From positions 65,757-129,756 of the forward strand of contig NW_003314301.1 of the NCBI RefSeq assembly GCF_000143415.4: a stretch of 64,000 nucleotides of DNA. The letters run 5' to 3'. The stretch comes from Selaginella moellendorffii (taxonomy: Eukaryota; Plantae; Lycopodiophyta). Shown piece after piece: positions 1 to 64,000 of this stretch; position 1 is the stretch's first letter, and each line of letters begins with the position of its first letter. The notes under the pieces were generated by a model. That model saw only the letters and a list, made by a program, of their open reading frames with translations, made no database searches and had not been told where the DNA came from. Position numbers and translations under genes: made by a program.

Positions 1-786
1 GATTTTCTCCGTTCTCAACACTGGCATCTCCCTCTAGTATTATAACTGTGTCTGTGTTTAGGAAGTTCTTCCCATCCAACATCGCGAATCCTTTCTACAC
101 ATACAACGATTTCATTGCGGCAACAAAATACTATCCCACGTTTGGAAGCACAGGGAGTCTTGATGTTCAAAAGAGGGAACTGGCGGCCTACTTTGCAAAT
201 GTGAAGCAGGAGACTGGAAGTAAACTCGGATAGCATTTATCCATTAATCTCACTAATGTCTTGAAGTTTGTATATGGTTGCTTGGCTGTAGCACTGCAAT
301 ACATTCGAGAGATCAACCGAAACAACGTCTATTGTGACACTAGTCGTGGGATCCCATGTCCTGCAGGTACAAAGGCTTACTATGGAAGAGGACCTTTGCA
401 GCTCACCTGGTAAGCTGAAAATGTTATATTCAAAATTTAAAGTGTATATATACAGGAATTACAATTACAATGCTGCTGGAAAGGCTTTCAACATGAACCT
501 CCTCCAAAATCCAGACCAGGTTGCTCAGAATGGCGTCCTTTCGTGGAGGTCATCATTGTGGTTTTGGATGCAAAATTCGAATTGCCACGCCGCAATAACA
601 CAGAACCAAGGATTTGGAGCTACAATTCGAGCCATCAATGGAGGGGAGTGTGGCAAGGGCCGTGAGACACAACCCGCACAGAACCGTATCAATTATTACA
701 AGAAATTTTGCTCACAGTTGGGTGTTTCACCAGGTGGGAACCTTGGCTGTGCTAAACAAATGATTTTTAAAGTAACTAGCTACTAA
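1..786 (+). CDS. GH19 chitinase, loopless type (5' end outside window; two short introns)
   Basis: Spliced translation gives KRELAAYFANVKQETG..LQYIREIN..YCD..YYGRGPLQLTWNYNY..NPDQVA..SLWFW..GFGATIRAINGGEC..RINYYKKFCSQLGVSPGGNLGC, all GH19 hallmark motifs. Confidence 0.92.
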
Positions 787-1592
787 GTAATGTATTATTA
801 AAAACAAATAATTAATCTGGAAATTAGAGATCTTGGATTAGTTTCTAGAAATCTTTACAGTAGCAAGAAGTACTAGAGGAGAATGGTGGAAAGTCATGTA
901 TAAGAAAGCCGAGAACAATATCTTGCCTATCAGTCTACTTATAAAATGGGTAAAGTTGTAAGATGATGGATATCTAAAACAATTTAGTATCTAAAAAGCA
1001 TTGCTGATATTACTGCATGAGACATGACGCCTCGGCCACTTCCTCCTCGCAGACAACCCTAGCCAAGTCTACTCACATTCTTCTCGTTCGTTTTAAACAG
1101 AAATTCTAAGGACTTGCTTTGTTGCTACCATCGGTTCCATCCCACTCTCGAAGCCAATCGAGGTATCCAGTGTGATAAATTAACCTGGGGGAGGGGATTG
1201 TCGTTAAACAACGACTTGAAATAGCTAAGCAAAATACTGCCTCAGTTTAGCTTACTTTAGTGCAGATAATACGGCCCAAAAGCAAAATACTGTCTCAGTC
1301 ATTCCGTAGAGATGTGCTTATAATATTAGCTTGTTTTAGTGCACATAATACGGCCCATTGAATTTTAAAATAGACGCCTTCAAAGTTTGGTCACTTGTAT
1401 TACAAGCAAACACAAAGAGATCTTCATAGCGTGCTTCGACCAAGCTAATATCTACACGGCATTTGAAGACTATAAAGTCAATATAAATCGCAATGCACTC
1501 AAGACTATAAAAACTACAAGACTATGGCCGTTTTATATTCCATTCCAAAATTCCATTCCACAAACGAGTTCTCATACTATCGTTTAAGTACC

Positions 1593-2205
1593 ATGGCATT
1601 AGTCATGATAATGTTTACGCTATGCCTCCTCCCTCTAACATTGTAACTGAGTCTGTGTTTAGGACCTTGCGAATCCTTTCTAAACATTCAATGATTTCAT
1701 TGCGGCAACAAAATACTATCCCACGTTTGGAAGCTCGGGGAGTCTTGATGTTCAAAAGAGGGAACTGGCTGCCTACTTTGCAAATGTGAAGCAGGAAACT
1801 GGAAGTAAAATTGCATAGCATTTATCCATTAATCTCATACTACGGAAGAGGGCCTTTGCAGCTCACCTGGTAAGTTGGAAATGTTATATTTAAAATTTAA
1901 AGAGTATATATATACATGAATTACAATTACGATGCTTCTGGAAAGGCTTTCAACATGAACCTCCTCCAAAATCTAGACCAGGTTGCTCAGAATGGCGTCC
2001 TTTTGTGGAGGTCATCAGTGTGGTTTTGGATGCAAAATTCAAATTGCCACACCGCAATAAACAGAACCAAGGATTTGGAGCTGCAATTCGAACCACCAAT
2101 GGAGGTCAGGAGTGTGGCAAGGGCAGTGAGACACACGCACAGAACCGTATCAATTATTACAAGGATTTTTGCTCACAGTTGGGTCTTTCACCAGGTTGTG
2201 CTTAA
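1593..2205 (+). pseudogene. Tandem GH19 chitinase pseudogene
   Basis: High identity to 1-786 but most of the middle exon (LQYIREIN..PCP) is deleted, and there are frameshifts (ORFs 1916-2221 and 2005-2205 in different frames). Confidence 0.85.
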
Positions 2206-2641
2206 ACAAATGTCTAATTAGTAATTAATTATAAGTTATAATTCAAGTTTCCCTGCCAGAACATGAAGGACAAGAAGACTTGGCGAGAGAGGGGGATAGA
2301 GCATGTATACCAAAGTGTGGCAATAAAGAGACTTATTTGGAGATGGCTTCGGACGACACTTGGCGGTACGACAGCGCATTGGATCAATTCGGGAAGGCGC
2401 CCCTCCCAGAACTAGTATTGTGTGTCCCATGTGCGGTCAACCGTGGCTGCGATTGTTAGAGGTTCTAGAAGTAGAGAGCAGTGTCGAGTCCACGCTCGTT
2501 GTCTTTCCGTCCTGGTTCTCCATGACAGTTTAATGCTAGGTTCATCTTCGAGTTTTAAGACAACGATCACATCGTTTCTGCAGCTCCAGAAAAGATCAGC
2601 GACATCAAGTCGACATTCTGCTCGCTCAACAATTGATTATC

Positions 2642-3961
2642 ATGGAGCTTTTGTCAATTGCGGCAGTTCTAGTGATTGCTGAGTTATTTGCTCCAGGCTT
2701 GGGTTTCCAGTGTCCAAAAGCCATGTTCTGGTTCGGGGATTCAGGGAATGTTCAAGCAAGAGCTCCGTTTATTAGTGCTGCAGAGTATAAGCCTTATGGC
2801 ATGACTTTCTTCAGTAAGCCATCGAAGAGATACTCGGATGGTCGCTTGGTTGTCGACTTCTTTGGTAATTGTGTGCGTTGATTAAACAGCGTTTGATGTT
2901 ATTCGTGTATGTTTTGCAGCGGAGGCTTTTGAGTATGATAGATTCCTGGATCCCATTTTGCAAAGTATTAACTCGAATTATGCCAACGGGGTGAATTTTG
3001 CGGTTTCTGGAGCGACTGCCTTGAACACCAGCTTCGAAGTCCCACTGTACCTTCCGGTTCAGATTGACCAGTTTCTGAGGTTCAAGCAGGATGCTTACGA
3101 CAGCGGACATGGTAAAGGTAATGATTCTTCTCAGACTTTGCAAAGGTAGTGTCATTCATAGTTTCCTCTGTAGGGATGCAAAAGCTAGTTCCTTATTATC
3201 ATCATCTAAAGACTGCTCTGTATGCGGTTGTCATAAGTACTAACGACCTTCTCAATTCCTACTTGTTGGAGCATAGAAGCCCTGAGAATGTAACAGCTGA
3301 GGTTGTTCCATACGTTGTGAGAGCCATCTCTCACGCATTACAGGTACACAAATTTGCATTCAGTCTTGAAGTTGTTCTAAAGCCTTTAATAGAGTCTCCA
3401 TGGCGCACAAAACTTGTTGGTCTTCAGCACGTTCCCTCACGGCTGCATGCCGATATTGCTGAGCATATCCCGGAAGCGTTCAACAAGCAGTTGTATGATG
3501 AAATCCAAGTCTTGCAAAAGAACAGGACGGGATTTCATCTTCTTTATGCAGATGCTTACAAATTCACTTTGGATGTCCTGGATAAACCGCTAGTTTATGG
3601 TGAGATCTTGTGTTGTTATTGTAATTACCAAGATTGGAAGTTTGGGCAACCGTTTGTAGGAAACAAAAACATTTATGTCTTTCCAGGATCCCAAAACAAG
3701 ACTAAACTATCAGCATGTTGCGAGAGTGGAGGGGAATATAACTTTGACGTTACTCAGCCATGCGGACTAGTTATCCAGCCAAACGGTACCACTTTGAAGC
3801 CTTCGGAGTACGTCAGCTGGGATGGCGTTCACTTTACCGAGTCGTTCTATCGGCAGTTGTCAAAGGCATTGCTCACAGGTCGATACATTTATCCATCTCT
3901 GAACATTACGCAGATTTGCAACTTCACTTCCAATAGGAAAGTGCGGAGAGAGCCCGAATGA
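2642..3961 (+). pseudogene. GDSL/SGNH esterase-lipase, degenerate left copy
   Basis: Signal peptide, FWFGDS, RYSDGRLVVDF, GVNFAVSGAT, STND, WDGVHFTE. Block I reads FGDSGN (the usual xxDT is missing), and the GKYMPKDSRGCLLPFNQVA segment of the right copy is deleted with a frameshift. Confidence 0.75.
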
Positions 3962-4045
3962 CAGAAGTTCATTTGCTGCAACAGAGTACTCAAATCTTTC
4001 TTCTTAATAGCTTAATTGAAGAAGTACATATATGCCTTTTGAATA

Positions 4046-5324
4046 TCAAATCAAAATATCACGAGCAAATGACAGTGTTAATTTAACTTAATTTTAGTAT
4101 GTCTTCGACATTTGCAGTAATGAAACTCTATGGAACGTTCCATAACAGAGTTTCATTACTGCAAAATGTCGAAAACATACTAAAATTAAGACTGAGATGC
4201 ATAAGATAAACTAACCTCTGGGGCTCCTCGAATTCCTATAATTGTGGTGATTATGTTATATATCTCCACATTAGGAAACGAGGCCACTTTTCGTCTCGGA
4301 AATCTTGGGCCATGAGCAAAGAAAACAGAGAGTACGCATTGTCATAACCATGAAAACCTCCATAGCTACTATTTGTTGATCTCCCAAGCTTCACAGTATA
4401 GCTTTCTGATGCCATCCCAATGATAGGTTGACCAAACTTCCCATGTGAGAAATGTAGCCTTTCTGGCAAATATTCCTTGAGGAAAACCTTGAGGAACTGT
4501 CCATTATTCACCTTTTCTGACTGCAATCCTTCGTTCATCTTCTTCACAATGTGCTTTGCATCAAAACCTGGTCAAAAGCTTAGTCAATAAGAGTCAAAAT
4601 AAAGTTATCACATAAATTACCTCTTGGAGGTCTCAATGCAACTACTGCTCCAACCCCTGATCCATGGAGCCAAATCCTCGAGAATCACCTTACTCTCGCA
4701 GCTCATTACCCTTCCATGGTCACTAACAATGATAATATGAACATCATTGAGTCTCTTGCGAGTCTGGTCCCGAGGCATGCCCTGCATGATCCGGATTGTC
4801 AAAGTAAACAGCAATGAAGCTTGGACTGGCATGTCCACAAACTTTAGAATGGAGTCAATGCGGTCCTCAAAGGCAAGAGATGAGTTTGCAAGGCGAGCAC
4901 AGTACTCTTGAGGGCAAGTCCAGTGGCCTCTTACAACTTCACTCCCCGGCCATAGATAAGTTCCAGCCCTGAGTCCATTCCTGACTACCGTTTCCCAAAG
5001 AGGCTCTCCGTGCCACCACCTTGGATCCGCCCACGAGACGTTAAACCTTGTCCACGAAACTATTGGCAATAATTCCGTGCCATGCAGGATTCAAACCTGT
5101 TTAAATTAATTGATTTACTACTGTGGGAAACACTGGAATCATACGTGGAAAAGCTTCCACACCATTCTCCTTGATGAAGTCAATGTTGGGAGTGGACGTT
5201 TTAAACTGGTAACCCCATTTTAATCCATCAACAGATATGAGAATGACCACAGGCTTCTTGTTCATGCCGGCAGCCACCAGTTCCACAGAAACATGCAAAC
5301 TAACGTCAACAAAGCGATCCTCAT
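4046..5324 (-). pseudogene. Nucleotide pyrophosphatase/phosphodiesterase (NPP) pseudogene, left copy
   Basis: Reverse-complement copy of 25507-26856. The catalytic TMPNH segment is deleted, with several other deletions/frameshifts and a ~140-bp insertion at 4080-4219. Confidence 0.88.
4087..4190. repeat. ~104-bp near-perfect loopless palindrome (foldback/MITE-like insertion)
   Basis: cttaattttagtatgtcttcgacatttgcagtaatgaaactctatggaac|gttccataacagagtttcattactgcaaaatgtcgaaaacatactaaaattaag; absent from the paralogous NPP copy. Confidence 0.9.
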
Positions 5325-5406
5325 ATCTCGATCAACATAAGGTCTAGAAAGGTGATTAGTTTATATGGTCGCTTTGATGTATGGTACGCATCAGGCATCC
5401 CGACTT

Positions 5407-6016
5407 TGGAGGCCATTTTTTCTCGTCGTGATTACCTTAAGTTTTGTATGAGGACCCTCTCCAGGATTATTGCGTACACAACGTGAACAGCACCACCAAC
5501 GTGAATGATTTCCCTTGCAAGGCCCCCAGCACAGTCACCGCCAGTGATTTCCTGTTCCAGGGGCTCCGCAATCCGGGCAACACCAACAACAAGCTCGGGT
5601 CGATCGTCACACCTGCGAGCGTGAGCGTCTGGCCGGGAATCAACACTCTTGTCATCTCTTTGCAAGGATTGACATCGCTCCATATGGTGTCTATCCATCC
5701 CAGAGCAACCGAGATCCTCTATCTCCAACAGGGAACCCTCTACTTGGGATTCATCACCAGCAATAACTATAGGTTCTTTGAGCAAACTTTGCAACCTGGT
5801 GATATCTTTGTCTTTCCCAAGGCTCTGATACACTTTCAACTCAATACTGGGAACACCCCGGTTGTTCCTATTGCTGGGTTGAGCTCTCAGATCCCGGGAA
5901 TCCCCCAGGTTCCAAGGGCGATAATTGCTTCCAGTCCTGGCATTGCTGATGAAGTGCTCAAGAAGGCCTTCCAAGATCTTCTCAAGGGTCTCAGAAATGC
6001 TATTCAACAGACTTAA
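5407..6016 (+). pseudogene. Germin-like (cupin) gene, probably pseudogenised
   Basis: DPLQDYCV, HPRATE, GDIFVFPKALIHFQLN. No clear ATG; FARIDIAPYGVYP lies in another frame between two compensating frameshifts, and the first His of the PHxHPRATE box is lost. Confidence 0.75.
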
Positions 6017-8433
6017 GTTAGATTTTTCCTTCTTTAATCTTCAAACATTTGCAAGTGGTAATCTAAGGGAAATAACTGATAGCCTCCGCATTCCTATGGT
6101 TGACTCATCGTTGAATCTGACTTTCGATGACTAGCTTCCTTCTCCAACGTTTAACATGGGCCGTTCAATGTTTCCGCCCCAAGCACAGTTGATTCTCCCT
6201 CGTTCTATTCAAGAATCTGGACTAGGACGTTGACATGAGCGATGACTTTGTGGATAGACGGTGTCACCAAGCCCTCGTCACCCTGGAAGTAGCAACTCGT
6301 GGTACGGAGAATTTCTGTATATGCCATCCTGCCTTCAGACTTCTAGAATTTATCCGTGCTTTACACCATTTCCATTGTGGCTTCTAAAGTGAGCTTTGAT
6401 ATGCAGAAAGTATGTGGGCACCCAGCCGGTGTGGTGATACAGGCTGCTTGCGTTTCGATCTTCTTCTACTCTAGATAGGCCACATATTCAGCCTGAAAAA
6501 GAGACAATCTTATCAGTGAAGTAGTAAGGACGAAGAAAGGTGAACATGACGAGTATACAATGACCTGGTTGTTCGAGTTCCGTGCCCATCGACAACGACA
6601 TGGATCTACTCCCTTGAGTAGTTTAACGCCTTGGGCTCTGGAAAACTAGTGCTCCCAGAGAGATATGCAAAGCTTCATTAAAAGAGGAATCAAACAGGAA
6701 AGCACATTAATGCACCGAAGCTTCGGAGATCCTTCAAGTGATGAGTGAGTCCTTGACTAACACTAACGAGCATTATAGCTGCATTAGAACGTCAGACATG
6801 ACATCCATTCCTTCATACATCTTCGTCCAGTGAGCAGAAAACCTGTCTCTAAATCCCTGTTGCAATGCATGAGAAGATTGCCATGGGCAGAAGCTGCCTG
6901 GACCTTCATCTCGGTTGTTTTTTTTTCCCCCGTGGCTGATAGAGAACTCCTGTAATCGAAAAAGAGCAAATACAAGTTGAATTTCCGCTTTCATTTCCTT
7001 GAGCCCTTGCGTGGCAGGCATCAAACAAGGCCATCCAACGTCACTGGATTAGTTGAAGCAGATATTTACTGCAGCGTGGCAACTGTAAATCAGCATTGAT
7101 CATTGAACCCTGGAGTGTTGTTGATTAACAACTTTCCTGGAGACATTGCACAGAAGGATAGAAGAAACTGCTTGAATTCTGAGCGTGCAGACTCTGGCTC
7201 TCGTCCCAAGACTCCCAAGAAATTGTGGTTTCATAAGTGTGACCTCAAATAGAATAGCAGTTGGTGGAATGTTGGCAATAAATATGTTATTATTGCTTTC
7301 AATTACTTAATTTATTAGGTGAAAGTTTATGTTTTACTAGTGCAATTGTTATTTAATATTTGGTATTCCAACATTCTTGTCTAGAGTGGATTCTCTCAAA
7401 TAATAATATTATGTTTATAGTTGAGGCATTTTATGTTCTAATATGTTGATTAAGAATACGTTACATTTTTGCTATCCATAAATGGATGGTTTAGTACAAT
7501 AGTTTATTTGGACTTTCAATATGATGATTGTGAAGTATGTGAATTTTTAACATTTGTATTGGGATGCTAATTTTTCAATATACATATATGTCACAAGGGT
7601 GTAAAGTTTCATTAATGTTTTAGTATATAAATTCATGTAGTCATAATCTTTTATTGCCAATAAAGTTAATTCAAGTAAAATTTATTGAACATTTAGGCCA
7701 CAATTATCATCATCATCCATTTATATAGTATAAATGGATGACCTAATGTTAATGATTTTACTAGACATAATTTGTTTAAAGGTTTTAGAAGGGGTAAATT
7801 GGATTGCAAATTTATAAAATTTTGCATAACATTCAACATGTTAATCATCCAAAAATTATTCATGTGCAATGAGATCAAAAGTAAATTACATTGCCTCTTT
7901 CTAATGTTTCTCTAAATCCTAACTCATTAACATAGACACAATAACCTTTAACTATTCTAAGATTTTGATTGATTTTAATTCAACCACTCGCTCTTGTATA
8001 TAAATGTCATTCCTATATTCTGTATTTTTAAATTCCAAACACTCACAAAATGATAAATCATGTTTGTATGTCATCATGCAATGCCTAGCATTTTGCTGTT
8101 TCAATGAATGCCAACTATGCCACGTGGCAAAGCCAGATCAAACTCCTAAAGAGTTTTGGATGATCTAAAAACTTATGGAAAGTCCACCTATGACTGAGCA
8201 ACGAGTTTTTCACAGGAGAGCCCAAGAGCTTTGTTGTTTGGCACCAGGAAGCCAAAAATCATTCCTTTTTCTTGGCGATGGTAAGCCGGAGGCTTGCGGT
8301 GACAGCTTCTCAAGATCTTGTGCCGGCTGCGGACGAGATACGAGCGAAGGATACTGAAAACCAAAACAAAATCTGCTTGAAAACAGTGAAACGGTAGCTA
8401 CCTCTACACTAGAAAGCTCGAATCACGCTTACT

Positions 8434-10193
8434 TCAGATCGCAGCCAGTTTCACTAGATGTTTGAACTGGTCCGGAACAAACGACTCCACCTTGAACTCT
8501 TTGGGCTTCTCGCCTCTCTTGGGGTGTGGTGGCATCGGTGAGGAGTGCTTGATGCCAATCAAGGTTGGCATTGCTGCATTTTTTTATTGTTAGAACTTAG
8601 CACCCTCGAAAACTGAATATCACAAACTTACTTTTGTGTACGCGTCCATAAAGGAGCTTCTCGCCTCTCCAGTACTCCAACGGTCTGGACCGGTACCTTG
8701 TGCTGCACCTCCTACCATTTTTCCATTCCATCCCAGATTCTGCTTGAACCGGAGAAATAAGATTGACAGTGATAACAAATGCACCAAAGGTTTGTACCTT
8801 TGAGCCACGGGCTTTGTTCGGCCTCAGCCTTAACTTCGCGCTTACGTTTAACTCTCCTTGTCTCACAAGTTGGAGCACAATCTTCTGTCTCGCAATCAAA
8901 ATCTGAAAAGAACGAAGGAAGAGAATTTGTTTCAACCAAGAAAATAATTGTAGTTGAAGCACCTTTGAGACGAAGTTCCTCTAGGAGCTCATTTGGACTT
9001 TCTGTTGTTGCCATTTTCATAGCCATACTACAATCTTCTGTCTCGCAATCAAAATCTGAAAAGAACGAAGGAAGAGAATTTGTTTCAACCAAGAAAACAA
9101 TTGTAGTTGAAGCACCTTTGAGACGAAGTTCCTCTAGGAGCTCATTTGCAGTTTCTCTTGTTGCCATTTTCATAGCCATACTACAATCTTCTGTCTCGCA
9201 ATCAAAATCTGAAAAGAACGAAGAAAGAGAATTTGTTTCAACCAAGAAAACAATTGTAGTTGAAGCACCTTTGAGACGAAGTTCCTCTAGGAGCTCATTT
9301 GCAGTTTCTGTTGTTGCCATTTTCATAGCCATACTACAATCTTCTGTCTCGCAATCAAAATCTGAAAAGAAAGAATTTGTTTCAACCAAGAAAACAATTG
9401 TAGTTGAAGCACCTTTGAGACGAAGTTCCTCTAGGAGCTCATTTGCAGTTTCTGTTGTTGCCATTTTCATAGCCATACTACAATCTTCTGTCTCGCAAGT
9501 TGGAGCACAAGCTTCTGTCTCGCAAGTTGGAGCACAGTCTTCTGTCTCGCAACTTGGAGTACAATCTTCTGTTGGAGAAAACTCTTCTGTTGGAGCAAAA
9601 TCTACTGTCTCGCAAGTTGGAGCACTTAAGCTCACAGTTTCCGGTACTTGGGGTTTCATAAAAGAAAGGTCCAGTGTGTGTTTGATTCGCCTGAAACTTT
9701 CACTTTTCCCCAATGAAAGAAGAAAAAACAAGACAAACCTCGCACTGTTCTTTGATCGAACCCGCGACAACCGGGACATGAAGCTCGGATTTTCTTCTCT
9801 GCCCTCCTCACGGTCCCAAAACTCGGCGACGTCCATCAATCCACCTTTTGAACAAGAGGGAATCGATGGCATCACTCGCGACTTGTTGGTGGCATTTTTC
9901 TTGGATCGAACCCGCGACAAACGACACACCAGGCTCTGATCTTCATCTTCGACTGTGCAAACCAAGAACCTCAAGAAAAGCTACAGGAGGAAAAAGAAGA
10001 GATAAAAGAAAGTACCTTCGTTACTCTTGGATTGAGAAGGACCGGACTCCCCCATGTCCTCCCAGTCGCAAAATGTAGCAAGATCCTGCTCGCGGAGGAA
10101 CCCCAGCGACGCTGGCATGAGCCGGAAGATATCATTCTCCTCATCCTCATCGTCGTCCTCGCTCAGCGGCATCTCCTGCCGCTCCACGATCAT
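8434..10193 (-). CDS. CENPC: Centromere protein C (CENP-C), multi-exon
   Basis: CENP-C motif GRRCSTRYRSRPLEYWRGEKLLYGRVHK followed by the plant C-terminus MPTLIGIKHSSP..FKVESFVPDQFKHLVKLAAI*; start codon approximate. Confidence 0.9.
8878..9625 (-). repeat. Tandem 153-bp exon+intron repeats (153,153,153,144) plus ~21-bp sub-repeats inside CENP-C
   Basis: Unit starts at 8878, 9031, 9184, 9337, 9481. Each unit is a 93-nt exon plus a 60-nt (once 51-nt) gtgcttc..ttttcag intron. Confidence 0.9.
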
Positions 10194-10394
10194 CCTCCCT
10201 GCCCACAAACCCTAGCCCTCGCAAAAGCAAATTCAAATTAATTGGCCGCCCCAGGAATCGAGCCCGAGACTTTTCCGCGTTATCCACCGTGGACGGCTAG
10301 GATGCGGCTAGCTCTTTCACTGTCAGCTGACACGTCAGCAGCAATGCAGTGTGTGCTTGTTCTTGCTCTTGGCTATTAGGGTTTGTGGCGGGCG

Positions 10395-11943
10395 ATGGAG
10401 GATGTGCTGCCCGCGCTGCTGCTGCAAACAATCCTGGCACGGACGGATGCCGTGGACTGCGCTAGGGTAGCTTGCGTCAATCGGCGATGGCGGGCGCTGG
10501 CGCACGACGACACGCTCTGGTCGCAGCACTGCCGGGACGAGTATGGCGTGTGCGCTGCCGCGGATTTCATGGGCAATCCCTGCTGCAGCTTCAAGGTGAG
10601 CGAGAGAGCGAGAGATTGTAGCATTTTCTAGCGGGCATTCTAGGACAAGAAGTGGATTTAAATCCCACCATTGGTTTTCTCGCAGGAAACTTACGCTGCC
10701 TGGCACGACGAATTCAACCAGTATGGTGGGCTCGTCTATCGGACCAAGAAACTCTGGGATGATTTGAAGGGCGTGCTGCGCTCCAATTACCCCGCAGTGG
10801 CCGATTCTCTCGCCCGCCAGGCCTCGGAGGCGGACATTGTCGCGGCCGAGAGCACGCTGGGCTGGCCTCTGCCTCCTCACGTCCGCCTTCTCTATCGCTT
10901 CTGCGATGGCCAGCAGATCGTGGATGGCGACGAGATCGCTCACCAGTACGTGGGTCTTCTCGGAGGATACTACTTCTACAATCACTTTGTCAACGTCCAG
11001 CTCCTGCCGCTCCAGCAAGTTGTCTCCTACACCCAGCGCCTCCTCTCGCGAGCTCCCGCTGGAACCAAGAGGATCGTCATCGCCGCGTCGTGCAACTTAA
11101 ACAAGTTCTTCCTCCTCGACTGCGACAGTGGGATGGTGCTGGTTGGCACCAAGAACTTCCTCAAGAAGTACGAGGTGATGCCTTGCCTGCCGCTGGCGAG
11201 TAGCAATCCCGGCGATGGCATGCTTCGGTGGCTCGAGGAATACCGGGATGGACTTTTGAGTGGCAAGTATACAGTGCGCAACGACGATGGGATCCGGAGC
11301 ATCAGCCTCTATCCGGAGAATGGGTCCACTTGCACAGAGGCTGTGACACAGGGAATCCAGGTGCGTGCTTAAGGTTCTTTGCGGTCTCTTTGTTGTGACG
11401 TTCTGTGAATTTTTCCAGGTGAGAGCTTCTGCGGTGTTTGTTCCTGAGCTGTCTGATCCAGAGGCTCTAGAGAAGTATCTCTTCAGTTACTCCGTTCGAA
11501 TGCGGTTCCTGCCCGTCAGTGCGTTGGCTTCTAACCAGTGTCAACTTTCGAGGCGCCACTGGGTCGTGACCGCCGACGATGAAATCGTCGATGAAGTGCG
11601 TGCTGAGGCTGTGGTTGGCATGGTAAGCTCTAGGATCTCGTAGCAAAACAGGACTTTTTTATGTGAGCTTACCCTTGCTTCTTCCAGTATCCGCTTCTCA
11701 AGCTCGGTGGCGACGCCTTCGTTTACGAGAGCTGTAGCACGCAGAACACGCTGTCCGGATCGCTGGAGGGCGATTTCACGTTCGTGCCTGGATGGTATGT
11801 TGGTTTCTCTCTTTTGGTTTAGCTCGCTAAAGAATTTGCTCTCTCTCTCTCTCTCTCTTGGCAGCCTTAGCAGGCAAGAAGGTCCAGAGTTTTGCGTGAG
11901 AGTGGCACCTTTCCCTATGCAAGTTCCTCGGTACATATTCTAA
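10395..11943 (+). CDS. SKIP16: F-box protein with SMI1/KNR4 and ApaG domains (SKIP16-like)
   Basis: F-box (DCARVACVNRRWRALAHDDTLW), AESTLGWPLPPHVRLLYRFCDGQ, ApaG motifs TQGIQVRA..YSVRM..CQLSRRHWVV..AEAVVGMYP. Confidence 0.88.
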
Positions 11944-12328
11944 GCGCGCACGAATTGGATTTATGGTTTGTGTTGTAAATACTCTGGAAATTTTTCTTCT
12001 TTTTTCTCCTGTGCTGTGCTAAGTTATACCTCTAAGCTCTGGTGCTCCTGTATGTAACTCTAGCGTGGAAGAAGAAAGAACATTCATACAGTTATAAAAC
12101 AAGCCTTGTGTGGAAGTGCTCTCGTCCAATCAGATGGTGTCCATTTGGCACCTCTCCCAGATTGGCAGCAAAGCCGCCACGCGTCACGAATATTCCTCCG
12201 GCAGGCTCTATCCGTCAGCTTGACGGGCGGGCATATTCCGTCAGAGGAGAATATTCTTTCCCCTTGGCACTAGGCTTTTCTCTTCTCTCTCTCTCTCTCT
12301 CTCTCTGCCCGCGGCGAAAGAAGAAGCT

Positions 12329-13006
12329 ATGGCGGTAGCGTCGCCTCTTTCCATCTCGGTGTCCAACGATGTGGACCAATTCGTGTCCGGCGATGGCGAT
12401 GGGTTCGAGCTGGAGCCGTCGCGCGTCGTCAAGGTGGAATCGGAGGAGGCGTGGGAGCAATTCCTCAAGGAGGCCAATGCACAGAGCGCCATTGTAAGTG
12501 TTTGACCTATGGCTCTAGCTCCACTTGTAGTTCCAGCGCGCAGCTACAAACGCGATCCTTGTGAATCCTTAAAGGATCTAATCCTTGTTTCTTAGGTGGT
12601 GGCTCATTTCAGTGCCGAGTGGTGCGCGCCTTGCAAATTCATGGAGCCAGCCTTCAACAACATGTCCAAGCGATTGACTCACGTTATTTTCTTGGAAGTA
12701 GACATGGACGTGCAACATGTAAGTGGTTCTCTCCTCTCTCCTTGCTCCAAACTTCGAGAACGCGCAGGAATGAGAATGAAGAACGAAACAAAAGAGTGTT
12801 TTTTTTTGTGTGTTCTTGGTTTGTGGCCTTCGTACTGATTGATTGCTTCTTTGGGTGGAACTTGGCAGGAGCTGGCTTCCAAGTTGCAAGTGAAAGCACT
12901 GCCGACTTTTCTCTTCATCAAGGACGAGGCAGTGATCGACAAAATCGTGGGAGCCAATCCGGAGGAGCTGGAGAAGAAGATCGAGACACTGGCCTCGCCG
13001 TGTTGA
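12329..13006 (+). CDS. Thioredoxin h-type (CXXS1-like scaffold, WCAPC active site), 3 exons
   Basis: Spliced: SRVVKVESEEAWEQFLKEA..VVAHFSAEWCAPCKFMEP..ELASKLQVKALPTFLFIKD..DKIVGANPEELEKKI. Confidence 0.9.
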
Positions 13007-13440
13007 TGAGCACGCACGACTCGACTGGACGGGTCTCGTTTTTTTTTTCTCTCCCCCTTTTCTTTGTTTGATCGCTACGTAGGAGGCCATGGAATAAGTG
13101 CTGCTGCAAGCCGGGGTTCCATTTCATCACCATCGTCACGGTCGTTGTCATTCAGCCCGCCCAAGGATTTTCGATTTCTCCCACGAGTTTTCTTCTCCTT
13201 TTATCTTCGTGTAGGTAGCTCACAGCCTGTGCATATGAATCTATAGATGTTTGCTCTCTACGCTGATTGAATCAATCTACGAGAGTTTGATGCGTTACCC
13301 CGTGATCACGCCAGGTTCTTGGTTGCTGTTGGTTCCAGAGATTTGGATTGGGATTCTGCGAATGGTGAGTCTGTTCGTCACGTCGCAATCGCTTCGTTCG
13401 TGTCCGAGAATGAGAAGACGAGTGGTTTCGTCCAAGCGAG

Positions 13441-13536
13441 AAACTCTGCGTGGCTCCCCGTAAGCCAGCTATGGAGCTTATCATCGTCAGCTGATAAATC
13501 CCCCCCAGATGGCATACAGGGAGCCAGGCAGAGTGA
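13441..13536 (-). ncRNA. MIR160: MIR160 precursor hairpin (mature at 13530-13510)
   Basis: Minus strand has TGCCTGGCTCCCTGTATGCCA (the canonical miR160 sequence), pairing with TGGCTTACGGGGAGCCACGCA at 13467-13447 across a ~42-nt loop. Confidence 0.93.
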
Positions 13537-15485
13537 TTTTGTTTCTTCTTTCTTGCTCGGCTCCACACAAACTTCGAAGAATCCTGGCAACCAAAAAAAA
13601 AAAACAAAAAAAAACCAGTTTTTTTTTCTCTCTTCTCTTCCCAGAGACCGTGAGAGAATGATTCATGCGTTTGTTTTTACGAGGAAGAAGATGTAAACGA
13701 GAACTTTTACCTGGAAACTTGGATGGATCATCGCCAGGATTTGACAGATCGCTTTCGACTGTAACAGCGAGCAATTTGGAGTTTTTGTGACCTGGAAAGC
13801 TGCGAGCTTGAATCGGAGCAGTTCCCAGTCCTCGTCAAACAAAGCTTAAACAAAAGAAAAAAAGAGAGTAGCGATGAGCATGAAAAAGTTTAATCGCGAG
13901 AGAGTGTGAAGACCACCGACTTGTGTGCGATAGGAATGAATGAATGCTTGTGTTGCTGCGAGTCTTGTCGCCAGTTGGTCTAGATCTCTCCGCGCTATAT
14001 ACAGTTCAATCAATTCAATCATGGCAGGGAATAGTCAATCCAATCACACTCGAGGAGCTCTCGCTGCTTCTTTCTCTCTTCGCCAATCCAATGCAGCATG
14101 AATTCAAGCACTCACCATGGAGAATTCGGATGGAAATCTCGCCTTTGCGTCACTTGCATTGTCGAATTCTCGGTTGGATCCCGTTTGGATGGGGATGGAC
14201 TACTGCAATGGAATGGAGGACAGCTCTTGATCTCCATGCCCGCTCGCTCGCTCGCAGCAATCTCGCAGTCGATCGAAACGCACAAAGAGTGGATTGAGAG
14301 AAGAAACGAGAGGAAGAAGAAGAAAGAACGTTGTTCCGCAAAGCACCTTCTTCCTTTTTATTGCCCAACAGAGTTTTCAATCCACAGCACGTCACGCCCG
14401 TCGGCGGCCGTCAGTAGTTCGTTTCTGCCACGTGCCACGCTCCCAGCCGTCCGTGGCGAACAAAGAAGAACACACGCATCAACCTCCGTTATAGACTAAA
14501 CTCTTTTTCTATTTCTTCTTCTTCTTTCGTTACGCGTTTGCTTTGCTTTGCCTCGCATCGCAGCTCCATTGCATGCTTGCCCGTGAAACGGCCGTGATGT
14601 AGGTAGCCATCTTCGCTCGAGAGATTTCTTTTCGTTTCTTCTACTCGCTCCAACCGTTGCCAAAGGGGAAGCTTGTAGCTCGCTGCTAGATTTCCTGCCT
14701 CACTCCTCCAGAGCATCACTTATCCCATCATCTCCGCTCGTTCGATCGCTCGCTCGCTACTGCCACTGGAATCCAAAGAAGCATTAAGTTAGTCCAATCC
14801 ACAAAGTTTTTCTTAATCCAGGAAGAACTTACTCGCAGGACGATTCCAACCAACCCACCAACGCTTGCGTACTCTGCGGTACCCGAGCTGCAAGGAAAAG
14901 CCCGGAGCAATTACAAACTCCCGCCCCCACTCGATCCAAACATCCCAGTCACAGGATTGATTCAGCAATATCACAACCAGAGCTTCAGTGGTCGTGGTCA
15001 CAGCTTTGCTGGCTGGACGTTTCCTGTATACGACTTCTCGACTTTATGGAAAACAAGTGAGTGAGAAAGAAGAAGATGAAGCTCACTTCCTTTCATTGGC
15101 TTATCTCCAAACTCTTGGGCGGAGGACGAGTTGGGATAACTTAGCAAGCAAACGCCTTGTAGTATACACAGCCCCTGGTGGTTTTTCCTTTCTTTCCAAC
15201 TGAAGAAATGCCTTACCATCGTACGTTCCCTGCATGTAAAATAAATGACGCAAGGAACTCACATGGGATATGCCTGGCCGGTGGACTGACCAGTCTCACC
15301 ATGACCGAGTCTGATCACCAGGGCACCAGCACCTGCAAAGCATTTATCAGAATCTTCAATGGAAGGAATAGACACAAGTTGAAAGCCAAGCAACCGACAT
15401 GAGGCACTTACCCTTGACAAAGATGAGAGAATAGTTCGTATGGAGCGCGCGTAAGCATGAGCGCTGTCCTAGAGCCGGTCCTAGG

Positions 15486-17302
15486 CTACTTCTGCAACTT
15501 TGCGGGTGTAGGTTTCTTCTTGACCGCTGCTGCTGTTGCTGCTGCTGCTCCTGCTGCTCCTGCTGCCGTTGTTGTCGGGGTTTGATCGGCTCCCTCAACT
15601 TGTTGCTTGTTCTGGCTCAGTACCATTTGAACGTAACAGTGCAGCTGCCACAGCGTCCCCGTATCCTGTCGAGCGAAACAGTCTTGGTTTAGTATCATCA
15701 ACGTACTGTACGAGAGATTTCTCACCAGGGCATCAATATCCACCTCGACTTCAGCAACTGCGGCATTGAAACTGGGATTATTCTTTGCGATTATCTGGAT
15801 CACGCGGTTCAGTCCCGTTGGAGGCAAGCGCCCGAGACTCTGACCAAGTTGTCTTTTCTCTTCGATCGACATTGGCCTACACACACGCAGGTAAGAATAG
15901 GAAGAGAAACCATCGAGCATTTGCCTGTATTTTGATGTAGCATTGATTTTAATCTCCTCGAGCTCGTCTTCTAGATTGTTTAGCTGTGAACGTTCTAGGT
16001 GAGAAGGAACTCTAGCCTCACAAGACGTGTACCTTTTTGCAGATCTCGTGAGCCATTCTATCAAGCGCAACTTCCTCTGCGGCTTTAGCCTCTTCGCCTT
16101 CGTGAACTTCCAGTTCCACCATTTCCTGCTTTCGTTTAGCACCCTTAAGACACACACAATTACCAAGTGGTGTCAAGTTTAAACACAAAAATCTCCTGAT
16201 ACCGACTTACCTCTTCTAGAAGCTTTGGTTCCAGAACGAATTTATATTTCTCCTCAAACTTTTCAGAAAGCGTCTTGGCCATGACATACACGTCGGTTCC
16301 CACTTCGTTATATGTCATCGCGTTCGAGAAAACAAGCCTCACGTCCTCGGCAATTTCTTGAACGCTCCGGTATCCACTCCCATCTTTGGCTTCCATCTTT
16401 TCTCGAATAGTTCTAAAGTCCATAGGACGTTTAATTACCTGCAAACAAAATAAAACTACGATGATCAGCAGGGAAGACAAGAAGTAAAAAAGCGCTCCTT
16501 ACATCGTAGTAATCGTGTAATTGCAAGCCCTCCACATCAACAGGTTGCATGAAAGGCCAAGCCCACTTGTGTTGTGTAACCTGCATAAGAATAGAACGGG
16601 GTTTGTCAGCTCACAACTCTACATTGTCTTACCTGTCGAAGAATGTTGCTAAATATTCTCAAGTGATCCTGTGCACGCTTCGTATGCAGAGCTTCGCGGC
16701 GAGCGTTCTCTAGAGCTCGCTGCTTCTTAATGGCCGCGACTGCCTTTTCTCTATCATCGTCAGTCACTGTAATTCCAACCGGTCTATCTTTCAGGGAAGC
16801 TCTTCGCATCCTGAGAATATCAGAAACTTGCCGCTCCATCTGTTTGTTCACACAAAAATTTGCAGGAGAGATGGAAGGAAAAACAAAAGAAAAGACTTAC
16901 ATCTTCTACTTTGGAATTCATCTCCGTGACCTGGACTTTCAAGTTTCGCTTAAACTCGTCTTTGTCTGGCGATGCTTGCTGCGAGCCTGTGATAGACTGT
17001 GTAAGTGGAATAAAAAAAACCAAAGTTTTAATCTATATACCCGGCACTCGACTTCGATCGTTCACAGCCGGAGACTCTCCAGCTTTGCCTTCTTCCACGC
17101 CTTCCATGGCTTCGTCCCGTCCATTACTATCGGCGGAGCCATCGGTAGCTTGAGCGGACATAAGCGTGGACAAACTCCGGCATGGACGCTTTGCATCCCT
17201 CTCGTTGCTGTTGCTGGGACTAACCACGGAGGTGTTCTTGAGATGAGACATTCCTTTGGAGATCTTTCGCTTCCTCTCACCTGTATCATCCCTCTCCTCC
17301 AT
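15486..17302 (-). CDS. Bromodomain + ET-domain transcription factor (GTE1/IMB1-like), multi-exon
   Basis: [51 protein letters not shown]; ET domain MSIEEKRQLGQSLGRL..EVEVDIDAL; true start Met uncertain. Confidence 0.88.
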
Positions 17303-17336
17303 CCAGGGTTAGGGCAAAATCACACTCTAAGAAAGC

Positions 17337-17711
17337 ATGGCGTCCTTGCAGCTCCAGGTTTGTGATTCTCCTTTTCGTCACCGATGATCGAAATCTCTAC
17401 CAGGAGCGCGCGCTTGGAGCAACCCTGGGACTGATCGCTGGAGCTGGAGCTGTTCTCTACGAGCGCCGGCTGCTGTGGCGATCTACTGCCATCACAGGAC
17501 ACGCATTGTCTGGCGGAAACATGCCACTGCCTCCCCCGATCCCTGTGAGCCCCAAAATCTCGATTTCTATCTCTGCCTGACTCGCGATTCACAGCCTCCG
17601 GAGCCGCTCTTCGGGAAGAAAGATCGAGAGGAGCTCGCGCACGCCTGGAATCTCAGCATCGATCGCTACTTCAAGCCGATCATCGCCGAGCTCTCGGCCA
17701 GAGGCTGGTAG
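17337..17711 (+). CDS. Small (~92 aa) single-TM protein, 3 exons; Mic12/QIL1-like architecture
   Basis: Exons 17337-17357, 17404-17544, 17595-17711 join in frame: MASLQLQERALGATLGLIAGAGAVLYERR...ELAHAWNLSIDRYFKPIIAELSARGW. Confidence 0.7.
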
Positions 17712-17847
17712 AAGGAAATGGAATTGAGAGAAACATTTTGACCTAAAAATAAGTTTAGTCTAGCCTAGTCTCCCAAGAGCCCTAATCGAACAGGAGCTCG
17801 CGATTGCCCCAGATTTCTCCAGAGCGCGCGAGCTAGGGGCGATTTCC

Positions 17848-18919
17848 ATGGCGTGGCAGCAGCAGCAGCCGCCGCGGCCAATGCAGGTATGCTTCTTGCG
17901 CTTGGATCTCGCGTTTGATTCGAGAGAAGAGATTTCATCGCAGCCGTATGGATACAACAATTTTGTTCCTCAGCCCGGTATGCCTGGAATGCCACCACAG
18001 CCACCGCCTGGATCCGGCGATTCAGCCTTCTACAACTCGGATCTCATTCGCACGGGGCTGGGCGCCTACGGCGAGAAATTGTTTGGCAGCAGCAAAGATT
18101 ATGTACAAAGCAATGTAAGCTTTCACAAAAGAGAATTTTTATTTTTTTTCCTCTCGTTTCTTAGAGTGTTCTTCCTTCGTCGCAGATTTCCAGGTTCTTG
18201 GCCGGGCAAGACATTCACTATTACTTCCAGCTCAACGAGCAATACGTGAAGAACAAGCTCAAGATCATTTTGTTTCCATTTCTACACAAGGTGGGAGGCT
18301 TGAGAAAATCTTGCTAGAGATTGAGAGATTGTGTTCCAGGGACACTGGACGAGAATCGCCGAGCAAGTCGCGGGAGGCATCACTTACAAGCCTCCCCGGT
18401 ATGATATCAACGCTCCCGACTTATACATTCCTCTCATGGCTCTCGCGACGTATGTGGTTCTTCGCTGCTACGCTCTTGGCTTCACCGGAAAGTAAGATCT
18501 CGATCTCGTTCAAGCTCTCTCTCACCATCGCTCTTCGTCACAGGTTCTCGCCGGCAGTGATGCAATCCAGCTTCTCCCACGGGATTGGAGCGTGGCTCGT
18601 GGAAGTGATCCTCGTCAAGGGGATGCTCTTCGCGGTGGGCAGTGGCGAAGTCCCATGGCTCGACACGCTCGCCTACAGCGGCTACTCACTCGTCGGTATG
18701 TCTGTCTCCATCGCCGCGACGATCTCGAGCAAGTACCTCTTCTACTTCGCGCTCCTCTGGACGGGGATTTGCATGGGAGTGTTCCTCGTCAAAACGCTCA
18801 AGAGAGTGTTCCTGGCGGAGGTCCGGAGCTACGAGCGCGACTCGAGCAAGCACCACTACTTGCTGCTCTTCGTCGCCATCGCCCAAGTTCCAATCTTTCT
18901 ATGGTTTACTCGGCTCTAG
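17848..18919 (+). CDS. YIF1: YIF1 family ER-Golgi membrane protein
   Basis: [64 protein letters not shown]. Confidence 0.9.
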
Positions 18920-19054
18920 CTTTGCCGCAAAGCTTTCGTGCGTTTTAATTTAGTCGCGGCGCGTATATTCCCCTTAAACCCTAGAATTTTTTTTGAAAGG
19001 CAGCGCCTTGGAGAAGATACTAGGGGAGGAGGGCTTTCTCTCTCTCCCAGGGCG

Positions 19055-22042
19055 ATGGCGAGCGCGATGGCGGTGGATTTCTCCGCCGCCGCCGACGAGG
19101 AGGATGCGATCAACGAGCCTATTCTGGTGGGATCACTCATGGCCGAGGTGAGAGGTTTAGCGCATCATCGCGGGAAGCTGTCCAGCGACGGGCTCGCGCA
19201 GCTCGTCCGCGATCCGACGAATCGTTTCGATACGAATGCGTTCCGGGTGATCAACGAGCGCGGCGAGCAAGTCGGGTACATCCAGAAGGAAAAGGCCAAG
19301 AGTCTAGCGCCGCTGGTGGACAAGGGGCTGGCGCAGCTCCAGTGTATCGGTGCTGGGAATGGAAGCTCTAACAGGGTCTCGTGTGAGGTCTTCGTGTTTA
19401 GCTTGCCGGCGATGGTCGACGCTGTCCGGGATCATCTCGAGTACTATGGCGAGCAGCTGAGAAGTCCTTACGATCCTCCAGTAGATAATGTAGATGATGG
19501 TCGTGGTGGTGGTGGTAGCGATCAACGAGTAGCAAATGGTAGTTCTTCAAGAAGTGGTGGTGGTAGCGATCAACGAGTAGCAAATGGTAGTTCTTCAAGA
19601 GGTGGTGGTGGTAGCGATCAACGAGTAGCAAACGGTGCTAGTTCTTCAAGAGCTTCGACTAGTTCTTCCAGCAGAAGACGTGATTATCGTGATCACCACC
19701 AGCAGCACCAAAGGCCTCCTCGTGATCAGCATCACCGAGTCGATCGGTCGTTAAGTGTACCGGCGCCACCACCGGCGAGGAGAAAGTTGATGATGGCTCC
19801 TCCGCCTCCTCCTCCTCCTCAAGCTCCAAAGGCTCCAAGCATCGATGATATCTTCGAGAGCATGACGGCTGGAGCAAAGATCCGGCAGCGCATGGAAGCT
19901 GACAACAGTGTCATCAAGTCCTCGTTGATGCAACACCAGAAGGAGGCTCTGGCTTGGATGGTCCAGCGAGAAAACTCGTCAGCTCTTCCTCCGTTCTGGG
20001 AGAAGAAAGGCACGACAATGTATACCAACACTCTGACAAACGTTACGTCCGCCAAGCGCCCCGAGTCTCTCCGGGGTGGGATCTTAGCTGACGATATGGG
20101 ACTCGGGAAGACACTCACGGTTCTAGCGCTCATTGCCACCAACAAGCCCGGTGCTGTTCTTCCACCGATCGAAGACATCAAGGAGCCAGAGCAAAGTCAG
20201 GGTGGCGAGCCAGCCTCGAAGAAGCTCAAAACTTCCGATGACAAAGGAAAGGCAAAGACAGCAGCTCCGGTGCCCGTTTCCAACGACGGACCTCCCTGTG
20301 TTCCAGCAGCCGATGGTCCTCGAGGAACTCTGGTGATTTGCCCGCTCTCGGTGCTCAGCAACTGGGAGTCGCAGCTAAAGGATCACACGTACCCCGCGGG
20401 GCTCAAAGTCCACAAGTATCACGGACCGAATCGCACCGCCAACGCCAGGACTCTTGCAGACTATGACATCGTTTTCACGACTTACAACATGCTTACCGAG
20501 AGAAATTCTCCTCTCAAGAAGGTCCACTGGCTGAGGCTGGTGCTGGACGAGGCTCACATTATCAAGAACCCGAGAGCGCAGCAAACCAAGAGTGCGGTGG
20601 CCTTGAATGCCGACCGGAGATGGGCCGTGACGGGCACTCCAATCCAGAACAGTGCCAAGGATCTCCTTAGTCTCATGCAGTTTTTGCATTTCGAGCCTCT
20701 CAACGAGCAGAGTTTCTGGACGAAGACTATACAGAAGCCACTGACGAGCGGCGAGCCTGTTGGATTCGCTCGGCTCCAGGTAAAGTTTCTTCTTTCATTT
20801 CGTTTATAACCGGCGATCATTCAGGGACTTATGTCTTCCATCTCGCTGAGGAGAACGAAAGAGACGAAGGTGAACGGCAAGAAGCTCGTTGACTTGCCTC
20901 CCAAGATCATTACTGTCTTCCCGGTGGATCTCAGCCCTGAAGATCGCAGTCTGTACGACAAGATGGAAAAAGATGGCAGGAATATGATCCGGCGCTTCCT
21001 GGACAACGGCACGGTGACGAAGAACTACGCCGTGGTGCTACAGATGATTCTCCGGTTGCGTCAGATATGCGACCACACGAGTATGTGCCCGGCGGAAATC
21101 GTTAATATGAGCACTTCATCAGACACCGACACTCAAGGTATGTCTATGATCAGAAAAAACAAAAGGAAAACTTGAGTTTTCTGAAACTTTGCAGGAGCAG
21201 GACCGAAAGCGGCCAGTCCAGAGCTGCTGAAAAAAATGCTGGCCACGTTGGGCGATGATTTCGATTGTCCGATCTGCCTCGCTCCTCCTTCGGGAGCCGT
21301 GATCACATCCTGCGCTCACGTTTTCTGCCGGCGGTGCCTCGAGAAAGTACTGGAAGACGAGGACAAACAGTGTCCAATGTGCCACGAGGAGTTGAGCGAG
21401 GACGATATCTTCTCTTCTGGGAAACCAGACGAGGAGGAAGATGAAGAGCTGTCCAACAAAAACGATGTCGAGGACGACGATGACAAAATCGACGTGAAAG
21501 GAGTGAAGCCGAGCGCCAAGATCAACGCGCTGATATCTATGCTGGAGAAGACGAGGGCCAAGGATCCAAATATCAAGTCGGTGGTGTTCTCCCAGTTCTC
21601 CACGATGCTCAAGCTCATCGAGGGGCCACTCCAAAAGGCCGGCTTCAAGTTCGTCAAGCTCGAGGGCGGCATGAGCGCCAGCAAGAGGGAAGAAAACATG
21701 GAAGCGTTCAAGTCGACACGCAGTGGCTCGCCGACGGTGTTTCTTCTCAGCCTCAAGGCCGCTGGAGTGGGATTGAATCTGGTGACGGCGTCCAACGTGT
21801 TCATGATGGACCCGTGGTGGAATCCGGCGGTGGAGGAACAGGCCATGGATCGAGTTCACAGGCTGGGACAGACGAGAGACGTTCATGTGTTTCGGCTCAT
21901 TGCCACGGACAGCATCGAGGAGAGGCTGCTCCAAGTCCAGGAGAAGAAGAGGGCGTACGCACAGATCGCGCTGGGAAAGGAGGCGTCCGAGCAGCGGAAG
22001 AAGAAGTGCGTGGAAGAAGTGAAGCTGCTCATGAAGTGCTAG
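19055..22042 (+). CDS. RAD5B: RAD5B/HLTF-like SNF2 helicase (HIRAN + SNF2 + RING + helicase C)
   Basis: HIRAN (LVRDPTNRFDTNAFRV..QVGYI), GGILADDMGLGKT, LVLDEAH, VTGTPIQN, RING CPIC..CAHVFCRRC..CPMC, WWNPAVEEQAMDRVHRLGQ. Confidence 0.9.
19503..19650 (+). repeat. Three ~45-bp coding tandem repeats (GGGGSDQRVANGSSS)
   Basis: ggtggtggtagcgatcaacgagtagcaaatggtagttcttcaaga repeated x3. Confidence 0.9.
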
Positions 22043-22679
22043 ATCGCTGGCGAAAGAATTAAAATTGTTTGATTATTTTGCAGGTAAGATTTAAACAAAC
22101 CAGTTTACTTTAGTTGACCATTATTGACCTTAGTTGGCTGGGAACAAAGGTTAGATAAGTGCTAAGTTATGCCCTTTTAACTCAATATCCGGCACAGGTT
22201 GCTTTAGGAGACGAGAAAAGGCATTAATTTAGTCTCTGCGTTTTATTTCTCAAGTTGTTTCTCACTTTTTGGTTTCTCCAATCAACACAGAAAATAACCG
22301 AATTCTCATAACAGGAGGAATTCCTACTGCTCTTTGCCTATCCCTCCCCAAAATTGCCACTCCAAACCCCATGAATCTTCTTTATTCCTTATTCCTTCAG
22401 GTCACACGCACTCAGAATTCGAGCGGCTTCTTCTATCCTGCGTCTCCAGGAAAGTTGTTAATCAACAACGCTCCAGCATCTGACGATCATCACTAAATAG
22501 CTGCTTTAAATGCTCCATCTACGTTGTTTGATGCCAGCCACGTGAGGGGCTCGAGGAAACGAAAGCGGAAATTCAACTTCTGGTTGCTCTTCTCTTACAC
22601 ATTTCGATTACAGGAGTTCTCTATCAGAAAAAGGATAGAAACAATGCAGATGAAGGTTCAGGCCCCAGGCAGCAGCTTC

Positions 22680-23534
22680 TGTGAGGATGTAGTACATTTG
22701 AGATCACCATACGGCTGAGACACGTGGTGACATGTGGTGGATCTGGAGAGTCACAACTCTCACCTGTGTATGTATAGCAGTGATGATATTCGAGTGATAG
22801 AGTTTTTCTCTTCTTCCTTAGTTTTCAACATGGTATTAGAGCTCAGGGATTAAATTCTAGGCTGAATAGAGGATGAAGAGGAGGAAGACGATGAGCCCCC
22901 TGATCTAGAGCGGCTGTGAATTGCAAATATCAAGATGGAGGTTTTCTTGTTTATTTTGTCTTGTGCAGGCAACCCTAAAATTGAGGCGGTTCTTGATCTA
23001 GATTGGAATTGGAAGGGTTGCAGCACTGCTTGCTACTGCTGGAGACGATCTGATGCCCCTGCTGCTACAAGGGAAGGCTTCCTTGGGCTGGAGATTTGCT
23101 GATGCTGCCAAGAGGCTTCTCTTCTTCCTGGGAATTGCTATGTGCAAGGGCCTTGAAGCTGATGGGGAGATCACATTTGAGTGGGGGACATAGAACAAGA
23201 TATTGGTTCCTGACGGGTCCTGATACAAGCTGGGCTGTGTGCAAGCTTGGGTACCTTGGAACATACTGTTATTATTGTTCAACACCACAAGATTCTGATT
23301 TCATGAGCTCAGCTTTTCTCAGCTGAGTGGGGGGAGTGAGATAGATTCACAATGGTTTAGCATTAGTTTCTTTTTTTCTGACCCAGCTTTGGCACATTGA
23401 TCTTGAGTGGGGGTGTAACAATGTAGTACATCTGAGATCACCATATTTCTGAGACACATGGTGACATGTGGTGGATCTGGAGAGTCATAACTCTCACCTA
23501 TGTATGTATAGTGGTGATGATATCTGAGCAAGAG
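22680..23534 (+). mobile_element. TRIM (non-autonomous LTR retrotransposon), plus-strand copy, 3' LTR truncated
   Basis: 151-bp LTR TG..CA 22680-22830, tRNA-Met-type PBS tggtattagagc 22831-22842, PPT gagtggggg 23405-23413, second LTR from 23414. Confidence 0.88.
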
Positions 23535-23546
23535 ACTCCGATACCA

Positions 23547-24410
23547 TGTTGAAAACTAAGGAAGAAGAGAAAAACTCTATTGCTCAAATATCATCACTGC
23601 TATACATATATAGGTGAGAGTCCAGATCCACCACATGTCACCACGTGTCTCAGCTGTATGGTGATCTCAAATGTACTACATCCTCACACCCCCACTCATT
23701 CGAGATCAGCATGCAAAGGCTGGATCAGAAAAAAGAAATTAATGCTAAACCACTGTGAATCTATCTCACTCCCCCACTTAGCCAAGAAAATTTAACCTCA
23801 TGAAATCAGCATTTTGTGGTGTTGAACAACAATAGCAGCACGTTCCAAGGTACCCAAGTTTGCACACAGCCAACTTGTATCAGGACCCATCAGGAACTAG
23901 CATCTTGTTCCATGTCCCCCACTCAAATGTGATCTCTCCATCAGCCTCAAGGCCCTTGCACACAGCAATTCCCAGGAAGAAGAGAAGCCTCTTGGCAGCA
24001 TCAGAAAATCTCAGGAAGCCTTCCCTTGTAGCGCATCAGATTGTCTCCAGCAGTAGCAAGCAGTGCCACAACCCTTCCAATTCAAATCCAGGCCAGTCTC
24101 GATCAAGAACCGCCTCCATTTTAGGGTTGCCTGCACAAGACAAAATAAACAAGAAAACCTCCATCTTGATATTTGCAATTCACAGCCGCCCCAGATCAGG
24201 GGGCTCATCATCTTCCTCCTCCATTCAGCCCAAGATATAATCCCTGAGCTCTAATACCATGTTGAAAACTAAGGAAGAAGAGAAAAACTCTCTCGCTCAG
24301 ATATCATCACTATTATACATACACAGGTGGGAGTCGTGACTCTCCAGATCCACCACATGTCACCATGTGTCTCAGCTGTACGGTGATCTCAGATGTACTA
24401 CATCCTCACA
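23547..24410 (-). mobile_element. TRIM, complete minus-strand copy
   Basis: LTRs 24410-24260 and 23688-23547, PBS 24259-24248, PPT 23697-23689; a second PBS-like tggtatcggagt follows the 3' LTR (23546-23535). Confidence 0.9.
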
Positions 24411-25506
24411 ACTTCACTTTGGAGAGGCTCATGGCAATCTTCTCATGCATTGCAACAGGGATTTAGACACAGGTTTTCTGCTCACTGTGCAGGAATGAAG
24501 GTCACGTCAGTGCAGCTACAATGCTCGTTGGCGTTGGTCAAGGAATCACTCATCCACTTGAAGGATTTCCAAAGCTTCGGTGCATTGGTGTGCTTTCCTG
24601 TTTGATTCCTCTTTTAACGAAGCTTTGCATATCGCTCTGGGAGCACTAGTTTTCCAGTGGCCAAGGTGTTAAAACTGCTCAAGTGGAGTAGATCCATGTC
24701 GTCGTCGATGATGTTCTTGTGGGAACTTCGGGCTGAACTCGAACATCCAGGTCATTGTATGCTTGTCATGTTCGCCTTTCTTCGTCCTTACTGCTTCTTG
24801 TCTCTTTTTCAGGCTGAATATGTGGCGTATCTAACTGGTAGAGTAGAAGAAGATCGAAATGCAAGCAGCCTGTATCACCACACCGGCTGGGTGCCCATAC
24901 TTTCTGCAAATCTCACTTTAGAGGAAATGTTGTAAAGCACAGATGAATTCGAGAAGTCTGAAGGCAGGTCACAATATAGAGAAATTCTCCCTAGCCTTGA
25001 ACACGAGTTGCTACTTCCAGGGCTTGGGCCAGTGCTTGACACTGCATCGCTCATGTCAACGCTGCTTGTCCTAGTCCAGATTCTTGAATAGAACGAGGGA
25101 GATTCAACTGTGTGGGGCGAATACTTTGAGCACCCCATGTTAAACGTTGGTGAGTCAACCAAAGGAGGCTATCAGTTTTTTGCCTTAGATTACCACTTGC
25201 AAAAAATCTAACAAAAATCTAATCTAAGGATTGCTGAATAGCATTTCTGAGACGCTTGAGAATATCATTAGTGATTTGGAAGGCCTTCTTGAGCACTTCA
25301 TCGGCAATGGCAGGACTGGAAGCAAATATCGCCCTTGGAACCTGGGTGATTCCCGGGATCTGAGAGCTCAACCCAGTATAGCGTGGTAGCGCTTTGCTAA
25401 AGTTGGCATGCAGCTAACCAAATAAGTTCTAAAGAGACCATACATAGACAAAGCGACCATATAAACTAATCACCTTTCTAGACCTTAGGTTGATCGAGGC
25501 TGTGAT

Positions 25507-26856
25507 ATGAGGATCGCTTTGTTGACGTTAGTTTTCATTGTTTCTGTGGGACTTACCAAATCAAATGGCATGATCAAGAAGCCTCTGGTCATTCTCATAT
25601 CTGTTGATGGATTCAAATGGGGTTACCAGTTTAAGACGTCCACTCCAAACATTGACTTCATCAAGGAGAATGGTGTGGAAGCTTTTCCGGGTATGATTCC
25701 AGTGTTTCCCACAGTGACAATGCCAAATCACAATTCCATTGCTACTGGTACGTCATAAAAGATTTTCTTATTTGTTGGTAAATCAATTAATTTAAACAGG
25801 TTTGTATCCTGCATGGCACGGAATTATTGCCAATAGTTTCGTGGATCCATCAGACCCTTCATTTCCAAGGTTTAACGTCTCGTGGGCGGATCCAAGGTGG
25901 TGGCACGGAGAGCCTCTTTGGGAAACGGTAGTTAGGAATGGACTCAGAGCTGGAACTTATCTATGGCCGGGGAGTGAAGTTGTAAGAGGCCACTGGACTT
26001 GTCCTCAAGAGTACTGTGCTCGCCTTGCAAACTCATCTCTTGCCTTTGAGGACCGCATTGACTCCATTCTAAAGTTTGTGGACATGCCAGTTTCCAAGCG
26101 GCCAAGCTTCATTGCTGTTTACTTTGACAATCCGGATCACGCAGGGCATGCCTCGGGACCAGACTCGCAAGAGCTCACAGATGCTGTGAGCAACATTGAC
26201 AAGATGGTTGGAAGACTCTTGGATGGTCTGGAAGCGCGTGGGATACTCAATGATGTTCATATTATCATGGTTAGTGACCATGGCATGGTAACGAGCTGCG
26301 AGAGTAAGGTGATTTATCTCGAGGATTTGGCTCCATGGATCAGAATCCCTGATGAATGGTATGACTGGGTTGGAGCAGTAGTTGCATTGAGACCTCCAAG
26401 AGGTAATTTATGTGATAACTCTATTTTGACTCTTATTGACTAAGCTTTTGACCAGGTTTTGATGCAAAGCACATTGTGAAGAAGATGAACGAGGGATTGC
26501 AGTCAGGAAGGGTGAATAATGGACAGTTCCTCAAGGTTTTCCTCAAGGAAGATTTGCCAGAAAGGTTACATTTCTCACATGGCAAGTTTGGTCAACCTAT
26601 CATTGGGTTGGCTTCAGAAAGCTATACTGTGAAGCTTGGGAGATCAACAAATAGTAGCTGTGGAGGTTTTCATGGTTATGACAATGCGTACTCCTCAATG
26701 CGGTCTGTTTTCTTTGCTCATGGTCCAAGATTTCCGAAACGAAAAGTGGCATCGTTCCCTAATGTGGAGATATATAACATAATCACCACAATTATAGGAA
26801 TTCGAGGAGCCCCAAACAATGGAACACTGTCATTTGCTCGTGATATTTTGATTTGA
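25507..26856 (+). CDS. Secreted nucleotide pyrophosphatase/phosphodiesterase (NPP, alkaline phosphatase superfamily), 3 exons, intact
   Basis: Signal peptide, ILISVDGF, FPTVTMPNHNSIATG (catalytic Thr), WWHGEPLWET, PDHAGH, SDHGM, GFHGYDN. Confidence 0.92.
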
Positions 26857-26947
26857 TATTCAAAAGGCATATATGTACTTCTTCAATTAGGCTATTAAGA
26901 AGAAAGATTTGAGTACTCAAGGCTGTTGCAGCAGTGAACTTCTGTCA

Positions 26948-28303
26948 TCATTTGGGCTCTCTCCGCACTTTCCTATTGGAAGTGAAGTTGCAAATCTGCG
27001 TAATGTTCAGAGATGGATAAATGTATCGACCTGTGAGCAATGCCTTTGACAACTGCCGATAGAACGACTCGGTAAAGTGAACGCCATCCCAGCTGACGTA
27101 CTCCGAAGGTTTCAAAGTGGTACCGTTTGGCTGGATAACTAGTCCGCATGGCTGAGTAACGTCAAAGTTATATTCCCCTCCATTCCCGCAACATGCTGAT
27201 AGTTTAGTCTTGTTTTGGAATCCTGGAAAGACATAAATGAGTGTAATTACAATAACACCACATGATCTCACCATAAACTAGCGGTTTATCCAGGACATCC
27301 AAAGTGAATTTGTAAGCATCTGCATAAAGAAGATGAAATCCCGTCCTGTTCTTTTGCAAGACTTGGATTTCATCATACAACTGCTTGTTGAACGCTTCCG
27401 CAACTTGGTTAAAAGGGAGAAGACAACCCCGAGAGTCCTTTGGCATATATTTTCCAAATACGCTCAGCAATACCGGCATGCAGCCGTGAGGGAACGTGCT
27501 GAAGACCAACAAGTTTTGTGCGCCATGCTCATGGAGACTCTATTAAAGGCTTTAGAACAACTTCAAGACTGAATGCAACTTTGTGTACCCGTAATGCGTG
27601 AGAGATGGCTCTCACAACGTATGGAACAACCTCAGCTGTTACATTCTCAGGGCTTCTATGCTCCAACAAGTAGGAATTGAGAAGGTCGTTAGTACTTATG
27701 ACAACCGCATACAGAGCAGTCTTTAGATGATGATAATAAGGAACTAGCTTTTGCATCCCTACAGAGGAAACTATGAATGACACTACCTTTGCAAAGTCTG
27801 AGACGAATCATTACCTTTACCATGTCCGCTGTCGTAAGCATCCTGCTTGAACCTCAGAAACTGGTCAATCTGAACCGGAAGGTACAGTGGGACTTCGAAG
27901 CTGGTGTTCAAAGCAGTCGCTCCAGAGACCGCAAAATTCACCCCGTTGGCATAATTCGAGTTAATACTTTGCAAAATGGGATCCAGGAATCTATCATACT
28001 CAAAAGCCTCCGCTGCAAAAAAATACACGAATAACATCAAACGCTGTTTAATCAACGCACACAATTACCAAAAAAGNNNNNNNNNNNNNNNNNNNNNNNN
28101 NNNNNNNNNNNNNNNNNNNNNNNNNNNNNNNNNNNNNNNNNNNNNNNNNNNNNNNNNNNNNNNNNNNNNNNNNNNNNNNNNNNNNNNNNNNNNNNNNNNN
28201 NNNNNNNNNNNNNNNNNNNNNNNNNNNNNNNNNNNNNNNNNNNNNNNNNNNNAGCAAATAACTCAGCAATCACTAGAACTGCCGCTATTGACAAGAACTC
28301 CAT
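26948..28303 (-). CDS. GDSL/SGNH esterase-lipase, right copy (exon 1 interrupted by assembly gap)
   Basis: GVNFAVSGAT, STND, PHGCMP, GCL..FNQVAEAFNKQL, CCGNGGEYNF, WDGVHFTE. Confidence 0.85.
28077..28252. other. Assembly gap (N run)
   Basis: 176 N. Confidence 1.
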
Positions 28304-28964
28304 GATAATCAATTGTGAGCGAGCAGAATGTCGACTTGATGCCGCTGATCTTTTCTGGAGCTGCAGAAACGATGTGATCATTATCTTAAAACTCGAAGAT
28401 GAACCTTGGTTCTGTGGACGACCACCTGGACTACTACTTTGTCGCGTATAATGACGAACTTTCTTGTTTCCCGATTTCATTTTATGTTTAAACAAACAAA
28501 ACTTTAGTACAGTTTATTGCTCGTGGTGATTCGCCATGCTGCAGTTTGGAACATGTCAAAAGATGAAAGCAATCAAGCAAGCACTCACTCACCATTGTCT
28601 TCTTGCTCGGATCACTGGCTGGTTCTTCTGAATTCGATCCATTGTCCGTGCTTTCCTGGCCTTCCCGTGCTAAGCTTCGTATATGGAGGTAAAAGCTATG
28701 GCCGTTTCGATGCTCACGCTTAATCCCCCATAACGTAGTTGATCAGCAGTCAAACCCTCGAAGTCCCGATCCAGATTCGCTCTGCTACTTCCCGCAACTC
28801 GGCAAATCACTGAGCTTGAGCCTCTTTGCACTTGTAGCACTTCACGGAAGAACACAAAAATAGTGTACGACAAAGTGGTACGGCTAACATACGGATTGTA
28901 CGTAATGTGATCAAGATCGGACGGCTATCATCGACGCGGGAATTTCAGATCAGAAAAATGGAAA

Positions 28965-29485
28965 TCACGCTTCTCCAGCCGCGGGCGCTTCCACAGTGAT
29001 GGCATAGCATCCGGGAAGGAGCCTTTCTGCGAGAGAGAAAAAAAGAGGAGGAATGAGAAAGGAGCGATGGAGACGAGAGCTTTATACCGATCCTCATCCA
29101 CTTCGCGACCCAGCTCTGGCTGGAATCCATGATCGACACGACGCTGAGCAAAGATTTGGCGACATTGAGCAAGAAAGAGAAAAGAATCGAAATATTTTCC
29201 TTTCCTTACCCGGTGAAGAGGGAAGTGGTGCTCTCCTCCACGCTCCCGAAGAAATTCCCGCAGTTCTCACAGCCGTCCGTCGCGAACTGCGCAGTGGCAT
29301 CGGGTCGATCGATCGATCGCTCGGCAAAGAAAGAGAGACGATCGACAAAGAACCTGGAGCTGCGATTTCACCAAATGGCAGCCAAGACAGGCGACGTAGG
29401 ACGACTTCTTGCCGGATGGGAGCCCGGCGGACAGCGAAAGCGGCAGCTGAGCGACTGGAAGAATCGATCGCGACGTAGCTCCCAT
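28965..29485 (-). CDS. SPT4: Transcription elongation factor SPT4 (4 small exons; not visible as one ORF)
   Basis: Spliced: MGATSRSILPVAQLP..VACLGCHLVKSQLQ|FATDGCENCGNFFGSVEESTTSLFTG|VVSIMDSSQSWVAKWMRI|ERLLPGCYAITVEAPAAGEA*; Zn-ribbon CxxC..CxxC and SW.A.W..PGCYA motifs. Confidence 0.85.
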
Positions 29486-29732
29486 TTCCGTTGCTCTGTC
29501 TTGGAAGAACCCTAAAAATGTGGGCTTTGTCTCCGTCCAGTTAACGGAGTCTGTGAGACTAACCGACAACCAGAGCGTTTCTAGGGTTGGATGGATCTGT
29601 GATCTGTGATGCGGAGCGTTGGAGAGTGCCGCATTCCTGTGAGCGCTGCGAATTTCGCGACGGTTGTGGATGATCCAGCTCGGGAGAGCTCGCATTTGAT
29701 GCTATCTGGAGGAGCGATTTCCAGCTTCGGCG

Positions 29733-32243
29733 GTGGCGGCGGCGTTGGCAGGCATGGCGAATGGATTCCACGCGCTATGGGAGCCACCAGGTAGTGCACA
29801 GATCTCGCAGAATGGGGGCCACGCCAAGGGAATCCATTCTTCTTCTTTCTCTTCGTCCATTCGCAAGCCGCTTCCATTGTCCTTGTTTGGAGAGCAAGAC
29901 GATGAGGACGAGGAGGGGCAAGGAAAAGAGGAAGAATCCATCGCTGCTGATCGAGGAGGAGGAGGAGACGATGGAGAAGAAGAAGAAGAAGAATTTGGAG
30001 AATTCGAGTCAGTGGCGACGCACATTGGCGAGCAGAATGGGAATCGCGTGGAACAAGAGAGAATAGAGAAATCACAGGAGAATGGTTTTGCAGATTTGGA
30101 AGCGCACACTCCAGAGGAAAAGATCTCGAATGGCTGGGCTTCCACGGTTCCAACCAGTGAGCTGATGCTAGCGATGCATGGTATTCGCAGCGATCGTCAA
30201 GTCCCTCTCCACGTCCCAGCTCCGTCAACTCTACTTCCAGATCTCCACGTCCCAGCTCCATCGATTCTACTTCCACATCTCCAGTTCCCAGCTCCATCAA
30301 CTCTACTTCCAGAGACCACTTCCAACGATGATGAATGGGGAGAGTTTGCGGAGCCTTCGGTTCTAAAAGGTGGTGGTGCACAGGTTGGGCTCGTCGATCT
30401 TATCTCTATGTCCGATGATCAAGAAGCTCTCGGGAAACCAAGCACGGTGGCAAAGGATTTATTCTGGAGTCCAGGTGTGGAGCAAGCTTTTCCACCTTCA
30501 TTGCTGGATTCACAACAAGATGTTCTTCCAGTCGATGCTGATACTGCCATCTTCAGTAGCGAGATCGCTCTAGAGAAACACGAAAAGTCCAAACTCACTG
30601 GCTGGGATCTGGATGAATCTCGGTGGGCTGAGAAGCAAAGCACCGTGGAGAACTCGCCACCGGATTTCTTCTTGGAGAATGGTAACAGTGCGGGATTTGA
30701 GCATGACACTGCACTGTCGTTGCTGGATGCACAGCCGGATGTTCTGCCAGTCGAGAGGGATTTGGACGCTGCCAACTTGATCACTCCAGACGGGTCGAAA
30801 CTCGAAAACACGGTGGAGAAGGATTTTTTCTGGGATAGTACCAGTGAAGTTCCTCCATCCTTGCTGGATTTGCAACAGGATGTGCCAGTGGAAATCGATG
30901 GCTTCGAGCTCGCAGATGATCGCAGCTGGGCTTTCAGTGCTGCAACGCTGGAGAGCAGCGGCTATTCTCGATCAGTCAGCCTCCCAGCTCCGAAAGCGGA
31001 CGTGAGCTTTCCAGGCGACATTCTCTCCGGCGACGTAACGTCCACTGGCATCTCTCACCGCCGGAGCCACAGCCATGGAGGCTTCCATCCCAGCTTTACT
31101 GCCATAGACGAGTGGTCATCGTTCGAGGAGTTTGCCACTTCCATCGGACCCCGCAATGCTTCGCCCAAAGGTTTGCTGCCATCTTTTCGTTCGTCATATC
31201 TGGAAACACTAACATCGATCATTCCAGAGATTGTGGAGGAGCACGAGGAGCAAAGTTTGTGGGACACAAGCCCAGCGCTAAATGCATTACAAGATAATGC
31301 ACTCGCAACAACGAACAGCGATCTTATGGATTTGCTTTCGCTCGACTGGGATTCAAAGGCAGTCCTGGCAGCCACTGCCACTGACGAGGTAGGTTTTTTT
31401 CCCTGCTATGCAGTAGAACGTAAAGGATGTATAGCTATCGTTCCAGTTCGTCGTTCCAATGCATCATTCAAGATAGCTGTGTCTGTGTTTTCTACGTATG
31501 CTCTTGCAGGCATGATAATTTAACTCCTATCCTTCAGGCACAACCAAACGCAGCAGGCATGGAAGAAGGGATGAAGCCGAAGTACCTCAAATCGTGGACT
31601 CTTCTCGCCCGTGCTTGTGCCACCGAGTTAAAACTCGGCCTTGGCATCTGGAACGATGCCGTGTCCCGTGGCTGTTCTACGCGACTGGTCTCCACCGAGC
31701 AAGGTTGTACGAATCTAGGAGCGAAAGTTTTCCTGCGAAAGTAGCCACTGGTTAACTAACTTTCAGCTGAAACAGGTGAAAACTACTTCACTGCCCTCGT
31801 ACACATTTACCGGGTTCTTCGCCTCCTGGGTGCCTCGGCGGAGCTCTACGCGTCGTGGCTTCTTCCCGGGATTTGTGAGGAGCTCGCGCTGGCCATGGAC
31901 GAGTCCCGCCTGGCTTGGACTAAGCTCGAGAGCGTGGTGGAGCTCCTTGATTCGAGGACGAGCTTGACAAGACTGGAGGAGTGTCTTCGTTGCTTGCCAT
32001 CGTCGCCACAAGCATCATCGTCGCCATCATTGTGCTGTGCGTTGTCTCTCTTGCGTTTCGACTCTTTTCCAGGTGAGTTGTCGAGGCTTTTCCATTTTTC
32101 TTGGATCCGTGCAGTTGACTCGTGTAGCTTCTCTAGACGTGCCACTCGTTGTCTGGGACGACAGCACATATTTTTTACCCGTAGCCAATCTCTGGGCCAA
32201 CCGCGTGTCCCGAATCTCTCCCGTGGCTTACTTTAGTGGATGA
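29733..32243 (+). CDS. Acidic disordered protein with conserved plant C-terminal domain (synergin-gamma-like adaptor accessory)
   Basis: KPLPLSLFGE, EEFGEF/DEWGEF motifs, C-terminal CATELKLGLGIW..CCALSLL..WDDSTYFLPVANLWANRVS. Confidence 0.65.
30206..30310 (+). repeat. Three 33-bp coding tandem repeats (LHVPAPSTLLP)
   Basis: ctccacgtcccagctccgtcaactctacttcca repeated x3. Confidence 0.85.
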
Positions 32244-32436
32244 AGGACGACGAGACTGCCAAGAGCTTCCCGTGGGATTGCGTTTACGTGGTTTGTAGAG
32301 TTACTTGTTTAAAAGCGGCCGCCGCAATGTACAAGAGGTTCCCGACAACTACCAAAGAAAGATCTTAAATATCTTCCTAGAGAAATAGACCAGCAAGAGA
32401 ACGAACCTAGAAGGCATACTCGCTTGCGTCAAGCAG

Positions 32437-34070
32437 TCACACCACGGCTTGCCATGTCTTTATGGACGAGCGTCAAGCTTTTCTCGAGCTCTTGACGTGT
32501 CAGGTCAGCAATTTCTACCTGGAAAGCAAGGAAGAAAACAAAACAGTGAAAGAACGATGACAACGAACTTAAAGATTTTTGCCACCTTTCCAATCCATGT
32601 TTTGATCTCTTTCCTCAGACCGAAAGCTTTGTTTCGTGCTTTCATATAGTCCATGGCGGTCGGTTGTGGAGGCCCATCTTGATTTTGAAGAGCAATTATG
32701 ACCGCGTCGTGGAGTTTTCTCTGCGATCAAGGAATGTTTTCAGGAAGAATCTCAGAAAAGATAACTAGATAGACACTCACCCGCTGGACTCTCTCGGCCA
32801 TTATAAATCCATCTGCCGAGTTAACAAGTGGAAATCGATCTGTGAGTGATTGCTTCATTCGTAGTCCTTGGTCGTGGGCGTAAGATAGCATCTCCAGCGT
32901 GTTCTCGAGGACCTGCATTGCCAACACCGCTGTATCGAGAAACGGAGCAAAGACGGGGAAGATCTGATTCATAAAGGAAGAAAAACTCGGAGAGCGCAGA
33001 CACTACCTGCAACGTCGACTTGATCAAACGCTTTAGCCGACGTATCTCCTTAACTCGCTCGCGCATCCGGGCGTTGAGCTGACCATTTACGATCTTGAGC
33101 TCGTCAAAATCCACCACGTGAAGGATTTCCTCGAGATCTTTCTTGCTTCCGAATTGCTTGAGCAAACTGTTGCGCTCGGTCTTGGCTCTGGCGTTCTTTG
33201 CCAGAACGTTGTCCCTTAAGTTCTTCTTCCTTCTGTTCTTGTCCACGATGAATCTACATCAACGAAAGGAATAATCCAAGTTTCGGTATCAGAAAAAGCC
33301 GAGAACAAAACGAAAAGAAGTGACTGACCTGAGAATGTCTTCTGAGTATGGCTTGTTTACGGGATTGAGCTGTGCCAGCAGCAACACATCCCTGTTAAAA
33401 TCAACACGATCCTTCCTGAATTCGGCAACTCGGTGCTTGGCCGCGTTGAGAACCGCTCGGAGGTCGTCGAGAATGCGGTCTTGTTCCACTTTTATCTTCT
33501 CGATATACTGCCGCTGGAACAGGCACTCCTCGTCCACAATCTCCAGTTTCTCCTCGGGGCTCAACGTCAAGACCACCATCTCCTGAGGCTTTGCTGCCAC
33601 TTGCGAGAATCGGACGCCACCTCTCGCGGGTTGATCCGCCGCAACTTCTGAAGCTGCTCTCGCCGCCGCTGCCGCCGCCTTGGCCTTCTCTTCCGCCTCG
33701 GCCTTTTCTTTCTCTTCCTGCTCCTTCTCCATGCTTTCCAGATGAAGCTGGAGGCTAGATTTTCGCGCTACAACCACGCGCTGGATCAAAGAGAAAAGAA
33801 GAGAGTCAGCGCTAGGCGATAACACGAAAGAAAACAAGCAATGCACGATCTTGTCGAAAGGAAATAGAGGGAATATGGCCAGGAATCGTGAGATTTGGAG
33901 GCAATACACCGGATTTCGAGCGGAGCTGGACGAAATATCACAATGCGGGGGATGAAAAAACTCACCGAGAGATGCTCCGAGAGCATCGCGTTCTCGACGC
34001 GGATGAACATCTGCTGGCGATGGAGCTCGCTAAGCTGCTTGGCGCGCTCCTCCACCTCCAGATCGGCCAT
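32437..34070 (-). CDS. CCDC113: Flagellar coiled-coil protein CCDC113/CFAP263 (DUF4201)
   Basis: VENAMLSEHL, LTLSPEEKLEIVDEE, RRKKNLRDN, EILHVVDFDELKIVNGQLN, PTAMDYM..EIKTWIGKVEIA. Confidence 0.72.
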
Positions 34071-34441
34071 GGCGGCCGGGCGCGAGACCTAGCGCTCCTG
34101 GCGATGGCGCCCCAGCTCAAACCGCAAAGAATGAGAGACAAGAGAGGAGGGAATTTTTCTGGGGTTGAGTCAGATAGGGCTTTAGGGCTTAAAGAGCGGT
34201 TGGTCGTTAGAAATATCCTTTTGCCCGCTCCGCCAGTGCCGGAGAGCCACGTGGCTTCGTTATTAAACGAAGATGCCAATTAGACTAAGACATTGTTAGC
34301 TAGTTAATCGTGCTTAAGAAAAGCCAGATGGCCGATTTTCAACAAGTCCAGCGCTTTTGTGTGGCAATGGCGGGGCTTTTCTCTTTCTTTCAAAATCCCT
34401 GTTCTTCTTCCACTCCCTGGTCGTGGCTTTAGGTTTTGGCG

Positions 34442-35899
34442 ATGGCGGACATCCTCGCCAGCAATCTCACTGTTCATGCAGCGCTGCTGTTGACGCAGTT
34501 CCTCACGGCCTTCATGACGCTCGCGACGCAGGCGGTGCTCAAGGAAGGCGTGAATCGCCTCGTTCTGGGGTGCTACTGCCTCTTTCTCGCAGGAGCGGTG
34601 CTCGCGGTTGCCGCATTCGTGTTTGAGAGGTAAAGAACACCGAGATTTCGGCTGGATTCTCGCGTTTTCTTGAAATAACTCTCGTCGCCCCCCCTTTCTT
34701 GGCACGAATGGCATCACACAGGGGGCGGGACTTGCGCATTACGTTTGGTTTGATTCTCCAGCTGCTCGTCTTTGGTTTCTTGTAAGTGCTTCTGGATGAT
34801 CGAGAGCAATTGACGGTCTAATCGAGGTATCTTCTTTGTGCTTTTCTCTTTTTTCTCCCTTGAACAGTGTGTTTATCATACAAATTCTGGGATTAGTGGG
34901 GCTCTCCAAGACTTCGGCCAGCTTTGTCTCGGCAATGCATCCACTGTCAACCGTTTTTACTGCCGCGTTCGCGATGCTCTTTGGGTGAGGACAGAGAAGC
35001 TCCAGTACTAAGTGAAGATCGAGCTAACTTTCCTCTTTTTCTAGGGTAGAGAAGGTGAAACTTCTCTCAGTGTACGGGCAAGCGAAGATCGCCGGCATTC
35101 TCGTTTGCGCTGGCGGTGCAATCTTGATGATCCTCTACAAAGGCCCGTGCGTTCTCGGCTTGCAGTGCTCGTCACCGTCCTCGACAACGCCGATCAAATC
35201 CGTAAGGACTGGGGTCGAGTTCCAGGTCGGTGCCTTTTGCATCGTTCTAAGCTCTATAGCCGCTGGAGCAATGGGAACTTTTGCGGTAAAAAATGCTCTC
35301 TTCTCTTTACATCTTCATTCGTTTCTAATTTTCCAGGCAAAGCTGCTTAAGAAGCGCCCCACACCAGTCACAATCCTGGCAATCACTTTCTTGATAGGAT
35401 CACTCGTTAGTGGGACGGCTGGGTTGTTCACAGTCGACAGTGCGGCGTGGAGACTAACCGGGAGTTTAGTCCCCGTCGTTATGCTCATCGTAAGTATCCA
35501 TGCTCGACTTTGAGCCAAGGCAAGGCAGCACTGACCATACACTCGGTTTTGGTTGCTCAGTCCGTTCTTTCCTTGTCCATATTTCCAGTTTTGATGCTTT
35601 GGAGCGTGATGCGGCTCGGCCCCACGATCGTCGGCTGCTACACGCCTGTAAATACACTCATCACGTCGCTTTTCTCGAGCATTTTCCTGGGCAGGCAAGC
35701 AAGCAAAAGGTCTAGACATCTCAAAAGCTTCCTTTCTCGCTTTTGCTTTTGCAGCATCATCGGGGCACTTCTCATTTTGATCGGACTTTTGCTGGTAAGC
35801 TGGGCCCACGAGGAGTGCTCCAAATCAACCGCCGACGAAGAAACCTCATGCTCGGCGGAGCCGCTCATCGAGAAGATCGAAGCTATAAATCTCGCCTAG
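34442..35899 (+). CDS. WAT1-related/UMAMIT (EamA, nodulin MtN21) transporter
   Basis: LKEGVNRLVL..AFVFER, GLSKTSASFVSAM, GQAKIAGILVCAGGAILMILYKGP, GPTIVGCYTPV, SIIGALLILIGLLLVSW. Confidence 0.88.
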
Positions 35900-36339
35900 C
35901 TCAACAGGAGAGTTGTAAATACTACTACCACTACAGGCTACTCTCGTATCATGGGTGAGTATCATTCGCTTCAACTTAGTCAGCACGGATTTCTCTGATC
36001 CGAAAGATGGTGTTTGACATGATTGAGATCTAATCACTTTGGCACCCAATGAAAGATAGAAAAGAAATTCAAGTAATGTGCCCAGACAGAAAGGGTCCAT
36101 AGCAAAATCGCCGAAGCCATTTGCTGCGGATGAGTGTGCTGGATCAATCTAGCAAGAGAAAAATAAGTCGCAAGCAACAGCGCATTGCTATCGACTGAGT
36201 GCCCTTGCCTTTGCATACAAACCCTAGGCGGCCACAAGAGCCCTAATAAATCCAAACCTAGCATATTCCTAAAGCATCAAATAGATTAGCATATTCGGTG
36301 AGTATCGCATATTCAACTTTTATTCTAGATGTAGCATTC

Positions 36340-37605
36340 TCGAAGACCTTGGGCTCGCTGGATTGTCCAATCCCACACGCTCGATCAGCTTACCTCAGTG
36401 GTGAGGATGTCTAGATCGGACTCGAGCCTTATAACATCCGCACCAGCTCCAATGAAGTTCTCGGCGGTTTCGATGATACTTTTGGTATCTGGTAGTTTCG
36501 ATCAATCGATCAAAGGTTTTTTCTAGTCTTTGGAATTCACCTTCTTCGAAGAGGAAAAGCCCAGGCTTCGTTCTTCAGATAGAGAAAGTCATCCTTGGCG
36601 ATCTTGTCACACAGAACATCAAATTCGATCATATCGAAGCCAAAGGTCATTGCAGTCCTGGAAGAAAAATCGACAAGAACACAAAAAAGCATTAAAACCG
36701 ATCGACAAGAGAAAGAACTTCTCATTCATTCTCATCGTACCTGGACGTACTGTTTGAAAGATTGGTCAAGAACGAAAAAATCAAGCCAAAGAAAAGGAGG
36801 ACAACTTACAACTTAACTCGCAAAGATGCAAGTCAATGAAACGCTGGGAGAACACTCTCCCTGTGGATAGCTCGGGGATCCAATCTTCTCTTAAATGTGG
36901 ATAGTCAAAGGATATTCGGCCTCCCTCAAGAACATCTTCGGCCCATCCACCGGAGGTCACATAAATCCCGCGCCAATGAGCGAGCTCGATCATATCCCTG
37001 AGCGACCGCGACATCAAATTGGAGAACTGGAGCCCATCGATCGAGCTCCCGCTGGACTCCAAAATTTGCTATACCACTCAGAAACTCACAATCTCGCAGT
37101 TCCTCCCTTCCTCGAGGTAGCGCGATCCCAAGAAAGAATGTGAGTCCGCCCGGTGATCCGGCTTCTCCGTGCGACCATGAAGATCACATCGCCCAAACAT
37201 CGCTCCCCTGACCAGAAGCTTAGTTTTGTACTAACGTTTTCTAGCAAAGTCCTTTGGTGGGCTTTTCCTCGTCAATCGAAGAACCGTCGCTACGATCGAG
37301 CAGCGCGACGCGCTGATTTCAAAGCTCTGGACGAGCTCTTCCTCTTCGCTTCGTTCCTCTTTGAGAAGAGAAATCAACAAGTTGATTCCAAGTCCACCAG
37401 CTCGAGTAGTAAGTAGGAAAACGAAACCCTCCCCTGCTTCAAATTTTTTACGCTGACATTTATGTGTGGCAAAACGAAAGAACGTAATCACCTGCTTTTG
37501 CCTGTCCTCTTGCTTGACATTTCCGTCCAAACGAAACGGTGGCATCCCCCTTTCCCCGAGACAAAACTCAAGGATGTCTGTCATTTGAGAGAAAAAAGGA
37601 ACCTG
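36340..37605 (-). pseudogene. Deleted direct duplicate of the HSA32 gene and the DDM1 3' region
   Basis: Colinear with ~41325-43140, introns retained, many internal deletions and frameshifts (e.g. 37370-37381 joins 42447 to 42895). Confidence 0.88.
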
Positions 37606-38296
37606 ATATAAGCACATTAAGTAGTGTTTACTTACATGTTGGTTTGGTTTAGATATTATAAGTTTTAATATTAATTAGAACATAATTTTGGAAGACCATA
37701 GTTTCATAACGAAGGTACACATTTAACACTTCTAGATATATACACATCAAATGTTGCAATAAATTAGAGATTTATTTCATTACTGATAATGGTAAGGTGT
37801 AAATGTTTTCTACGGTTAAAGGTGGTGTTTTTTTTTATATACTACATGCCATGCTAACTGCTGGTGGTATGACTATACCTGGCGCACTCTCAACACCAAC
37901 TTGGAAGAATTTTTTTTACCAACTTTCTCTTCGCATTTCTTGGCTGCCTCCACTCTTGCCGTCTGATCAATGGAAGCATTCTGCACAAAAAAACCACACA
38001 ATGATCACAAAAGAAAGTCACGCTCTGTTTATTATTAGTGTTCAACCTTTTTTCTCCCACATGTACTCCCCTAGAAACCAAACTTACCCTCTGTACTACA
38101 CTACATTGCTCGAAGAATTCCCTAATGCCATGACATATATCTGCCACTGACCATCGTCACCAAAAGGGTGATGCAAGACGCTCCTTTCGCCTTGAGTTTT
38201 GTCTGGTAATAAACATAGACAAGTATTTTATATGATTCCTACATCTCCAACTAAGAATGTAGCTACAGCACCAGATACTTATTTCCAAACAGGTCC

Positions 38297-40543
38297 TTAG
38301 GGATATGACAATGGAAGCATGCGCTTCACAATATCCTCCTCCGTGTCAGTCATCTGCAGAACATGACCATGGGTGTTGAGCTTCAGCACATCCCTCATTG
38401 CGTCCACAACAGAATCCTCTAAAAGAAACGGGAACAGCTGACGAGACAGCCCGTAAATAACTATAGTCCTCTGGGCAGAACCTTCAACACTCACACGATT
38501 ATCAGGCGAGCCGAGCTGGAAAACAAGACTAAGCATGAACCCCACGCCATCAACACCAGCCTCAAGCTTCTCAACTGCTTTTGCCATGCCAGTCTTTCTG
38601 TCAGCTTCCCATCGTTTTGCCTGAATCCCAATCGCACCCTTGCTGCTTGGCAGAACGTTGTGAACGGCCTTCTGTCCGGGCTTGCACGTTAATGCTCGAT
38701 AGTGTTGGGAGCAGTCGTTGATCAGGGCGGCATCCAACCTTCCGTAAGTTGGCGAGAAGCTATTAAACTGGAGCTCAGCGTCCAAGTGAACTGTGCTTGC
38801 TAGACCGTCTGGAACCATTCCCAGCAGCGTAGTCAAGAACTCTCGGAGTGTTATCTTCTTTGTGTACATCACGTCCTTCTTGCCTTTGAGACACGTGAGC
38901 ATGGCTAGCAGCACTAGTAACCTGGTGACCATCTCTCCCCTTGGATCACCAGTAACCACGCCTTTCTTGCACATCTTGGAGACGGACACAAGAATCTTGC
39001 AGAGCTTGTTCTTGTCAAGTAAGACTGATGCTGCGGCTGATGCAAGAACCGGTTCAGCAGCATTAGAGACGTGAACTCGTTGCATGTCTTCGGAAATCCA
39101 CGATGCCGTCATCATATGATGGGCCATGCTGAGCTCCGCCACCTCCGACCATGATGCAACCTCCACTCCAACAGTGCACCCGAGAACACCAACCACCATC
39201 TCATCTTTTAGTTCCTCCTGCAGGTTAAGCTTGTCCCTCGCAAGGCCGAGCAACTTTTCAGGACTGCACCCTCGGTCGATAAAAGCACGCCACAGAGGCC
39301 TTCCAAGGCGGAAGACAGATTCTGCTCCACCAGGCCGAGGAGGTGCCGCTGTCCCTGTTAGCCAAAACGGCTTGAACAGCTTAAAGTCTCGAGAGGGCAC
39401 TTTTCTTGTCGGATCCAAGGCTTGCGCCGGCACAGAATTTGACAAGCGCGGATTCGTACCAAGCATTACTGCCCAAAGACCAGAAGATGCTGTCCTGAGA
39501 ACCCGCCTTAAAAGTGTGAATCCAGTATCCATTTCATCCGCCAACTCAGTATCCGCCAACGTTCTAGCCTCGTCAAAGCAAAACAACACCTTCAGCCGCT
39601 TGCCGTCGGGTCCCGCAACGCCAAGCACAGGCAACTTTTCGATGGCAGCCTTCAAGGCTCTCTGCACAGTACGGTATACATGGTTTTCCCCCCACACAAA
39701 GTTTGTGGTCTGACACTCAAACGTTATCAGGCCGGGCGCCTCTTGCGCCAACACTGCAGAGTCTTGAAGACGCTCCAGACAGCCTGGTATTTTGTCACGT
39801 ATCATGGCTGCTATAGGAAAGCCATGCTCAGGATGCGTCTGCTTCAAAATCCAGAGACCCGGGTTAGGACCTCCGCCGCCTTCTTCTTTAGAGTTTCCAG
39901 TGTCAGACTCCCCAACATACTCTCCGAGAGCCTCAATGCTGGCGATTAGAAACGCAGCCATCTCGAGTGCCGTTGCGTTTGTCGTACAGATCCAGTCGGC
40001 CAAATGTGGAGTCCGGCCGGGCATTCCAGCCGAGTCAACCTTCATGCAGGAGACATAGATGGTGTACAAGCCTTTCCTGTGAAGCTCACACGCGAGCCTT
40101 GACTTCCCCCAGCCGCTGCTCTGCACCACAGCAAAGAACGGCGCAACGTACTTGGAGCCGGGCGTTATCCAGGTCATGTAGTCCTGCTCGATCTTACGCC
40201 ACAGCTCCTCCAGTATGTCCATGTCCTGAAGCGGATAGTCGAAAAAAGCTTTCTGTGCTATCCCCATGCCCGGCGCTCTGCGAGCCCGCCACATGCGGAC
40301 GTTGATATCCAGAGACTCCTCAGCCATGCTATCCACCGCAGCCAGAAACTCCTCCCTAGTGTTGAGATTTGCCAGCCGCGTTCGCTTACTACCGGTCGAG
40401 CACAGCCAACCCGCAACTGCATCTATGTCCCCCGATGCAAAATTGGATCTCACCCATGAAGCGAGACATTCGAAGGTGAGGTCCTTCTCAGTTGGAGGCC
40501 TGAAACTTGCTGATTCAAAGATCTTCCTCACTCGTTTCGCCAT
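38297..40543 (-). CDS. Intronless ~748-aa P-loop NTPase with C-terminal restriction-endonuclease-like region (Crinkler/CR-effector-like)
   Basis: Walker A FAVVQSSGWGKSRL, Walker B VLFCFDEARTL, LGRPLW, AEPVLA, GDPRGEMVTRLLVL, CKPGQ..GIQAK; uninterrupted 2.25-kb ORF. Confidence 0.7.
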   Translation of the reverse strand: MAKRVRKIFESASFRPPTEKDLTFECLASWVRSNFASGDIDAVAGWLCSTGSKRTRLANLNTREEFLAAVDSMAEESLDINVRMWRARRAPGMGIAQKAFFDYPLQDMDILEELWRKIEQDYMTWITPGSKYVAPFFAVVQSSGWGKSRLACELHRKGLYTIYVSCMKVDSAGMPGRTPHLADWICTTNATALEMAAFLIASIEALGEYVGESDTGNSKEEGGGGPNPGLWILKQTHPEHGFPIAAMIRDKIPGCLERLQDSAVLAQEAPGLITFECQTTNFVWGENHVYRTVQRALKAAIEKLPVLGVAGPDGKRLKVLFCFDEARTLADTELADEMDTGFTLLRRVLRTASSGLWAVMLGTNPRLSNSVPAQALDPTRKVPSRDFKLFKPFWLTGTAAPPRPGGAESVFRLGRPLWRAFIDRGCSPEKLLGLARDKLNLQEELKDEMVVGVLGCTVGVEVASWSEVAELSMAHHMMTASWISEDMQRVHVSNAAEPVLASAAASVLLDKNKLCKILVSVSKMCKKGVVTGDPRGEMVTRLLVLLAMLTCLKGKKDVMYTKKITLREFLTTLLGMVPDGLASTVHLDAELQFNSFSPTYGRLDAALINDCSQHYRALTCKPGQKAVHNVLPSSKGAIGIQAKRWEADRKTGMAKAVEKLEAGVDGVGFMLSLVFQLGSPDNRVSVEGSAQRTIVIYGLSRQLFPFLLEDSVVDAMRDVLKLNTHGHVLQMTDTEEDIVKRMLPLSYP

Positions 40544-41136
40544 GGCTGTCGACAAACAACCCTTAGGTATGTAAAAGGTCCGGGTTATCTGCTAAAATAA
40601 GAAGATTTTGAGTAAAGTTCCAATCAAATAAATAGGATGGATCAATCTAGACAACAGTTAATACCGGCTGTAAGATATCGAAGAAATAACTCTTACTTGT
40701 ACTTGTTCTTGAGAACATGTGAGAGCAGGGCAATATGAAGTCTCAAGAGTGGTGAAGTTATGGAGCATTAGAATGTCTACTTTATTTCTTTTTATCTTCT
40801 TCATTGTCTCTTCTTGAGCATAATTCCCTTGATTTTTTAGGAGAGTGGCAAGAACATTTGATAGCAAGGTCACCATTCTTGAATTTGTGTTGTAAATGAG
40901 AACAGTCACCTCAAAAAGATTTATCTCCTCAGTTGCTTACAGGTATCTTGGGAGCTTTTGGCTTGATTTTTTTTTTTCTATTTCAGGTGTTGGGTAAAAT
41001 CTTTTAGTTCCCATTAGGAATCCTTAAAGAAAAGACAAATCTATAATGTAGCTTGGGCCAATCGATCAACCACTTTCACTCGAATCCCGATAACACATCT
41101 TTTTAATCTCTTTCTTTCAACTAGTATTCGTAAATA

Positions 41137-42114
41137 TTATAACAGAGGAGCGAAAAGAGGACGTGGACGACGGCCCTTTCCCGCGCGAAGGCATTCCAGC
41201 TGAGGAACGTGCGAGTGATCCACGAACAAATTCACCTGTAAAACACAGTTCGATTCGCTGTGATCGATCTCGAGTGTTTGTTTTCATTCGGTACCTGTCG
41301 ACCGTAGTTTGTGATGAACCACTCGAACACCTTGGGCTCCCTGGCTTGAAAGATGAGTCTGTCCAATCCCACTCGCTCGATCAGCTTGGCGATCACGTCA
41401 GTGGTGAGGATGTCTAGATCGGACTCGAGCCGTATAACATCCGCACCAGCTCCAATGAAGTTCTCGGCGGTTTCGATGATAGTTTTGGCATCTGGAAGAG
41501 CAAAGTTTGGATCAATCGATCAAAGAGCTAGTCTTCAGAACTTTACCTTCTTCGAAGAGGAAAAGTCCAGGCTTGGGTTTGAGACCCTCGTTCTTGATCA
41601 TGCGAGTGAGATAGAGGAAGTCGTCCTTGGCGATCTTGTCACACAGAACATCAAATTCGATCATATCGAAGCCAAGGTCTTTGCAGTCCTGGAAGAAAAA
41701 TCGATAAGAACACAAGAAAGGCATTAGAAACGATCGACAAGAGAAAGAACTTCTCATTCATTCTCATGGCACCTGGACGTACTGCTTGAAAGATTTCCGG
41801 CCGCCCCCAAGAACATCTTCGCCCCATCCACCGGAGCTCACATAAATCCCGTGCCGATGAGCCAGCTCGATCATATCCCTGAGCAGCGACCGCGACATCA
41901 GATTGGAGAACTGGAGCCCATCGATCGAGCTCCCGCTGGACTCCAAAATTTGCTACACCACACAGAAACTCAAACTCTCGCATTCCCTCCCTGGAATCCA
42001 TACCTCGAGGTAGCGCGATCCAAAGAAAGAATGGTAGGGGCCTCGAATCTCCGTCCGCCCGGTGATCCGCGGCTTCTCCGCGCGATCCATGAAGAACACA
42101 TCGCCCCCAAACAT
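41137..42114 (-). CDS. HSA32: HEAT-STRESS-ASSOCIATED 32 (phosphosulfolactate-synthase-related)
   Basis: DRAEKPRITGRTEIRGPY, DGLQFS, LAHRHGIYVSSGGW, CKDLGFDMIE, VNLFVDHSHVPQLECLR. Confidence 0.85.
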
Positions 42115-42244
42115 CGCTCCTCTAACTCTAGGGCTTTCCAGAAGCTTAGATTCCTTGGCATATTTTGTACTAACGTCTATATACCTTTTCTTCAAGGAAT
42201 AGATCCCGACTATAGCTATACAAAAAAAAAAATGGATGGGACGA

Positions 42245-45250
<3,006 letters not shown>

Positions 45251-45403
45251 AGAGAAAGAAAGAATCCCTCGCCGCTGTCAAAGCGGGAAGAGGGTTTTAC
45301 GCCCAGCCCCAGATTCGAACCCCCGACTACCAAACAAAGTTATTTGCATTAAAATAAAGTAGGATTAAATGACCGTTGGAACTAGGGCTCTTGTAGAGAG
45401 CGC

Positions 45404-46831
45404 CTAGGATCGCTTGACGAGCTTGCAGAGATGGACGTCGAGCTTGGTGGCGCTCACGCTCGACTCCTGCGTCACCTCCCACGAATCGTAGCGCAGGAAC
45501 ATCTCCGCGATGAATTGGACCGCGATGAGCTCCGCCTGGTTCTTCCCCGGGCACTGCTTGTTGGTGGGCGTCGGCGAGTCCGTCTCGCGCCCATTCGACC
45601 ACACGATGTGTGGCAGCAGCGCCGCGCCCTCGCTGCCCATGAATCGATCCGGCACGAAGCTGTGAGGATCCTTGAAAACCACCGGATCTCTCATCACGAA
45701 GTACTGGTGCGTGCCAAGCAGCTCGCCCTTCTTGATCTTGTATCGCGCGTCGTGCGATTCCACCTCCAGATCCTGCCGCGCGCGCCCAAACGCCACGAAG
45801 ATCGATGGCATGAGCCGGAACACCTCGAGCACAGTGGCCTTGACGAGCTTGAGATCCCCCAGCGCCTGGATCGAGGCCGCGTCCTCGCGCTTCTTCATCC
45901 TCCCGCGGATCTCCTGCTTGAGCCTGGCCTGGAACTCCGCCCCGGCTCGCGCGATGAAGAAGAGGATCGGCGGGAACATCTTGAGCAGCCCAAGTCGAGT
46001 GTTGATCCCGAAAGAGAAGACGAGGTTGTGGAGCGCCTCCTCGCGATCCAGCCCGTACTTGGTCACGGCCAGATCCAAGAGCCCGGACCCGGCGGAGCGG
46101 AAGAACTCGACGATCTGTTCGTACTTCTTCTTGATCGGGAAGAACGGGAGCTGGAAGCTGTGCATGAGTAGCTCCTCGGTGATGTGAGGGAGATTGGTGT
46201 AGGCGATCCCCGCGAACTGGACGCCCGTCCAGGCCATGTACACCGAGTGTGGATCATCGCCCATGGTCGCCATGGGGTCCTGGTGAGTGATCGTCTTGTA
46301 CAGGAACTGGATCACCATGTTTCCAGCAGTGCTCAGCGACTCCACCGAGCCATCCTTGGCGATCTTCGCCTCCCACTCCTGGGCAGTGCGATCGAAGGCG
46401 CTGCTCAGCTCCGGCCCGAATCGCTGCGCGCTCTCGTGGAGGATCTCGAACATGAGCGACTTGTACGTGGTGTGCTTCTCCTCGGCGGTGTCCAGGTACG
46501 GAAGCGTACGGTAGCCGCCGGTGAAGGCCAGGTCGGGCATGTAGGAGCCAATCAGCGTGTCGCGCTTGTCCACCTTGGCGTTGTCGAGGAGCACGGAGTA
46601 GCTCACCTGGTCGAGGAGGACGATGCCATGACCCTCGGGGAAGCCCGGCGGCCCCGGCGGGAAGTTGACACGGAAGACTGTGCTCTGGTTCTTCTCCATC
46701 CGGGATTTGTAGAACTCCACCTCGCCCTGGAACCAGTAGAAGTCGAGGCGATCCTTGAGAGCTCCCACGACTGGGACGCCATAGCTGCCCGGGACGTCCT
46801 TGAGGGGCTTCTCTTTTCCACTTGCAGACAT
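45404..46831 (-). CDS. CYP74: CYP74 fatty-acid hydroperoxide-metabolising P450 (non-AOS type; DES/EAS/HPL-like)
   Basis: VPGSYGVP, STVFRVNFPPGP, TGGYRTLPYLD, WSNGRET, NKQCPGKN; intronless 475-aa CDS. Confidence 0.93.
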   Translation of the reverse strand: MSASGKEKPLKDVPGSYGVPVVGALKDRLDFYWFQGEVEFYKSRMEKNQSTVFRVNFPPGPPGFPEGHGIVLLDQVSYSVLLDNAKVDKRDTLIGSYMPDLAFTGGYRTLPYLDTAEEKHTTYKSLMFEILHESAQRFGPELSSAFDRTAQEWEAKIAKDGSVESLSTAGNMVIQFLYKTITHQDPMATMGDDPHSVYMAWTGVQFAGIAYTNLPHITEELLMHSFQLPFFPIKKKYEQIVEFFRSAGSGLLDLAVTKYGLDREEALHNLVFSFGINTRLGLLKMFPPILFFIARAGAEFQARLKQEIRGRMKKREDAASIQALGDLKLVKATVLEVFRLMPSIFVAFGRARQDLEVESHDARYKIKKGELLGTHQYFVMRDPVVFKDPHSFVPDRFMGSEGAALLPHIVWSNGRETDSPTPTNKQCPGKNQAELIAVQFIAEMFLRYDSWEVTQESSVSATKLDVHLCKLVKRS

Positions 46832-47207
46832 CCTCTTGCGCAAAGCTTCGACCTGGAGAGATTGGAATGAATACGCCCAAGGGTAGATCTGGGATCTCGG
46901 ATTTATACACGGACCTTGGGCGCGTGCTTCTCGTGGTCCTGGGCGCCCAGAGTCCACCAGACAGACCACGATGACCCGCCACGTAAGGCTAATCGAAGAC
47001 AATGCAAAAGAGTCCAAAGAATTGTGAAAAAAAAGCTAAAGAGTAAAGATACCTGAAGATTTCCGATAAGAAACAATCTCTCGCGAGATGTGGGCAACCA
47101 CAAATGCCACAGTTGTTTGATTGATCATTGGCAAGAAAACTATGGCAGGAGTCAGTGTCCTACAACCGTACAAGAGCGCCGTACCTTTCAAGGCGGCGGT
47201 CAATCAG

Positions 47208-47663
47208 TCAGGCCTGGAGGAGCTTGGAGGAATCGCGATGGGGGAAGAAAGCATCGAAATCGTGGATGATGAAGTAGTCGATGCGGCGCGGCGCGGCCCT
47301 GGCCACCGTTGCCCTGCGCTTGCGAGGAGCCGGCGGGCACTGGAGCATCTGGATCCTGGACGCCTTGAATTTGGGAGTGTGGCAGCCTTGATCGTCATCG
47401 ACCGCCATCGCCGTGTCCTCCCCGCATTCCCGACCGCCGCTGTGCTGCTCGCAATCATCCATGCTCCCATTGTTGCCCGCCGCGGCGTCTGGGCGATCGT
47501 CGAATCCTCCTGCTTCCTCCGCCTTGCGCCGCGATTCTTGAGGATGGAGGTCGCCGAGCTGGAGCTGCCGGGGACGAGCTGGATGGCAACGCAGGGGAGA
47601 AGGCGACGACGAGTGATGGAATCGCTCCAGAACACTGGAATCCGGAGCCGTGATCGCGGCCAT
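47208..47663 (-). CDS. SMR: SIAMESE-RELATED (SMR) CDK inhibitor
   Basis: GCHTPK..RI, CPPAPRKRR, YFIIHDFDAFF motifs. Confidence 0.85.
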   Translation of the reverse strand: MAAITAPDSSVLERFHHSSSPSPLRCHPARPRQLQLGDLHPQESRRKAEEAGGFDDRPDAAAGNNGSMDDCEQHSGGRECGEDTAMAVDDDQGCHTPKFKASRIQMLQCPPAPRKRRATVARAAPRRIDYFIIHDFDAFFPHRDSSKLLQA

Positions 47664-48507
47664 TGCTATCAATCCCTAGCAGCACCGCAGCTCTCCATAC
47701 CGCCCGAAATATCCCCTACACCATAGCCAAGAACAGATTCCGCGCAGATCGGGCACGAAATTCCAGCAAGATCGATCGAATCGCTGGCGAGGCGCGAGCG
47801 ATCGAAAAGAATAGAGGTGCCGGCGCTCCCTCTCTTCCCTACGCTCCTCCTCCTCCTCGGCGCCTATTTATTTGTAGCGAGAGAAAAAGAGCGGGATTTC
47901 GAATCAAGGGCCTAGATTTGCCAGAGGAAACGCCCGGCGGGGATGGGATTCGAACCCGCGCGTGTCCGGCGGTTATATTCTCTCCGTTTCGAGTGTGCAC
48001 GCTTGCTAGTGGTGGGAATTATCCACAAGCCAATCCCAGAGGGGCGGCATTTAAAGCATTGGGATGATTAGTTTCACTAGGGCAAAGAGATTGGAGTCAA
48101 GGTTGATCGATCAAACAAGCTTTCTTGATTAGGTTTGTGTTGTTGTCACGCAAGACCACACACACATTACATTGTTCTGGCTTAAATAGCGAGTGACACA
48201 AACTCCTCCTTGAGAATGAGACTTAAGCTCTGGACAGAAAACTCCACTCGTCTCACTTAAATGTTGGTGTGACCACGAAAGACAAAGAGCCTTGAATGGA
48301 GCAGTGGAATTGGAGCATTGGATTCCCTTTCCTTGTGTTGTGTTGGAAGCATCAAGCGTTTGACTTGGGTTTGTTGATGGATTGATTGATGGTCATAGTA
48401 ACAACGTGTGGGTTTTCGTTTGGATGGATCTTAGCTTAAGCTTCTTTGAAGAAATACTTGGCTTGTGTAAGTTATGATCGATCATCTTAACTTTGGCAGC
48501 GGCAAAG

Positions 48508-49839
48508 TTATGGTTTTGATGATGATGAAGCCCCGCAGAAGCCCTGCCAGCATTTACAATCGAGAACATCGTTGTTGTACAAGGCGGGGCTCGAGAGAGG
48601 GGCCGCGAGAGCCATGAAAGCAACGAGGCCGACGATGTGTACCACGGCCAGGACTAGTTGGTTTTTGAGGAACACCATGAAAACCAAGTTGAGAGTTAGT
48701 GGGTGAGTTGAGCGATGGAGCAATTGCGAATCAAACCTCGGTTTTGGCAGGCACGGACGAGATCCGGGAAGCCCATGATGTTGCAAAAAATGTGAGGAAC
48801 TACGGCAGCAATGAGATGGCCTGCGACCGATCACCACAACAAGGGCATTGTGTTGGATAATGATGGACGACGCTGGGAATAACTTTAAAGCTCGAACCTG
48901 TTCGAACGTAGAGGAATGCGGCGTAGCAGCCAAACACGATTGTGTACCCAAGTTGAGCAACTGGAAAGTATAAAAGCGTAGCTTGTAGGATTAGAAACGA
49001 GCAGGAGGGGAAGGAAAACTTGCCTACGACAAAGGCGGCTCTTTTGGGGGTGAATCTTTCGTGATGAACGAGTTCCCAGAATCTATGGACGTGTGCTGCA
49101 ACGATACCAGATTAATCAGATGAAAACAATAGTCCAAAGGAATGCTTAAGAGAGATTACTCCAGGTTCTATAAAACCAAAGGACAGAGGTTACCTGGATT
49201 CACCTAAGCTGAAAAATGTTGGAGAGATGAGTATGGCAGCTGTAGGCGAGTACCCTCCGCATAAAAGAAGAGGAATCATGCAGGCTCTGAAAACAATCTC
49301 CTCCGACAGTGGTGCCTGAAGCAAAGAAAAATCTCAAAGAAAAATCAAGCAAAAAGAAGAACAATTTTACCACAACATAGTTCCGCCAGGCAACCACGTC
49401 CTGCCCGAGAAAAATCAAGCTTGCCATGAAACCGTGATCAGTAGCGACGGCTTGTTCTCCATCGATAAGTTCCAAAAGCTCCACGAACAAAGGACCGAGA
49501 TACAGCAAGGCAGTGAGCAGCAAAGGATATAGCGTGGCTTGCATCTAACAAAGAAGAAAGAAAATGTGAAGCCAAGTGAAAAACATTGTAGACCTAAAAG
49601 AAAACTAGACTAACCAAGTAATCCGATCGAATTCCCATCAAATTGAGCTTGCTGGACGATCCCACCGGAAGAATGATGAAACACACAAGCGGTGACAGCA
49701 CTGAGGCGAGAGTAGCACAGACGAATCGCTGAAGAAGAAGCTGGCGCTGCGTCTTTGCCCGGATCTTGAGTAGAATGGGCGGCGCGTAGAGCACTCCCAC
49801 GTACATTGCCGCCAGAGCGCCACACAAGAACAGCGCCAT
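48508..49839 (-). CDS. RCE1: CAAX prenyl protease 2 (RCE1/FACE2), multi-exon
   Basis: AMYVGVLY, LLTALLYLGPL, WRNYVVAPLSEEIVFRACMIP, YTIVFGCYAAFLYVRTG, HIFCNIMGFP. Confidence 0.9.
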
Positions 49840-50749
49840 GGCTTCCTCTCCTAAACCCTAAGCCTAGCTCTAAATAGTATAATGACATGAAAATTATCAT
49901 TTTGTCGATATAAACCACTGTGTGGAGCGACGCAGCTCGCAACCACGCTAGGTACGCAGGAAAGATTCTTGCGTCTTAAATGCGAGTCCAAATCCAAAAC
50001 CAAAAGAAAATATACAGCCTTGTTTGTTCTTTGCAAAACGAATCCATTCTTTTATCTGCATTCCCATCGACTGTAGACTAATAAAACAAAAAAAGCAGTC
50101 CCGGAAGTAAAAAAAAGAAAGAACAATCACAGCAGCACAGTGCATTGCTGTGTGGAAAGCCGTCCATCTTCAATTTCTATGATTTCATTAGTGATTGCTA
50201 GAACTTTGGGGATAAATGGGAATAAAATAGCCATTAAGGGCTTTTTTATTAAATAATTATTTATTTTTTAGTTGATATAAAAGGGAAAGAGATAAAGTGA
50301 CTATATGTGGTATCGGAGCAAATGGTATACATTTAATTCCCATTTATTAGTGGCTATTTAAAATATAATATATGTAACGCACGTGGTTTGTCTATAAAGG
50401 TGATGGAAAAAATTATAACATTCATTTGCTATAGTTTGTTAGTTTATCTGTTAGCATTTGAAGTAAATTGTTAAATGGAGAAAGTGTGTAATTGAGGAAT
50501 TTTCCTTAGAACTTGATTTTTTGTGTCATTTTTCTTGTTAGTGTTTTGGCTTCACATTGAAATTTGAAAATGATTAAAAAAAAGTGTATATACAATATGG
50601 ATATTAAAAAATATAGTCTTTATGATCAATTTTGGGTATTCATTAGCATTTGTAGAGAATAGTGTTAGATGTAAGAAATATAGGCATGATATTTGAAGTT
50701 TAAGCATGCTGTTTAATCATAAAAATTATGTTGAGGTGAATTGATATGA

Positions 50750-53700
50750 GGGTGTTCACCCTTAGTACGTCTCTTTAACATTTTCTGCCGTGGGCTCTAT
50801 CCATGGCCCAATTTTTTGAGACCCTCATTTGGATCTTTTATAGAGATTACTTTCCTCAGACTTACTATGCCATAGCATTGACATAGCTTATTTCTTTTAG
50901 GTGTTCTTCTCACTTGGTCACATTGACCAAGCCACACCTTTATCAATAGTTCAAATCAACACTTTGAACTAGGAATCATATTCTTTAACCCAAACAAAGA
51001 CTTTGTCCTTGTTTAGCCACAAGATTACCTAGTGATCTCATCTTGACCCCTTAAAAGGTCTATCAATAGGAACTAAGTCTTCCACCTTCTAAGTTGTTGA
51101 TTATGACCCTGGGGGCATCCCTTACACTTGGCAGTGCGCCCAAGCCAGCCCTTCGGGCCAAGGATCCATAGCCACTAAGACTGGATGTCCCCATCTCATT
51201 CACCACGTCCTTGGTGCCCTTTGCACCAAAGTGTTCAAGTTAAATATGCCGAACTTTCATTCTAAGCAATCTAACTGTGCATCACGACTCCAGGGCATCC
51301 CCCGCTTGGTGGTGTGCCCAAGCCAATCTCCTCATTGAGAGTCCATGACCACCGAAATATGAGTGTCCTCATATTCCAAACCATCACCACGCCCTAGTGA
51401 TTTAGGACTCGAACTTAAGCATTAGAGGGTTGGGACTTGAACCCAACCTCCGTATATGCATCTACGGAAGGCATCACCCAAGATGCCTGGCATGACTCCT
51501 CACGCCAGTGCACCAACTTATAGTTAAAACATGCTATAGATCACAGCTTAGGAACCTAGTTCCTCCACACTGCCAAGTCCTCTCACTTGACACGTCTGTG
51601 ATCATACATGGACTCCTCCATGCTTAGCCCCATGGTCCACCCTTTTGAAGTTATCACCTTCAACTAGGGTATTTGTTCCCCCGACTTGCAAATCTCGCTT
51701 GGCAAGTCCTCCGACCACCGTAACATGGTTCCTGCATAAGCGTGAAAGTCCTTGACCATCGACTTTCGTTCAAAGCCCTCTCTTTGAACACTCGGGAACT
51801 ACTTCCCTAACCTTGATAGCCTTGCCTCATGGCAAGCTTCAAGACCACACTTCTGTTGCGCCACTCTGGTTTCGCACGTTCCATGAACTATTTACACTTG
51901 GCATTTCTAGGTACTAAGCTACCTAAAATTATCTTTGGGAACCTTGAAGGAACTCTGTCCCTTAGCTTGCTAAGGCCTCTCTTTTGCAAGCTTTTTAGTT
52001 GCCATATAGTCTAGTATGGATAATTCCATATTTTAGACTCTCCATGGCATCACGGTTGCTAACAACAACACCCTCGAACCCCCACTTAATTCTCTACTCC
52101 CAATTGGCATAACCACCCTTGGTTATGCCCTTTGATTTCTATGGTTTGGTTCTATCCCCTTATTACTTGTCTTTGGCTTCACACCTTTCCTTCGGTAATT
52201 TTTCTCTAGACTAGGAGGATAGTTTTGCACTTTCTATCATGCCTTAACAAGTATTCTTAAGGATGAACCTACCCGATAGCCTAAGGAGTGGTTCCTCAAT
52301 CCAGGTATGCTCACCTTATAATCCCACACACCGGGATTAACGTTGTTGCTTATGGGCTTTTATATGCCCATCACTTGCTTTGCCAAAATTTCATTTTTGG
52401 CTTTGTCCAATTTGGGTAGACAGCCTTTTCCTTTTTTCACGACTTTGGACATTTGGATAGCACCTTCTATCCATCATTCGCTAGGGACTTAGTCCCTTGG
52501 GCCTTATCTATTGCCCTCGCAACCTCAAACACCACCTCATGGTGTCCTAGAGTGTTTTGGTGTCCCAAATGATGGCCTATTTGACAATGAACATTCCCTT
52601 TTATGACATTGACTTACTATATCGCAACATAAGCAATTTATCCCTCGTAAAGGTATATCTAACTTCTTTATACCATTAAAAAGTCTTGGGTAGCTACCTT
52701 CTACCAGTTTAACCAATTATCTTGCACCTTTTGCTTAGTTGCCTCATAGTTGTCAAGTCCTACAACTCATTGTTGGTGCTTCCACACTTCCATCATTGTT
52801 TTGGTCACCACACTCTACCACATGCCTTCCAGCTTAGGATATGCCATTCCCATTTCCGTTAGGATTCCCTTGGCAAGGGATTCTTATGAACCCACCAACA
52901 TAACCTCAAGGTATCACACTTTGGCACATTTAGTGTCTCCACACCATCGGCTCTACGAGCCTACCCTTATGACACTACTTATTAGTGTCTAGGTCTTTGC
53001 CAAGACCAATATAGTTGTTTCTTATGCTAACTATCTATTAGCACCGCACCATAGTGTTTGCCCCAAACTCTGGGCCAAAATTGCTTTCTTTTGGGAACAT
53101 CTTTCCCACAACTTTAGTATGACACATTCTGCCATCAATGAGATATCTCCTGTTCTTATACTTGGATTTTACGATCCTCCCCATACCTTATGGGGCACTA
53201 TGCACCTCAGTCCAAATGCTTCAACCAATCCCTTAGGACCATTCCCTGACTCCATTTGAGTCATCCAGCATTTTGGACTTGCTAATCCAACAACCTGCGA
53301 GCGAGGTGCCAACTCATTGGAATACAATTGCTTGTATTCATGTCCTATTCACAAGGACCATCTTTGTAAGTGTCACTCCGACACTTGATGATTTTCTTGG
53401 GGCTAACCTTTGCCCCTTATGACTACTTGTCCATGTGATGAGAATAGCAACTCATCTTTAAGTACACCCCCAACTCCTTGGGTTGTTCCAGCATTTGTTA
53501 AAGGTAGCCCTGGCTACTATTTCAAGGACTTGTGTCCTCTTCTGTATTTGACCTCCCATAGTCATTAATTCCAGTCTCAAAGTTATGAGTACCAGCCTCA
53601 ACTATATGAGGGTAATTTTGTGACTCCTTTATCGTTTTGGAGTCTACATCTTTCCCGTGATCCCAACTGTAATTGTTTACCACAACTACATTAGCCAGTT

Positions 53701-55680
53701 TGCTAAGTCAAACACTCATCTGGATCACATCCTCAACTCTCTGAGGAAACCCTTATACTGTTCCCAAGATCCCAAAGTCGTTCCCTTATTGGCCCTTTTC
53801 CATCCACCACATCGTGCACAAGTTCAAGCATGAACTTGAGCGAAGAAGCATGTCCTTTCGATATGCTACTCCTAGAGGATAGGTCCATATCTAGGACTTT
53901 CCAATTCCAATACAAGTGGTGATATATTTGGCCACCAATAAGAGTCGGACTAAGGAATAGCTCCGATACCAAGTTGTAAGCGACTAATTTTTCCATTCTA
54001 CTTTAGTCACTTAACCACACCTTTGACCACTTGGAGGAATCTCATTCACAACCTCCTTAAGTCTAATTCAGGACTTGGGACTTGCTAGCCCCGAGGATGG
54101 CATCCATGCCACTCATCCTTTGCACTTAGTCCAAGTGCTCCACGTGTCCGGTCCCAAGACTGACACCCAAAGGTACCACTAACATATCGGCCCGTTACGT
54201 TAAGGCCATGCTCATTCACCTTTGCCGCACTAGTGGTCCAATACCACTTGCATCACAATCCCGTCTCTCCAAGACTAGGCCATCCGTCCACGAGTGGTCA
54301 TCCCAGATCCACTCCTTAACATCCTTAGGATGCCCACAGACATGGGGAATAACCTTCCCCAATATCCCTTTGTCAGTTCCTACCAAGTCCCTTTTCCATC
54401 CATGGCCATGTTCGCAAACACTGCCACTCGATCAAGGCCCACAGGCCCGACCACTAAGTCCCATGGTCCTCCAGGACTTCCTCACCATGTGATTGTATCC
54501 TTAGTCACTACACTAAAGGACTGCTCTTCCTCCTTCCCCCCATTTGGGACTTCGGGACAACATTTCGGAACACCATAGGCCTACGCGAGCCCCGTGGGTA
54601 TTCTCCCCGCCTTCCGCCTTTAGGTGCTCTAGCCATGGGCTTAAAGCGAGGTTCCGTTGAGCCACGCCTGGTATCCAAGTAGGTAGTGCCACCCACACTT
54701 GGACTGGGAGCATCGGCCAGTTGATCTCCCGGGGGAACTAGAGTCAGCTCTTGAACACTTCACTAAGCTACCCCACTTGTCGGTCCGTATTCACTCTAGT
54801 CTTGGACTTCCTAGTAGTCAGTTCATCACCCAACACTGGGTCTGGCCTTCCTGGGCCAAACTGGCCTTTCCTGGCCAAACTGGCTCCACTGTAGTCCTCC
54901 CCCTTACTATACTTTTGGAGCTCACCAAACCCCCCAGGGTCTGGGAGACGAACGCTTTGGGCTTTCACCCTCTCAGACTCGGACTCGGACTCGGACTCAG
55001 ACTTAGACTTGGACTCGGACTCGGACTCGGACTCGGACTCGGGCTCGGGCTCGGGCTCGGTCTCGGTCTCGGTCCCAGTCTCAGTCTCAGTCTCGGTCTC
55101 GGTCTTGGTCCCGATCTCGGTCCTGGTCTCGGTTTCGACCTCGGACTCCATCTCGGGTCCTTCTCGGACTCCATCTTGGACTCCATCTCGGACTCCGTCT
55201 TGGTCCATCTCGGACTCCATCTCAAACTCCATCTAGGGTCCATCTTGGACTCCATCTCAGGTCCATTTCGGACTCCATCTCGAACTCCATCTTAGGTCCA
55301 TCTTGGACTCCATCTCGGACTCTATCTCAGATCCATCTCGGACTCCATCTCGGGTCCTTCTCGGACTCCATCTCGGACTCCATCTCGGACTCCACCTCGG
55401 GTCCACCTCGGACTCCATCTCAGACTCTATCTCGGGTCCATCTCGGACACTTCCATGTGTCATGTGTTAGTCCTTTTTGGGTCCCTTTTTTAGAGCCTCG
55501 CTTATTGCTCGCTTCGTGCTCATTCCTCGAGCACTTGTTGGGAGTTCCACTCCTGCTCTCGACCTATCAAGTTGGAGCTTTTAGTCCAAACGTGTTACGC
55601 TCATTTGGCTTTCGCTTCAGCCACTACCACGTGGCACCCTTCCGGCTCCACTTTGGGGCCTAGGGATTTTGTGTCTCACA
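50750..55680 (-). mobile_element. Decayed LTR retrotransposon (probably Ty3/gypsy), minus strand; LTR from 53975 rightwards
   Basis: Reverse-complement PBS gctccgatacca 53960-53971 next to an LTR end TG at 53975; stop-riddled internal region; outer boundaries approximate. Confidence 0.55.
54975..55450. repeat. Hexamer/12-mer minisatellite (GACTCG)n grading into (GGACTCCATCTC)n inside the LTR
   Basis: Directly visible; related array in opposite orientation at 63610-63855. Confidence 0.9.
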
Positions 55681-56831
55681 GCGAGGAGGAGGGTACCCCA
55701 CCGACTAAAGCAACATGGAGCTTAGGTTTAGACCCAAGCGGGATGCAAAACAAAGAGCGATACAACTTAGCAGAAGCTAAACTAATGTCTTAGGTGGTTG
55801 GATGTGCATTCCAACTACTATCCCTACTATACATTTAAACCCCTCCCCACTTTGAGGAACACATGCTTTGGGCTTTCACCCCAAACCTCCCTTAATATTA
55901 GGAGTTAGTCTCTAGGACAAGTTCAAAACTTACTAAATATGGAATATCCCTAGATTGCAAATTTGGCCACGGGACAAACACTATTGTGTTCAGAACAATC
56001 TTTATATTTTGTAGATATGCCAAATGAGCAAGTCTAGCCACTTTCTATAAATAATTTTTGGGACCGAAATGAGACTAACACAAAAGGCATAATAGCAAAG
56101 GTGTTTGGTAAATACAGTAAAGTATCATATAGTGATATTAAGGGATTAGACTTAATACGTGAGGGCTTTTGCCAAGCCAGTGCAAGACAGAGCAAAAAAG
56201 AACTAACAAGCAGGGCCAAGTATGTTTGGCTAAATAGACACTTAGGAATTCCTTCTTTATGTTTATTTGGCTAAGTACAAATGCTAAGTTTAGTTTACTA
56301 ACACTTGAATAAAAGGGGTTAATAAAGGGAACCAACAGTACTGACTTTTTTGCTGATATGGCAGTAAAGAGAGAGTGCCCATAAGAACTTGCCGACAAGT
56401 ATCTTTCAATACCCGAAGTTATATTCACAATATAGGAGGAAGTTGGTTGAGTTTTGAAATTTGTATTCCTAAATTGAGAGTCATTTTTTCTCTGAGATAG
56501 AAAATTTTCCACAAATTTTCATACAATTTTCCAATGGTTAATCTATTAATCATTTTGCCTAGAAACCATTCCATTTTTGAAAGTCAGTATAAATTGGTGA
56601 AAGGGTTAGAGTTGACTTTAATTAGTTTAAACTTTAGTAAATAGTTTATATGATGGAGCCTAAAAGGGATATTAACTTTTAGGGTTAAGGCAATTGAGTA
56701 AATAAAGTTCAAAGTTGGTGTAAATAAGTGGTTATTACGCTTTTTTAAGAAAGGTGACCTTTATGCCTTTCTTTTATAATGTTATACTTGGTGGTAGATT
56801 GCACTTTGCATTTCGTTACATTTTATGAGAG

Positions 56832-58108
56832 TGTAAGCTCCTGAATTTGGACTTCTCGAGAGGTCACCCAGCCCATTACTATTTAAACCCAAGGACACTT
56901 AACTCTAAATATCCCAAGATCTTTAACCTATTAGAAAAGGGGGTACACTCTTGTTCATAGTGTAAGCTTCTAAGTTTGGACTTCTCGGGATGTCACCCAA
57001 TCCAGTACTATTCAAACCCAAGGATGCTTAACCCCAAATATCCCAAGACCTTTAACTAATTGAAAAAGGGGATGCATTCTTATTCATATGCCCCTTCCCT
57101 CTATATTTGAACCCTTATGGATCATCTCTCGAGTTGTTCCCTTTAATTACTTACAATCCACCACACTTCCCTGCAAGTTCACGCCCTCGTGAATGGAAGC
57201 TGAGAGCCATAGCCCTCCTCAGCTATGGCTCAGAGCCCCACTCTCTTGACACTCTACCCCTCGAGTTGAGCCCAGCGGGAGTAAACTAGACCAACTAGAT
57301 GTCAATCAATATGTGGTGCGATTCCCCTAGCCAACCAACAGAGTTGGACCCGAAACCCCTCTGATACCAAATGTAAGCTTCTGAGTTTGGATTTCCCGGG
57401 AGGTCATCCATCCTAGTACTATTTAAACCCAAGGACGCTTAACCCCAAACATCCCAAGACCTTTAACCAATTGGAAAAAGGGGTGCACTTTTATTTATAT
57501 ACCCTTTCCCTTTATATTTGAACCCTTATGGATTGTCTTTCGAGTCGTTCCCTTTGGTTGCTTACATATAGGCCTTTTCCTTCTATATTTAAACCTTTAT
57601 GGATTGTCTCTTGAGTTGTTCCCTTTGGTTGCTTACACATAAGCCCTTTCCCTTTATATTTAAACCCCATGGATTGTTTCTTAAGTCGTTTTTTTTTTAT
57701 TACTTACAATTCACCACACTTTTCTATAAGTTTACACCCTTGTGAATGTAAGTTGAAAGCTACAGCTCTCTCAAGAGCCTCATTCTCTTGACACCTTACC
57801 CCTTGGGTTGAGCCTAGCTAGAGCAAACTAAATTTACCAAATGTAATCAACATGTGGTGCGATTCCCTTAAGCCAATCAACAGAGTCAAATTTGAGACTC
57901 GCTCCGATACCAAATGTAAGTTTTTAAGTTTGGACTTCTTGGGAAGTCACCCAACTCAATACTATTCAAACCTAAGGATGTTTAATCCCGAGTATCCAAA
58001 GATTATTAACCAATTAAAAAAGGGGGTGCACTCTTATTTATGGGCCTTTTCCTTTTATATTTGAACCTTATGGATCGTCTTTCAAGTTGTTTTCTTTAGT
58101 TGCTTATA
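56832..58108 (-). mobile_element. Nested cluster of Cassandra-like TRIM LTRs and internal regions
   Basis: Interrupted LTR 56832-56960 + 57567-57637, LTR fragment 57638-57708, internal region 57709-57914 with PBS, LTR 57915-58108. Confidence 0.82.
56961..57566 (-). mobile_element. Complete Cassandra-like TRIM with 5S-rRNA-derived LTRs
   Basis: 195-bp LTRs 56961-57155 and 57372-57566 (TG..CA), PBS tggtatcagag 57369-57359, 216-bp internal region, TSD catag/tatag, 5S A-/C-box sequence at 57443-57389. Confidence 0.88.
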
Positions 58109-59917
58109 GAATAATAAGCTCTCACTAATCTTAATGTGGTCTTGATAGCTTTACACCTTGGTTGAGGATGATAATGTCCAACTTAGTTGTTGAGGTTGAG
58201 CTGTTAGTACCTATATTGTAGCATTATCTATTAAGAATTTGTGTATTATATGAGTCTATCTTTTGGTTGTCACTTTAGTTACGACTGAGCGTTGATCATG
58301 TATAGTTAGCCTCTTCATAACATGTTTAGAGCTATTGGCTAGATGTATTGATGAGTTTATTATAATTTGATTGGATTCGAGTGGTCATTTAATTTGTGCT
58401 TATCCATGTTTTTATATCTCGTACTTGGGGTGTTACCTTTTTGTTATACAAGTATATGACTCAATGATGTGAGTTTAGTATTTAGGTCTTGTAAAGGCAA
58501 GTTAAAGAATGATTGTTAGTTGTTTAGTGATTAATGATTGCTTGTAGAATTCATTGAGGACTGCTAATACTTGCTTCACTTAATGATGATTTAGCAATGA
58601 TAGATTTGCTTTATCTTATAGTGTTGCAGAGGATAATATTATATGCTTGCATGGTTTTTCCATATTGACATGTTGATTCCATCTTTGTTAATATCATTTG
58701 GTTGCATTTAGTCTATAGTGTTAGATTATATTAAGTTTTGGATATGGTGATTCACTTCTTGATAATGTGTTATTTATAATTAAGCATTGTTAAAGGATTG
58801 GTCTCAGATACTAAGTAAGATATCTTCAACGTTAGTTAGCTTGGTTGCTAAAAAGGTTTGAGTGGTGATTCATTTTTGCTTTATTTTAGCTTTGTTTTAG
58901 TGTTGATAGCATTAAAGTGATGTCCTATCATTGACATTATTGATGTTGAGATTTGAGTGAAGTGAAATGTCTCTCCATAAAATTAATATTGAGTTTCATT
59001 AGTCTCAATGTAGATAGTATTGATGATTTGCCTGTAATTTTGTGTTATTAGCATTTGCACATTTGCTAGTTAACAATTATATTGGCATTCAAATGAATTG
59101 AGTGGCAAGTTTGAGTTAGTTATGTTCTAGATAAGATTATTTAATAAAGGTTGAGCTTTGACTTTTCTTTGAAAAATGATTTAGTTATGAACTATCCTAG
59201 CTTTACGAGAGGAAGAGTTAATGATCAATATTAAAGTTGTTAGTTCTTTGTTGGGTTTGAGTTGAGGATATAGCGATCATTGATAATTCTTCATATATTT
59301 GTTATGAAGTGAGTTATGTTTTGCTATAGAAGATGGATTTATGAAGGATTTTTTGGTGATCACTTGTTGAGTATAGGTTCGTTGCACTTGGCTTTTGGAT
59401 TGATGCAAATATACTTTTCATTAGCTTTAGCATTATAAAATATAGCATCTAGATGTGTGAAGAAGGATATTATGGGTTGTATCATGATTTTGTTTTTAGC
59501 ATTGAAGTTAATTTATATGAGATTTATGATCATTAATAGGTGAAACTTGGCTATAAACTTCTTTGAGGTTTTTGTTCTTTGAGTGTTTAGAAGGGTTGGG
59601 GCCCAACTTCTCTCTCTATGTGACTTGTCAATAGGGGCATATCATCTTTTGTAAGTTGGATGACATCTAGAGCAACAATAGTGGCTAACTTTGTTAATTA
59701 TTTCTTTGTTGGCGATGGTCGGAAGGTGTTTGAGTTATAGTGCATTTATGTTAAATAAAGAGGTTACTTTAACTCATTTAAGTTGGTGCATTTTTCACAA
59801 AGTGTGAACATTGTGAATTTTTTTGAGTTGTTTCTTTAGTGGTGGTCTAGACTAGAGTATACATCGACACAGATGTCAATTGTTTTTGGGGGGGTGAGGC
59901 AAGAGGGGGGGGGTGGG

Positions 59918-60017
59918 NNNNNNNNNNNNNNNNNNNNNNNNNNNNNNNNNNNNNNNNNNNNNNNNNNNNNNNNNNNNNNNNNNNNNNNNNNNNNNNNNNN
60001 NNNNNNNNNNNNNNNNN
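59918..60017. other. Assembly gap flanked by poly-G
   Basis: 100 N. Confidence 1.
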
Positions 60018-61699
60018 GGGGGGGGGGGGGGAGGAGAGTGTCACAAATGTGATTATGAGTATTGAGAGTTATTTAACAAGTCATTAGAAACACTCTCTCC
60101 TTACTACCACAATAGTAGGAGGTTGGTATTGTTAATTTCATTTATGGTCTCCACTCAAGCTAGTTGAGAATGGTTATTGCATGTGCATTTGACCAAATGA
60201 CCATAAGGTAAATGTTATTAATTAAGCATACTTGACATAGTTAGAGAAACTCATTCATTAGCTTACATTTACTAGTGTTGAGAACCCCTATGATATTGAG
60301 TTTAGTCCTTCAATATCATTTTGTGATAGCTTATCGTGTTCATTAGACATCCTCGTTTATGCCCTGTGTATTGGCTCTATTTCGGTTCTATATACTATTT
60401 ATAGTAAGTGTTTAGACCCACTCAAGAGGCATAACTATAGGTAATAGAGAGTGTCTTAAACCCTATGATATTATTCTTGCACCCTAATTCATTATCTAGC
60501 GCCATTCCATATTTATTAAGTTTCACACTTGTCCCAGAGACTAACTCTTGGTACTAAAGGTTAAAGCCCAAAAGATATGTTTCTAGGGGGGCTATGGGGG
60601 GTTTAAATGTATAATAGGTAGATTAGGTATAGCTGACCAACTTGAGATATAATATAACTCTCGCTTGCGTGCTTGTCGTTGTTCTACATCTAGTTTCGGT
60701 TTAAGCCTAAGTTTCATACTATGCTAGTTGATGAAATATTTATATTCTTGTGTTGGGCCACTAGTATGTTGAAATAGCCCTAGACTCTGTTTGGCCCTAT
60801 TTTGTGTGTTAGTCTTAGCATTGGGATGCTGGAAGCTCTAGAATTATTCCAATGTTGTTTCATGCTCTTGTCCCTTCATTCCTTGAGTTGAATGCTTAGG
60901 AGTTACTCTATGTGTTAGTTCTTTCATTTGTTAGCTGCAAGTTTGAAAGTTTGGCTTTGTTCCTTCATTCAATAGCCTAAGGCCCTAAAACTCAAGTTCC
61001 ACTCTGCTGTCTTTAGACATGTGGATGTGGTATGTGACACATGGCACATAGAATGTTTAGAATCATCATAGGATAAAGGGTGAAAACCAAGTGTACTACA
61101 AGAACATAGATCCTTGGAATGTCCTAACAAACATAAGACAAGATCTCATATCAATGTTATAAGGGAAGACAGTGGTGGTGAAGTTGAGGGGGTTGATGAA
61201 TTGGTTAATGCAAACTATAAGAAAGAGGAGGTGAGTTATTTTTCTTAAGTTTTTCTCACTATTAAGCTCCCGTGTTGATCATCACTTGGATTTGGTGTCT
61301 ATAGACAAAACTTATGAGATACATCAATAAATTAGAGCTATGCACAATATGATATTTGAAGACCTAGTGAAATTGTTAGGATTGAAAGTTGAGCAGATGT
61401 CACCTATACACTTTTGGTTTGTAGAAGATGGGCAAGTAACTAAAAAATTTATAAATGATGTTCCAATAAATATATTCAAATGGAAAGAAAATTTTTGGTA
61501 ATTAAATAGTGTTTTGTATAGATTTTTTCAAAAAAATACATCTAAGGGATATATAGTGTTGGACAAAATTGTATCACATTAAAGTTAGAAGGACATCCTA
61601 ATATATCCTTCCAATTGCAAAAATGCTTCTCAAAGGATTAGGAAGCTAAATTCTTACCTGCAAAAGCCACTAAAAAAACAACTAAGAAGGGATGTTAAA

Positions 61700-63020
61700 C
61701 CTTTTGGGTTTAAATATAGAAGTTAGAGGTGATGATTATATCTTTCTAAAACTTTTTCTACCAAGGCTACCTCTGAGGTTGATCATTAGATTAAGATTGT
61801 TCTAGGTTCTAAACCACCTACAAAGGTTACATACTATTTGAACATTAAAGAGATATTGAACTCAAGAAGCAACTTATGAAGCTTATTGATCAAAGTTATA
61901 TGTAGACCGCGTGAAATCAGGGTATAAAGCATTGGTCCTTTTTGTTATGCAAAAGGATGGTACTATGAGGATGTGTATCAATTATTGAGATCTTAACGGA
62001 ATAAAAGTTATCCTTTGCCTAGCATTGATGACTTTTCGGACCAACTCTTAAAAGCTAAGTATTTTATATGATTTGATTTGCAGTTTGGGTATTATCATAT
62101 ATGGGTAGCGAATCATGATGTAGAGAAAATAGCCTTCAAGACTTGTTATAGATTTTATGAGTTTTTTAGTATGCCATTCAAGGCTATGTAATGCTTTGGC
62201 TATATTCAATATAATGATAGATAGAATTTTCAGAAATAATTTAGAAACATTTGTTATCTTATATGTTGATGATGTTCTAGTCTTCAATGAAATATTAGAG
62301 GATCATTTGAAACATTTAAAGTTAGCATTTTAAAAGTTGCATGAATATAAAGTATATGCTAAGGACAGGAAATGTACTTTTAGTCAATTGCATGTGAACT
62401 TTCTTAGGCATATAATTAGTGGTGGCATAGTTAAGATGGATCCAAAATGGTGAAGTTTTGGGAAGTCTTTACTACTGTATTAGATGTTCATTTCTTTTTC
62501 AGTTTGGTGGGATATTATTACAAGTTTGTTCGCAATTTTGCACATATTACTCTTCCATTGATTGAGTTAACAAAGGGTAGTATACCATTTCATTGGACAC
62601 TACTTTATCAACGTGCTTTTGTATAGTTGAAAGAGATTTTAATTGCAATTCCTATCGTAAGATTTTAGATCTTGATAAACCCTTTGAAGTGCATTGTGAT
62701 GCATTTGGCTATACTATAAGTGTTGTGTTATAGCAAGATTATGACATTGTGATCAATGTTATACTAAGTTGATGTAGTTGCCTTATTATGTTTTACTCCA
62801 AGAAATTGGATAAAACCCAACAAAGATGGCCTAAAAACTAAAAAGAGATGTTGTTATAGTATTGGCATTGGAATATTAGAGATATTATTTGGATGGTTAT
62901 ACCAAAATTTATATAAATAGTAACACATTGAGCTACTTTGCAATGTAGCTAAAGCTTACACTGAAGCAAACTTGTTGGCAAGAGAAGCTCACTAAATTTG
63001 ATATCAAAATATAGCATATA
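61700..63020 (+). mobile_element. Degenerate Ty3/gypsy pol (RT-RNase H) remnant
   Basis: KDGTMRMCINY*DLN, MPF.LCNA, YVDDVLVF (62262-62285), KPFEVHCDA; many stops and frameshifts. Confidence 0.85.
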
Positions 63021-63304
63021 CTATATGGATGAGATTTGGCTACACTAATCATTGTGGATCTTTAGAACCTTGGGAGATAAATAAGGATTAAAAAGTCATT
63101 AAAGACTCTTTCATTAAGCAATTGCCTTTTTTCATATTGGCTTAAGAGGTGATATATAGGGTGTGCTACATGTGGTATTAGAGCAAATAACATGGCATTT
63201 ATTAGTGGCTACTTAAAATATAAAATACTTTTAAGTAAGGTATATTCTGACCCTTAAAATTGAAATTGTATATATTAAGTATCTATGAATACATTTCTTG
63301 TCTT

Positions 63305-63530
63305 ATAGGGCATCCATGGATGAAAGTATCCACCATAGAATAACTAATCTACATAATATCTTTTGTCTTGTAGAGCATCTATGGATGAAGGTATCTATTA
63401 TTGAGTAGTTAATCTACATAATAGAAGGATATGTAGGGGGTTCCAAATGTATAGTAGTGATTCATGTTTTAGGGCATATGTAGATGAAAGTATCTATTGT
63501 GGAATAACTAATCTATATAATGGAAGGATG
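63305..63530 (+). repeat. Three ~50-bp direct repeats (gggcatccatggatgaaagtatc..taatctacataat)
   Basis: Copies near 63309, 63373, 63471. Confidence 0.75.
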
Positions 63531-63609
63531 TAAGGAACCAACTCTCTGAGGTGTTGTAGGATAAAGGATCCCCGAAAGCATGACCAAAATGACAGAGTTC
63601 ATCGGATGG

Positions 63610-64000
63610 GACCGAGTCGGAGATCGAGTCCAAGACCGACTCTGAGACTGAGTTCGAGATAGAGTCTGGGATCGAGTCCGAGGCCGAATCGGAGACCGAG
63701 TTCAAGACAGAGTCCGAGATCTAAATCAGGTCTGAGACAAAGTCCGAGGTCGAGTCCGAAGTCGAGTCTAAAGTCGAGTCCGAGGTCGACTCCAAGACCG
63801 AGTCCAAAGTCAGGTTCGAGATTGAGTCTGAGATCGAGTCCAAGACCGAGTCCAAGTACTAATATGGGTCAAGGGGTGAAAGCCCAAAGCATGCGTCTCC
63901 CAAGGGGGGAGGGGGGGGGGGGCGGGTTGCAGGGGGTTCCAAAAGTATAGTAGGGATAGTGAGGTCTAGGAACCAATCTGAAGGAACTCTCCAGTGGGCT
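63610..64000 (+). mobile_element. LTR-like segment with (CGAGTC)n array, same family as 54880-55450, opposite orientation
   Basis: Hexamer array followed by aggggtgaaagcccaaagc..ccaaaagtatagta, the reverse complement of 54905-54970. Confidence 0.65.

What the first reader, a model, noticed from the sequence alone, without database searches (positions are those of the whole stretch)
38297..40909. Crinkler/CR-type NTPase + REase-fold gene embedded in a plant housekeeping cluster
Seen: a 2.25-kb ORF with no introns among mostly intron-rich neighbours. It has an atypical Walker A (VVQSSGWGKSRL), Walker B (FCFDEA), LGRPLW, EPVLA, GEMV.RLL and a terminal CKPGQ..(AVHNVLP)..GIQAK segment. Known: this NTPase + restriction-endonuclease architecture is characteristic of Crinkler/RHS-type (CR) proteins, which are expanded in rust fungi, glomeromycetes and oomycetes and are thought to derive from transposons. 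Inference: this is a horizontally acquired or mobile effector/toxin-like gene in a lycophyte-type genome. The His where a D..QxK nuclease has its Asp suggests a nuclease-dead, possibly domesticated version. An in-frame candidate upstream exon (within 40658-40909, donor gtaagag, acceptor at 40563-40562) could supply an N-terminal header domain.
Basis: partly seen in the sequence, partly recalled or inferred. Interest (0 to 1): 0.78.

Follow-up and report, generated by a model that had tools for sequence, protein, structure and literature searches.

The report
Likely silent plant Crinkler-type ATPase-nuclease copy
This spikemoss gene encodes an ATPase joined to a predicted DNA-cutting domain, resembling proteins of fungi and water moulds; it belongs to a family shared with ferns and likely old, and this copy, which lacks a key catalytic residue and was not seen in three RNA samples, is likely a dead duplicate.

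Summary
The ORF is real: 38297-40543, minus strand, 748 aa, Selaginella moellendorffii. The architecture holds. The N-terminal part is an AAA+/STAND-like NTPase (Z 9-11). The C-terminal domain's best structural matches are restriction-fold nucleases (Z 5-6, modest). A fern paralogue aligns structurally to Crinkler and oomycete clusters. His628 sits where 129 of 136 aligned proteins have Asp, and only this locus has it. Two inferences fail. First, a recent transfer into the lycophyte: at least 29 Selaginella gene models fall into three subfamilies, each shared with Adiantum ferns, and Selaginella monophyly is rejected (p-AU 2e-46); no donor is resolved. Second, the upstream exon: it has no reads. 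In three RNA runs, 0 of 446 reads match this copy at 99% or more, and 26 of 26 reads at the His codon carry Asp. The most-read paralogue has lost two other catalytic residues. The gene lies inside a decaying 5-kb tandem duplication. Verdict: likely a silent, nuclease-dead duplicate of a known kind (CR proteins in land plants are reported); the family is more interesting than the copy.

The parts
38297..40543 (-). Single open reading frame, 748 aa (N-terminal 725 aa identical to model SELMODRAFT_418867)
40289..40543 (-). Predicted alpha-helical N-terminal region (residues 1-85), the candidate header; no family assigned
   Evidence: five helices, block pLDDT 60-82; no Pfam or PDB match
39023..40282 (-). 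P-loop NTPase of AAA+/STAND-like fold plus following helical domains (residues 88-507)
   Evidence: VIA Z 11.2 ORC/Cdc6, 10.9 NRC2, 10.1 Avs3, 10.0 plant resistosome 6j5t; Foldseek best E 8.7e-3 CED-4
40094..40129 (-). Walker A, VVQSSGWGKSRL (139-150), family consensus
39566..39583 (-). Walker B, FCFDEA (321-326)
   Evidence: D 136 of 136, E 135 of 136
39290..39307 (-). LGRPLW (413-418); resembles the GxP motif of STAND NTPases (recalled, not tested)
   Evidence: G 132, R 130, P 121 of 136
38300..39022 (-). Predicted PD-(D/E)xK restriction-endonuclease-fold domain (residues 508-748)
   Evidence: domain model pLDDT 90.8; top VIA rows CdiA-CT, Cdn1, Can2, DdmD, Z 5.3-6.0
38933..38935 (-). Glu537, first predicted catalytic acid; kept here, Lys in paralogues P0004-P0006
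38660..38662 (-). His628 at the position of the conserved catalytic Asp; found only at this locus
   Evidence: Asp 129, His 3 (P0001-P0003), gap 4 of 136
38615..38623 (-). QAK (641-643), the (D/E/Q)xK motif; kept here, Arg641 in P0004/P0005
40697..40909 (-). Proposed upstream exon: rejected as a header exon on present data
   Evidence: zero depth over 40618-40980 in 4 of 4 runs; no Pfam hit
40996..42100 (-). Expressed, spliced ComA-family gene (upstream neighbour; left end from a contig, right end approximate)
   Evidence: four joints and depth 13-33; Pfam ComA via P0003 mapped by tblastn
42200..45034 (-). Expressed, spliced SNF2-family helicase gene (ends approximate)
   Evidence: 11 listed joints; Pfam SNF2-rel_dom
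36328..37625 (-). Decayed direct copy (81-85% identity, introns kept, deletions) of the SNF2 3' end and the ComA gene, downstream of the ORF; repeat period about 5.0-5.5 kb
   Evidence: depth 0 over 37204-38106

Best explanation
The gene is one copy of a multi-gene Selaginella family, shared with ferns, of Crinkler/RHS-type proteins with an AAA+/STAND-like NTPase and a predicted restriction-fold nuclease; this copy is likely nuclease-dead and likely silent, a recent duplicate on its way out. Intact members would likely work as ATP-gated DNases in intracellular defence or genetic conflict: the header or NTPase senses a target, nucleotide exchange and likely oligomerisation switch on the C-terminal nuclease (inferred from the fold and from the model proposed for CR proteins; untested here). 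The family likely entered plants, or was already there, before lycophytes and ferns split, and evolves by birth and death with repeated loss of catalytic residues.
For: Fold. CR link: Atlas structure search with the fern paralogue P0021 gives TM 0.78 to an oomycete-dominated cluster and 0.52 to a cluster with 87% Crinkler headers; feature search of this protein gives basidiomycete clusters at 0.98 and a 19%-Crinkler cluster at 0.89, a lead only. Age: three subfamilies each hold Selaginella and Adiantum (ultrafast bootstrap/SH-aLRT 99/96, 100/100, 100/100); P0020 vs P0021 48% over 704 aa; Gly362 marks subfamily A in both genera and in no other row; Selaginella monophyly rejected, p-AU 2.4e-46. 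Dead site: His only in P0001-P0003. Silence: 0 of 446 reads at 99% or more, 26 of 26 reads Asp at 38662, while neighbours are read at 99% or more (351 of 598 and 307 of 506 reads). Other locus-specific changes hit conserved sites (533: Gly in 127 of 136; 370: Phe/Leu in 116 of 136). Context: decayed duplication.
Against: The frame is open in both presumed alleles and their indels are in frame. Among the 40 best-supported of 204 listed differences to the expressed paralogue, 18 are synonymous (pN/pS about 0.38, p 0.002), so constraint acted on at least one lineage. Run X1 holds a 158-nt contig identical to this copy where a sister contig differs at 13 places. The three raw runs come from one study, tissue not given, about 12% of each read, with no DNA of the same plants. 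Derived changes are 17 here vs 10 in the paralogue, no clear rate difference. Nuclease-fold Z-scores are under 8 and Foldseek finds nothing at E 0.001. No activity was measured. One plant origin is unresolved (support 74; 14% of bootstrap trees).
Confidence: 0.6

Rival explanations
1. This copy is a functional pseudo-nuclease: an ATP-dependent DNA binder, decoy or brake on active paralogues, expressed only in tissues or conditions not sampled.
For: Open frame in both presumed alleles; pooled pN/pS about 0.38; Walker A and B kept; the most-read paralogue type also lacks catalytic residues (Lys537, Arg641), so nuclease-less members are transcribed; identical contig in X1.
Against: 0 of 26 reads at the His codon (upper 95% bound 11%); 0 of 446 reads at 99% or more; damage at other conserved sites; the presumed allele has Gly for Ser142 in Walker A.
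Confidence: 0.25
2. The gene is a recent horizontal or mobile acquisition by Selaginella from a fungus or oomycete.
For: Nearest non-plant named hits are fungi (Calcarisporiella, Paraglomus, Puccinia, Ascosphaera); no seed-plant or bryophyte name among 15 named clusters; single exon; patchy distribution.
Against: Best hit is a fern (E 1.6e-54); three lycophyte-fern subfamilies; AU test; non-plant identities only about 21-27%; GC 0.53 and GC3 0.57 match a neighbouring SNF2 exon (0.55, 0.57); longest inverted repeats nearby are under 30 nt and do not bracket the ORF.
Confidence: 0.05
3. The lycophyte-fern sharing comes from several separate old transfers (fungus to plant, or plant to plant), not from one inherited family.
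For: Plant monophyly is weak; CR cores are reported to move laterally (PMC5289972 section 11); only two plant genera are named.
Against: Three subfamilies each show a Selaginella-Adiantum pairing, at path lengths 0.95-1.4, which common descent explains more simply.
Confidence: 0.2
4. The His copy is still an active nuclease, with His serving as a metal ligand.
For: Glu537, Gln641 and Lys643 are kept.
Against: No other of 136 aligned proteins uses His here; the Asp of the PD motif is the main metal ligand in this fold (established knowledge, recalled).
Confidence: 0.05

Closest known systems
CR (Crinkler-RHS-type) proteins with NTPase + REase core (Zhang et al. 2016, not readable here; seen through PMC5289972 section 11 and PMC11342252 passages and section 19)
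   Same: Leading P-loop ATPase followed by an REase domain; variable N-terminal header, here helical; lineage-specific expansion; relatives in fungi and oomycetes; the review says CR proteins also occur in land plants.
   Different: His at the catalytic Asp position; no secretion or Ubl header found; which numbered CR-NTPase/CR-REase clade it belongs to was not determined.
Crinkler (CRN) effectors proper, Pfam PF20147 header
   Same: A fern paralogue aligns at TM 0.52 over 488 residues to a cluster in which 87% of members carry PF20147.
   Different: No PF20147 match in this protein or in any of the 149 best profile hits; host gene, not a pathogen effector.
STAND/NLR-type and Avs NTPase-nuclease immune proteins (NRC2, Avs3, CED-4)
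   Same: NTPase fold matches at Z 9-11; Avs3 pairs such an NTPase with a nuclease (recalled).
   Different: ORC/Cdc6 and clamp loaders score the same, so the match does not single out STAND; no repeat sensor domain; nuclease is C-terminal; no NB-ARC, PADLOC or NCBIfam hit.
Tribolium Medea1 element (CR-NTPase8 + CR-REase7; PMC11342252 section 19)
   Same: NTPase + REase architecture in a host genome.
   Different: No sequence comparison was made; no evidence of drive or mobility here.

Membership tests
CR (Crinkler-RHS-type) NTPase+REase proteins | P-loop NTPase domain ahead of the nuclease | tested here: met
   Walker A/B conserved; AAA+/STAND-like fold, Z up to 11.2, rmsd 5.3, 205 aligned
CR (Crinkler-RHS-type) NTPase+REase proteins | C-terminal restriction-endonuclease fold | tested here: met
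   15 of the top 16 VIA rows are nucleases I recall as PD-(D/E)xK; best Z 6.0, rmsd 3.2, 93 aligned. Scores are modest; Foldseek gave nothing at E 0.001. The motif order and secondary structure agree.
CR (Crinkler-RHS-type) NTPase+REase proteins | Catalytic set E...D...(E/Q)xK (PMC11342252 passage gives E...D...EXK...Q for related REases) | tested here: not met
   This copy reads E-H-Q-K. The set is complete in 85 of 115 hits outside the plant group and 11 of 44 plant-group rows (22 changed, 11 gapped; rows include isoforms and alleles; the Ser of subfamily B was counted as changed and may be a working variant).
CR (Crinkler-RHS-type) NTPase+REase proteins | N-terminal header domain | tested here: inconclusive
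   Helical 85-residue N-terminus predicted, length typical of the hits (99 vs median 103), no family match
CR (Crinkler-RHS-type) NTPase+REase proteins | Match to the published CR-NTPase and CR-REase profiles | not testable with these tools
   Paper and supplements not held; only the indirect Atlas link through a paralogue
Crinkler (CRN) effectors proper | Ubl/LxLFLAK header (PF20147) | tested here: not met
   No hit in the ORF, its N-terminus or the candidate exon; N-terminus predicted all-helical
Crinkler (CRN) effectors proper | Delivery into another organism's cell and nucleus | not testable with these tools
   needs experiment
STAND/NLR immune NTPases | NB-ARC or NACHT domain with a repeat sensor | tested here: not met
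   No such Pfam hit at E up to 1; no repeat domain in the model; fold likeness only
Autonomous transposon | Terminal repeats, target-site duplication or transposase at the locus | tested here: inconclusive
   No inverted repeat of 30 nt or more in 36000-45200; the flanking direct repeat is made of host gene pieces; empty-site comparison impossible without a genome

The most novel reading that the evidence does not exclude
Lycophytes and ferns keep an ancient, three-branched family of NLR-like NTPase-nuclease immune proteins, kin to the Crinkler cores of their pathogens and missing from seed plants, in which nuclease-dead members (made by independent losses at Glu537, Asp628 and Gln641) act as sensors, decoys or brakes paired with active ones.
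Probability: 0.2. Interest if true: 0.75.

Novelty: new member of a known kind. Interest (0 to 1): 0.4.

Why it matters
The copy itself is likely expendable. The family matters more: it puts a Crinkler-type NTPase-nuclease core, best known from crop pathogens, inside seed-free vascular plants as an expanded, fast-turning family that likely predates the lycophyte-fern split. It has tandem arrays (consecutive model numbers 428878-428880; L7F22_050576-050581), F-box-labelled models and repeated catalytic loss. That pattern resembles immune gene families and offers natural active/inactive pairs for testing what CR cores do in a host that makes them itself.

Tried and rejected
No whole genome was held and the genome index did not complete, so copy flanks, paralogue DNA, other Selaginella species and full dN/dS were not obtained. 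Pfam, PDB sequence, PADLOC and NCBIfam scans gave nothing significant. Foldseek gave no match at E 0.001 in PDB or the viral library, so no viral carrier is indicated. Prokaryotic and viral contig scans with the family alignment could not be run. The word-seeded search with plant alignment A3 returned only the same 8 proteins, missing members of its own alignment, so its blanks mean little. The search with P0021 returned 9 proteins, none named from seed plants or bryophytes; this is not proof of absence, and 119 of the 149 profile hits were never named. No RNA holder was listed as on record; RNA came from same-species raw runs. The mixture-model AU test on 70 rows did not finish and was replaced by 25 rows under LG+G4; the group tested was named after a tree had been seen. 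Literature: eight searches listed no paper on this family in Selaginella or ferns; I saw listings only for most, passages of PMC5289972, PMC6131194, PMC11064341 and PMC11342252, and sections 11 and 19 of the first and last. Zhang et al. 2016 and its supplements, which may already list the Selaginella proteins, were not seen. Three look-ups of earlier findings were empty. Rejected: the annotated 890- and 959-aa models that join the ORF to downstream SNF2/ComA fragments (no reads at 37204-38106), hence the ComA label on P0003; a SAM-like header, which I suspected by eye, found no support.

Full report
Observation. The stop-to-stop frame 38297-40591 on the minus strand holds an ATG at 40543 and a 748-aa product. 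The first 725 residues are identical to model SELMODRAFT_418867 of Selaginella moellendorffii; seven more S. moellendorffii models match at 54-97%. The 97% match (P0003) lies on another scaffold, carries the same His and the same downstream fragments, and is likely the other haplotype (inference; that the assembly holds two haplotypes is recalled).

Architecture. Pfam and PDB sequence searches gave nothing significant. A profile of five Selaginella sequences found 1226 proteins at E 0.001 or better, of which 150 were listed. In an alignment of the 136 proteins of 600 aa or more then held (24 shorter ones left out), the Walker A, Walker B, GRP, EP, GE, D and QxK positions are the conserved ones. 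A model from 92 rows has pLDDT 86: a helical N-terminus, an NTPase matching ORC/Cdc6, NRC2, Avs3 and a plant resistosome at Z 10-11 with no clear winner among AAA+ and STAND proteins, and a C-terminal domain. Folded alone (pLDDT 91), that domain's best matches are CdiA-CT, Cdn1, Can2, DdmD, AF1548, BspD6I, Card1, MspJI and similar, Z 4.6-6.0. The scores are modest and Foldseek reaches no significance, but 15 of the top 16 rows are nucleases I recall as PD-(D/E)xK, and Glu537, position 628 and QAK fall on the helix and strands expected.

Link to CR proteins. Reviews describe CR proteins as a variable header plus, commonly, a P-loop NTPase and REase, present also in land plants (PMC5289972 section 11; PMC11342252 passages). 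The defining paper was not available. The Atlas places this protein near basidiomycete clusters (0.98) and, as a lead, a part-Crinkler cluster (0.89). The fern paralogue P0021 aligns by structure to oomycete (TM 0.78) and Crinkler-header (TM 0.52) clusters. None of the 149 hits carries the Crinkler header itself. So it works like a CR core and is likely a CR protein in the broad sense, but is not a Crinkler effector proper.

Origin. I looked up 30 of the 149 hits, chosen by rank and by tree position: 15 have an organism name, 3 lead to eukaryote transcriptome records, 12 are unnamed. The best hit is from the fern Adiantum capillus-veneris. Ten named clusters are Selaginella or Adiantum; five are fungi (Calcarisporiella twice, Paraglomus, Puccinia, Ascosphaera). 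Counting distinct SELMODRAFT ids gives 29 models over both haplotypes. Trees (FastTree, 135 rows; IQ-TREE mixture, 70 rows; LG+G4, 25 rows) all recover three subfamilies, each with Selaginella and Adiantum members. Holding the nine Selaginella rows together costs 531 log-likelihood units (p-AU 2.4e-46). Whether the three subfamilies form one plant clade is open: support 0.90, 74, and 14% of bootstrap trees in the three analyses. No donor is resolved. Composition shows no foreign signal. The simplest reading is presence before the lycophyte-fern split, with an older transfer possible. Absence from seed plants and bryophytes is not shown.

Catalytic site. Position 628 is Asp in 129 rows, a gap in 4 and His in 3, all this locus. 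Losses recur nearby: P0004/P0005 have Lys537 and Arg641, P0006 has Lys537, while P0007-P0009 and Adiantum P0010/P0159 keep the full set. The NTPase motifs are kept in nearly all full-length rows.

Expression. At 95% likeness, two stranded RNA runs cover the ComA and SNF2 neighbours at depth 10-33 with spliced joints, but the ORF only patchily. At 85% likeness on 38200-40980, three runs of one study gave 446 reads, none at 99% or more; at the first base of the His codon 9 of 9, 10 of 10 and 7 of 7 reads carry the Asp base, and 5 of 5, 10 of 10 and 8 of 8 carry the Arg641 base. The reads therefore come from paralogues, mostly of the P0004/P0005 type; loose ends also match the P0006-P0008 type. 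No read falls on the proposed upstream exon. Against silence: a 158-nt contig in X1 is identical to this copy; it may reflect expression, DNA carry-over or gene conversion. Tissue is unknown and no matching DNA was laid.

Constraint. Of the 40 best-supported of 204 listed differences to the expressed paralogue, 18 are synonymous against about 24% expected (pN/pS about 0.38); this pools both lineages. Derived amino-acid changes number 17 here and 10 in the paralogue, and three of the 17 hit well-conserved sites (370, 533, 628). The open frame suggests that any loss of function is recent.

Context. The ORF lies between an expressed SNF2-ComA pair and a decayed, intron-containing copy of the same segment about 5 kb downstream. 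This is a DNA-level local duplication of host genes, not a transposon signature. The order of insertion and duplication cannot be settled from the window. The public gene models fuse the ORF to these fragments without read support.

Mechanism. Shown: frame, motifs, family membership by sequence, lycophyte-fern subfamilies, locus-specific His, absence from three RNA runs. Predicted: both folds. Inferred: ATP-gated DNase activity in intact members, a defence or conflict role, loss of nuclease activity and silence of this copy. Interest 0.4.

Noticed in passing
P0004/P0005 (paralogues outside the window), reads: The most-read paralogue type has basic residues at two catalytic positions (537, 641): a transcribed likely pseudo-nuclease, a better candidate for domestication than this copy.
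   Followed up: partly
P0031 and P0181 (Selaginella models): Family members labelled as F-box-containing; Pfam confirms the F-box in P0031 but not in P0181. May be real fusions or chimeric models.
   Followed up: no
window 2538-7183 vs 22411-28406: Large inverted duplication (80-97% identity in blocks) separated by about 15 kb, covering GDSL lipase and phosphodiesterase genes.
   Followed up: no
window 36764-36900: RNA reads of the opposite orientation cover part of the decayed ComA copy and continue into sequence not in the laid stretch (7 and 13 reads); possibly a third copy elsewhere.
   Followed up: no
window 39046-39203: In run X1 two contigs form a bubble, one identical to this copy and one with 13 differences, beside a paralogue-type contig: possible gene conversion between paralogues.
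   Followed up: partly
window 45404-47035: Long stop-free, GC3-rich (0.83) cytochrome P450 frame; looks like CYP74/allene oxide synthase by recalled motifs.
   Followed up: no
window 8859-9625, 54972-55456, 56830-58106: Tandem repeat arrays (about 153-nt, short-unit and about 127-nt periods) seen in the self-comparison.
   Followed up: no
window 10662-11372: Exon with a SMI1/KNR4 (SUKH-1) domain.
   Followed up: no
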